DNA from: Oculina patagonica
Taxonomy: Eukaryota
DNA length: 64,000 bases
Reading direction: 5' to 3'
NCBI RefSeq assembly: GCF_052425735.1
Contig: NC_135763.1
Location: 5,208,001-5,272,000 of the forward strand
Shown: in pieces, positions 1-64,000 of the stretch
How positions within the stretch are numbered: the first letter of the stretch is position 1
How the letters are laid out: each line of letters begins with the position of its first letter
The notes under the pieces: generated by a model
The model's input: the letters and a program-made list of their open reading frames with translations, nothing else
Databases searched by the model: none
What the model was told of the DNA's origin: nothing
Translations under genes and position numbers: made by a program

Positions 1-3000
1 CTTGTTTTCCAAAAATTCCAGACTTGCTAAAGTGAGTTTCTCGTAAGTTTTAGGAGACCTGAGAATGCCTGCCATGTCCTCTCTCTCATATCTCACATTT
101 GCAGTTGCAGTAAATACGACGTCACCAGCAAACTCGGAACTCAAGATAACAACCCGACCTCCTCCTTTGAGAATTTGTTCACATTTTTGAAAGGTATTAG
201 GAGAAGGTGGATAGAAAAATAACACGGCGTCAAAACTGTGACTTAAATCATCATCAAGACCACCGAAACCTTGACGCACCACGCTTTCGGCACCCAACTC
301 AAGAAGAAAAGTTTTTGTAGAAGTTTGGCAAGTGTTGGGAATGGTGCAAAATACTCTGTGGCCCAATGCTTTTGCAAGGACAACTGCAGCTGGACCAGGG
401 CCACGGTTGGCTTCATGTATCAGTAATTTCTGATTCTTGTCTCCAGATGCTACTCTTTGAAGAGCATGAGAAGCTATGGCTAGGCATGCAGGGATGTATG
501 CCGCTTGTTCCTTTGTCAAGCTGGCAGGTTTTATAAACACGTTACTGACTTGGATGAGAAGGGAAGGGGAAACGCGTCCAGAGGCGATGACACCACACAC
601 CTGATCTCCAATCCGTATCTGAGTGTTCTCACTTTCTCTTGGTAGATCAGTCACCTTACCAACGACGAAGACACATCCTTTTGGTTTGGCTACATCAATC
701 AGTGATTCAGAGGGTGTCCAGCAATAGAGAAGATCCATTGTGAGCTCAGAGTTCGATGACTTTGAAAGACTTTTCTCGCGCAGGCAAAGCGTTCTTGACG
801 AAGGGATACGTGATAAGTACAACGCACCCATCTTCTTGCTTTCAATTTTCTTGGTTGTGGCTTCCTCGGGGGAAACTTTTGACCTCACGACGCGATTTAT
901 AAAACGTTTGCCACCTCGAAAGGCTACCTCTTCTTCAGTGCTTTCGCCCAGAACTTCGTCAATCAATGAATCTACCTCATGCATATTGGTTTTGTTGTTT
1001 AGGTCAACAGCTATCATCCTGACATCAAATTCTTCAAGGCGTGCTGCTCGTCGAAGACCCCAGACTGTAGAACTCCAGGGAATACTGGTCTTAGGAGACT
1101 CGTCGCAGGCGTTCAACAACTGTGTACGTTCGGTAACAAGGAAGAGTCGACAATCGAGCCACTGTTTCTCTATAAGCATCTTGAGTAAATATGCGGAACT
1201 GCCGAAAGCGAGGCATTGAGCTGGACCAATGACGTTGAAGTTTTCCTGTAAAAGAGTGTTTTCCATCGGCCACATGTTGATGACTCTGATGTTAGAAGAG
1301 TGGTCAGGTGGCATGTCCGAAAATGCTGCATTGATTGCTTCCTCTACTTCGGTGTTGAAACATCCAGCATTTGGGGGGTCAGCTGTGATGATATTTACTT
1401 TAGCTGCTTGAAGTCCTGCGACCACGGCATCTGAAAACTGCGAGGAGTCTTTCAGCACAATGCAAGTCAAATTTGGCTTGGCTTCCCTTTGGCCTTGTAA
1501 GTCATCCTCCATCCACTGGACTTCATAAGCAAGGTCATTAAATGCAAATCGACGTTCTGTGCTAGTCAACTCCGTTGCGTGAAAGTCATGTATTGCAAGT
1601 AATACTTTTCCGGATGGACTCATAAGGGTAGCATGAAATCTCCCAAACGAAGTCATATCTGCAGTGACGTGGCAATACAGCTGGTTGGTAGAGGGAACTT
1701 CATTTAGCATAATACTCTTGAAACCCACTGGCACAAAGGAGGTATCTTGAGTTACGAAGTTGCCAATGGGAACAAAGCAAGATTGAAGACAGGCGTCCAA
1801 GATGCAGGGGTGGACAACATAGTCTTCAGCTTCAGTTTGAATTGTCGGCAATCCACTGATGTCGACCAAGCAAAGTGCTTCGTTATTGCGCTGCCATATC
1901 TCTTTGATGGACGAGAAAGTAGTCCCATAGTTGAAGCCCAACCTCTCGGTTATTTCTCTGAACCGCTCCACTGTCATTTTCGTCATACTTCCCATCAGCT
2001 CATGGACAGCTGGGCCAAGTTGGTCGAAAACTGTGTATGTAGACAAAAAAAAAATATTTGGTTCAGTGTCCTATATGACTTTCGTGAGGGCTTTAAGCAG
2101 GTTTCAATTGTGATTGTTTCATTACGGGTTCATAGGAATTGATAACAAATCATATTGCCAGGCTATAAACTACTCAATTCTATTAGGGAAATACCATATC
2201 ATACTCGCCAAAATAAATTTTGGGTGCAAAGCTATCTTCTGCAAGTACAATACAAATAACTCGCCTTTAAGTAATAAGCGCTTAAGGGAAAATAAAGGGT
2301 GTTTTTTACAGGTTATACTGTTGCTATGGTAACAAATAACGTCATGAAAAATGACCCCAACTTGTTCATCGATGATTGAGCATTTGTTTGATATTATTTC
2401 TGTAGCAGTTACGGATAAATGTTTGTAGCACTGACTCATCAAAACATGAGAACTGGAAAGTGCTGTAAACTGTTGTGAGCCTCCTTAAGGTGTTTATAAA
2501 AAAACCAAGATAACAATACCTTTGTCCTCAGAATTCTCTGGTCTGTACGTAAAGTCTACCGAAATGTTCCCGCTGCTAAGATTTATTTCGGATTCGTCAT
2601 CCTGTAAGCTTGTAATTTGGAACTGGGCCTCATTAATTTTGTCGGTCTTCAGAAGACGGAGCCGTAAGGATCGAACCTAAAAATACAAAATTCAATTCAT
2701 TTTAGAACATCATTTGAAGCCGTCCCATTTTAGGCAAAAAGGATTTTAATTTGCCTTCCTATTCCCTCTTTGCACATTACTAACCTGTGTTTCTGGCAGG
2801 GTAAGAACACTCGAGAGCTTCACATCACTAAGTTCCAAGCCAGCAACATTTACAAATTTGTCTTTCACCATAGCAAAGGCCATTTCTAGGTAAGCAGCTC
2901 CTGGCATGATAACACCTCCCTGAATAAGCGCATGATCTTTTAGAGTTGGAAAGCGGTGGAGGTCAATCTCGGTCTCCCAGCAATGCAGGCCTGAATACTG

Positions 3001-6000
3001 GTCGGTCATTTTCACCTGTGCTAAAAAAGGATGTGCTCGCTTCCTTGTAGTCTTCTTGGTACCAAAAGCAGAGATTACGGCTTGAGGCAGACGATCCCTA
3101 TACCAAAAGCTGTTTTCCAGCCATGGATAGTTCAGTGAACGGACAAAGCTGGCCGATGGATTCTTCTGTACACACCTCCAATCTATGGGAAATCCCATCG
3201 TATACAGTTTACAAACTGTGTTCTGAAGAAGGACCTTGTGTTGGTCTTTGACAGGTATACGCTTGCGAGGAAGTGTTGCCATGACTACTGGCAATTCTTG
3301 CTCTTTAAGATTGTCTTGAAGAGCAATTTGTTTAACATAGTGGGCTAAAATTGGCTGCGTACTTATCTCAATAATCTGCTTGTAACCATCGTTTAGCAGA
3401 TACTTCATGGCCGGGTAGAATTGGACTGGACAGCGAATATTTCGCCACCAATAATCGCCGTTAAATTGCTGACCCGAGAGAACTTCACCCTCGACGGTAG
3501 AATACATGGGAATTTTTGACAGTTGAGGTTTTAGCCTGATACGTCTCATGGCTGCTTGAAATGGCTTCCTGATGGGTTCCATGTGTGTGCTGTGAAATGC
3601 GCGTTTTGTTCCAAGAACGCGCCAGAAAGTATCTTTTGCGTGCATTGTTAAGTGTTGACCCAGTGCTTCGATTGATTGGGACTCACCAGACACTGTCACA
3701 CTCTTCGCATCATTAACTGCGGCGATGTCAAGTGTGGCACTTAAATTCAGGTTTAGCAGTAATGCCTTAGCCATTTCTTCAGACATGCCCAGAGCCGCCA
3801 TACCACCGTTGTTTGGGCATTCATCTTGCAGAGTAGCACGAGCAAGCACTATTTGAACAGCTTCCTTTACGGTGATGATCCCAGCAACACAGGCAGCGGC
3901 AAATTCCCCTAGACTATGACCAATGACAGCAGAAGGATGGATTTTCCAGGACATTAGCAGCTGTGCGGTCGCGTACTGGACAGCAAAAGTGGCCGGCTGG
4001 GCTAAGAAACTCTCAGAAATTCTTGAAACGTCTTCTGGCGCCATCAGCTCGTCTATGAGCGACCATGTAACACCTAGATCTTGAAGTAAATTGTTCACCG
4101 TCAAAATAGCTTCTCTAAAAACAACTTCACATTCCAGTAACTGTCTTCCCATGGCATACCACTGAGAGCCCTGACCACCAAACATGAAAACGAGTTTTTC
4201 ATTTTTGGAATTAACTTGGGCATAAGAAACCAACTTATCCCATCCTACGGAGTCATCAGCGTAGTCTGCAAGAGACTTAGATGCTTCAGCAGTGGAACCG
4301 AAGGCAAGTGCTAACCGGTGTGGGAGTTGGCTGCGGCGTTCATTCAAAGAGTAGCATAAGTTTTCCACAAAAGGCTTATCCATATCTTCTACATTTGCTT
4401 TGATCCATTCTGAGTAATGCTCTGCCATCTTCTGTAGAGCTTCTTTTGAAGGTGCTGACAAGGTGAGAACATTATTTTGGGGATCTGAGCTTTGTTCACG
4501 TAAACATTCCTTTAAAGGAATTTCGCGAAGGATGAGGTGCACATTTGATCCGCCAAAGCCAAACGAGTTTAAGGCTGCCATTCGCGGTTTTCCTTTTTCT
4601 GTTATCCATGGCTCAGTGGTTTGCTGCACAACAAATCCGTTTTCTTCCAGCTTTAGTTTGGGATTCAGCACGCGTATGTTCACAGTTGGTACAAACTTCT
4701 TGTTTTTGATCATCAGGGCGACCTTGATAAGCCCAGCAAGACCGGATGTAGATTCTGTGTGATTAAGGTTTGACTTAACAGAACCAATCCTTAACTTTTG
4801 GGTGGATTTTGTCGTTTGCCTGGTGTAGGTTTCCGCAATTGAATTAACCTCAACCACATCTCCAATTGCAGTACCAGTGCCATGCGCCTCGAAATAATCC
4901 ACATCTTCTGGGTTCACTCCTGACTGTTCTAGAACCCTTCTGGACAGTGCAGCTTGCATCTTTGCACTCGGGGCCGTTATTGGTACAGCATTTTGTCCAT
5001 CGCTGTTCATTCCACAGGCAATAATGTCGCAATATGGGTCATCTTTGTCACTCAAAGCGGCACTTGAAAGCTTTAAAACAACTGCTGCAAAGCCTTCCCC
5101 ACGTCCATAGCCATCCCCAGAAGAATCAAAGCTTTTGCAACGTCCATCAGGCGCCAGTAGTCCACCTATGCTGGATGCCATGTGTGTATAATGATCAAGA
5201 ATAATGTTAGGTGCACAAACGATGGCTATCTCACAGTCTTCATTGTGGAGATTATCACAGGCTATTTTTAGTGCAGTTAAGGATGAAGAACAGGCAGTAT
5301 CAACAACCAGGCTTGGGCCCGTGAGGTTTAAACAGAAGGAGATTCTGTTGGCGATAATAGACAATGTGGTTCCGGTCGAGTAAAAGTGGTCGATTTCGAA
5401 GTAATTTGTTGGATTTGATACAGCTGCCTGGTAATCCAGATTCATCACACCGACAAAGACACCCGTTGTGCACTTCTGAAGATCCTCAAGCCGCATTCCG
5501 GCATCTTCAATGGCTTCATACACCACTTGTAGTAGAATTCTTTGCTGAGGATCCATTCCACGAGCTTCTTGATTAGATATGCCGAAGAACCTGTTGTCAA
5601 AATGTGTTATTTCATCCAAGTAGGAACCATTCACAACACAATGGCGTCCGCTAACAAACCGCCTAGGATTATAGCGTTCAAAGAACGTTTGATGCTGTTC
5701 AGGTCTGTTCTCTGGGTACGCACTGTTCGAACTCTTTCCTTTCTCAAGCAAATCCCAAAACTGATCCTTACTGCTGGCCCTCGGAAATCTGCAGCTTATG
5801 CCAACGATAGAAACTCCAGGGCATTTAGGCTTCAGCTGTCGTATCTCACCATCTTGTACTTGCAAGGATACTTCTTTATTCCGTTCTTTGCTGACAGGCA
5901 GTGTATCTATCTCATTATGAGAGTCACACTTATGCAAGAGCTCGAGTAACAATACGAACATCGGCGGGGAAATAAGGAGAGCGTGGGTCAGACCTAGAAC

Positions 6001-8502
6001 AAGGACCAGAGGGACAAGTCTATGAAAAATGTCCGCTAGACTTGGATAAATAAAACCCAATGAAACCGATCCAGATATTGTTATTGACGCTCCAGCTACT
6101 ACAGACCATCCAACATAGCTTAGGGTCTCAATCATGCGAATTCGTATTTCTTGCTTTGCTGAAAATACGAATGAATAAGCCACCTGAATGCTGAAGTTCA
6201 GGGATAAGATAATTGTCAGAAAGAGGGAAAGAAAAGAGATGTGATTCAGATGAATTCCCCACACCTCCATTATAGCTGCTGCCTCCAATACGAGAAAAAC
6301 AAATGTTATAGCCAAGAAGATGCTAACCCCGAAACTCGAGGTTGAGCACAGAGAAAATATTAACACAACTGCTGTGGCAATTACGAAAACTGTGAAGACT
6401 GCTTCTTGTTCCAACAGAAAGAGGTCATCAAGATGGAAAAAATTCTCAGATACTGGGATGGCGTCCAGAAACGACTGATTAAGCAAGTCTTTTCTCAGTT
6501 TCTCTAGTGATCCTCTGTCTTCTCGGAATCGGTTGTGTTGTTCCATTTTCAGATGAATTCGAGATGCCAAAATTTTTACTCCGGGATTCATTTCTACAAA
6601 GCGTAAGTCTTGTCGAAACGGGAGATTGTATGGTTGATTAAGGAAACTCTCTAAACAAGGGTAGAATTCTGAGTTTGAGCAGGTCATGTTTTGATGATGT
6701 TTCCATTGTCGAAGGGCTGATATCCAACAAATTGATTTTCCATCACTATAGGAAGCATCCTGCAGTTTGGAACACATGTTTATTATTTGATTCTGTACAG
6801 TCTCCTGCGAATAGTCAATTTCCTTGGAGATAAGGATGCTTGTATCAGTTTCATTTCTAAAGAACTTTTCTTGTGCTTCACTGAATTTCTTGAAATTGCT
6901 ATTTTGGTAAAGTGACTCGGAGGTGCTCGTTCTCTCGCCACCTTGTAATGCAGATGACACGCACAAACTAATGATACAGACAAGGATGAAAAGTGAGAGA
7001 ATTTTACCACCAAGTGAGGTTATTATTCGTGTAAGGTTTTTCAGAATGTGCCGTAGAATATTGAAGGTTTCCAAGTCAGTAACTGACGATCTTCTTCTAC
7101 AGAATCGCTGACATGGAGTGTTCAATTTCTTCAACTTTCTTTCAAAATGCATGAAGACAGTGACCGTTACTACAGATGATGCAGTCGACACTATTGCATA
7201 AGTAAGAAGTGATGCTAAGAAAAAATCTGAAATAACATCAAAGGAAGATCTGACTGCAATACCAGAAAGAGTAGTTCCACATAAAGCCGACAACACAGCA
7301 ATGAGGCCTACTTTCGTGACACAACTGACGACTCGATGTTCCAGTGATGGCACCTTCTTTCGCTGTCCCCATTGTACCAGGAAAAGTATGACGTCTGAGG
7401 TAGCTTTTCCCATCAGCAAAAAGGGAATGAACAAGGTGGTTGGGAAAAGTGAAACGTTGGCCATTGAGATAATACCTGCAGAACACGTTATTGGCAACAG
7501 AATAGATGAAATCATCAATAAGACTGTTGTTAGGCAACTGAGATTATTAGAAGAAAGGTATATGACAATGAAGACAAGAACAATCATTGCCAAAGGTGAA
7601 AAATAAAGTGGCCATAGCTGTGGATTCAAGACGTTTTGTAAAGCGTCATTTGTTGCTTTTCCACTCTTGAACAAGAGTTTTGCGCACTTTAAGTGATGAC
7701 TTAAAGACAAGAGGAGACTCTCAAACGATGTTTCAAAGTTGCGAACTGCCTGATCTTTTTCTTTAGTGGTTGTCGTTTCAATGAAGTACATAAGGCGAAG
7801 AGCGTCGGCCCGAGAAGTCGGTGGATCTCTATTGTGTTGAACTTCAAAATTACTCAGCATTCGCTTAAAGGAAGAATTGAATGTTTGACCAGATGAGAGA
7901 ACAAAGGTAGGTTTGAGAAACTCGCGAACAAAAATGGAAGTTAGGTTGCTCATATTGCCAAATTGAGCACCAGCTAATTCGAGAGGACTGCTAATGATAC
8001 AGTCATGTATTGTTTTGTTTTGACTTTGTTGGGTGTTTGAAAGCAACTGCTTGGAGCATATTTCACGGTAACCAGTAATGTTCACTATGGCCTGATGGAC
8101 GGCAATGGCGTCTTTCAAACAATCTTCAGTTAGAATATTTTGACCATGTTTAGGGATCATGATGATCTGTTCTTGGCGCGCTTCAAGAAGCGGAAAGAAT
8201 TGTGCTGCATGATGCAAGTCTTGCCTGGATTGGCTGTCGGTTGCGATGAAACGTTCAACGGACGGCTGCTCGGCACGTAGGCGAACAAATCCCAGACAGC
8301 TTACAGTAACAACTATAAGCGATACCAGGAGGACAATCAATGGTTTGCGGGCAAGAAAAACCCCCAGTCTCTCGAAGGCTCTCTCGTAGAAAGCAAGAAT
8401 GCCAAAAGATAGATATCTAAGATATCTTCGTTCTCTACAGATTCTTCCGCATCCAAGTCGGCGTTTTTTACGGTTGGCGTGAATCTCATAAGACCTAGAC
8501 AT
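1..8502 (-). CDS. Copy C: Patched/NPC1-like RND domain-type I polyketide synthase fusion (3' part runs off the window)
   Basis: Exons 8502(or acceptor 8494)-2785, 2676-2520 and 2030-<1 have GT-AG boundaries and the same phases as copies A and B. Motifs: ~12 TM segments; KS DTACSSS/EAHGTGT/KSNLNH; AT GQGSQW/GHSLG/RAFHS; DH DHALIQGGVIMP and HPCILDACLQ; ER LLIHEANRGPG. The frame of exon 3 is consistent wherever it was checked. Confidence 0.9.
2785..8502 (-). CDS. Copy C giant exon: RND(SSD)-KS-AT-N-terminal DH
   Basis: 1918-aa ORF 2746-8502; donor CAG|GTTAGT at 2785/2784. Confidence 0.92.
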
Positions 8503-8599
8503 GAAAATGTCAATGAAAAAGTGATTTTGCTGCGTAGTACAAATTAAAAGATGAAATGGTGAAAGGTGTATTGGAAGTGCTTTAGACTACTTTCAAACC

Positions 8600-8640
8600 A
8601 GTCAGACGTTTCGGGAATAACCCCTTCATCAGTGTTTTTT
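8600..8640 (-). ncRNA. Minimal hammerhead ribozyme motif (Penelope/retrozyme type)
   Basis: Minus strand reads CTGATGA-AGGGGTTATTCCC-GAAAC-GTC: conserved core, stem II, palindromic short stem III. Stem I is weak. Confidence 0.6.
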
Positions 8641-8815
8641 GATATCCCCAGACCTTAAAATGCAATTTGGTCAAGCGATTGCGATAGCCTATCAGACTAG
8701 CAGCACGTAAGATAAACTGCTTCATCCTTTGAAATGTTTTTGCCATAAAAATGATCTCTGAATAATGGAGGTTTTTTATCCTGTTTCCCTGGTATTCATC
8801 AAAAAATATTCACTA

Positions 8816-8987
8816 CAGTCAATTCTCTCTTAATGGACACCTCTTCTTAAGACACACCCTGCTGTAACACCGACACTGCCTTTTTTCAGTCATTTGTCAT
8901 TTAACTTAAATCTGTATATGACGGAAACCTCTCTAAGACGGGAAGTTGGAGCCGATCCCGATCCCCTGTTTTAGAGTGGGTTGACTG
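8816..8987. mobile_element. Tc1/mariner-pogo-like MITE
   Basis: Imperfect TIRs CAGTCAATTCTCTCTTAA / TTAGAGTGGGTTGACTG flanked by TA. Confidence 0.7.
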
Positions 8988-9394
8988 TAATTCGTTTTTA
9001 TGTTTAAATATAAGGAAAATTTCTAAATCAAGACAAGACGAGACGAAACGAGAAATCTAGACGTTAATGCAGCAACATTTCGCCACGCATCGCAACTTTC
9101 TTAAAAATTTATGTTTTATAATATAGAGCAACCTTTCAGATGCAAATTAGTTTTCTTTTACACAATCCATCACGGACTATACATAGTTGGAAATCAATTC
9201 AGTTACTGCTATAATCTAGAGTGAATCTAGGAAAAACACGACACGAAACAACCGATGACACCGGTAATTTACACACAAGAAACAACATAGTTTCTTGATG
9301 AAGTATTAAAATCAGGTCACAAATTGTCAAGAAACAACTTTCTAAAAACTCAAATCTAAGTGCGTAAATGAAAAATTAAAGGGCCATTGCACCT

Positions 9395-9892
9395 GGCAGA
9401 AAAAATCAATGGTAGTCATAGTGATTCAGCATCTGTAACATTTTTAACGAGCATACTTCCGCATATAACCTGAGACAATCAGATTTTTCTACTTCTAGAT
9501 ACAACACTGTTACTTATGGAAAGCACTCTTTGCGTTATGTAGGACCCAAACTATGGGGCAAACTTTCTGCGGCTGACAAACTGTATTCGCAAAAGGGATA
9601 TAACTCGCTTAATGGCTGCATCCTATGCTGCATATAATGCCCCTCAAGTCAGGTCATAATTTTTTTTGTCATAATTTTACAATTAGTTAAAGATTTTAAC
9701 ATTTTTCTATATCATAGATTATAATAACATTTTTTATATGACTTATATATACTTTTTATTGTATTTATATTAGTATTAGTGTAGTTTTTTTTTTAGTTTT
9801 TAGCAGTGTCCCCTAATTAGTATGGTGTTATTCACAGGCTATAAGGTTTTTGACACTTAATTAAAGTTTCTTATCTTATCTTTTTTTATCTT
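9395..9892 (+). mobile_element. 5'-truncated non-LTR retrotransposon (CR1/L2-group) 3' end
   Basis: Encodes ...YNLRQSDFSTSRYNTVTYGKHSLRYVGPKLWGKL, typical of the ORF2 C-terminus. It has an AT-rich 3'UTR and (TTATC)n tail, with ACCT on both sides. Empty site at ~12881-12900. Confidence 0.75.
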
Positions 9893-12800
9893 ACCTAGGA
9901 AACTGGCAGGACTACTACACCCAATGACCAATGGATAAATACAAACTCCGCAGTTTCGTGGCCTAGATATGCATTCTCACCCTTGTATTAGTTGTTTTCT
10001 GAGTACAGTGACTACTTTGATTTTATCTTCTAAAGCAAATTCAGACAAAAATTTCACGGCGTAAGTACAGTCAAAAGATTCGGGAACGATCTATACGTTA
10101 AGCAGCCATGGATAAATTCCACTGTGAAATTAAGGAATGAAAGCAAATATATAGCATTTGAAGCATTGGCGTAACGGATTAAAGTTTTGTAATGAGTGAA
10201 CTTTTAATTGTCTCCTTTGATACAAATATCATTTGAGTTTTAGTCGATACGCCGACAGGTAAGAGCCATGATAAATAGAAAGCGCTTGATGAAAGTGTCT
10301 TGCGATTGTCTGAAACATTGCAATAATGACCTTAGCTTGAGGTAGTAAAATAGAAACGAAATGCTTATATCTAAATAGTTTGACGTTATAGTTTTAGACA
10401 AATTGCTTGCAGCAATTGCAAGTTTTTTTGTGACGGCTGAACCACCATAGCAACGGCCACACCTGAATACTCTATGCTTTGTTTCTGTGCTCAAACTGAA
10501 TAACCTTTCAAACAGACCACTAATGAATTTCGTCAGCAACGTGAATCACCATGACCACCATTGATTAATTCGGCCGAAACAATAGGCAACGCCTACACGG
10601 GTCAGCCAGTGAAAGGCACAGTAGTGGAAAAACACGTCAACGGGAGACGTGGACTTAAACTACATTACCGCTAAATGGGTGATCATTGCAAGCGTACTGG
10701 TGCAGGCTATTCGAATAATGAGTGTTTTTATGCGAGTGGAAACTTGTAAAGGTCTCGGTTATCTTGCTGGCGGCTATTTCATCTGCAGGTTTTGCGCTTT
10801 TCAACAACTTTTTGCAGTAAAAAAGCTAGCATAACAGCTCTATTGTTGTTATTATTTGCACGCTTTATAGAAAGGCCTTAATTTAGCTGTTTATTATCAA
10901 ATGATTTGCATCACAAGTATGTCGAGTTGTATAAGTCTATAAAGGGATCCTTTCTGTTAAAAAAATAAACGAAAACAACACAGTCAGAAACAGATCAGTC
11001 TTAACTAACATGTTAATCATTACACAATTTACAAATTTCACTTTTTGCGGTCTCTCGATCACACATCCTTGGGCGGTTGGTCGGGACGACACGAAAGCCA
11101 AGCAGGGAAATTGGTTACTTCGTGTCGCCTAAACTAACCGTCCCTGGGTCTCTGAGGATGATGATCTCAGTTCCCAATCAGTATATGAAAATACTTATTA
11201 ATTCTCCTTCTCCAACGTATAATTAAAGATTAAGGTAATTTGAAAATCAGTGTTTTAGTTCAGTTACGTCGTTGAAAAACGTTAAACGCACACACCAGAG
11301 GCGATAAAGTAGTATGCCAATCAATCAATAGCTTATGCTGATCCGGCATGACTTTCGTCAAAGTAAATCAGATAGCTTCGTGCAACCAGAGGAAGACACC
11401 TGAAATTCAGGTTTCTTGATACATACGTTAAAAGTGTTGTTTTGATTACAAGAGCTTGTTAAAAAAGGTAAAATCACATCTTGCTCAGCTATTGTCGGTT
11501 GCTTTTAAATACCTTACAAAAAGTAAATTGATTTAGCCACTTCTAAATTATTTTTTATAGCCCCAAGAAGCTTTACATTATAATCAAAAAAAGTTCTAGT
11601 TCCACTAATTCCTTTTTTGAACAAACATACATAAAATCTTCCAGTTACCCTGTAGTTGGTTTCATCATAAAGGGAAGGTAACATGTTTGTTTGCCTTTGA
11701 AAGTGAGTTGTGTATATTTTGCAGTTTAAAGATCATATGCGCCATAACAGTTGGTTGATCACAGAATGTTCACCTGGATATGGTACGGTTTTACACTTGT
11801 CGGTTGCAGTTATTGCAGAGCTAACTATTGCCAGTTGCTTATGAGATTTTGACGAATAAAAGTGACATACTTGGTAATAGACTGCTACACAATAATAAAT
11901 CCATGCCTGTGCAATAAATATATATAAGAAGGAAACAATTTTTTCTTAACGGGTTTGCTGTTAACAGTAGACCGAGGTCCATGGCGTTGAAGAAGAATGG
12001 AAATACTAGAAGTTGAAAATCACACAAGTATTCTTTGCTAAGAGGGCTTGGTTGGTGAGGTGACTGTATGATATGCATAAAAACAATTAACAAAAGGCAC
12101 TCATGTTCGTATCTTTGTCGAAAATACATTTGTTGCTAGATTGGAAGTCTGGAAGAAAGAATCTAACATGAAATGCACTTTATCACAAAATTAAACCAAA
12201 AATGGGTGTTCGGTCAATTTGCGTGCTAGTTTCGTAATGGCATTGCTTTCTTTGAAAGACAGATTTGTTATTCGTTTTATCTTTCGTTTTATTCAAATGG
12301 GATTCACCATGCGTTGAATTGGCTTCAGGCGGTTTTTATGTAATTGTGTAATTTAAGGTTGAGAAAGTCACGCAAATCTTTCTATCTCGCCGTCAACGAA
12401 AAAAAGTCTTAACACAGCGAGCACATCTACAAAAATAAAACTCGAAAATTACGGAGTATAGTTTATATTCAAATATAACGAAAATTCTAAATCAAGACGA
12501 GGAGAGACGAGACGAAAGTGCTAGACGTTAATGCAGCAACATTCCGCCAGCCCACGCATCGCAACATTCTTAGAATGTTTTACAATATAGAGCAACCTTT
12601 CAAATGCAAATTAGTTCTCTTTTACACAATCCATCACGGACAATACATAGTTGGAAATCAATTCAGTTACTGCTATAATCTAGAGTGAATCTAGGAAAAA
12701 ACACGACACGAAACAACCGATGACACCGGTAATTTATACACAAGAAATTATTTCAAATTGAAGGCTTTGGAAGCTAACTACAACATAGTTTCTTGATGAA

Positions 12801-14754
12801 GTATTAAAATCAGGTCACAAATTGTTAAGAAACATTTTTCTAAAAACTTAAATGTAAGTGCGTAAATGAAAAATTAAAGGGCCATTGCACCTAGAAAACT
12901 GGCAGGACTACTACACCCAATGACCAATGGATAAATACAAACTCCGCAGTTTCGTGGCCTAGATATGCATTCTCACCCTTGTATTAGTTGTTTTCTGAGT
13001 ACAGTGACTACTTTGATTTTATCTTCTGAAGCAAATTCAGCGAAAATTTCACGGCGTAAGTACAGTCAAAAGACCCTGGAACGATCTATACGTTAAGCAG
13101 CCATGGATAAATTCCACTGTGAAATTAAGGAATGAAAGCAAATATATAGCATTTGAAGCATTGGCGTAACGGATTAAAGTTTTGTGACAAGTGAACTTTT
13201 AATTGTCTCCTTTGATACAAATATCATTCATCATGGTTCAGTTTTTTCTATAAGCCGTGTGTATCCAGCCTTTCGTTTGTAGTAAATTAGCTAGTTTCAG
13301 TGGTATCTTTGCATGTAAGGAGTCACTTTATTTGTTAACACAACTACAAAGTGAAAGTGGGAAATGACCTGTTAACAAATTACTGCGGGAAACATTTAAT
13401 AATTTTCAGTATTAGAATACTTAAGTAATAAATTGCGCCGTGTTTTTAAGCGCTGTTCAGTCATTTTATATTCGGCTGATTTACAGCGATTTGAGAGAAT
13501 TTTCTGGAATCTGAATTACATTTAATATGACTGAAATGAGACGTATACATTGCACCTCACTCATGGCCTAAACGCATATTCTTCCTCTCTGGCCGTTGGG
13601 ATAAACTTTGGTAAAAAAATCAACAACGAAAAGTTGAATTTTACACATACCTGTTTAAGTCATTGCCCATTACCACCATCTCTTTGGTGGGCAGATTGGA
13701 AATTATTCCTTCGTTCCTGGTTGCCATCGATACTCGAAAAAAGTCAAATGAAAACTTTTAGTTTTTGCTCAGAAAAAGCAACAACTGGCAACGGTTTTCT
13801 ATTCGACACGCCGGCAGGTAAGAGACTTCATAAATAGACAGCTTGGCGAATGTGTCTTGTGTTTGTACAAAACATAAGGATAATGACCTTTGCTTGACGT
13901 AGTAAAAAAGAAAAGAAATGCTAATGCCTGAGTAGTTTGATGTCATAGTTTTAGACAAATTGCTTGCAGCAATTTTTTGTGACGGAGGTTCCGACATAGC
14001 AACAGTAGCCCCTGAACACTTTATCCTTTGTTTCTGTGCTCAAACTGAATAACCTTTCAAACACAGCACCAATAAACTCGTCAGCAACGTAAATTAAAAT
14101 GACTACCATTAATCAATTCGGCCGAAACAATAGGCAACGCCTACACGGTTCTGCGAAAAGCATGTCGACGGAAAAGCCTGCAAAGTACGGTAGCGGAAAA
14201 ACACGTCAACGGAAGACGCGACAGCAGTAAAATAATAATAATAATCATGACAATAACAATAAGTAATAAAAAAACCATTAGGCTTCTGTTCTGTTTGGAC
14301 GTAAACTGAATTATCATTAAATGGGTGGTCCTTGCAAGCGTACTGGTGCAGGCTATTCGAATAATGAGTGTTTTTATGCGAGTGGAATCTTGTAAAGGTC
14401 TCGGGTATCTGGCTGGCAGCCATTTCACCTGCAGTTTTCGCCTTTTGCAACAACTCTTTGCAGTAAAAAAGCCAGTATAACGGCTCTTATATTGTTATAC
14501 TTTGTACGTTTTATGGAAGGCGCCTTAATTTGCATGTTCATTATCAAAGGATTTACATCACAAGTATGTCGAGTTTCATAAAAATGTTTTATATTATAGT
14601 CCGATATAACGTTTATTTATAAGTCTAAAAAGTTATCCTTTCTATTAAAAAAAATAAACGGATGTCACACAGTCAGGAACATATCGGTGTTAACAAACAT
14701 GTTAACCATTGCACAATTTACAAATGAATTTACCTTTTCGGTCTCATGATCACA

Positions 14755-14864
14755 CATCCTCGGACCCAGGGGCGGTTGGTTGTGACGACACGAAGTAAAC
14801 CGAGCAGGGAAATCAATTTACTTCGTGTAGCACCGACTAACCGCCCACTGGAACTCCGAGGATG
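14755..14864. mobile_element. Short hairpin MITE (copies also at ~11084-11160 and ~18026-18135)
   Basis: Inverted ends CATCCTCGGA.CCAGGGGGCGGTT / AACCGCCCACTGG..CTCCGAGGATG; internal ACACGAAGTAAA/TTTACTTCGTGT. Confidence 0.65.
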
Positions 14865-15879
14865 ATGATCTTGATCAGTTCTCAATCAGTATATGAAAGT
14901 CATAGGCTTACGAGCACCTTCCGACTTGGGGGTTTTCCTTCCGTGATACCTTAAAAGTTATACAAAGGCGTATGAACATTCAGGGGTAAAAACGTTATCA
15001 TTTCATTGAAAGGTTTGAGCTAGCGCTTAGATCTTTACATTTAAGCGTTAACTTCATCACATTTAATTTGTAAGAGCTTTGTTCCAAGGTCTGACACTGG
15101 ATCCACCTCGCGCAAACGCTCAATCTATGCAAAAGCCCAACTTCTGGTCGCCCTTGCCAGTTTCCTACTCACTCCAAAATGATTGCAACCAAGAAAAAAC
15201 CAAAATGAGGTGTTACGCAGAATTTGTTTGCGGATTCATTTTCTGCTAGCTTCGTTATAGTACATTGCTTTTCTTGAAAGAGAGATTTGGTATTCGTTCA
15301 ATCTGTGGTTTTATTCAAATGGAATTTACTTCAGGCGGTTTTTATATAATTGTGTAATTTAAGGTTGAGAAAGTACATCAAGTCACGTAAATCTTTCTAT
15401 CTCGCCGTCAACGAAAAAAGTCTTAACACAGCGAGCACATCTACAAAAATAGACCTCGAAAGTTACGGAATATAGTTTATATTCAAATATAAGGAAAATT
15501 GTAAATCAAGACGAGGAAAGATGAGACAAAGGTGCTAGACGTTAATGCAGCAACATTCCGCCAGCTCACGCATCGCAACATTCTTAGAATGTTTTACAAT
15601 ATAGAGCAACCTTTCAGATACACAATCCATCACGGACTATACATAGTTGGAAATCAATTCAGTTACTGCTATAATCTAAAGTGAATCTAGGAAAAACACG
15701 ACACGAAACAACCGATGACACCGGTAATTTATACACAAGAAATTATTTCAAATTGAAGGCTTTGGAAGCTAACCACAACATAGTTTCTTGATGAAGTATT
15801 CAAATCAGGTCACAAATTGTTAAGAAACATTTTTCTAAAAACTTAAATCTAAGTGCGTAAATGAAAAATTAAAGGGCCA

Positions 15880-16140
15880 AAAAAAAAAAAAAATGCCTTG
15901 TGGATTGACCACGCTCTATCCGATACACATCAATAAGTTGCCACGTATCCAGCGTGGTTGACCCGATGGTGTAGTGGATAGCACGCCTGACTAGTAACAG
16001 GGAGACGCGGGTTCGAATCCGACTAGGCGCATGCAATTTTTCTTTCATTTAAGAGACGTGTGTCAAAAGCCATCTGTAATTTATTTACATCTTTCTTTCT
16101 ACGTTTGTAAGGCTTTCTAGGCTCATAAAATTTCCATCTG
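15880..16140 (+). mobile_element. tRNA-derived (SINE-like) insertion with 10-bp TSD
   Basis: TSD TAAAGGGCCA at 15870-15879 and 16141-16150; absent from the homologous units. Confidence 0.8.
15960..16031 (+). pseudogene. tRNA-Thr(AGT)-like pseudogene inside the insertion
   Basis: A-box TGGTGTAGTGG, anticodon arm CCTGA-CTAGTAA-CAGG (one base short), B-box GGTTCGAATCC, imperfect acceptor stem, T-run downstream. Confidence 0.6.
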
Positions 16141-18135
16141 TAAAGGGCCATTGCACCAAGGAAACTGGCAGGACTACTACACCCAATGACCAATGGATAA
16201 ATACAAACTCCGCAGTTTCGTGGCCTGGATATGCATTCTCACCCTTGTATTAGTTGTTTTCTGAGTACAGTGACTACTTTGATTTTATCTTCTGAAGCAA
16301 CTTCAGACAAAAATTTCACGGCGTAAGTACAGTCAAAAGACCCTGGAACGATCTATAAGTTAAGCAGCCATGGATAAATTCCACTGTGAAATTAAGGAAT
16401 GAAAGCAAATATATAGCATTTGAAGCATTGGCGTAACGGATTAAAGTTTTGTAATAAGTGAACTTTTAATTGTCTCCTTTGATACAAATATCATTCATCA
16501 TGGTTCAGTTTTTTCTATAAGCCGTGTGTATCCAGCCTTTCGTTTGTAGTAAATTAGCTAGTTTCAGTGGTATCTTTGCATGTAAGGAGTCACTTTATTT
16601 GTTAACACAACTACAAAGTGAAAGTGGGAAATGACCTGTTAACAAATTATTGCGGGAAACACTTAATAATTTAAAGTATTAGAATACTTTAGTAATAAAT
16701 TACGCCGTGTTTTTAAGCGCTGTTCAGTCATTTTATATTCGGCTGATTTACAGCGATTTGAGATAATTTTCTGGAATTTGAATAACATTTAATATGGCTG
16801 AAATGAGACGTATGCATTGCACCTCACTCATGGCCTAAACGCATATACTTCCTCTCTGGCCGTTGGGATAAACTTTTGTAAAAAAATCAACAACGAAAAG
16901 TTGAATTTTACACATACCTGTTTAAGTCATTGTCCATTACCACCATCTCTTTGGTGGGCAGATTGGATATTATTCCTTCGTTCCTGGTTGCCATCGATAC
17001 TCGAAAAAAGTCAAATGAAAACTTTTAGTTTTTGCTCAGAAGAGCAACGACTGGCAACGGTATTCTATTCGACACGCCGACAGGTAAGAGACTTCATAAA
17101 TAGACAGCTTGGCAAAAGTGTCTTGTGTTTGTACAAAACATAAGGATAATGACCCTAGCTTGACGTAGTAAAATAGAAAAGAAATGCTAATGTCTGAATA
17201 GTTTGACGTTATATTTTAAGACAAATTGCTTGCAGCAATTTTTTGTGACGGAGGTTCCGACATAGCAACAGTAACACCTGAACAAACCGAATAATCTTTC
17301 TAACAGAGCACTAATAAACTCTTCACCAACGTGGATCATCATAGCTATCGTTGATTAATTCGACCGAAAAAATAGGCCACGCCTACACGGCTCAGCAAAA
17401 AGCACGTCGACGGAAAAACACAGCAGGGGAACGCACGTCATTGGAAAAACGTGGCGGTAGTGAAGCAATGCAGCCGAAAAGCACAACAACAGCGGATCGT
17501 AAAATAATAATGACATGACACAATTATAATCACTAACAAAAAGCCATTGGGCTAATTTGTTTCCGTTGGACGTAAACTGCATTACTGCGGCTTAATGCAT
17601 CATGGTCGTTGAATTGGTGCATGGTATTTGAATTATGAATGTTTTTATGCGCGTGGAATCCTTGTAAAGGTCTCGAGGATCTGGCTGGCAGCTATTTCGC
17701 CTGCAGTTTTCGCATTTTTTAACAAATCTTTGCAGTAAAAAAGCCAGCATAACGGCTCTCATATTGTTATTCTTTGATTGCTTTATAGAAGGTACCTTGA
17801 TTTGCATGTTCATTAGCAAACGATTTACATCACAAGTATCTCGAGTTTCATAAAAATGTTTTATATCAAAGTCCGATAAAACTTTTATTTATAAGTTTAT
17901 AAAGTGGTCCTTTCTACTGAAAAAAATAAACAGATGTTACACAGTCAGGAACATATCGGTGTTAACAAACATGTTAATCATTGCACAATTTACAAATGAA
18001 TTAACCTTTTTGGTCTCATGATCACAATCCTGGGAGACACGGGGGTGGTTGGTCGCGACGACGCGAAGTCAACCAAGCAGGGAAATCGGTTCACTTCGTG
18101 TCGTCCTGACTAACCACCGCTGGGTCTGCAAGGAT

Positions 18136-18245
18136 TACAATATAATACTTTATTTACCCACGCGACACCTAGGAGCGCAAGCGCTCGTTAAAATGTGTGC
18201 GTGAACGCAAAATTGTATAAAAGGAAAAAAAAAATGTAAATTATT
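18136..18245 (-). mobile_element. Short 3' fragment of a LINE-like element
   Basis: Insertion relative to ~11158; the minus strand ends AATAAA followed by an AT-rich tail. Confidence 0.4.
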
Positions 18246-18298
18246 ATGATCTCAGTTCCCAATCAGTATATGAAAATACTTATTAATTCTCCTTCTCC

Positions 18299-18470
18299 TT
18301 TGTGTTAGAACACAGCGATAAAAAACTACTACAAATTAACATTAATGAGCATTCTGCAGTCTACTTATTATTCAACTCTCAACGCTTTGTATATCAATCA
18401 ACTGAAGATGACTGAGGCTTCTGTTGAAACATGTTTTGCAAACTGAAAACTTTTGTCGTTTTCTTTAAAA
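18299..18470 (+). mobile_element. Penelope-like short insertion carrying a degenerate hammerhead motif
   Basis: Absent from the homologous unit (~11213); CTGAAGA-TGACTGAGGCTTCTGTT-GAAAC-ATGT at 18402-18434. Confidence 0.5.
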
Positions 18471-19093
18471 AAAGTAATATGAAAATAACTGTTTTAGTTC
18501 AGTTAGTCGTTGAAAAGCGATAACGCACACAGCAGAGGCTTAGCGAACCAAATACGAGATAAAGTACTATGTCAAACTTTAAGTAAATCAGATAGTTACG
18601 CGCAACCAAAGGAAGACGTCTGAAATTCAGGCTACTTGATACATACGATAAGAGTGTTGCTTTTGATTACAAGAGCTTGTTTAAAAAAGGTAAAATCACA
18701 TTTTACTCGGCTATTGTTGGTTGCTTCTAAATACCTTACAAAAAGTAAATTGATTTAGCCACCTCTAAATTATTTTTATTACCCTCTGATAATTTTTGCA
18801 TTATAATAAGCTTCCCTGTTACACCCAATGGCCAAATGGCACAGAAATATTAAAACCAACGCTTAATTTTGATTTTTTTAAGACCTACAAGTGGAAACTG
18901 TTTAAAATAATTATTTGCAAAAACAAATATACTAGCTAATATACCTCGCACTAATTAATCAAGCGATATAGAAAAAGGTTAAAAAAACATTCAGTTTTGA
19001 TTAAACAACAAAGGACCTACTGAGTTGTAATCACGTTTGTTGTAAAAAACTTTATGGAGCATGACACTTGTGTGTATGTCCGGTACTACAATT

Positions 19094-22000
19094 CTAACTG
19101 GTCAACAATGTCACTGCAAATACAGCTTCTATCATGTTGTAAAACGCTTTTAAATCGGAATAATCAGTGAATTCCAAGTTGTAGACACGTTGACCTGTGA
19201 TGACGGAAGCGACTTGTCCCAGGTTCCCACTTTGACGTGCTCCAACTCTTCGCTTGCGCCAGGCATACTTATGGGCACTGAAGACGAGTCTTCCTGGCTG
19301 CACCATGCGCAGGTCTAAAAAAAAGAACGATTCTTATAAGAGAAATTTCTTTCGATAATGAGTTACTGGTCGATAAAGCCTAAGGATTATTTGTTTAAGA
19401 ACAACAAGCACAACGACAAGTCAATGGTTGTGAAGTCGTTTTGCATGAGGCTATGTTAATCCAGCACGCTTATGACGTATCATTGCAATTTGTTGGTTTT
19501 ATTTTATGAAAAAAAACCATTCCCTTTTTGATTACATGTCCTGTTTAAAACACAAGAGAAAATTATCCGACTTTTCTCAAACTTTCACTCGTGTTATTGT
19601 CAAGTAAAAAAGGCACGCCATTTTCACAGGGCTTGAAAGGGCTTGATGAATGACAGCTGAAGAATGCTAATTATTAATGTTACCTTTTAGGTCAATTATC
19701 TTTTTGGTTTTCTCTTTCTCATTCGTTTCTGCCTCGTCGACTTTTGACCTCAGCTCAAGTTGGTAGGTATCTTCTTCGAAATAAAGTTCCCCAAAATGTG
19801 GCCACTTGTTGCCTGAAATAAAAAGAAAAAAGTTAAAAGTGTAAGAGGTAACCCAAGAACAATGATATGCTATCTGCAAGTGTTTTAAGAAGTGGCGGAT
19901 CTAGGGGAGGGGGCCCCCGCCTTATTTCCATGCTAAACTGAGGCCCAAAGGGCTGAGAATAATTATTTTCGAGAATGGGCCCCCTCTTATTCCAGGGTCT
20001 GGATAATCAGGCCCTCACTTATTTGAAGGTCTGTATCCGCCACTGTCAAGGACTGTAAGGTTACTAAAATAATTGTAGAAATCGCTCCCAGAACGATGGA
20101 AATAGAGACGATAATAACGAGCCTTAGAGAAGCAAGGCTTATATAAACATTAACCGTAAAAAGGTTCTATTGTATAAAAATTCCATGTTGTAATTAGTCC
20201 CTTCTCAATTTGCGTGGCACACAAGAACCGTCACTTGACGACTCAAACGATCGCTGCGAAGTAGACTGTATGTTGCAAAAGATTGATGAAAAAATTCAAA
20301 GAAATACTAGTTAAACTTGAAAACGCGACCCCTAGTGGTTCTAAACTCAGTCGGCGCATACTGATACCCATTTTCATCCTCGCCATCTCTAGTCTTTGTC
20401 ACTTCCTGATGGGCTCATGTTAGTTTGTCGAGTATTGTTTTACAACGTTAAACCACCATTGACCAATGTCCCTCTACAAACAATCTCAAACGATACAAAG
20501 CATTCTTGGCAGTGGAGTAAAAGCCATAAGCTAACTTGAGATTAATGGAACGCTGCCAAAATGAATTACCTTTCTTTGAGTGAAGAAACACATTTACTCC
20601 ACCGCAAAGTTTTTCCACGGCTCGTCTTTGGTTGAATGTCCTTGTTGGTCTTGGGAATTCCGGAAATAACATGCGGTAGTTGAATGCGAGGGCTGTTGCT
20701 AGGATACTTCCTGTCACGTGAGCATAAGGTAACTCGCTTAAGGAGTAGTGGTCCCCAGGACAAGCGAGCACAGTTGTGCCGCCATCCACCAACTGGCCCC
20801 AAACTTCCTCGACGCTATCTGATGAACGAAGCCTGGGCGAGAAGCGAGCGTTTTGGCTTTTCAGGAAAGTAAGAGGACCTCGATAACGAACCTAATAATG
20901 GAAGAAAAGGTTAAAAAAAACGTACGTATAATTATCTAGTGATATGCATTTTCGTTTAAAGTAGTCATGTGTAATGATTGTGCGAAGATGCTCTGAAATA
21001 CTGGGTAATGTTTGGAGTATTTTTCTTCTTTCTGTAAAATATTACGACAGGACTGGTCAAAAAGATTTCTAGGTTATAGAGTCTGTTGTATCCGGTAAGT
21101 CAAAAGTTTCAAGTCAATACAAACGACCCATACCTCAGGAGGCTGCCACTCTTGGTGTGTTCTATTAGAAACACTTTGGTTCCTTAGGAGAGCCTCTCTG
21201 AGTGCTTTTAAATTGTAGGACGCGAGTCCTTTTTCAAGGCTCCTTTTCTGTAATTCTTCTATGATCCAGTCTTGGGTGTTCCTTTTCCTCAAGTGTTTGT
21301 ATTCTTCAGCGTCCATCTTAAGGGAATCTACCGCCAGCTTTGTCAGATAGTTTTCAAATTGTAGCTAAAAAGACGAACAACAAAAGGATTAACTACTGTT
21401 GATGATTGAATTGATTGCACTTCAGCTATAGCTCTGTAAATTATGGATAAAGTATTCTGTAAATTAATTCAACAGAGATTTTCTGAATATAATGAGAGGT
21501 AACCGCTACATCATGATTAAGTCAACCACCTTTCTTACGAACCTGAACATGTCGACTTTGCGAATTTGCATCCTCCTGCATGGAAGCCAATCTAGTGCTG
21601 ACAGTCCGTGAGCGCGGATACCAAGGGAATGTGTCAATCATGGCTACAAACTCCACCCTCTGGTTCTGCTCTGTCAACAAGGAAGCCATTTCGTACGCAA
21701 GTAGCCCTCCGTATGAATATCCGCCCAGAAAGTACGGTCCATGGCGCTGTTCCTCGCTGATCAGGTGAACGTAATGTGCAGCAAGTTCACGTACACTGCC
21801 CCAGTCCTCACTCACTGCTGTTGGGTCGGTAAAGCCCAGTGCATAGAAAGATATCAAATCCTTATACCGGGAAATAAAAAGCACCAATCACACAAAAAAG
21901 CCAAAAAGAAGCACGGATGACCAAAACTGGACAAGAATAGATCAAATTGCATCGAAATAAACTTCTGCCAGGTCAACTGAAATCAAGTTTGGGCTACATT

Positions 22001-25000
22001 GTACGAAAATGTAGTGTATGATATTGAGACTGATGTTTGCTCATTGCGTAATGTAGATAGGTCTGCACCAAGGTCGAAGTGGCCCGTACCAATCGAGATA
22101 ACGCTTACCCTGGTTCCCTTAGCATGAAGAGACTAACTGTATTGCTGCTGCTACTCTCTCTCAAATGGAAGGTAGTCATTCGCAGAATACACCAACCTTC
22201 CAGGCTTCCCTAACAGTTTGAGTAAATTATCGTTGTCCGAAACAAAACACGCTGACCTTGCAAGTGAAGTTCAAAGCGTCATTGCAGCAGCTACGCTACC
22301 ATAGGCGTACGAGGCGGGGGGGCGAGGGGGGCTGCAGCCCCCCCAGTTCCAAAATTTTTCGGGCAAAATGCTTAGAATTCGGGCAACAAGCCTAAAGAAA
22401 AAAAAGCCGAAAAGTCTAGACAACATTACGTTCAAAACGAATTACATCAACAGGAAAAGTATTGGAAACATACCGAACTCTGTGGTTCAAAAGTCCAAAT
22501 TTCTCATTCATCTGCGTTCGTTTCTTCTCGCAAATTGCTATTATTATGTTCGATTTTTCTCGCAAATTTTGCGTGACTCCTCAGTTTTAATCAGTTGCAA
22601 TCAGCTTTTCCATAGCTTGAGCGTTTGCGCACGGTAGCTGTTATAAATGTGATGAAGCTAATGCTTTCGACTCAAATGTTTAGTCCTCAGGGCTAGCTTG
22701 AAACTTTCAACGAAATGTTTTAAAACCCATTCATCCCTGCATGTTTTACACGCTTTTGTTTTACTTTCAAATGGGGGAGAAACAATGTAAATTGGCTCCC
22801 AAAAATTAATATAATTTTTTCTGAAGTAGAGTGAATAAATAACAGATATCCGAAAAAGGATTCAGTGCATTCACACCTTCGGAGGCAAAGTTTGTACACA
22901 ACTATTTCAATGCATGTTTTATATCATTTTACATGCCTTTTTTTTTCGGCTTTCAACCCATGGCATTTTTTTTTTCGGGCAAAAAGTTCTCCGCCCCCCC
23001 AGGACCGATGGAGCCCGTACGCCTATGTACGCTACGTAGCTTGGATTTGATTAGCCAGTCAGTGTGTCATTGTGTTTTTTAAAGCTTCAGCCCATAATTA
23101 TAAAGAATAAAGTTAATTAGGATTATCGTGGAAAGCCTGACCTAGACCCATTTCCCTTTAAAGCGCAAAGAGCGATCAACAGCAATTTTCTCAATACATT
23201 TTAACGAGAAAAGGCAGGAGAAATGAGAAATTGATCAGCCACGCGATGTAAAACAAATTCTCTATACTATCACCATGAAAAAAGAGACCAATAAGGAGAT
23301 TTTGTATGCTGGTTATGCAAGGGACTCAAACAAATTTTCATTTTAACGGTTTGGCATTTACCTGGCCTTGAAATCCCGTAGAAATCGGCACCAAATTCAA
23401 CGCATAGCGGTGTGACGGATGAACACAGAAGAATTTGATAGCCGAGCCCGCAGGAGTGTACAGCGGTACAACTTGTACCTGAAGCCCGGATGTGGTGGCT
23501 GGCGAAGATGCATCTTCCACTGGTTGTGTCTCTGCAAGCCCACCTTGGTTTTCGGTATTCTGAATTTGTTCACTGGATGCTTGCCCGCTAAGCTTGGCTG
23601 TGATATCTCTTCCTAGTTTTAGTGGGGTGGTATCAGGCTGCATGAAGTAGAACACCTGAAACAAGAAGACAGTTTGTTACAAGTTTTATCTTTAATATGC
23701 ATAAAATCTAAATAAGCTTCAGCCGTGCAGCTCATAACGTAACTGCCGAAAAATGCCGTACAAAGTGATTATTGCTAATGTTATCTAAAAAAATGAAAAA
23801 AAGGAGAAGAGTCCAAAAAAATAACATGGCACCCGGACTTATGAAGCTATAGGCAGTACAGTAATAAAGGAGTCACTCAATAAATGCTTTTGGATGTACT
23901 CGCTGGTATTTAAACCCTCAATACTAACATGCTTTAGACAACTCGCATATTGCTACAAAAACCAAAGAGTTTCCAAGGAACTTTTTTTCTTGCTGTATTG
24001 AACCAAATAAAGCTTACTTAATTTGCTTAACAAATGTGAATTTTATGTCTTTGCCAACTGCTTTTTTTTTTTAACCTTTTTTGTTCCAAGATCGAAAATA
24101 GATAAAGATAAACCCACCTCAAAAGAGACCTGCAAATTGGCTTCAAGCTGCATTTTCAAGGTCAGGGCCGCGGTTGAGTCGATACCGTAGCTGTACAAGC
24201 TTTTGTTTAGATCTGTCTCAGAACGCGAAGACATTGCTGTCCATTCTCTTACTGACAAGCTAACGTATTCCATGACAAGCTCGCTTTTCTTTTCAAGATC
24301 CTTCTCCAGCATAATTCTCTGCACCAGAGACTCGGTTGACGTAGTCGTGGTCTCAGAAGTATTGATTTCAGCAGTGATGAGGGAGAGTCGAGACGTCTTT
24401 CTCAGCCCGGTGTTGCTTTTTATGAATCGAGGCCAGTCCACACCACACAGACCGATTTGGAAGCGGCTCGGCTCTTCAGTGAGAACTTTGGCCATATGTT
24501 CGACTCCTGTGAAACAAATTGGCCTTAATAATGGTATTATGATATACGATTGACAACAATCAAAAGCTCGCCTAGTGTGATCTTTATATTTCATTTTCAT
24601 TTAATTATTTAACATTCTATGTGCATCAGCAAAGAAACAGCTCACCATCTTTGGCATGGATAAAGCCCAATCCCGCTATGGTCAGCAATTTAGCTACAGC
24701 ACTTTCTCGTTCCATCACGCCAGCTCCACTGATTGGGCCCCAGTTGATGGAAAGTCCAGGGAGACCGAGAACGTTACGGCGGTACTGGGCAAGAGAATCT
24801 TGAAAAGCATTGCAGCCTGAATATGACGATTGTCCCATGTTACCAAGGATTGAGGCCATGGATGAAAACATCACAAAAAAATCCAGATCCATTTCCAAGC
24901 TCATTTGATGCAGTAAGAAGGAACCTAACAAGGACAAAATGATTTGCTTTAGCGCCCAGGTCACTTATTTTATTCTAGGAGCTTAAGAGACGATGCTTAT

Positions 25001-28000
25001 TGGGAATTTGTCGCTTACTTCCTTACATGTTACACTTGTTGGGCATATCGTAGTAGAACTTTCCATTTCGGGTTTTGAGCGGCGATTACGAAACTTGAAA
25101 ACGAACCACTTGTACCAGGAAACGTTAATAACGCAAGAGCGGGGAGTGTAGCCATGCACGGGGTAGTTTGAATATTCACCTATTGGGAATAGAGGGCTTA
25201 GTATTACGACCAGATTCCTAATACCACTTCAATTCAAAAAGGAACGCCCATGAGAAGAATAACGTAAAATGTTTGATTGTGGTACTATTGTCGATTATAT
25301 AGATAAAAGTAGGCAAAGTATCATGTCTTACCTTTGATCTTAGGACCCATGACATCAGTGAAGCTCTTAAAAGTCCAGTCTTTGACGAACTCATCTCTTA
25401 AAATCATGGCGGAGTGCACAATACCAGCCACGCTTGGAAGGGATTGTAGCTGGTCTTTAAAGGACGACATCTGTTCTTGGTTGGAAATGTCAATCTATGA
25501 GGGACAAAAATATGAAACTCTTTTTAATTTATGTCAGTGTGCCTCAAATGTTGTGCATATGTCATGTACAAATTAATGTTTATCAGTGTTTTCTAACCAC
25601 TCCATTCATGACTTCACAAAGTCGCCTTTTCTGTCTTACTTCAAGTCATTCAAGCCTTGTACCTAATAAAGTGTTTAAGCTGTAGGAATGCCATACCTGG
25701 AACGTGTGAAACTTTGCGCCGGTCCTTTCCTCTATCTCCCTTATTTCTTGAAATTTGGCAACTGAGGGTTTGGAACGACTAATAAGTCCTATGGACTTTG
25801 CTCCATTCTCTGCCATCCAGCGGGCTACTTCAAATCCAAATCCTCGAGCGCCACCTGCTACCAAGTAAGTTCTGTTTTCTTTCAACCCACACTCATCTAA
25901 ACCACAGGGAAGAACAGGAATCCTGTCAAGATCACTCTCTTCTTTAGGTGATGGAAAGGAGTGAATTAGAAAAGAAATGCCCGATGATGCTTTCACTTGA
26001 TGCTTTGGGGATGTCTGTTTGTCAATGGACGCATTTGCAGCCTGGATTGACGTTGCCAAGTCTACAGAGACCAGCTGCATTCCTTGAAGCTTTTTCAGTA
26101 CTGCCTTTTCTTCCAACAATGCCAGACTTTCCAAACAGAGCTTCTCAAAAACCAGAGGAGAACGAAGAATGTCTGTTATGTCCTCTCTCTCATATCTGAC
26201 ATGTGTTTTTGCGGGGAAAACAACGTCACCATCAAACTCGGAACTCAAGATGATAACTCGACCTCCTCTTTTAAGACACCGACTACTTTTTTGAAGAACA
26301 TTTGGAGACGGTGGGTAGAAATATACAACGGCATCAAAACTGTGCATGGAATTGTTATTGAGACCAGAGGAACTCTGACGTACTACACTTTCCGCACCCA
26401 ATTCAAGGAGAAGAGTTTTTGCAGACGTTTCGCAAGTGTCGGAAATGGTGCAAAACACTCTGTGACCCAAGGTTTTTGCAAGGACAACTGCTGCTGGCCC
26501 AGGGCCACGATTCGCATCATGTATCAGCAACTTGTGATTCTCTTCTCCAGATGCTACTCTTTGAAGTGCATGAGAAGCAATGGCTAGGCACGCAGGGATG
26601 TATGCCGCTTGTTCCTTTGTCAAGCTGGTTGGTTTTACAAACACGTTACTGACTTGAATGGGAAGAGAGGCGGAAACCTGTCCAGAGGCGATGACACCAC
26701 ACACTTCATCTCCAATTTGTAACCGAGTATTCTCGCTTTCTTCTGGTAGATCAGTCACCTTTCCAACGACGAAGACACATCTGTTTGGTTTGGCTACATC
26801 AATTAGCGATTCAGAGGGTGTCCAGCAATGCAACAGATCTATTGTGAGCTCAGAGTGGGAAGGCTTTGAAAGAGTCTTCTCGCGCAGGCAGAGAGTTCGT
26901 GACGATGAGATAACTGATAAGTAGAAGGAACGCCTTTTCTTGATTTCAACGTTGTTGGTTTTTGGTTGCTCAGGGGAAATTTGTGATCTCACAATGCGAT
27001 TTATGAAACGTTTGCCATCTCTAAAGGCCACTTCTTCTTCAATGCTGTCACTCAGAACCTCCTCAATCAAGGAATCTACTTCGTGCATATCCCTTTTGTT
27101 GTTTAGGTCAACAGTTGCAACCCTGAAATTGAATTCTTCGAGGTTTGCTGTTCGTCGAAGACCCCAGACTGTAGAACTCCACGGGATGGTACTAGTCTTA
27201 AGAGACTTGTCACAAGCGTTCAACAACTGTGTACGTTCGGTAATGAGAAACAGTCGTGCATCGAACCACCCCTTCTGTATCACAAGCTTGAGTAAGAAGA
27301 CAGAACTGCTGAACGCGAGGCGTTGAGCTTGTTCAATGACATCGAAATTGTCCGGGAGAAGGGTCGTTTCCACAGGCCACATGTTGATGACTCTGAGGTT
27401 GGATGAATGGTTTGGTGGTATGTCCGAAAATGCCGCGTTGATTGCTTCCTCTGCTTTGGTGTTGAAACATCCAGCATTTGGTGGGTCAACTGTGATGACA
27501 TTAACCTTAGCCGCCTGAAGCCTTGTGACTAGGGCGTTTGAGAAATCAGTGGAGTCTCTCAACACCAGGCAAGTCAAATTTGGTGCGGTTTCCCTCTGCT
27601 CTTGTAACTCATCTTCCATCCACAGGACTTCATAGGCAAGGCCATCAAAGACAAATCGACGCGGCGTGCTGGTCAACTCTGCGATGCGAAACTCACTCAT
27701 GGTGAGTAAAACTTTTCCAGATGGACTCAGGAGGGTAACATCAAATATTCCAAACTCAGTCGCATCCGCATTGACGTGGCAATACAGCTGGTTGGTAGAG
27801 GGAACGCCACTCAGTGTTATGGTCTTGAAACCCACTGGCACAACGGACATATCCTCAGTTACTGCGTTTCCAAGGGGAACAAAGCAGGATTGAAGGCAGG
27901 TGTCTAAAATGGAAGGATGAATCACATAATCACCAGCTTCGTTTTGAATGGACGGTGATCCACTTATGTCAACTAAGCAAACTCCCTCATTGTCGCGCTG

Positions 28001-31000
28001 CCAAATTTGTTTGATGATCCAGAAATTAGGTCCATAGTTGAACCCATACTTCTCCGTTATTTCTTTGAACCGTTCCATCGGCATTGGCGTCATGTTTGTG
28101 ATGAGTTCGTTTACAGCTGGCCCAGGTTCATTGGAAGCTGTGAATACAAACACAAAGAAAATCTTAGGTTTAAAGTTCCAAATAACTAGTTCATTGTTTC
28201 TAAAAAGCTTTGAAATGATTTGTCAAATTGTGTTGAAAATATTTCAAAAAGGATAATACTGCAAATTATTAATAAACAAAGGCAAAAAAATAGAACAACA
28301 GCATTGAACACAAAACTTCCAATTAAGGTAATAGTACCTCCGTCCTTTAAGTTGTCTTGTTTATGTAATAGATCGACAGAGATTTTCCCGCTACTCAGGT
28401 TAATTTCTGACTGGTCATCCTGTACACTTGTAATATGGAACTCAGCCTTGTCAATTGTGTCGGTCTTCAGAAGTCGCAGTCGTAGTGACCGAACCTGAAG
28501 TGTAAAGGATAAAACAATGATATAACTTCAGCTAATGTTAGTACGCTATAATTATCCTATTGAAATTGCAAGTAATTTTATTAGACTCTGACCTGTGTTT
28601 CAGGCAGTGTTAGAAGACTTGAAAGCTTCACATCACTCAGTTCCAAGCCGGCGATGTCTACGAACTTGTCCCTAACCATTGCAAAGGCCATCTCCAGGTA
28701 AGCAGATCCTGGCATCACAGTACCCCCCTGAATAAGAGCGTGGTCTTTCAGAGTTGAAAAGTGGTGAAGGTCAATCTCAGTTTCCCAGCAATGCAGGCCT
28801 GAATACAGGTCGGTCATTTTCACTTGTCCTAGAAATGGGTGCGTTTGCTTTGTGGTTTTCTCAGCACCAAGAGGAGAAATTATTGTTTCGGGTGGACGTT
28901 CACGATACCAGAAGCTGTTTTCCTGCCATGGATAGTTTGGCGAACGAACAAACCAAGCTGATGGATTCCTTTGCACACACGTCCAATCTATGGGAAATCC
29001 AATTGTGTACAGTTTACATACTGTGTTCTGAAGAAAGCACTTGTGCTGGTCTTTTACAGGTACTCTTTTGCGAGGAAGAGTTGCTACGACAACAGGCATT
29101 TCTTGGTCTTTAAGGCTGTCTTGAAGAGCAATCTGTTTCAGGTAGTGGGCTAGAATGGGCTGGGTACTTATCTCAATAATCTGCTTGTAACCATCTTTTA
29201 ACAGATTCTTCACAGCTGGATAGAACTGGACTGGACAACGGATATTTCGCCACCAGTAATCGCCGTTAAACTGCTGACCAGGGAAAACGTCGCCCTCGAC
29301 TGTTGAATACATAGGAATTTTCGACAGCTGAGGGTTTACCTTGATACGTTTCATAGCTGCTTGAAAAGGCTTCTTGATGGGTTCCATGTGTGTGCTGTGA
29401 AATGCGCGTTTTGTTCCAAGAACGCGCCAGAAAGTATCTTTTGCATGCATTGTTAAGTGTTGACCCAGGGCCTCGATTGATTTGGACTCACCAGACACAG
29501 TCACGCTCTTCGTATCATTAACTGCGGCGATGTCAAGAGTGGCACTTAACTTCAGGTTTAGCAGTAAAGCCCTGGCCTTTTCTTCAGACATGCCCAGAGC
29601 TGCCATACCTCCATTATTGGGGCATTTATCTTGCAGAGTGGAGCGAGCTAGCACCAACTGAACAGCTTCCTTGACCGTAATTATCCCAGCAACACAGGCA
29701 GCTGCAAACTCCCCTAGACTGTGACCGATGACAGCGGAAGGAAAGATTTTCCAGGACATCAGCAGCTGAGCAGTCGCGTACTGGACAGCAAAAGTCGCGG
29801 GCTGAGCGAAGAAATTCTCAGAAATTCTTGAAACGTCTTCTGGCGCCATCAACTCGTCTATCAGCGACCACGTCATACCCAGATCTTTAAGTAAGCTGTT
29901 CACCGTCAAAATCGCTTCTCTGAAAACAGCCTCACATTCAATTAACTGTCTTCCCATGGCATACCATTGAGAGCCCTGACCACCAAACATGAAAACGAGT
30001 TTTCCATCATTGGAAGTCACTTGGGCATAAGAAACCAACTTATCCCATCCCACGGAGTCATCAGCGTAGTCCGCCAAAGACTTGGATGCTTCCGCAGTGG
30101 ATCCAAAGGCAAGTGCCAATCGGTGTGGGAGTTGGCTGCGGCGTTCGTTCAAAGAGTAGCACAAGTTTTCCACAAACGGCTCATCCATATCTTCGACGTT
30201 AACTCTCATCCATTTGGAGTATAGTCCTGCCATTTTCTGTAGAGCCTCCTTTGAACGCGCGGACAGGGTGAAAACATTATTTAGACGTTCAACTTTTCCT
30301 TCTTGAAAACTTTGTTTCGACGGTACTTCGCGAAGGATGAGGTGTACATTTGTCCCACCATAACCAAAGGAGTTCAAGGCTGCTATTCGCGGTTTTCCTT
30401 TCGCTTTAATCCAGGGCTCACTGGTTTGTTGCACAACAAGCTGTTTCTCTTCCAGTTTTAGTTTGGGATTCAGCACACGTATGTTCACAGTTGGTACATA
30501 TTTTTTCCTTTTGATCATCAGAGCGACCTTGATTAGCCCAGCAAGGCCAGAAGTGGATTCAGTGTGATTGATGTTTGACTTAACAGAACCAATCCTTAAC
30601 TTTTGTGTGGTTTGTCTGGTGTATGTATCGGCTATCGATGTGACCTCTACGACATCTCCAATTGCGGTACCAGTGCCGTGCGCTTCAAAGTAATCCACCT
30701 CTTCTGGATTCACTCCTGACTGCTCAAGAACTTTTTTGGATAATTCAGCTTGCATCTTTGCACTCGGAGCCGTCATTGGTACAGCATTTTGTCCATCGCT
30801 GTTCATTCCACAAGCCACTATCTCGCAGTATGGGTCATCTTTGTCACTTATAGCTGCAGTTGATTGCTTCAAAATAACTGCTGCAAAACCTTCCCCACGT
30901 CCATAACCATCTCCAGAAGAGTCAAAACTTTTGCAACGTCCATCAGGCGCCAGAAGTCCAGCTATGCTGGATAACATTTGCATAGCCGGATTAAGGACAA

Positions 31001-34000
31001 TGTTAGGTGCGCAAACGATGGCTATTTCGCAATCCTCATTGTGCAGGTTATCACAAGCTATTTTGAGGGCAGTTAACGATGAAGAGCATGCTGTATCAAC
31101 GGCCAGGCTTGGACCAGTAAGGTTAAGACAGAAGGACACTCTGTTGGCGAGAATCGACATTGAGCCTCCTGTTGAGGAAAACTGGTCGATATTGTGGTAA
31201 TTGGATTTGTCTGTTACAAGTGCTCCATAATCCAAATTCATTACGCCGACAAAGACTCCTGTTCTACACTTCTGAAGATCTTCAAGTCGCATTCCAGCAT
31301 CTTCAATGGCCTCATACACCACATGTAGCAGAATTCGTTGCTGTGGATCCATTCCCTGAGCTTCTTGATTGGAAATGCTAAAAAACTTGTTGTCAAAATG
31401 TGTTATTTCTTCCAAGTAAGATCCATTCACAGCAGATAGACGTCCACTGACAAAGCGTCTGGGATTATACAGTTCAAAGAAAGTTTTATGCTGTTCAGGT
31501 CTACTGTTGGGGAAGGGACCATTTGAACTCTTCCCTTGCTCAAGAAAGTACCAAAACTGGTCCTTACCGCTGGCTCCTGGAAATCTGCAGCTGATGCCAA
31601 CGATGGAAATTCCAGGGCGTTTTGATCTGAGCTGCAGGGTGACCTCATCTCGTACTTGTAACGATACTTCGTCGTTGTGTTCCTTGTGGGTATGTACTAC
31701 ATCTACGTCATTCTGAGATTCAAAACTATGCACGAACTCGAGAAACAATACCATTATTGGCGGGAAAACAACTAGAGCGTGGGTCAACCCTAGAACAAGC
31801 ACCAGAGGAACAAGCCGATGGAAAATGTCTGCTAGACTTGGATAAATAAACCCAAGTGAAACAGACCCACATATTGTGATTGACGCTGCAGTCACCACAC
31901 ACCAGCCAACAGAGCGTAGGGCCTCGATCATGCGAATTCGTATCTTAAGCTTTGCTGAAAAGACGAATGAATGGGCGACCTGAATGCTGAAATTCAGCGA
32001 TAAGATAATCGTCAGAAAGACAGAGAGAAAGGAGATATGATTCAGGTGAATTCCCCACACCTCCATTATAGCTGCTGCCTCCAATACGAGAAAATCAAAT
32101 GTTATGGCCAGGTAGATGCTTATCCCGAAACTTGTGTTCGAGAACAGAGAGACCATAAACACTACTGCTGTAGCAGTTATGAAAACTGTGAAGACTGCTT
32201 CTCTTTCCAACAGGTAAAGGTCATCAAGATCAAAAAAGTTCTCAGAGACTGGTACGACTTCCATGGGAGACTGTTTGAGTAGGTCCCTTTTCAGTTTCTC
32301 CAGCGATCCTCTGTCTTCTCGAAATCGGTTATGTAGTTCCATATTCAGATGAATTCGAGATGCTAGAATTCTGGCACGGGTATTCGTATCTTCAAAACGT
32401 ACGTCTTGTCGAAAGGGGACGTTTTGGGATTCATTCAGGAAACGTTCTAAACACGGGTAGAACTCAGAGTTCTTGCAGCTCATGTTGTGATCCAACGTCC
32501 ACTGGCGTAACGCTGTCATCCAGCAGAATGATTCCCCCTCACTGTAGGAAGCCTCTTGCAGTTTTGTACAAATGTTTATTATTTGATTTTGTACAGTCTC
32601 CTGTGAATAGTCAATTTTCCCCGAAAAAACGATGCTTGTATCTGTTTCTTTGCCAAAGAACTTCTGCTGTGCTTCACTGAATTGCTTGAAATTGTCATTT
32701 TGGTTTAGTGCCTCGGTGGTGCTCGTTCGCTCATCACGTTGTAAAGCAGACAACACACACAAACTGACGATGCATGCAAGGATAAGTACTGCAAGAATTT
32801 TTCCACCAAGTGACGTTATTATCCAGGTAAGGCTTTTCAGAATGTGTCGCAGTTTAGATTTGCGGCATTGCACGAGTCCTTGTTCGAAGCTCCCAACGTT
32901 AGTAATGGACGATCTTCTTCTACAAGATCTTGGACAAGGATTGTTCAATTTCTTCAACCTTCTTTCAAAATACATCAACAGTATTACTGTTACTATAAAA
33001 GACACAGCCGAAGCTAATACATAAACTATAAGTGTCGCCATGAAAAAATCTGAAATCACATCAAAGGAAGATTTGATAGCAATTCCAGACAGAATTGTTC
33101 CACATAATGCCGACAACACAGCAAGGAATCCTGCTTTCGCCACACAACTGCTGACTCGATGTTCAAGTGATGGCACCTTCTTTTGCTGCCCCCATTGTAC
33201 CAGGAAAAGTACAACGTCTGACGTTGATTTTCCTAACAACAAGAAGGGAATGAACAAGGTAGTTGGGAAAAGGGAAGTGTTGGCCATTGAGATAATACCC
33301 GCAGAACACGTCATTGGAAACAGAATAGATGAAATCATCAATAAGACTGTTGTTAGGCAACTGAGATTATCAGAGGAGAGGTATACGACAATGAAGACAA
33401 GAACAATCATTGCCAAAGGTGACAAATAAAGTGGCCATAGCTCTGGTTTCAATACGTTTTCTAAAGCATCATTTGTGGTTTTTCCAGTCGTGAAGGAGAG
33501 ATTTGTACAGTTCAAACGATGACCAATCGACAAGAGGAGACTTTCAAGAGATGCTTCAAAGTTAAGAACTGCCTGGTCTTCTTCTTCAGTGGTTGTCCTT
33601 TTAATGAAGTAAACAACTCGAAGCGCGTCGGCTCGAGCAGTAGGTGGATCCGTCTTATGTTGAACTTGAAAATTGCTCAGCATTTGAATAAAGGAAGAAT
33701 TGAATGTTTGACCAGAGGAGAGAACGATAGTAGGGTTTGTCAACTCGTGAGCCAGAATGGAGGAAAGGTTGCTCAAATTTTCAAATTGAGTACCAGCTAA
33801 TTCGAGAGGACTGCTGATGATACAGTCATGTTTGGAAAGTTTTTGTTGGGTTTCTGGAAGCAATTTCCTAGAACATATTTCACTGTAACCAGTTATGTTC
33901 ACTACGGTCTGGTGCACGAGAATGGCGTCTTTCAAACAATCTTCACTTAGGATATTTTCACCATGTTTTGGGATCATGATGATCTGCTCTTGGCGCGCTT

Positions 34001-34358
34001 CAAGAAGTGGGAAGAATTGTGCTGCATGATGCAAGTCTTTCCTGGATTGGCTGTCAGTCGCGGTGAAACGTTCAACGGACGGATGCTCTATACGCAGGCG
34101 AATTAATCCCAGACAACTCACAATGACAACTAAAAGCGACACCAGAAGGACAACCCACGGTTTGCGAGCAAGAAAGAACCCCAGTTTCTCGAACGCTTTC
34201 TGGTAAGCAGTGAGGATGCCATACGATACGGTTCTTCGTCCTCTAGTGATGGCTCCACATCCTAGCCGACTTCGTTTACGAGTTGTGTGAATTTCGTAAG
34301 ACCTAGACGCGAGAATGTAATTTTGTAAAGTCATTGGAATATTTAATTGGAAAGTCAT
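19094..34358 (-). CDS. Copy B: Patched/NPC1-like RND-polyketide synthase (KS-AT-DH-psiKR-ER0-KR-ACP-TE)-PH-like fusion, ~3569 aa if started at ATG 34358
   Basis: 12 GT-AG exons that join in frame: 34358(acceptor 34302)-28593, 28494-28338, 28137-25697, 25494-25332, 24924-24646, 24506-24118, 23655-23362, 21860-21543, 21364-21134, 20891-20570, 19812-19684, 19314-19094(TAG). KR GGARGFG, LRD, GQSSYSGCN; ACP YGIDS; TE GYSYG..IDT..GDH. Confidence 0.92.
19891..20045. mobile_element. hAT-like MITE
   Basis: Inverted ends AGTGGCGGAT / ATCCGCCACTG. Confidence 0.65.
22070..22270 (-). mobile_element. Degenerate SINE body
   Basis: AAGTGGCCC..GCTTACCCTGGTTCCCTTAGCATGAAGAGACTA..GTATTGCT resembles, from recollection only, an abundant cnidarian tRNA-SINE core. 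Confidence 0.4.
22300..23027. mobile_element. Non-autonomous hAT DNA transposon in intron 7 of copy B
   Basis: TIR CATAGGCGTACG / CGTACGCCTATG; perfect 8-bp TSD TACGCTAC (22292-22299, 23028-23035). Confidence 0.9.
25697..28137 (-). CDS. Copy B exon 3: C-terminal DH, psiKR, degenerate ER, start of KR
   Basis: 835-aa ORF; HPSILDTCLQ, WGLRRTANLEE, LLIHDANRGPG, TYLVAGGARGFG. Confidence 0.9.
28593..34358 (-). CDS. Copy B giant exon: RND(SSD)-KS-AT-N-terminal DH
   Basis: 1925-aa ORF; donor CAG|GTCAGA. Confidence 0.92.
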
Positions 34359-34634
34359 GGTTCAGCTAATATGAACCAGGAGCAAAATAAATCGATCGAC
34401 TTAATAGGTATTCCCTATAAATCAAAAGGATCTATGAACTTGGAAGATGTTTGTTTTTCATCCTAAACTCCGGTTATTTTAAATCACTTTCTAAGTATTC
34501 GTTCTAAAGAGCTTTTGTTTGCAAACAACATTCAAATGTGTTTTGTTTTAGAAAAAAAGCGACGCGACATGTTTATTTGCATTGTTAAAAGTAAGTCGTG
34601 TGTTGGCAGTTTTTACTTGGGAAAGCAATTAAAT

Positions 34635-34648
34635 GTCACGTGGCCAAT
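34635..34648. promoter_or_regulatory. E-box GTCACGTGG (plus adjacent CCAAT) in a block conserved with copy A (58886-58894)
   Basis: Alignable upstream non-coding blocks 34360-34710 and 58570-58950 both retain GTCACGTGG. Confidence 0.4.
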
Positions 34649-35666
34649 AATGACATTTTCTCAATCGCAGAATGTCAACCTTGATATGGTTAAACTTTAC
34701 ACATCTTAGTTGCACTTGTGCCTAAGTAGAAAAAGGATATCAGGACCGAAATATTTCCCTTTGAGGTCCCCTCGTGTATGGCTATAGCGTGTTCGTTGGT
34801 ACAAATAGCATTCTGTAAGGTTAAAGTTTTCTCGCGGATTTTTTCCAAGAAAGAAAACCGGAAAATGGTCACCTAGCGTTGCTTCAACGAAACAGAAAGC
34901 CATTTTTTTACTGACCATAAAATTAAACGAACTTTTGAAGGATGTCGTTTGGTGTTTAGCGAGTTCGCCAAAAAATAAATTGTCGTTGTTTCAAGTTCGG
35001 TTTGAAGAGCAAGGTTTCAAAGCCGATAACCTCCCCTTGTCATTGAAAACTAGTCTGTGTTTTGTTAGCGTGAAAGTGAATTGTAGAGGTCGTTGATTTA
35101 TCCTAATTATTGAGCTTATAGTTCAGAATTTGTGTTCGGAAAGCACATTTGCTTTCGCCGCTTTGCAAAAATAATCTGTAATTGCTTTTAAACTCACTGT
35201 TGATAGCAATGAGAGGTTATAAAAGGTTTATGGGCTCAGTTCTTGAGAGATTCTAATTTTTTTCCATGCATTCCCTTTTCCTTTAGAAACGAAGATCACT
35301 TTTACTATAAATTTGTCGTTTTTAAACGACAAGAAGAATGATTTCTATGTAGTGATTTATGTCTTGTAATTCGTTTTGAAAGCGAATCAATCTTTTATTC
35401 GTAGAAGGTTTTGCCGCTGCTTTTGTAGCTTAAAATATCTCAACCTCTTTATAGACAGACATATTTTTTTCAAACTGGTCAATTCTTAGAATCGCAGACA
35501 ACATTCTCGGAAAATCGTCTGGGCGCCCCGTAACAGACGCGCATCCAAGTGTGAGCTTCATTAAGGAAGTAAAATTTGATTGGTTAACCTAGTTTTCCAG
35601 AAATGTCAAGAATCGAGAGCTAAGGGTTATGAAACGTATTTAATCACATGTGCCCACGAGACTTGA

Positions 35667-35696
35667 TCACGTGCGCGCTGTAGGCTTGATCACGTG
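35667..35696. promoter_or_regulatory. Paired E-box TCACGTG-N16-TCACGTG
   Basis: Same motif and spacing occur upstream of copy A at 59681-59710. Confidence 0.45.
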
Positions 35697-38600
35697 CTCT
35701 CCCTTAGAGCCCCCAGGACTCGACTACTTCCTGATTGTTCGCCTTGGCTAAACTTTATCTTATCTGCATATAAATTATCGCATTAGACATCAGTTTTTAA
35801 AACGACGACCGAGAAAAATCTTACCTGTCTTTTGAATGTGTGGAAATTTTTATTTTTTTAAGGTAAGACGTTTGAGCAACCAGTCGGTAAAGAAATATTC
35901 GTCATTCAAGTAACAGAGTCGAGGAAACCGCTTAAGTTCCACTCTGAACATGTGGGCAGTTAATCACAAACGTTTGTATAATTCCCTATTTGGCTTCTGA
36001 GACCTATCACTGCTGACTTTATGCGTGATGACCACAATGAAAGACGAATCTAATTATTCGCTGATAGAGTTCAAGATTATTCATGATGATTAATGGTTTC
36101 ACAAATTATAAGGAAATGGAATGAACGCAGATTTTATTTATCTTCTGGCCGCGGTGTAAGACACTAAAGCGTATGTTCTGGCAAATGTGAACTAAACAGA
36201 TCTAACATGCCAAAAAGCAGGAAACTGCAAATACTACACAGCGGAAATCGTCACTCAAGCAAGTCAAACAAGATCCTCATGCTAAGCTAATATGCCTGTG
36301 AGAAAACACGAAATACGTGTGCACGTGAGTGTGAAAAACAAGCGCGAAAACTCGAGGCGATAGGACGATCAAGCCCTCGTAACACGCCATGCGCGCTTGT
36401 CAAAGACGTTTTATCGAAAGTTTCTTACAACCGACAAGCTTTCCTACAGTAAAGTAAGTTGCCATCCGCGAGACGGCGAGACGGTGTTCTTTTTTTTTTT
36501 TGTAAAAGCTCATTGTATTTTCCAGGCGTAATCACAGCAAAGAAACCAATCCTTCCTAGCTACTTCTAGATAATTTAGAGGTTTAACTCACATTTGCGAG
36601 AAAAGTTGGAAATGAAATTATTTTGTCTCACCGGTCATCATGTATAGTGCCAAACTGGTATTCGAAGCCAAAATAAATCAGTAATAACAGTCAAGGTAAG
36701 TGGCAATTAAACAGAACCTTATAGAATAAACGTACTTCGCCAAACACAAGTAAAACAAACAGAATAAAAGTCATGATTGCTTGTTGCTAGGAAGTTATGT
36801 GCGTGCACCAATTGTCTACCAAGAGCCCACATGACACGTCTGCGCATGCTTTAACTAAGTAAATCGTGCAGTCAGTCATCGCGCATGCAGTAGATCGCGT
36901 GAAACTTCCGTGAGGTACCTATAATTATCGATTTCTGGAGTGCGCAACATTTTCCAATGTACAAAACTACTCCCACATCGAAAGAAACCGCAAAATAGTA
37001 GTTGTAGTAGAAAAACACTAAAAAGATTACAACGAACCAATCAGGATCAAGGATGGGGAATATTGAGACGGAGTTTAAAGGACAAACGTTAAAAATTTCC
37101 CGTCTTTTTGCGAACATTGGAAACATAATTTTTGATCCCTTTCGTTCAGTAGCACAATTGCCTTCGAAGGCCGGCAGGGGACAAAGCCATGTTTAGCAAG
37201 TAACTTGCAAGATAAACCTTGGTATTTTTCTGTAAAGAAGACTCGTTATTTCCAGAAGTAGCACTGTAAACATGTATGCAAACGAAAGGTTTCATAAAGA
37301 TTCCGCAATTAAATGCCACATTTTGTAGCTGTAAGTTCAAGGAAGTACAAAGTTCAATTTGCAATTTTAATACAATAATCTGTCTTTTTTGTGCAGTTTA
37401 CTTAGTTTTTGTCCAATCAATATCTTTCCCGATTTTAAACTTCTATCCCATCGATCTGCTTCTTTTTACGAGGAGGGGAAGGCTTATGCCGAAACGTCGA
37501 TAATTGCGACTGTATATAGGACCGTTACTTAAACAACCCAGAAACGGTTTAATTATCCCCCTAAGAGTCGAGGAATAAGTAGAATAAAACATTGGTAACA
37601 ATTCCTTTTTTTAACCTAAACCAGACTTTTTTTGGTAGGAAAGAGCACTCCGATTGAGCTCACATATGCACTGCATTGCATTTACGATATTACGCTGTTT
37701 TGGTAATGTTCCACCATGGCGAGGAGAATTATAAAAAGAAAGAAAATGCACTAACCGGCCTCTTGGCTGGATTGAATCCTGATTCAGTTCAATAGCCGCT
37801 TCTAACTCGGCCATGATAGGCCACGAGCTATTCCACCGAATGCCAGAAACTGTATCTACAGCAAAAGGATATCTATTCGAGAAGTACAGTGTAACACGAC
37901 ACTCCACTCTAATGGGCGTATCGTCGCGCGCGGCGGGAAATTTATACTCTACCATGGCAACAGGTGGTTTCAGCGCTACAGGAAGAAAAGATTACCGTTT
38001 CAGCGCTGCAGTTTCTAGGAACACTTACTTGTAGAATTTTAAAACTAATTACTAAGTACAGCCTTGAAGTATCCGCATTCCAAAAGGCTATTGGCTGACA
38101 CATTCAATCAAAATGAAACTATTAATGGTTCTGTTAGGGTCAGACTAGAATGTGACGGACGACTTATTCTAACCGACGTGCTATTAACAACTGCCTAAGC
38201 TGTTACCACGGATGGCAATAACCAAAAAAATACAGCTTTTTTCTTTTTCGTGAAATATCGCGGCAGATCATTACGTTGGCTTTGTTTTATTTCTGGGCTT
38301 TAGCGCTTAAACAATTAAAAGTACAGTGGTGAGAGTTAAACAAATCAAAAACGTCCGCATTCTTCAAGGGTTCACACTGATTGTTACGCAATCACAAAAA
38401 TGTTGGCCTAGTGAATACGTCTGTTTTTTACACTATATTGTGCTGTAGTCTGTCCTTTCTATATACTATAAAGAGATAAACTGTATAGTTTTCTGCGATT
38501 CTTGTGCAACCCTGAGGATTTTAGTATAATATTTGGTGTATTGCAATTTTGAGTTTATGGTTTAAAGTGTACGATAATTATGTTGTGAAATTAAAGTCAG

Positions 38601-40135
38601 GCTGTTTAGGATTTTTCGCCAGTTTTTTAATCCTCCGGCCCCCTGAATGACCTTGATTGACAAATTGAAAAATCAACAGACTTCCTTAAGAATTCTGTCA
38701 ATAGGTAGATCAGTTAAAGTAGTTTAAACTTTATAAACGAATCAACAGTGTACCACACCAACATTAAACGCAGCGCAGAAAATTGTTATTGCTAACACGA
38801 AAACAAGATCGATGCCACTTCACGGAAGCTCAAAATATTTTCGAAAATGCCCAGAAACAAAACGCTATACCTTGAGGGTGAAACAATGTGAAACTATTTA
38901 TAAACTATCTCTGCATCGTTTGCGTGTTTGCACGTTTCAAGATGAGTATTGCGCCATAAGGTTTTCGGATTTCAGTATAAGGGCGCAAAAAATCGCCCAA
39001 ACCACGTCTAAACAGAAACGACGATTGCTTAGATGAACTATATTAAAAAAACCTTAAACGCTGAGGGTTATCTGGTTTGATGAAACAAAGTTGCTCTTTT
39101 CCCCATACAAAGATTCTTTAAATACAGCACTGTAATGCCTCTTCTGACTGATAATTGATCCCATGATTTCCGGCGCCTTCAGAGATACTTTATGTGTGAT
39201 TTCTGCGAAAACCCTCTGGTAGAAGAAAGGAGAAGCAAAGAAAATTTAAAAGCTTTAATTTGCTTAATAATACAGGGACGGCGAAATAAATAAAAAACCT
39301 TTTAGCTTCATTAGTGTCCGCATTCCTTATTATTGGTTACCCAATCGCGACAATATTGGACTAGTTAATACGTCTTCTTTTTTACCGTATATATTTTGTG
39401 GTGTTGGTTGTTCCTTTTGGAAGCTGAGAGGAGTGAAACTGCATACATTTTGGAATCCTTGTGGTTCATTGCTCGTAAATTCTGAAGACACATGCAGTTT
39501 ATGAGGTAAGTACAACCGCCGAAATAGTGAATCACACAGGGTCAGCCATGCGCAGTGATCAAAATTCGATTATGTCAATCAAATGATTATGCCAATCAAA
39601 CGGTATAAATCATTTTTGCTTTACACAGTGAAATACAGTGAAGAAACTTGAAATTCAGTGCTAAAACACACATAAAAAAGAAGCTTCAAGTTATTTTTTT
39701 TGAAAATCGTCAACATCGAGCCCTATGGCTTGAGGGTGAGGCATTGTGAGAACAATTTATTCTCTGGCGTTTTAATCTTTGACCCCAAACTAGCGTCGCG
39801 ACTAAAATTAGACACGAAAATTTCCGCTCTTTCTAGGAAAAAGTAATCAATCAGAGACGTTAAACGCTTGGCTGTCTTATTTGATCAATTGTGGCGGAAG
39901 CACAAGCAGACATGCGACAGAGCAGATTTGTTATCAAGTCCGTAAGGAGTTGTCTAAACGTATTATTCGCTATAAAGCTATTGCGTATTCATGGCTTTTC
40001 TATAAACTATTTTTTAATCCAGGAAATCTTACACACGTCAATCAGTTCTTTTGCAGCTAAAATAACGGCATTTAACTAGAGTCAATACTAGGTTGTAAAT
40101 AAACCAAGGTTAAGATAGCATTTAAAAGCTGTATG

Positions 40136-40504
40136 CCCAGGGGCTTGTAAATGACGGGGATGATCGAAAGATTTTTTTGGGTTTTAAATTTTCGATTCTG
40201 GGATTTTTTTGGGTAAGAAGATTTGGCAAGAATTTTTTTGGGTGACTTGATTCAAAGAAGGGATCTTTTAGGGTGCTAAAAACAAACTAAAGTGCTTTGG
40301 CACGGCCTTGGCGTATTTATGGTATGATGAGTTATCAAACCCGAGCGTTATTTAGGGGTATTTTGACAAGGGTTTTTTTTAGGGGTTATTTTTGGTCTAG
40401 GGATTTTTTGGGGTAATGTCGGAAGACTTAGGGATTTTTTTGGGTCCTGAGTTTTGCCTTCATTCGATCATCCCCGTCATTCACAAGTCGGAGTACCCCC
40501 CTGG
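40136..40504. mobile_element. MITE
   Basis: Inverted subterminal repeats TTGTAAATGACGGGGATGATCGAA / TTCGATCATCCCCGTCATTCACAA; internal GGGATTTTTTTGGG repeats. Confidence 0.7.
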
Positions 40505-40588
40505 CCCGAGGCTGTATGATCACAAATGTTTTACTTTGACTCAATAAGTATTGCATGCAATTACAGACGACTAACTTAGCGGTTTCCG

Positions 40589-40850
40589 AAAGGTAAAAGG
40601 TAAAGGTAATTTTATTTAATGTCAAAAGCACGGGGAGTAGTTGCCCAGTCTCCCGAGCCTGAGGCTCATGATAAAAGTGTTTGACAATATTAAGTTACAA
40701 AAAATGAATGAATACATGTAAAAAAGATTTAAAAACTATATATTAAAAAATACGATATTATTATATTATTAAAATCTTAAAAATACGGTTAAAAATACAA
40801 TATTAAAAAACTATAAAAATACAAAATGTCTCTAAAAGAATATAAATGTT
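40589..40850 (-). mobile_element. 3' end of a LINE-like element
   Basis: Minus strand: T-rich UTR, AATAAA, (TTTACC)n tail. Confidence 0.45.
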
Positions 40851-41566
40851 TACCAGAAAAATCTCTAGCTATCCATTGTGTAAATAACTCAGAAAAAAAA
40901 ATAGCGGAAAATTTGCCTGTATCCAACAAACCTCTAAAATGTGACTTTGTTGGCACTTAACGACGAGCGACGACTACAACGTCGGCCAAAAACAAATTTT
41001 CATTAAACATTCGCAATTTGTGTCAAATGATGTCAGAAGCTAAAATACCATAAAATATTCAATGTCGTTTAACTAGGCACGTAGAATTTGGTCGTTGTTT
41101 TTGTTTTACATAGTGCGGCTAAGAAAATTGTTGCTCAGGATGCTCATGGTTTGCAGAACCTTCATTATTGTGCCCACTTAAAGAGATCTTAGCCAATAAC
41201 CAATCAAATGAACCCATTAGCCTTTATGGATAAGACTCGCTCCGTGCGTTTAACGACAAAAAAAGACAAAAAATATTGTCTTCCCAAAATTACTACAGAA
41301 ACTGTTGCTTGTTAATATGAGGTAAATTGAGATTTGTTTTGGTTGTCGCTGTTGTCTGTAGCCAACAAAGACCTACGAACACAAATGGTTTTCCGGCCGT
41401 TCTTTTGTGACTGAGCATAAAATATTCTAACTGTTTTTCTAACAAAAACGGTTCTTTTGCCGCCATCAACTTAGTACTGTTTGTATAAAATAATTTTCTT
41501 GGACTTCAAAAACTCTTAACATATTCTTTCTTGCTTAAAAAAGATAAAATACACTTTACTCAGCTA

Positions 41567-41912
41567 TTGCTGGTTTTCACTGTCACGCAATCGAAAAATA
41601 AATTCGAAACAAATTCGAAACCATTCAACTACAGAAGCTATGAATTTCAAATATTATAGACGATAAATAGATAAACAATTTTTCTAAGTTTCAGGTCTGT
41701 GCGGTGTACCGTTCGCGAGTTATTTGCCGAACCTTTCCTCGCAAATTTATAAAGCTTAGTATGAGATGCATAACTGTGTCCTTCCGGGGACAAAATTGCG
41801 CGGGTTTTGGGGAATTTTTTTTTTTTTGTTTTTTTTTTCCCTTTTTTTTTTTTTTTTTTTTAAAAAGAAAAAAAATTTAAAAAAATCTTTACGGGGGAAA
41901 AAAAAAAAAAAT

Positions 41913-41943
<31 letters not shown>

Positions 41944-41977
41944 TGAATTTTATGACGTAACATGAAGTAACAAGAAT
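41567..41977. mobile_element. MITE inserted in the 3' flank of copy A
   Basis: Interrupts sequence that is contiguous in the copy B flank (~18705-18730); imperfect inverted ends TTGCTGGTTTTCAC.GTCA / TGACGTAACATGAAGTAACAAGAA. Confidence 0.55.
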
Positions 41978-42442
41978 TGTCGATTGCTTCTAAGTATACC
42001 TTACAAAAAGTAAATTGTTTAAGCCACCCTAAAATTATTTATATTATCCCCAAGAAACATTACAATATAATGAAAAAATAGTTCCAGTTCCATGAAATCC
42101 TTAAGTTTTTTTTGAAACAAACATACATAAAACCTACCAGCTACCTCGTTGCACGAAGTGGTCAAATGTCACAGAAATATTTGAAAAAAAAATTGCCTTA
42201 TTACGATTGAAAAACAAACAAACACGGACCTGTGAAAACAAATATACTGGCTAATTCCTCGCACTAAATAATCCAATGTTATAGAAAAAGGATAAAAAAT
42301 CATTCAGTTCTGAGTCAACAACAAGGTCCTACTGAGTTGCAAAAAATCACGTTTGTTGTAAAAAACTTTATGGAACAAAAACGTGATATATTTTTTTTTT
42401 ATGGAACATGACACGTGCGTGTGTATGTCCGGTACTACAATT

Positions 42443-45400
42443 CTAACTGGTCAACAATGTCACTGCAAATACAGCTTCTATCATGTTGTAAAACGCTTTT
42501 AAATCGGAATAATCAGCGAATTCCAAGTTGTAGACACGTTGGCCTGTGATGACAGACGCGACCTGTCCCAGATTTCCACTTTGATGTGCTCCAACTCTTC
42601 GTTTGCGCCAGGCATACTTATGGGCACTGGAGACGAGTCTTCCTGGCTGCACCATGCGGAGGTCTGAAAAAAAAAGAGTTTCATAAGAGAAATTTCTTTC
42701 GATAAAGACTTTATCGATAGAAAAGCAAAGCCAAGGATGCCCCATTTTAAAACAACGTCTATGAGGAAGCGATTGCAGAAAACACATCCCTCAACAACAG
42801 CAATAACAACAACAACGAAAATTGCATCAACGTAGACGAATCTTCGCTACAATTAGCTACATTATTAAACGGTAGCTTAATTAGTTAGTTACCTTTAAGG
42901 TCAATTGTCTTTTTGGTCTTCTCGTTCTCACTCGTTTCTCCTTCGTCGACCTTTGACCTCAACTCGAGTTTGTGAGTTTCTTCATCGAAAAGAAGTTCTC
43001 CAAAATGCGGATGTTTGTTCCCTGGAATTGAAATAATCACCATAAGACAACTGTGATATATTAGCAATATCATTGTTTCACTGCAGAAGAAAGTTAGAAA
43101 CCGTAACAAGTAACACAAGGTAAATAACAAGGTAAATAGCACTATCATTTTGGCCAGAACGCTAAGACAAAAATATTCAAGGCATGAACACGGTACCAAT
43201 GAACTCTAGAGAAATAGTTTTTATGTGAATACACTCTATTAAAATTTCTATCTAAAGAAATTCCTATTGCAGCTACTCTCCTTCGCAACCTTTTTTTGGC
43301 TCGGCATAAAAAATGGCTGCATACAATGAGACAGAAAATTTTGTTGATATTGTAATCCATTTCCATCCTCTCCTTTTTTCTCCCCTTTTGTTTTTTTTTC
43401 TTTTCCCTTTCTCCTGCGCGGATTGGGGGGGGGGGGGGGGTGGGGGGGGGGGGGGGCCCCTTTAATTAAAAAAAAAAATTTCATCTCCTTGTATCGGGGT
43501 CCACATACGTCATGCTTTCAGTAATGTTTCGTTTCTTTCTTAATTTATGATAATTTTATCTTGTAACTGTAAAAAAGTAGTGGTGGGGAAGGGGGTGGAG
43601 GGTAGTAAAAGCCATTATATAAAAAAATTAGTGACTCTTGAAAACAATCTCATACGGAAATAAGGATGGTCAGCAGTGGAGTAAAAGTCATCAACAGATA
43701 CTTAGATAGCTTGTAATTACTGCAAATTACCTTTCTTTGAGTGAAGAAACACATTTACTCCACTGCAAAGTTTCTCCACGGCTCGTCTTTGATTGTATGT
43801 CCTTGTAGGTCTGGGGAATTCCGGGAACAACATGCGGTAGTTGAACGCGAGGGCTGTTGCTAGGATACCACCTGTCACGTGAGCATGAGGTAGCTCGCTC
43901 AAGGAAAAATGGTCACCAGGACAAACGAGTATTGTTGTGCCTCCGTCTACCAACTGGCCCCATAATTCCTCAATGCTATATGACGAGGGAAGCCTTGGCG
44001 AGAACCGAGCATTTTGGCTTTTCAGGAAGGTGAGAGGACCTCGATAGCGAACCTAATAATAGAAAAAGAGGTTAGAACTTTTGCATAATTATCTGAAGGT
44101 AAGTGGTAATGTTTAATGGTTTGACACTCCCCTTGTGAAATGTTTCGTGCAATGTATGCATTCAAACATTAATTGCAAGGGGTAACATCAAGTTTGTTCG
44201 TTATACCGGTTGATCTGTAATTTTAGTTCAATTTTACATGACCCATACCTTGGAAGGCTGCCATTCGTGGTGTGTTCTATTGGAAATACTTTGGTTCCTA
44301 AGAAGAGCCTCTCTGAGGGTCCTCAAATTGTAGGAAGCTATTCCGTTTTCAAAGCTTCTTTTCTGCAGTTCATCTATGATCCAGTCTTGAGTGTTCTTTT
44401 CCCTCAAGTGTTTGTATTCGTCAGCGTCCATCTTAAGGGAATCTACTGCCATTTTGTTCAGAAAGCTTTCGAAGTAAAACTGAAATACAAAAACAAATCA
44501 AGTAGTTTTTTTTATCAACATGCATGATGACGCCTTGACAACCTTGGACTCCTTCGCAGCCGTTATTTGGGATGTCACGCAACGTAACTCCTTCGACTAA
44601 GCTTTGCGTGACGATCTAGATAACGGCTGCGAAGAAGCCTGACACTCTAATCTCAAATCAAGTTGGCCTCAGTTCATTTTCTTGGCAGCATTAACAGACA
44701 ATGTAAACAAAAAGTGGATTGCTCAGCTTCCCTTCAGATGGGATTCGTAACCTTTAGGTTATAATATAATGGAATTAGCAATTATTAATGTTATGGAAGA
44801 TATTCCTTGATACTTCAATAAAGCTACTCCGATAAATGTCTAATGAGTTGTTGTAAATTGGATACAAATTGGTCCTCTTTAAAAGCCTTTTTTTGTTGTA
44901 GCAATGGAAACACGTTGTTACACCAATAAATTACTGAAAATATATGACTCTGCTCGCCTTTGGCTCAAGGTTTTATGAACTGTACTGTAGCTGGAGTTCT
45001 GCAAATTGTGGAAAAAGCTCTTCCTAACATGAAGGTATTGAATAAGTAAGGTAATCATTATGTTATGACTGAGTTGATTACTGTTACAGTGATGACCTCC
45101 TCCCTCACGAACCTGAACATGTCGACGTTCAAAATTTCTATCTGCATGCATTGAGTGCAGTCTAGTGCTGACAGTCCGTGAATGCGGAAACCAGGGAAAT
45201 GTGTCAATCATGCCCACAAACTCCACCCTCTGGTTCTGCTCTGTCAACAAGGAGGCCATTTCGTACGCAACAAGCCCACCGTATGAATATCCGCCCAGAA
45301 AATACGGTCCATGGCGCTGTTCCTCGCTGATCAGTTGAACGTAATGTGCGGCAAGTTCACGTACACTACCCCAGTCCTCAGTAAGTGTTGTCGGGTCCGT

Positions 45401-48400
45401 AAAGCCGAGTGCATAAAATGATACCAAATCCTAATAAGGGGCAAAAAAAGTGTTCGTCACAAATTGATTAACATTCTTGTACAAATAATGGCTTAAATCT
45501 GTGAAAAACACAAAAGGAAATATTAGGTAGACAGAAGGGAGTGTGGATGGCAAAAAAAAATGGACAAGATACACGTAGATTAGAGTGAGCTGAAGTTGAC
45601 TTCTGTCTGGTCAACTGAAACAGATTTATCGCTCCAAAATAGCCTGCGAACAGGCTTTCCGGAGATTCCGAAGAGCGCTTGGACGGGCGAAGCCTCGGCG
45701 CGAGGTGGAGCGCCGAGAAAGAAAGCCGCACGCACTCTCAGGATATCGAGTGTTCGCGTCCAATTTTGGACGCAATGTGCTGAGGTTTTATTTTTGTGAC
45801 GTTGTCGATGTTTTCTTTCCGGTGAGACAAAATAAAATAGAACGTGGCTGAGAAGGCGAGCGACTGCTGCCACGCGACCGGGACCACCGAATGTCTCCAC
45901 TGGGCCAGCAGAACTCGGTCGAGAGATGGTCGATTATCCCAAATCAGAAGTGCGTCTCCGTCGCGACGGCGGCGGGCGACACCCAGAGAGAGACGGGCTC
46001 CGACTCTGGGGTGAACTCATCTTCGGCTTGGCCGGGCTGCAGAACTTCTGTGCCGCGGGCGACCGACCATATGTTACTACAGTTTTGATTCCGGCGTGCG
46101 GTATGTGTTTAAATGTGACATTGACAAGCTCAGTAATCTGCGGGGTGTTCGTGGGCGGCATTTGCGATTCTCAGAGATGCGTGCAGGCTTTCCCCTCCAT
46201 TTTGCCCCGCCGGCCGAGCGCTCTCCAGAAAGCCTGTTCGCAGGCTACTCCAAAACGGTGTCAAGACTGGACGATTTAAAACGGACTGGAACCTTACTAG
46301 GACTCGGCTGAGTAGATTTACTCGGAAAGTAGATTTACTCTGATACGCGCGGGCGTAGCGACCGACATTCTGTTCAGCTTATATCGAGGCAGCAATGAAA
46401 TTAATTTCTTTGCCTTCCCTCCCAGTCAAATCTCATCTCTGAATCCTATGAAAAGGAAGACATTGTCAATTTAAATAGAGCTGTGATGACTACGGAGCCG
46501 CAATCGTAAGAATTGCGTTACAGAAAGCCTTTCAAAGAGCGCGGGAACTTAAGAGAACTGACTGGCGTCGTTTTAGATTCGACGTCACATCGCTTACTCT
46601 TCGCAGATCTCCTATCGCGGTCGTGAACCAAATGGAACTCGGTAAGAAAAATCGAGGATTTAACGAAATTAAAAAGAAAAAATAATAAATAAGTCATAAG
46701 ACGGAGAGATATCGACAAAGTACAAATTTTTTTAGCCAAAAAAGAAATTGTTATTTCTCCCAACTCGAACTTTACGAGCTGTTCAGACAAGTTAGTCATA
46801 TTTTGAATGTGGTGTATGTTGAATATGGGACTGGGTTAAGACTGATAACATCAATATAACAGCTGAAATTACCTGGCCTTGAAATCCCGTAGAAATCGCC
46901 GCTAAATTCATCGCATAGCGATGTGACGGATGTACACAGAAGAACTTGATAGCCGAGCCCGCAGGAGTGTACAGCGGTACAACTTGTACCTGACTCTTTG
47001 AAGTGACAGCAGTTGGAGGTGCGTCAGCCATTGGTTGTGTCTGCGCAGGTCCATTTTCTTGGTTCTCGTTATTCTGAAGCTGCGCATGCTCACTAGGTGC
47101 ATCACCACTAAGCATTGCTGCGAGATCTGTTGCAAGTTTAAGTGCCGTCGTATCAGGTTGCATAAAGTAGAAAACCTGAAACAAGAACACTGTTCGTTAC
47201 GAGCTGAATCTCGTAAACATGCACAAAAATCTACGTAAAAAGTCACTAAAACTCAGTATGTGACTGAAGATAGATAGATAGATAACTGCTTAGGTAAATA
47301 TGAGAGCTGAAGCTCTCCTCAAACCTATCTCTAGAAGAGTCAATATAATGTACCAGCTAGTATTAAAACATTGGTACAATTACTTAAGTCTTATGAAATG
47401 AAATGAAACAGACAATACAAAGGTCACAACACTAAGGCATCAGAGATAACATATACTGTTTTAATTAAAACAAGCAATGGTTATCCTTTTGTCTATGTGG
47501 CTTTCCTTAACTTTTGAGTCTCACAATACAAATGTCACATCCCCTTGTACTGGTTGCAATATATTTCTTGAAATGTTTCTTGGGAGATTTTGATGTATCA
47601 CCAAGACAGCAAATATGGATCCTCTTCTTTGTTTGTTGCAATATTCTCTTGTTGATGAGTTTGTTTACTCTCGTTAGCTGTCTGTCCGACATTGAACTGA
47701 TACTATAAGATAAGAAATGGATGTTGATCAACCTGTAAAAAAGTGATTTTAATAAGCAACCCACCTCAAAAGAAACTGGCAAAATGGATTCAAGCTGCAT
47801 TTTCAAGGTCAGAGCCCCAGCTGAGTCAATGCCATAGCTGTACAAGCTCTTGTTTAGATCAGTCTCTGAATTCGAGGAAATTCCAGCCCATTCATTAATT
47901 ACCATCACAGCGTACTCCGTGACGAGCTCGCCTCTTGTTTCGGGATCCTTCTCAAGCATAATTTGTTGCGCCAGAGACTCTGACGAGCTGGTCTGGCTGT
48001 CAGAATCATTAAATTCAGCTCTGATGACTGACATTCGGGATGACTTCCTATGTCCCGGAATGCTTTTTACGTATTGAGGCCAGTCCACACCACACAGGAT
48101 GATTTGAAAGCAGCTCGGTTGTTCAGTAAGAACTTTGGCCATGTATTTGACTCCTGTGAACATATTTAAGATAGGATAGGTACAGGTTAATAAGTTAGTG
48201 TAGTGAGATCATTCGAGTGGATGTAGTCTTAATAAGGACTTACTTTGGTGAGTGACGCTTCGAGAACTCCTCCCCCCCCCCCCCCCCGTAAAAAGGATGG
48301 CCACTTACTCTGACAATCACTCCAAAGGAACAATTGATTTCTTGGCAATAAAGGTAATGTTTCTACCACACCTTATGCAAATTTCTGTGCATAAGCGGCC

Positions 48401-51400
48401 AACCCTATTAAGTGACCACTTACCATTTCTCCGAAGGTGGCCGCTTTATAGGGGTAATCGACTGTAATAGTTCCTGTTACCTAATTTAACACGACCAATT
48501 TATCATTGCGGTTTCTAGTGTGATAGTAGAGAGATTAAGCATGACTTTAAACGGCAAACGCGAGCTTGCTTTTTATCAAATTCTTAAATGAATCCCTAAT
48601 AAAAAGGGAAAAAATTCCACATTCACGACAAACCCAAAACTACTCATTTCCACGTACGAACATCAAACGTCAGAAGTTGACATTTTGCCGCTCGCGGGAA
48701 AAATAAACGTCATGCTTAATTTCTCTAGTGTCCCATTTAATGATTATCGTTTCCAACATTTTTAACAGCCTGTTTGAGACTATTGCGATATTCAGTCTAT
48801 TAACATAATGTGTCTGAAAAAGTAAAAAAAAAAAAAATAGTGTACCATCCTTGGCATCTATGAAGCCTAGTCCTGCTATGGTCATCAATTTAGCGACCCC
48901 AGGTTCACGCTCCATTAAGCCAGCTCCACTGATTGCTCCCCAGTTTATCGCCAGCCCGGGTAGACCAAGTACCTGTCTTCGGTACTGGGCAAGAGAATCT
49001 TGAAAAGCATTGCAAGCTGAGTATGACGACTGTCCCATGTTACCAAAGACCGAAGCCATGGATGAAAACATCACAAAGAAGTCCAGATCCATTTCCAGGC
49101 TCATTTGGTGCAGTAAAAAGGAACCTAGCAATAAATCGAAACTTATTACCGTAATGATTCGATTTAACTCGTGCTGCATGTGCACTGCGAACAGAGACGG
49201 AAACTTTACTGACGTCGGGACGCCGTTTATCAAAATGGCGGCAATTATCGTCAAATTCGATACTCGTTGGCCATATCACCGTGGAAGGCTTCTCCTTGTT
49301 TTTAAGAGCACAATCTAGGAAATTGGAAAAGGACTTTTTTCCAAAGTAGTTTTTACGTAAGAGAGTTGAGGTACTCCTAGCCACACACGTTTTTATTAGT
49401 TGAGATCTAACTGAAATAGAAAGGGGACACGTATTGGAAGGAGGATACTAAATCGAATGACTGCGGGTTTTAGATAACAAAGATATAACAAAGCATAATA
49501 ATCCTTGTAGTTTACCTTTTATCTTAGGAGCCATGCTATCAGCGAAGCACTCAAATGTCAACTCGTAGAGAAATTCATCCTTAAGAACCATGGCAGTGTT
49601 CACGATGCCAGCAAGACTTGGAAGAGATTGAAGCTGTTCTTTCAAGGCCAACATGTGTTCTTGGTTGGATATATCAATCTGAAAGAAACAGAAATACGAA
49701 GCACTGATTTAAAATTTGTCTCCTTGTGTTAGCGGTTTTTTTTATGTCCAACACTAGATTTAATTTTAAGTCACTTTGCCAGTGACTGTACTAACAGCTT
49801 GCTCTTTCTTACTCTGATTTTTCTTGCCTTTTGCGCGGAAAACTTTATGTCATAAAGCTTTGTACCTAATAAAGCGTTTTAGTGATGAGGATGGCATAGT
49901 ATTACCTGGAACATATGGATCTTTGCGCCAGTCCTTCTTTCTATCTCTCGTACTTCTTGGAATTTGGCATCTGAGGGCTTTGAACGGCCAATTAGACCTA
50001 TGGACTTGGCTCCATTCTCTACCATCCAACAAGCCACTTCAAATCCATATCCTCGAATCCCCCCTGCAACCAAGTACGTTCTGTTTTCTTTTAGGCCACA
50101 TTCGTCTAAGCCACATGGAAGTACAGGAATCTTGTGAAGATCACTGTCTTCTTCAGATGATGGATACGAGTGAATAAGGTAAGAAATGCTCGAGGATGCT
50201 TTCATTTGATGTTTTGGCGATGATTGCTTGTCAAGGGATGCGTTTGCAATTTCGATTGCTGTTGCCAAGTCCATAGATACCAGCTGCATTCCTAAAAGCT
50301 TCTCGAGGGCTCCTTTGCTTTCCAAAAATTCCAGACTCGCCAAACTGAGGTTCTCGTATGCTTGAGGAGACCTGAGAATGCCTGCCATGTCTTCTCTCTC
50401 ATATCTGACACTTGTAGTTGCAGTGAATACGACGTCACCAGCAAACTCAGAACTCAAGATAATAACTCGTCCTCCTGCTTTCAGACTCTGCTCACTTTTT
50501 TTAAGGGCATTTGGAGAAGGTGGGTAGAAAAATAAGACGGCGTCAAAACTGTGTCTAGAATCATCATCGAGACCAGCCAAACTCTGACGGACTACACTAT
50601 CGGCACCCAACTCAAAAAGAAGAGTTTTTGTAGACGTTTGGCAAGTGTCTGGAATGGTGCAAAACACTTTGTGCCCCATGGCTTTTGCAAGGACGACTGC
50701 TGCTGGTCCAGGTCCACGGTTGGCTTCATGTATCAGTAATTTCTGATTCTTGACTCCTGATGCTTGTTTTTGGAGAGCATGAGAAGCTATGGCTAAGCAC
50801 GCAGGAATGTATGCCGCTTGTTCTTTTGTCAGACTGGTTGGTTTTGCAAACACGTTATTAAGCTGGATATAGAGGGAAGGGGAAACCCGCCCAGAGGCGA
50901 TGACACCACACACCTCATCTCCAATGCGCAACTGAGTATTCTTGCTCTTCCCTGGTAGATCAGTCACCTTACCAACGACGAAGACACATCCTTTTGGTTT
51001 GGAAACATCAATTAGCGATTCAGAAGGTGTCCAGCAATAATGGAGATCCATTGTGAGCTCAGAGTGTAATGGCTTTGAAAGACTTTTCTCGCGCAGACAA
51101 AGCGTTCTTGACGAAGGGATACGTGATAAGTACAACGCACCCATCTTCTTGCTTTCAATTCTCTTGGTTGTGGCTTCCTCGGGGGAAACTTTTGACCTCA
51201 CAACGCGATTTATAAAACGTTTGCCATCTCGAAAGGCCACCTCTTCTTCAGTACTGTCGCCCAGAATCTCGTCAATCAAGGAATCTGCCTCATGCATATT
51301 GGTTTTGTTGCTAAGGTCAACAGCTATCATCCTGATGTCAAATTCTTCAAGGCGTGCTGTTCGTCGAAGACCCCAGACTGTAGAACCCCATGGAATGGAA

Positions 51401-54400
51401 TTAATCTTGAGGGACTTGTCACAGGCGCTTAACAGCTGTGTATGTTCGGTGACGAGGAACAGTCGAGGATCGAGCCACTGTTTCTCTAAAAGAAGCTTGA
51501 GTAAGAACATGGAACTGCCGAAAGCGAGGCGTTGAGCTTGATCAATGACATCGATGTTGTCAGGCAGAAGAGTTGTTTCCACAGGCCACATGTTAATGAC
51601 TCTCAGGTGAGATGAATTGCTCGGTGGTATGCTCAAAAAGGTTGCGTTAATTGCTTCCTCTACTTCTGTGTTGAAACATCCAGCATTTGGCGGGTCAACT
51701 GTGACGATATTGGCTTGAGCTGCTTGAAGTCCTGTGACCACGGCATCCGAAAGCTCCGAGGAATCTTTCAGCACTATGCAAGTCAAATTTGGTTTAGTTT
51801 CCCTCTGCCCTTGTAAGACCTCCTCCATCCATTGGACTTCATGCACAAGGTCATCAAACGCAAATCGACGGTCTGTGCTAGTCAACTCCGTTGAGCGAAA
51901 GTCGTTTATTGTTAGTAATACCTTCCCGGATGGACTCATGAGGGTAACATGGAATCTTCCAAAGTTAGTCATATCGGCAGTGACATGGCAATACAGCTGG
52001 TTGGTAGAAGGAACGTCGTTCAAAATAATGCTCTTGAAACCCACTGGTACAAAGGACGAATCTTCAGTTACGAAGTTGCCAATCGGAACAAAGCAGGATT
52101 GAAGACAGGCGTCTAAAATGCAGGGATGCACCACATAATCTTCAGCTTCAGTTTGAATGGTCGGCAAGCCACTGATGTCCAACAAGCAAAGTCCCTCGTT
52201 ATCGCGCTGCCAGATATCTTTGATGATGGAGAAAGTGGTCCCATAGTTAAACCCCAACTTCTCTGTTATTTCTCTGAACCGCTCCACTGTCATTTTCGTT
52301 GTATTTGCCATCAGCTCATTTACAGCAGGGCCAAGTTGGTCGGAAGCTGCGGATATTAACAAAGCAGAAAATATTTGGTCCAAATTCCTATAAGACTATC
52401 TTGAAAGCTTTAAGCAGATGTCTATTGTGATTGTTCATTATGGGACCACAAAATTTGATGCTTTTTAATTCTAGCTATAGGGCAACAAACAACAACAAGG
52501 ACAATGTTGACGATTTGAAAGACTGGTTTATCAAGGCATTGATAAAAAATACCAAGATAATAATACCTTTGTCCCCAAAATTCTCGTCTCTGTGCAAAAG
52601 ATCTACGGCAATGTTCCCGCTGCTGTGATTAATTTCAGAGTCGTCATCCTGAATGCTTGTAATATGGAACTTGGCTTCATTAACTTTGTCAGTCTTGAGA
52701 AGACGGAGTCGTAAGGATCGAACCTAAAAATAAAAGGAAATAATTCAATTTTATTTTAGTACGTCATTTGCAGCCTTTCTATTTTACGTGAAAAGGATTT
52801 TAATTAATTCGCCTCCCTATTCCTTCTTTGTACTATAATTTTAGTTACCTGTGTTTCTGGAAGGGTAAGGACACTGGAGAGCTTCACATCACTTAGTTCC
52901 AAGCCAGCAACATCTACGAATTTGTCTTTCACCATCGCAAAGGCCATTTCCAAGTAAGCAGCTCCTGGCATCACAGCACCTCCCTGAATAAAAGCGTGGT
53001 CTTTTAGAGTTGGAAAGCGGTGGAGGTCAATCTCAGTCTCCCAGCAATGCAGGCCTGAATACGGGTCGGTCTTTTTCACCTCAGCTAGAAATGGATGTGC
53101 TTGCTTCTTTGTGGTATTCTCAGCACCAAAAGGAGAGATAGCGGTTTGAGGCAGGTCTTCCCGATACCAAAACCTGTTTTCCAGCCATGGATAGTTCAGT
53201 GAACGGACAAAGCTTGCTGATGGATTCTTCTGTACACAAGTCCAATCAATCTGAAATCCCATCGTATACAGTTTACAAACTGTATTCTGAAGAAAGCACT
53301 TGTGTTGGTCTTTGACAGGTACTCTTTTGCGAGGAAGAGTTGCCACGACAACTGGCATTTCTTGGTCTTTAAGTTCTTCTTGAAGAGCAATCTGCTTGAC
53401 ATAGTGGGCTAGAATTGGCTGCGTACTTATTTCAATAATCTGCTTGTAACCATCCTTTAACAGATGCTTCACAGCTGGATGGAACTGGACTGGACAGCGA
53501 ATATTTCGCCACCAGTAATCGCCGTTGAACTGCTGACCCGAAAGAACTTCGCCCTCGACGGTAGAATACATAGGAATTTTCGACAGTTGAGGGTTTAGCT
53601 TGATGCGTTTCATAGCTGCTTGAAACGGCTTCTTGATGGGTTCCATGTGTGTGCTATGAAATGCGCGTTTTGTTCCAAGAACGCGCCAGAAAGTATCTCT
53701 TGCGTGCACTGTTAGATGTTGACCCAGGGCTTCGATTGATTGGGATTCACCTGATACTGTCACGCTCTCCGCATCATTAACTGCGGCGATGTCAAGTGTG
53801 GCACTTAACTTCAGGTCTAGCAGTAATGACCTGGCCTTTTCTTCAGACATGCCCAGAGCCGCCATACCACCATTATTTGGACATTTATCTTGCAGAGTAG
53901 CGCGAGCCAGCACTATTTGAACAGCTTCCTTGACCGTTATTATCCCAGCAACACAGGCAGCTGCAAACTCTCCTAGACTGTGACCAATGACAGCGGAAGG
54001 ATGGATTTTCCAGGACATCAGCAGCTGTGCTGTCGCGTACTGGACAGCAAAAGTGGCCGGCTGAGCGATGTAGTTCTCCGCAATTCTTGAACTGTCTTCT
54101 GGTGCCATCAGCTCGTCTATGAGTGACCACGCCATACCAAGATCTTGAAGTGAATTGCTCACCGTCAAAATGGCTTCCCTGAAAACAGCTTCACATTCCA
54201 TTAACTGTCTTCCCATGGCGTACCATTGAGAGCCCTGACCACCAAACATGAAAACGAGTTTTTCACCATTGGAGCTCACTTTGTCATAAGAAACCATCTT
54301 ATCCCATCCCACGGAGTCATCAGCGTAGTTTGCCAGAGACTTGGAAGCTTCAGCAGGGGAACCAAAGGCGAGTGCCAAACGGTGTGGCAGTTGACTGCGG

Positions 54401-57400
54401 CGTTCGTTCAAAGAATAGCATAAGTTTTCCACGAAAGGGTTATCCATATCTGCATTATCTTTGATCCATTCTGAGTATAGGCGTGCCATCTTCTGTAGAG
54501 CTTCTTTTGAACGCGCTGACAAGGTGAGAACATTACTTGGGTGATTTACGTTTTCTTCGTGTAAACATTGCTTTTGAGTAACTTCGCAAAGGATGACATG
54601 TACATTTGACCCGCCAAAACCAAATGAGTTCAAGGCTGCTATTCGCGGTTTTCCTTTTTCTGTTGTCCACGGCTCAGTAGTTTGCTGCACAACAAAGTCG
54701 TTTTCTTCCAGCTTTAGTTTGGGATTCAGCACACGTATGTTCACAGTTGGTACAAATTTCTTGTTTTTGATCATCAGAGCGACCTTGATAAGCCCAGCAA
54801 GACCGGAAGTAGATTCTGTGTGATTGAGGTTTGACTTAACAGAACCAATCCTTAACTTTCGTGTGGACTTTGCTGTTTGCCTGCTGTAGGTTTCCGCTAT
54901 CGAATCAACCTCAACCACATCTCCAATTGCGGTACCAGTGCCATGCGCCTCGAAGAAGTCCACATCTTCTGGGTTTACTCCTGACTGTTCTAGAACCCTT
55001 CTGGATAGTTCAGCTTGCATCTTTGCACTCGGAGCCGTCATTGGTACAGCGTTTTGCCCATCGCTATTCATTCCACACGCAACGATCTCGCAGTATACGT
55101 CATCTTTGTCACTCAAAGCCGCATGTGAAAGCTTCAAAACAACTGCTGCAAAACCTTCTCCACGTCCATAGCCATCTCCAGAAGCATCAAAACTTTTACT
55201 GCGTCCGTCAGGCGCCAGGAGTCCACCTAAGCTGGATGCCATCTGCATAGCATGATTAAGGATGACGTTAGGTGCACAAACGATGGCTATTTCGCAATCC
55301 TCATTGAGTAGGTTATCATAGGCTATTTTGAGTGCAGTTAAGGATGAAGAGCATGCCGTATCGACGACCAGGCTCGGACCTGTAAGGTTAAGACAGAAGG
55401 ACACTCTGTTGGCGATAATAGACAATGTGTTTCCTGTCGAGGAAAACTGGTCCATTCGTTTGTAATTTGATGGATTTGCTACAACGTTAGAGTAATCCAG
55501 ATTCATCACACCGACATAGACCCCTGTTCGACACTTCTGAAGATCTTCAAGCCGCATTCCGGCATCTTCAATGGCTTCATACACCACTTGTAGTAGAATT
55601 CTCTGCTGAGGATCCATTCCACGAGCTTCTTGACTAGATATGCCGAAGAACTTGTTGTCAAATTTGCTTATTTCATCCAAGTAGGAACCATTCACAACAC
55701 AGTGGCGTCCGCTAACATACCGCCTAGGATTATAGAGTTCAAAGAAAGTTTTATGTTGTTCAGGTCTGTTCTCGGGGTACGCACTATTCGAACTTTTTCC
55801 TTGCTCAAGGAAATGCCAAAACTGATCCTTATCGCTGCCTCCGGGAAATCTGCAGCTGATGCCAACGATGGAAATTCCAGGGCGTTTTGATCTGAGCTGT
55901 CGTATTTCACTATCTTGTACTTGCAAGGATAGTCCTTCATTATGTTCCTTGTTGACAGGTAGTATATCCACGTCTTTATGAGAATCATAAGTATGTAAGA
56001 ACTCAAGTAACAATACGATTATCGGCGGGGAAATAAGGAGAGCGTGGGTCAGACCTAGAGCAAGGACAAGAGGGACAAGTCTGTGAAAAATGTCCGCTAG
56101 ACTTGGATGAATAAACCCCAATGAAATCGATCCAGATATTGTTATTAACGCTCCAGCTACTACAGACCAACCAACAGAGCGTAGTGCCTCAATCATGCGA
56201 ATTCGTATTTTTTGCTTTGCTGAAAATACGAATGAATGAGCAACCTGAATGCTGAAGTTCAGGGATAAGATAATCGTCAGAAAGAGAGAAAGAAAGGAGA
56301 TGTGATTCAGATGAATTTTCCACACCTCCATTATAGCTGCTGCCTCCAAAAGGAGCAAATCAAATGTTATAGCCAGGAAAATACCAATTCCGAAACTCGA
56401 GGTTGAGAACAGAGAGAATATAAACACTACTGCTGTTGCAGTTACGAATACTGTGAAGACTGCTTCTCGTTGTAACAGATAGAGGTCATCAAGATCGAAA
56501 AATTTCTCAGAGACTGGTACGGCGTCTAGAGGAGACTGTTTCAGCAAGTCTTTTCTCAGTTTCTCTAGTGATGCTCTGTCTTCACGAAATCGGTTGTGTT
56601 GTTCCATTTTCAGATGAATTCGAGATGCCACAATTTTCACTCGGGGATTCACATCTTGAAAGCGCAAGTCTTGCCAAAACAGGACGTTGTGGGATTGATT
56701 AAGGAAGAGTTCTAAACAGCGGTAGAATTCTAAGTTCGAGCAGGTCATGTTTTGATGTCGTTTCCATTGTTGAAGGGCTGCCATCCAACAGAGGGATTCC
56801 CTCTCAGTGTAGGAAGCCATTTGCAGTTTGGAACAAATTTTAATTATTTGCTTCTGTACAGTCTCCTGTGAATAGTCAATTTTCTTGGAGAAAACGATAC
56901 TTGTATCAATTTCATCACCAAAGAACTTTTGTTGCGCTTCGCTGAACTGCTTGAAATTATCATTTTGGTAAAGTGACTCGGTGGTGCTTGTTCGCTCACC
57001 ACGTTGTAAAGCAGAGAACACACACAAACTGACGATGCATGCAAGGACGAGAAGTGCAAGAATTTTTCCACCAAGCGACGTAATTTTCCACGTAAGGCTT
57101 TTTAGAATGTGTCGCAGTTTAGATTTTCGACATTGTAAAAGTCCTTCGTCGAAGCTTCCAAAGTCAGTAATTGACGATCTTCTCCTACAGGATCGTGGAC
57201 AAGGATTGTTCAATTTCTTCAATCTTCTTTCAAAATACATCAACAGCGTGACTGTTACAATAAAGGACGCAGCCGAAGCCAAGACATAAACTACAAGTGT
57301 CGCCATGAAAAAATCTGAAATCACATCAAAGGAAGATTTGATTGCAATTCCAGAAAGAATTGTTCCACATAACGCCGACAATGTAGCAAGGAAGCCTGCT

Positions 57401-58567
57401 TTGGTAACACAACTGACGACTCGATGTTCAAGTGATGGCACCTTCTTTTGACGCTCCCATTCCACCAGGAAAAGTACAGCGTCTGATGTCGCTTTTCCCA
57501 ACAGCAAAAAGGGAATGAACAAGGTAGTTGGGAAAAGGGAAGTGTTGGTCATTGAGATAATACCTGCAGAACACGTCATTGGCAACAGAATAGATGAAAT
57601 CATCAGTAAGACTGTTGTTAGGTAACTGAGATTATCAGAGGAGAGGTATAAGACAATGAAGACAAGAACAGTCATTGCAAAAGGTGAAAAATAAAGTGGC
57701 CATCGCTCTAGTTTTAAGACGTTTTGTAGAGCATCATTTGTTGTTTTGCCAGTCTTGAAGTAGAGGTTGGCGCACTTTAAACGACGACCAATCGACGACA
57801 GGAGATTTTCGAAAGATGCTTCAAATTTAAGAACTGCCTGGTCTTCTTCTTCAATGCTTGTCCTTTTAATGTAGTAAATAACTTGAAGCGCGTCGGCTCG
57901 TGCAGTTAGTGGATCTGCCTTACGTTGAACTTGAAAATTACTCAGCATTTGATGGAAAGAAGAATTGAATGTTTGACCAGAAGAGAGAACTACAGTAGTG
58001 TTTTTCAACTCGCGAACCAGAATGGGGGAAAGGTTGCTCAAATTTTCAAATTGAGCACCAGCTAATTCGAGAGGACTGCTGATGATACAGTCATGTTTAG
58101 CGGGTTTGTTTTGGCTTTTTGAAAGCAATTTCCTGGAACATATTTCACTGTAACCACTAACGTTTGTTATGGTCTGGTGCACTAGAGTGGCGTCTTTTAA
58201 GCAATCTTCACTTAGGATATTTTGACCATGTTTAGGGATCATGATGATCTGCTCTTGGCGCGCTTCAAGGAGTGGAAAAAATTGCGCTGCATGATGCAAG
58301 TCTTTCCTGGATTGGCTGTCAGTCGCAGTGAAGCGTGCAGCGGAGGGCTGCTCGACACGCAGGCGAATAAATCCCAGACAGCTCGCAGTTACAACTATAA
58401 GCGACACCAGGAGGACAACGGATGGTCTACGAGCAAGATAGAACCCCAATTTCTCGAACACTCTCTCGTAGGCAGTAAGGACGCCATAAGATAGATATCT
58501 TCGCACTCCTTTGATGGTACCGCATCCAAGACGACGCTTTTTACGGGTTCTGTGGAACTCATAAGAC
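42443..58567 (-). CDS. Copy A: Patched/NPC1-like RND-polyketide synthase (KS-AT-DH-psiKR-ER0-KR-ACP-TE)-PH-like fusion, >=3556 aa; start exon not located
   Basis: 12 GT-AG exons: 58567-52849, 52723-52567, 52346-49906, 49678-49516, 49124-48846, 48153-47765, 47175-46873, 45430-45113, 44479-44249, 44052-43731, 43021-42893, 42663-42443(TAG). Lengths of exons 2-12 equal copy B except exon 7 (+9 nt). Confidence 0.92.
44549..44637. mobile_element. Short hairpin MITE
   Basis: CTTCGCAGCCGTTAT..GTCACGC / GCGTGAC..ATAACGGCTGCGAAG. Confidence 0.6.
45640..46247. mobile_element. Non-autonomous hAT DNA transposon in intron 7 of copy A
   Basis: 20-bp perfect TIR TAGCCTGCGAACAGGCTTTC / GAAAGCCTGTTCGCAGGCTA; 8-bp TSD CTCCAAAA (45632-45639, 46248-46255); GC-rich body. 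Confidence 0.92.
48285..48466. mobile_element. Partial Tc1/mariner-pogo-like MITE
   Basis: Right end ..TCGACTG|TA with TAAGCGGCCA/TGGCCGCTT subrepeats; left end lost. Confidence 0.5.
48527..48727. mobile_element. MITE
   Basis: TIR TAGAGAGATTAAGCATGAC / GTCATGCTTAATTTCTCTA. Confidence 0.7.
49906..52346 (-). CDS. Copy A exon 3: C-terminal DH, psiKR, degenerate ER, start of KR
   Basis: 834-aa ORF; HPCILDACLQ, LLIHEANRGPG, TYLVAGGIRGYG. Confidence 0.9.
52849..58567 (-). CDS. Copy A giant exon: RND(SSD)-KS-AT-N-terminal DH
   Basis: 1900-aa ORF 52804-58506, open upstream to the conserved TCTAG|GTCTTA acceptor. Confidence 0.92.
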
Positions 58568-59680
58568 CTAGACGTAGGAATGCAATTTGATCAAGAGATT
58601 GGGATATCTTATTGGAAAGTCAGATTGGGCCAGCAATACATGAAATAAATTGTTTCACTATTTATTGTCCTTAAACTGAGGTGCATCCTTTGTAATATCT
58701 CTGAATGAATGATCTATGAACATTGGAAAATGTTGTTTTTCCTACACTTCGGTAAGCTTTGCCAAAATATCCACTAAATCATTTCTAGGTACTGATTCCA
58801 GAGAGCGTTTGTCCCCCATATTGTTTCGTTTATACGAAAAGCGACACGTTTGTTTGCAGTTTTTATTTAGGAGAACGGATGAACGGTCACGTGGTCAAGA
58901 ACGGTTTGTCGACCGCAAAGTTCAACCTGGATATGAAACCTCGTTACACTTCTTTGCTGAAATTCTTTCTGACAAAGAGAGCAGCAGCAGTAGCTAACGA
59001 TTGCTTATGAGAGAGCTTTTGGCGAAGAAAAACGATAAAGTTGGTAAATAAAGACTGCTATATAATTACAAATGCATGCAATGAACATAGATGAGAGAGA
59101 AGCAATTCCGTTCGCAGAGAAAGGCTGAGGTAAGTGTATCCGCTCTAGTAATAACTTAAAACACACTGTCTAGAATTGTACAAGGAATCCTTGCCGGGTG
59201 GACTCCGTGGATGTGGCGACTGCCTCTTATTCATATCATTGCAGAGATCTAGAAGATATATTTTACGAAGGAAATTGTCATCACTGAACAATTTCTGTAT
59301 ACCGTTTGTTGCCAAAACATTCATGAAAGCAATGTATCTCGAAGGTCTTTTTTTGTCATTTGTACAAGTGGCAGCTATGAACAGCATGAAAGAATATCGC
59401 GCAACTAAACTAAATGACTTAAGGAAAGTTCGGTTAATGCTAATTGTTCCGTTTGGGGTTGGAAACGAGTAAGAAAAAAGGACACTTTAGCCAAATTAAA
59501 TGGTATAGCAGGTTAAAGCCAAATTAAATGGTATAGCCGGTAAGTTGGTTGGTTTTTGTGATTCGTTTATAGCACAATTCTTACCACTGGCAATCTCGTG
59601 CTCATGGTATCATAAAACAATGCTGAACACACTGGTAACCTTTTACATTTCAATCCCACCGTGTGTCACACCGGGTGAGG

Positions 59681-59710
59681 TCACGTGCGTACCCTTGGCC
59701 TGGTCACGTG
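59681..59710. promoter_or_regulatory. Paired E-box TCACGTG-N16-TCACGTG
   Basis: Matches 35667-35696 in motif and spacing. Confidence 0.45.
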
Positions 59711-62000
59711 CCCGTGAAAGAACAATAAGGTTGCCGGGGCTACAGAAGCATGGACTCGAACTATGCTGAGGTTTGGTGTTTGATCAATCATAACCACTAA
59801 ACTGTTGACCCCGTAAGGACAGAGATGGGGGCTGAAGAAGAACAACGACTTATGAGAGAAAATTCAGGAACCCCCTCTTAAACGGAAATAGATTTTAAAG
59901 GCACCCCTTTTAAAAATCTCAAGATCTGCAAATTTTAATAAACTCAAACATTTCATAGGATATGTTATCACATAATAAGGACGTTAAATTTGTGTGTTTT
60001 TTATGCCATTGCTGTTAAATCTTCTTGCATTTTCAAAGAACTTTAGTACATCTTTTTGTCGATTTTTTAACAAGAGAACTGTATGACTTTCAAACAACCA
60101 AGCAAAATCTATATATGCGAAAATTGAGATGAGTATGAGTCTTTACAAACAAGTTTGCAAAGTTTAGTTGGCGAGTGTGTCGTAGTTGTCGTCTGTCGGT
60201 TTATCCTTGTTATCAACTGATTTCGCTTTGCAGATTTCTTCGGAGAAAGGGAATAAAATTACTTTCAAAGTGGCAACAGCATCGCTTCAACAAAATTAAA
60301 ATATCCAATCTTTCCCTACTTTTAAGATTCTTTGAAATAAATTCTTTTCTTCGAGATGTGTTGAAAATATATGTTAAATTCGATAATAGAACCTAGCACT
60401 TCTCTGATGTCAAAACGTCTCTTTGATTTTGTCTCTTCAATGATCCATTTATCATTATATAATGGTAAATGCATTTGATAGCCGTTGTTAATAGCAAGAA
60501 ATTTATACAACTGAACAAATATTGGCCGGTTGGTAGTTTAGAAGCATTGGCCAAATGGCACCTTCAGCTTGTTAAACCGCTAGGACTCCGTCTTGATCAT
60601 ATAATTTATAAAAAACACTACCTTAAATTTTTCTTTCAATAGTGCTGTCCACGGCGTCTTCAATATGAATCCAAGGCACAAAACTTTCGTGTTTAATATT
60701 ATGATTCTTTTGCTGGTTCGAGGTAAAAGCAGTCTTTACGAAAACCTGAGGTATAATCTGTGTTGCCAATTAGTTGCAAGAAACAGCGAAAATATAATTT
60801 TTGGCAGTCAAAAAATAGATATTTGCGAATCAGCGAGAATTATCGCCTTTTCTTCATATGTGGCTTGTTTGCGATGTGTCATCCTATTAAACTTGAGAGG
60901 TCTCTCTGAGTTCTGGTATTGTTAGCAAAAGAAGTTATTTCAAAATTATATAGTGGGGTTCTTCTTGATTTCATCTCTTTGTCTTCTATTTTAAAACGAA
61001 TCGTTTACTTGTCTAGTTAGCGTAAAAATGAATTGTACAAGTCGATAATTCATCTTCCAGAAGTTTGTAGCTTAAGTCCAAAATCATATTAGGTAAACCG
61101 GCTAAACGATCAAATGTTGACCTTCATGCAACGCTCGCCGTCTATGAAAATGTTTAACCTAAAAGCGGCTGATTGATCGTTCAAAAACGGTGGCCGGGTG
61201 TCCACAAAGCGAATTTATTGTCATTGTCACTCTCGGTTTAAAGGGCTATGTAGGAGATTTGGTTTTTGTTATTGTGAATTTGGGGGGGGAAAAAAAACAA
61301 AAAAAAAAAAATTTTTAAAATTAAAGAAAAATATATTTTTTTTGATAGAAATAGTAAAATTTTTTTAAAGAAAATTAAATTTTTTCCCCCCCCCAAATTT
61401 TATATTTTTTTAAAAAATATTTTTAAAAAAATTTAAATAATGCTCGCGGCAAGTAAACAGTAATTTCGGTCGCCTAAAACGAATTTATAACTATTGTTTT
61501 ACCCGAAAATTTGTTTATTTTTTTCTCTTGAGTAACAGTTCTTCAGTGTATGTGTGCTCAGTTTTTGAGAGATTGATGTCTTTCACGCGGCAAAGGAATC
61601 ACATTTTTTCATGCATTCGAGTTAATCGAAAGTAAATTACAGTAATGGAGCGAAACAAGTGAGACAGTAACTTTTTCCTCTGCAGAGGCCTCTTTCGTGT
61701 TTCGTACTAAAGGAGCCTCTGCAGTAAACTGTCATGAGTAATATGATGTATGATCGAAGAAAAGAAAACACTATATGACAAACGTGTATTTCAATATCTT
61801 GTGGAAAAGAGAGTAAAGCAAGCGATTCTAGTTAATTAACGGTTACAAGAGCCACTGTTTTGAAAGTTGTTTGTTAATCGACTCAAAGTTCATCAGGGGC
61901 CCTTTGGAAACCCGTTTTACGACTTTACTATTCGTTATTCGATAAATTTATCGAACTAGCTACGACGCGGTTGTGCGTTTTGAAGTTTTTGACATCAATC

Positions 62001-62385
62001 TTAAAGGGGCAGATCACGGTATTTTAGGTATTCTATTATTTTCTTTTTAATTAAGAGCTCGTTAACTTCAAATTGGCATAGCAAAAGTCATTTATTGGCA
62101 AAATCCTACCACATATATAACAAGCAAGGATGATTCTCGAACATTGCAAATGACACTTTCATACAGATTGAAATAAACTTGAAAAACGTCGGGCCGACGT
62201 TTTTCAAGTTTCCCGAACGCAATCCGTTTTAATCTTCTCGAATTTTGCCCATCCGTGCCCCTTTTTGGCCTTTCTATGTTTCCTTTGAGTTACCAGGTAT
62301 TCTACAGTTTTAAGCTGTTATTGTAATATTACAGTAAATCTATGACCAGTGATATTGTTTAAAATTGCGTGACATAGCCCCTTAA
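62001..62385. mobile_element. TTAA-flanked MITE (Kolobok/piggyBac-like) with central palindrome
   Basis: TTAAAGGGGCAGATCACG ... CGTGACATAGCCCCTTAA; perfect palindrome with 18-bp arms at 62175-62211. Confidence 0.6.
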
Positions 62386-64000
62386 AGTTGTAGTTCGTAA
62401 TCCCGTCTTAATCTTCCCTAGCTTCAACCATTCTTGTTTCTGTTTGGTTAGTTACTACCTGTTTGGTGTTTTTCTACCTTATCAAACAATCGTTCTGAAG
62501 TTTCTATTGATTCGAAAGTCATGTTCTGTTCACCACAAAATATAGCTCGCTCCAATAACCGACAATAACGAGCACGTTATATGTAAAAATGTATCAGGTT
62601 TTTTGTACGATTACCACTGACCTTTGCCTTTTTTTGCGTCGCCTTGGCTTAAAGTAATACCATTTTGGTTGGAATAAAAAGACAACACGTGATGATCCGT
62701 GATGGCGGTGAAAAATCGAGAGCTCAATTGTTGTCCTATCGCTTCGAGTTTCCGCGCGACTTTTTCCCTATTCGTGTGCGCGCGTGTTTCGCTTTTCGCT
62801 TCACGAGTCATGACGTTAGAGAATTATCACATGGAGTTGCAAGGCCGTCTTGGTCTGCAGACCCCTTGTAGTAAATATACTATTGGAGGATTTATTTATT
62901 TGCCGCGTTACAGACATGTTTGTTGAGTAAATTTGAATATTTTGTTGCGTTATCTTTATGGACTGTTTCCCGCTTTTTCTTTGGCTCACTTCTCCCCCCC
63001 CCCCCCCCTCCAGGGGCAAGCAGGATCTAGAACATTGGCTATAGGGCCGTGAAAGTTTCACTTCCTTTTATCTTTTTAATCAAAACACTGCTGAGAAAAA
63101 TGTAATAATAAAAAATGTAATATCCATAAATAATCTTTCGCTCCATCGGCGATTAATAGCGATATAAACTCAGCAGTGATTAGTCTCAGTGACTAAACTA
63201 TTCAGGGCTTTTCAAAGCGCACCCGCTTTATCAGCTATTTTGTGTGATGGACTTCCCACTAGAAATTGAACACACAATATCGAAGGATCAGTAGAGGAAT
63301 CAGTAAGCGGCTTTCCTGACCCTGTTGGTTGAATGACGTACATTTCTTCAGGTCTTTCACCAATGACTGCGCTAACTCTATTTATCTTTTTAGGCGATTA
63401 CTCTAACCAAGGTCGTTCAGTGTAAACATTTCTTATTAAATACGGATTTTCGAGTGACCAGATTAGAGAGACGCACCAGACAATGCCTTAACCCTTAATA
63501 TGCTGAAATTATTCCTAAAAACGCGTTTTTTAACCGTTAATCGATTTTCTTGGCTCGACGGCCAAAAGTTCTTAATTTTGCTAAAAATGCACTTTCTGAC
63601 AATGCAGGAAGATTTTGATGAAATTGCCATGTAAAAATGTACAATATTTTACTTTTTTTGCGGAACCGTTCCGATTTTTTCCTTGCTCCTTTCCTTTTCG
63701 TTTTTCTCTGCTTTCTTATTCTCTCTATCTTTTACTCTGTGCACCCCTTCTACTGGACATCTATTTGGCTGTAGAGGGTAGATGTGTCTGAAGTAAACCG
63801 CGGACGATAAGACATTCGAAAAGGCCTTCAAATTAGTTTATGACTAATGCACCAGCTTTAAATGTAAAATCATTTGGCCATCTATGAAACAACAAGTTAC
63901 CTTGCAAGCAAAAATGTACAATCCGCCGACTATTGTTTTTTGCTTTTCGGCCTCTTACGTTTAAAGGGGGAACTTAACGTAAATTGGAGTGAAATTTATA

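Follow-up and report, generated by a model that had tools for sequence, protein, structure and literature searches.

A probably inactive enoylreductase-like domain in a family of membrane-anchored coral polyketide synthases, with a predicted unsaturated product

The locus described here raises the question of what kind of chain is made by a polyketide synthase (PKS) whose enoylreductase (ER) domain carries an altered NADPH-binding motif. The window, a stretch of 64,000 nucleotides from Oculina patagonica, contains three tandem genes on the minus strand, named copies A, B and C, which are predicted to encode membrane-anchored PKSs. The exons and open frames relevant to this question are as follows, with the ER-like domain labelled ER0 in anticipation of the reading argued for below.

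28593..34358, minus strand: copy B, first large exon, with the N-terminal membrane (SSD/Patched-like) region, KS, AT and the N-terminal part of DH with its catalytic His (Pfam, active-site motifs, splice joint, alignment of the DH His to PpsC)
28338..28494, minus strand: copy B, small exon of 52 codons in mid-DH, between the first large exon and the ER0 exon (joints 28492/28591 and 28137/28338 in four runs; the frame stays open)
25697..28137, minus strand: copy B, exon with the C-terminal half of DH, psiKR, ER0 and the N-terminal part of KR (GT-AG joints, RNA-type contigs of four runs)
25332..25494, minus strand: copy B, KR exon with the LRD motif and catalytic Lys (PKIKG; motifs, splice joints)
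24646..24924, minus strand: copy B, KR exon with catalytic Ser, Tyr and Asn (SS...SSYSGCN; motifs, splice joints)
24115..24506, minus strand: copy B, ACP exon with the GIDS phosphopantetheine site (Pfam PP-binding, splice joints)
21525..21887, minus strand: copy B, open frame (not exon limits) with the thioesterase (TE) core GYSYGG (Pfam Thioesterase, 62 bits)
52804..58506, minus strand: copy A, first large exon, with membrane region, KS, AT and DH-N (open frame, active-site motifs)
49879..52383, minus strand: copy A, open frame holding the DH-C/psiKR/ER0/KR-N exon, with ER0 at about 50140-51177 (open frame, translation)
2746..8502, minus strand: copy C, first large exon, with membrane region, KS, AT and DH-N (open frame, active-site motifs)
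1..2100, minus strand: copy C, DH-C/psiKR/ER0 exon, cut by the window start, with ER0 at about 1-867 (translation; the upper end is approximate, with the open frame running from about 2030)

Gene B is transcribed and spliced: five GT-AG joints are present in RNA-type contigs from four runs and two studies, the spliced frame is open over 3066 amino acids, and one RNA-type contig spans 25697-27169, including the altered loop, with zero differences. The counterpart of the truncated copy C exon is fully open in locus L005.

The motifs of KS, AT, DH, KR, ACP and TE are intact in gene B. The earlier note had described KR and DH as intact and had seen no methyltransferase between DH and psiKR, and all three observations hold. 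KR contains the AGGARGFG loop and the LRD motif together with the Lys, Ser, Tyr and Asn residues listed above, while the catalytic His of DH aligns with that of the PpsC DH, in a motif carrying a one-residue insertion (HxxxxGGxxxP), and is accompanied by GFNYGPNF and LDTCLQ. Pfam detects no methyltransferase, and the DH-psiKR-ER segment is colinear with that of MAS, which itself has none. The order KS-AT-DH-psiKR-ER-KR-ACP, with KS, AT, DH, KR and ACP motifs present, is that of a MAS-like iterative PKS, which the coral family extends by a TE at the C-terminus and, at the N-terminus, by a Patched/SSD-like membrane region of about 900 amino acids. Against MAS the score of the modifying region is 82 bits, against FAS 45 and against EcPKS1 26, and the best matches of DH are PpsC and MAS. 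Membership in the animal FAS-like PKSs (AFPKs) is rejected on these best matches and on the lack of a methyltransferase-like domain, since the best solved relatives are MAS, PpsC and CurK. The closest of them in sequence is the modifying region of MAS and MAS-like PKS (PDB 9D2Y, 5BP4), which shares the colinear DH-psiKR-ER-KR, the lack of a methyltransferase and the iterative architecture. MAS differs in having an active ER (LIHSATGGVGQ) and in making saturated branched acids, whereas the coral ER reads NRGPG and lacks the catalytic Lys.

The glycine loop is where the departure from functional ERs is most easily read. Minus-strand translation gives LLIH(D/E)ANRGPGP in all three window copies, compared with LIHxxxGGVG in functional ERs.

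26495..26530, minus strand: copy B, degenerate ER glycine loop LLIHDANRGPGP, amino acids 2511-2522 of the spliced model (translation, motif scan; opposite LIHxxxGGVGQ of MAS, CurK and FAS)
50704..50739, minus strand: copy A, degenerate ER glycine loop LLIHEANRGPGP (translation, motif scan)
391..426, minus strand: copy C, degenerate ER glycine loop LLIHEANRGPGP (translation, motif scan)

Copy B reads LLIHDANRGPGPAAVVLAKTLGHRVFCT at this point, and HMMER alignment against solved ERs places its loop opposite LIHSATGGVGQAA in MAS, LIHAAAGGVGQAA in CurK and LIHSGSGGVGQAA in human FAS. With respect to the GxGxxG fingerprint, the central Gly has become Arg, the next Val has become Pro, and a further Pro follows the last Gly. 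The earlier note had reported LLIH(D/E)ANRGPG in copies B, A and C; translation of all three bears this out, and the exact coordinates show that the positions first given were correct to within five bases.

The altered loop extends well beyond the window. A scan of the genome for ANRGPG finds the motif in six of the eight copies, and a degenerate loop is present in every further copy read, namely another three intact members of the cluster, a copy with a frameshift and a distant paralogue; the codon alignment shows ILIHEANRGPGP for cluster copy F, and DDTNSGLG is the loop of the distant paralogue, which lies on contig C3. In other coral assemblies, GGVG occurs in none of approximately 130 homologous ER exons, about 100 of which have [EQD]AN[RH]GPGP. 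GGVG is also absent from relatives of 22% identity that carry the same Patched/SSD-PKS fusion, and more distant family members have lost the remaining loop glycines too. The family is widespread in stony corals, where it forms tandem arrays, with members named from Desmophyllum pertusum, Stylophora pistillata, where the orthologue is LOC111328543, and Oculina patagonica. Outgroup PKS ERs provide the comparison: the roughly 120 loops printed by the scan all read xGG[VT]G, and the same genome encodes a control megasynthase in which ILIHSASGGVG, EIGK (EIGKRD) and HIGK persist.

Because the degenerate state is family-wide, the identical loop in copies A, B and C reflects common descent and adds no evidence from separate events. 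The claim that the motif is broken identically in all copies therefore stands as a description of the three loops and falls as an argument from independent breaks; convergent breakage of three copies is ruled out, as every paralogue and homologue sampled has the degenerate state. The ER0 state would thus be older than the diversification of the family and would have been held since by purifying selection, and the three window copies look alike because they inherited it. As a separate observation, such strong conservation of an altered loop would also fit a new ligand or function and not purely a structural role.

The whole domain of copy B can be delimited and modelled.

25934..26971, minus strand: copy B, entire ER-like (ER0) domain, 346 amino acids, at about 2365-2710 of the spliced model (AF2 model, Foldseek, Pfam; the residue in the Lys column is Ser)

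It lies in the canonical place between psiKR and KR, colinear with the DH-psiKR-ER of MAS, and the N-terminal part of KR follows in the same exon. The AF2 model (pLDDT 82.3, pTM 0.85) has as its best Foldseek matches the ERs of CurK, CurF and JamJ, MECR and MAS, at a TM of about 0.7 (about 0.70-0.73 to the CurK and JamJ ERs, MECR and MAS, for a predicted model), and LovC is also among the fold matches. The domain is thus predicted to retain the two-lobed MDR fold, with a GroES-like lobe and a Rossmann lobe. Its sequence has moved much further. Pfam ADH_zinc_N scores 20.2 bits, below the cut-off of 31.8, ADH_N gives no match on the domain, and HMMER alignments to solved ERs begin only at about residue 70-86, in agreement with the suggestion in the earlier note that the N-terminal part is highly diverged; the control megasynthase scores 67.4 and 42.2 bits with ADH_zinc_N and ADH_N, respectively. 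Column counts were taken from an alignment of 13 canonical ERs and 64 family members (A2). The central Gly is present in 13/13 canonical ERs and replaced by Arg in 55/64 family members. The canonical Lys is found in 12 of the 13 canonical ERs and in none of the 64 family members, all of which have Ser, Ala or Asn instead. This lysine, that of the (E/L)(I/L)GK motif and a proposed proton donor, is presumably Lys1771 of mammalian FAS. The Asp of the canonical Y..D motif is still present in the family (YEREDI).

In the change from xGGVG to NRGPG, an Arg takes the place of the glycine that has to pack against the NADPH pyrophosphate, two prolines flank the last loop glycine, and the Lys that serves proton transfer in canonical PKS and FAS ERs is replaced by Ser or Ala.

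Purifying selection acts on the domain much as it does on the structural psiKR. Among paralogues with dS of 0.26-0.78, ER0 has an omega of 0.29 and psiKR one of 0.30, and the ER0 value is about twice that of the catalytic domains (KS 0.14-0.21, AT 0.12-0.15, DH 0.09-0.20, KR-N 0.16); within the modifying region, constraint is strongest on KR and DH. The codons of ANRGPGPAAVV differ only synonymously across six paralogues. A pseudogene or decaying remnant is ruled out, as the exon of about 810 codons is open in all six cluster copies with an omega of 0.22-0.28 and gene B gives rise to spliced transcripts; only one copy, at C6:25.36 Mb, carries a frameshift.

The earlier note had concluded from the broken NADPH motif that the ER is inactive, and on the sequence evidence this conclusion has gained in strength: Arg stands in place of the central Gly, none of the 64 members has the canonical Lys, the domain is constrained like a structural one, and the control megasynthase retains its motifs. 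To judge from its residues, the domain falls within the usual meaning of ER0, in that cofactor and catalytic residues are gone and purifying selection persists, and it has very probably lost both NADPH binding and ER activity. A living domain, with non-canonical binding of NAD(P)H or some other ligand by the ANRGPGP loop and with a catalytic or regulatory function kept or gained, is highly improbable. It would account for a loop that is protein-invariant across paralogues up to a dS of 0.78 and conserved in about 100 homologues, for the retained Asp, and for the confidence of the model in the loop region (pLDDT 92-95, residues 151-170). Against it, the Arg replaces a glycine invariant in all canonical ERs sampled, the Lys is gone in 64/64, distant members lack even the remaining glycines, and omega equals that of the non-catalytic psiKR.

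The reading that we consider probable is that of a catalytically dead ER0, retained as a structural part of the DH-psiKR-ER-KR region of a partially reducing iterative PKS with an unsaturated product. Transcription and splicing of the gene, together with the retained motifs of KS, AT, KR, DH, ACP and TE, make a partially reducing iterative PKS the most likely identity of the synthase, and since its ER-like domain lacks the cofactor loop and the catalytic Lys, the chain is probably unsaturated and not saturated. With KR and DH acting, processing of the beta-carbon would halt at the trans-enoyl stage, and TE would then free an unsaturated acyl chain, possibly a conjugated polyene. ER0 alone does not fix the product, as iterative PKSs may skip KR or DH in some cycles.

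Such domains are already well known, from EcPKS1/2 and LovB, and are ordinary for iterative PKSs. In the sacoglossan synthases EcPKS1/2 (PDB 9CQ1, 9CQ9, 9CTL), ER0 is ordered, has a canonical conformation and forms an ER0:ER0' dimer contact; the ER is non-functional and the products are polyenes (PMC11831141). They resemble the coral proteins as animal iterative type I synthases in which an ER of canonical fold, without active-site residues, stays unused within a dimeric modifying region, and EcPKS1 gives the weak match to the coral ER region noted above. They differ in being animal FAS-like, with a pseudo-methyltransferase, neither TE nor membrane domain, and use of methylmalonyl-CoA, whereas the coral proteins are MAS/Pps-like, without a methyltransferase-like domain and with both a TE and the N-terminal Patched/SSD-like region. 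The parrot psittacofulvin synthase (MuPKS) is an animal type I PKS that makes unmethylated conjugated polyenes (PMC11739604, PMC10764717); its likeness to the coral family, by analogy only, lies in the type I architecture and the proposed chemistry, and it has no membrane fusion. By analogy with these enzymes, a conjugated polyene-type product, which the earlier note had proposed in the form of an unmethylated acid released by the TE, is a plausible if tentative guess from precedent. On whether the building blocks are malonate only we are evenly divided, and the support for an unmethylated product is weaker still than that for a polyene; AT motif rules are reported not to predict the use of malonyl or methylmalonyl units in animal PKSs (PMC11831141).

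The second precedent suggests a different outcome. The fungal LovB is an iterative highly reducing PKS whose own ER has lost NADPH binding and which relies on a separate ER, LovC. A trans-acting enoylreductase might likewise restore reduction in the coral enzymes, leading to a saturated or partly unsaturated product, and many MDR-type reductase exons do exist elsewhere in the genome, with LovC-type enzymes sharing the same fold. We nevertheless consider this very unlikely. A whole-genome search with PF00107 places no MDR gene besides the ER0 domains in the PKS cluster at 5.0-5.35 Mb, non-clustering being weak evidence in animals, and to our knowledge no trans-ER partner has been described for any animal PKS. 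LovB, which needs LovC, also has an active methyltransferase, unlike the coral family, which has no evident partner and whose ER model shares its fold with LovC. The characterised animal ER0 enzymes EcPKS1/2 yield polyenes unaided (PMC11831141).

More serious, yet still unlikely, is an enzyme that has a dead cis ER and uses KR and DH in some cycles only, so that the product would be a mixed keto, hydroxy, ene or pyrone polyketide and not a conjugated polyene. EcPKS2, also an ER0 enzyme, retains a ketone in its product because KR is skipped regioselectively (PMC11831141). One possibility under this alternative is an amphiphilic lipid passed on by the fused membrane domain, for example for calcium carbonate nucleation; the fused SSD/Patched region suggests the handling of a lipid product. 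Hojo et al. 2015 draw a link to biomineralisation for animal PKSs in which Pfam detects no ER, namely medaka OlPKS and sea urchin PKS-2, and name coral 'other-KS-AT-DH-KR-ACP-TE' genes as candidates (PMC4604110), although this coral link is the suggestion of one paper. There is, moreover, no sign of skipping in the sequence, as KR and DH have all catalytic residues and show the strongest constraint within the modifying region.

For the partially reducing synthase with a dead ER0 that we favour, the consequences concern a whole family. We know of no cnidarian type I PKS with a known product, and a dead ER would narrow the prediction for the entire transcribed coral family to an unsaturated chain. 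This has a bearing on two questions, namely the source of unmethylated polyenes in marine biominerals and the role of PKS products in carbonate nucleation. A bolder version, which we regard as quite unlikely, is a coral-specific machine in which a conjugated unbranched polyene lipid is handed directly to the enzyme's own fused Patched/SSD-type membrane domain for export. If true, a first genetic source would be available for the unmethylated polyenes that Raman spectroscopy detects in the biominerals of cnidarians and molluscs, or for a polyketide that nucleates the coral skeleton. The ANRGPGP loop, strictly conserved as it is, would in that case be more than decay and would serve as a dedicated plug of what used to be the NADPH pocket.

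The family also has a published counterpart. The Acropora digitifera 'other-KS-AT-DH-KR-ACP-TE' genes have the same domain string, with an 'other' N-terminus and a TE, lie in tandem on one scaffold, and likewise received no ER call from Pfam (PMC4604110); matched by domain string, they very probably belong to the same family as the window copies. A search of the literature on coral PKS annotation names and calcification cell types yielded nothing on the coral family beyond Hojo et al. 2015, in which the genes were only catalogued, with a proposed role in biomineralisation, and the ER-like domain and its state went unnoticed (PMC4604110). The published coral PKS domain string is corrected here by the ER-like domain that had been missed.

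In three tandem minus-strand polyketide synthase (PKS) genes of the window, termed A, B and C, the former NADPH-binding glycine loop of the enoylreductase (ER) domain departs from the canonical LIHxxxGGVG. The break that the earlier note had reported in all three genes is confirmed, with LLIH(D/E)ANRGPGP present at each site, and the minus-strand translation of 26300-26749 in gene B contains ENHKLLIHDANRGPGPAAVVLAKTLGHRVFCT.

26495-26530, minus strand: loop LLIH(D/E)ANRGPGP, gene B
50704-50739, minus strand: loop LLIH(D/E)ANRGPGP, gene A
391-426, minus strand: loop LLIH(D/E)ANRGPGP, gene C

HMMER comparison with solved structures places the loop opposite LIHSATGGVGQAA of mycocerosic acid synthase (MAS), LIHAAAGGVGQAA of CurK and LIHSGSGGVGQAA of human FAS. 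Alanine at fingerprint position one is normal, since MAS and CurK also carry it; the abnormal residues are arginine for the central glycine, proline for valine, and a proline following the last glycine. In a 77-sequence alignment, the central column is glycine in 13/13 canonical ERs and arginine in 55 of the 64 members of the family (the coral Patched/SSD-fused type I PKS genes that include A, B and C). The lysine of the (E/L)(I/L)GK motif is found in 12/13 canonical ERs and in 0/64 family members, where serine mostly takes its place; the aspartate of the Y..D motif is retained in the family. All of the approximately 120 outgroup PKS ER loops listed by the scan, drawn from the best 150 representatives in a search of 1.8 billion proteins, read xGG[VT]G. 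The Pfam domain ADH_zinc_N scores 20.2 bits in gene B against a cut-off of 31.8, and a control megasynthase from the same genome reaches 67 bits for ADH_zinc_N and 42 for ADH_N, with ILIHSASGGVG, EIGKRD and HIGK all present.

C2:3964500-3973500 (L013): control megasynthase; AT, DH, methyltransferase-like segment, canonical ER and KR share a single open frame of >1,800 codons

This control, unrelated to the family, could be either the FAS of the coral or a further PKS. Given the altered loop and the loss of the lysine, the step from a broken NADPH motif to an inactive ER is solid; the coral domain is very probably an ER0, inactive in enoyl reduction, which is a well-known kind of domain.

Gene B is a real gene. 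Contigs from four runs of two studies skip five minus-strand segments bounded by GT and AG; the intron positions below have cut offsets applied. The RNA nature of the runs is a guess; the loss of five introns in each run would be difficult to account for in another way.

2746-8502, minus strand: gene C first exon, ~1,900 codons
28581-34358, minus strand: gene B first exon, ~1,900 codons
52804-58506, minus strand: gene A first exon, ~1,900 codons
28495-28592, 28138-28337, 25495-25696, 24925-25331 and 24507-24645, minus strand: gene B introns, from contigs
28338-28494, minus strand: gene B small exon, 157 bases, mid-DH
25697-28137, minus strand: gene B ER0 exon, ends set by splice joints

The small exon is revealed only by the spliced contigs and keeps the frame open; one contig covers 25697-27169 with zero differences. 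An open frame of ~830 codons follows each first exon in A, B and C. Across the exons of gene B, Pfam detects a weak sterol-sensing match, KS, AT and the N-terminal part of DH, then the C-terminal part of DH, a sub-threshold ADH_zinc_N and the start of KR; open frames further along contain ACP and TE. The spliced frame has 3,066 open codons as far as ACP, and the loop starts at residue 2511.

Runs with the label coral metagenome contain the stretch. The 529-Mb genome was searched for copies of the ER0 exon; six intact copies, including A, B and C, lie in a 285-kb cluster.

C6:5033576-5316086 (L001-L006): paralogue cluster, at least six intact copies, ~285 kb, one on the opposite strand
C6:25364987-25367452 (L007, L009-L011): frameshifted copy remote from the cluster, split over three reading frames
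C3:7544800-7547190 (L008): distant paralogue, 32% identity in the ER0 exon

Pairwise dS among the six cluster copies is 0.26-0.78 (Nei-Gojobori), and the array is therefore old, not recent. A scan for ANRGPG matched six of the genome's copies; in the codon alignment, the loop of cluster copy F is ILIHEANRGPGP. The frameshifted copy, probably a pseudogene or else a product of assembly errors, still has the loop, LLIHDANRGPGP. The C3 paralogue is more degenerate still (DDTNSGLG) and corresponds to a second set of homologues in other assemblies (P0006 and a ~54%-identical group). Searching with the ER region gave ~120 homologous exons at 56-83% identity; with other homologue matches, ~130 family members were examined. 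GGVG is absent from all of them, [EQD]AN[RH]GPGP occurs in ~100 and QAQLSPGP in 18. The members with a species name belong to Desmophyllum pertusum, Stylophora pistillata and Oculina patagonica, and many have N-terminal Pfam Sterol-sensing or Patched matches. In a relative with 22% identity in the ER0 exon the arrangement is unchanged, with Patched/SSD, KS, AT and DH in one exon and no Pfam-visible ER in the next; the dead ER is therefore ancestral to the fused family. Judged from these sequences, the altered loop in A, B and C is inherited, not the result of three separate breaks.

Omega values (Nei-Gojobori) across the six cluster copies are 0.29 for the ER-like domain, 0.30 for the structural KR-like domain psiKR, 0.20 for the C-terminal half of DH and 0.16 for the N-terminal part of KR; for A, B and C only, they are 0.14-0.21 (KS), 0.12-0.15 (AT), 0.09-0.15 (N-terminal part of DH) and 0.26-0.38 (membrane region). 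The ER-like domain is constrained like psiKR and is about twofold freer than the catalytic domains. Seven of the ANRGPGPAAVV codons differ among the six copies, every change being synonymous in the codon alignment; the altered loop itself is maintained.

An AlphaFold2 model of the ER-like domain on the family alignment has pLDDT 82.3 and pTM 0.85, with pLDDT 92-95 across the former nucleotide-site beta-loop-helix. Top Foldseek matches are the CurK, CurF and JamJ ERs, mitochondrial enoyl-thioester reductase and MAS (TM ~0.7). The N-terminal half of the ER, described earlier as highly diverged, is so at sequence level (no ADH_N match; alignments begin at about residue 70-86), and the predicted fold is complete despite this divergence. 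In the best-supported reading, ER0 is retained because modifying regions of the MAS/FAS type rely on the ER body for scaffold and dimer contact. Such a role is documented for EcPKS1/2, whose ordered ER0 of canonical shape, without active-site residues, makes an ER0:ER0' interface (PMC11831141). By best match the coral genes fall outside the animal FAS-like PKSs; among solved structures they are related to MAS, PpsC and the curacin/jamaicamide ERs.

The partner domains retain KS (DTACSS, EAHGTGT; Cys and His, with NH in place of GH), AT (GHSLGE, RAFHS), KR (AGGARGFG, LRD, PKIKG, SS..SSYSGCN), ACP (GIDS) and TE (GYSYGG) motifs. The DH histidine aligns with the catalytic histidine of PpsC, and GFNYGPNF and LDTCLQ are present. 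KR and DH are thus intact in their catalytic motifs, as the earlier note held, and it was also right that no methyltransferase lies between DH and psiKR, where there is neither space nor Pfam signal for one. If KR (B-type by LRD) and DH both act, every cycle processed in full would stop at a trans-enoyl thioester, and TE would release an unsaturated acid. A conjugated polyene is a serious yet tentative candidate for the product, less certain because KR or DH steps may be omitted by iterative PKSs and a trans-ER is conceivable. EcPKS2 retains a ketone (PMC11831141). A genome-wide ADH_zinc_N search found no MDR gene in the PKS cluster. The hypothesis of an unmethylated product rests on the missing methyltransferase and on an AT motif that looks malonyl-like; for animal PKSs, AT rules reportedly fail to predict the substrate (PMC11831141). 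Reading product class from a dead domain has animal precedent in SpPks1 and CrPKS, with inactive KR and aromatic products (PMC11414698), and the overall product assignment for the coral family is a reasonable hypothesis. All-trans polyenes with 9-12 double bonds are reported in red coral, an octocoral (PMC4821862), which makes the polyene idea attractive, with no tie to this scleractinian family.

Literature searches found no published work on the product or ER state of the coral family. Hojo et al. 2015 described three Acropora digitifera 'other-KS-AT-DH-KR-ACP-TE' genes, two sharing one scaffold, and proposed that animal PKSs are connected with carbonate biomineralisation (PMC4604110); these genes very probably belong to the family, their ER-like domain having been overlooked.

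Two further motif variants are common to A, B and C: the second KS histidine motif is KSNLNHTES, with Asn where GH is usual (residues 1260-1275 in the spliced model of B), and the DH histidine motif HALIQGGxxMP has a one-residue insertion (B residues 1873-1883). Each PKS starts with a multi-pass membrane region of ~900 residues with a weak Pfam Sterol-sensing match.

31660-34358 (B), 55800-58506 (A) and 5800-8502 (C), minus strand: N-terminal membrane region, ~900 codons

In other corals, homologues match Patched (PF02460) as well. We take this covalent RND-like/PKS fusion to recall how, in mycobacteria, the MmpL7 transporter couples non-covalently to the PpsE synthase.
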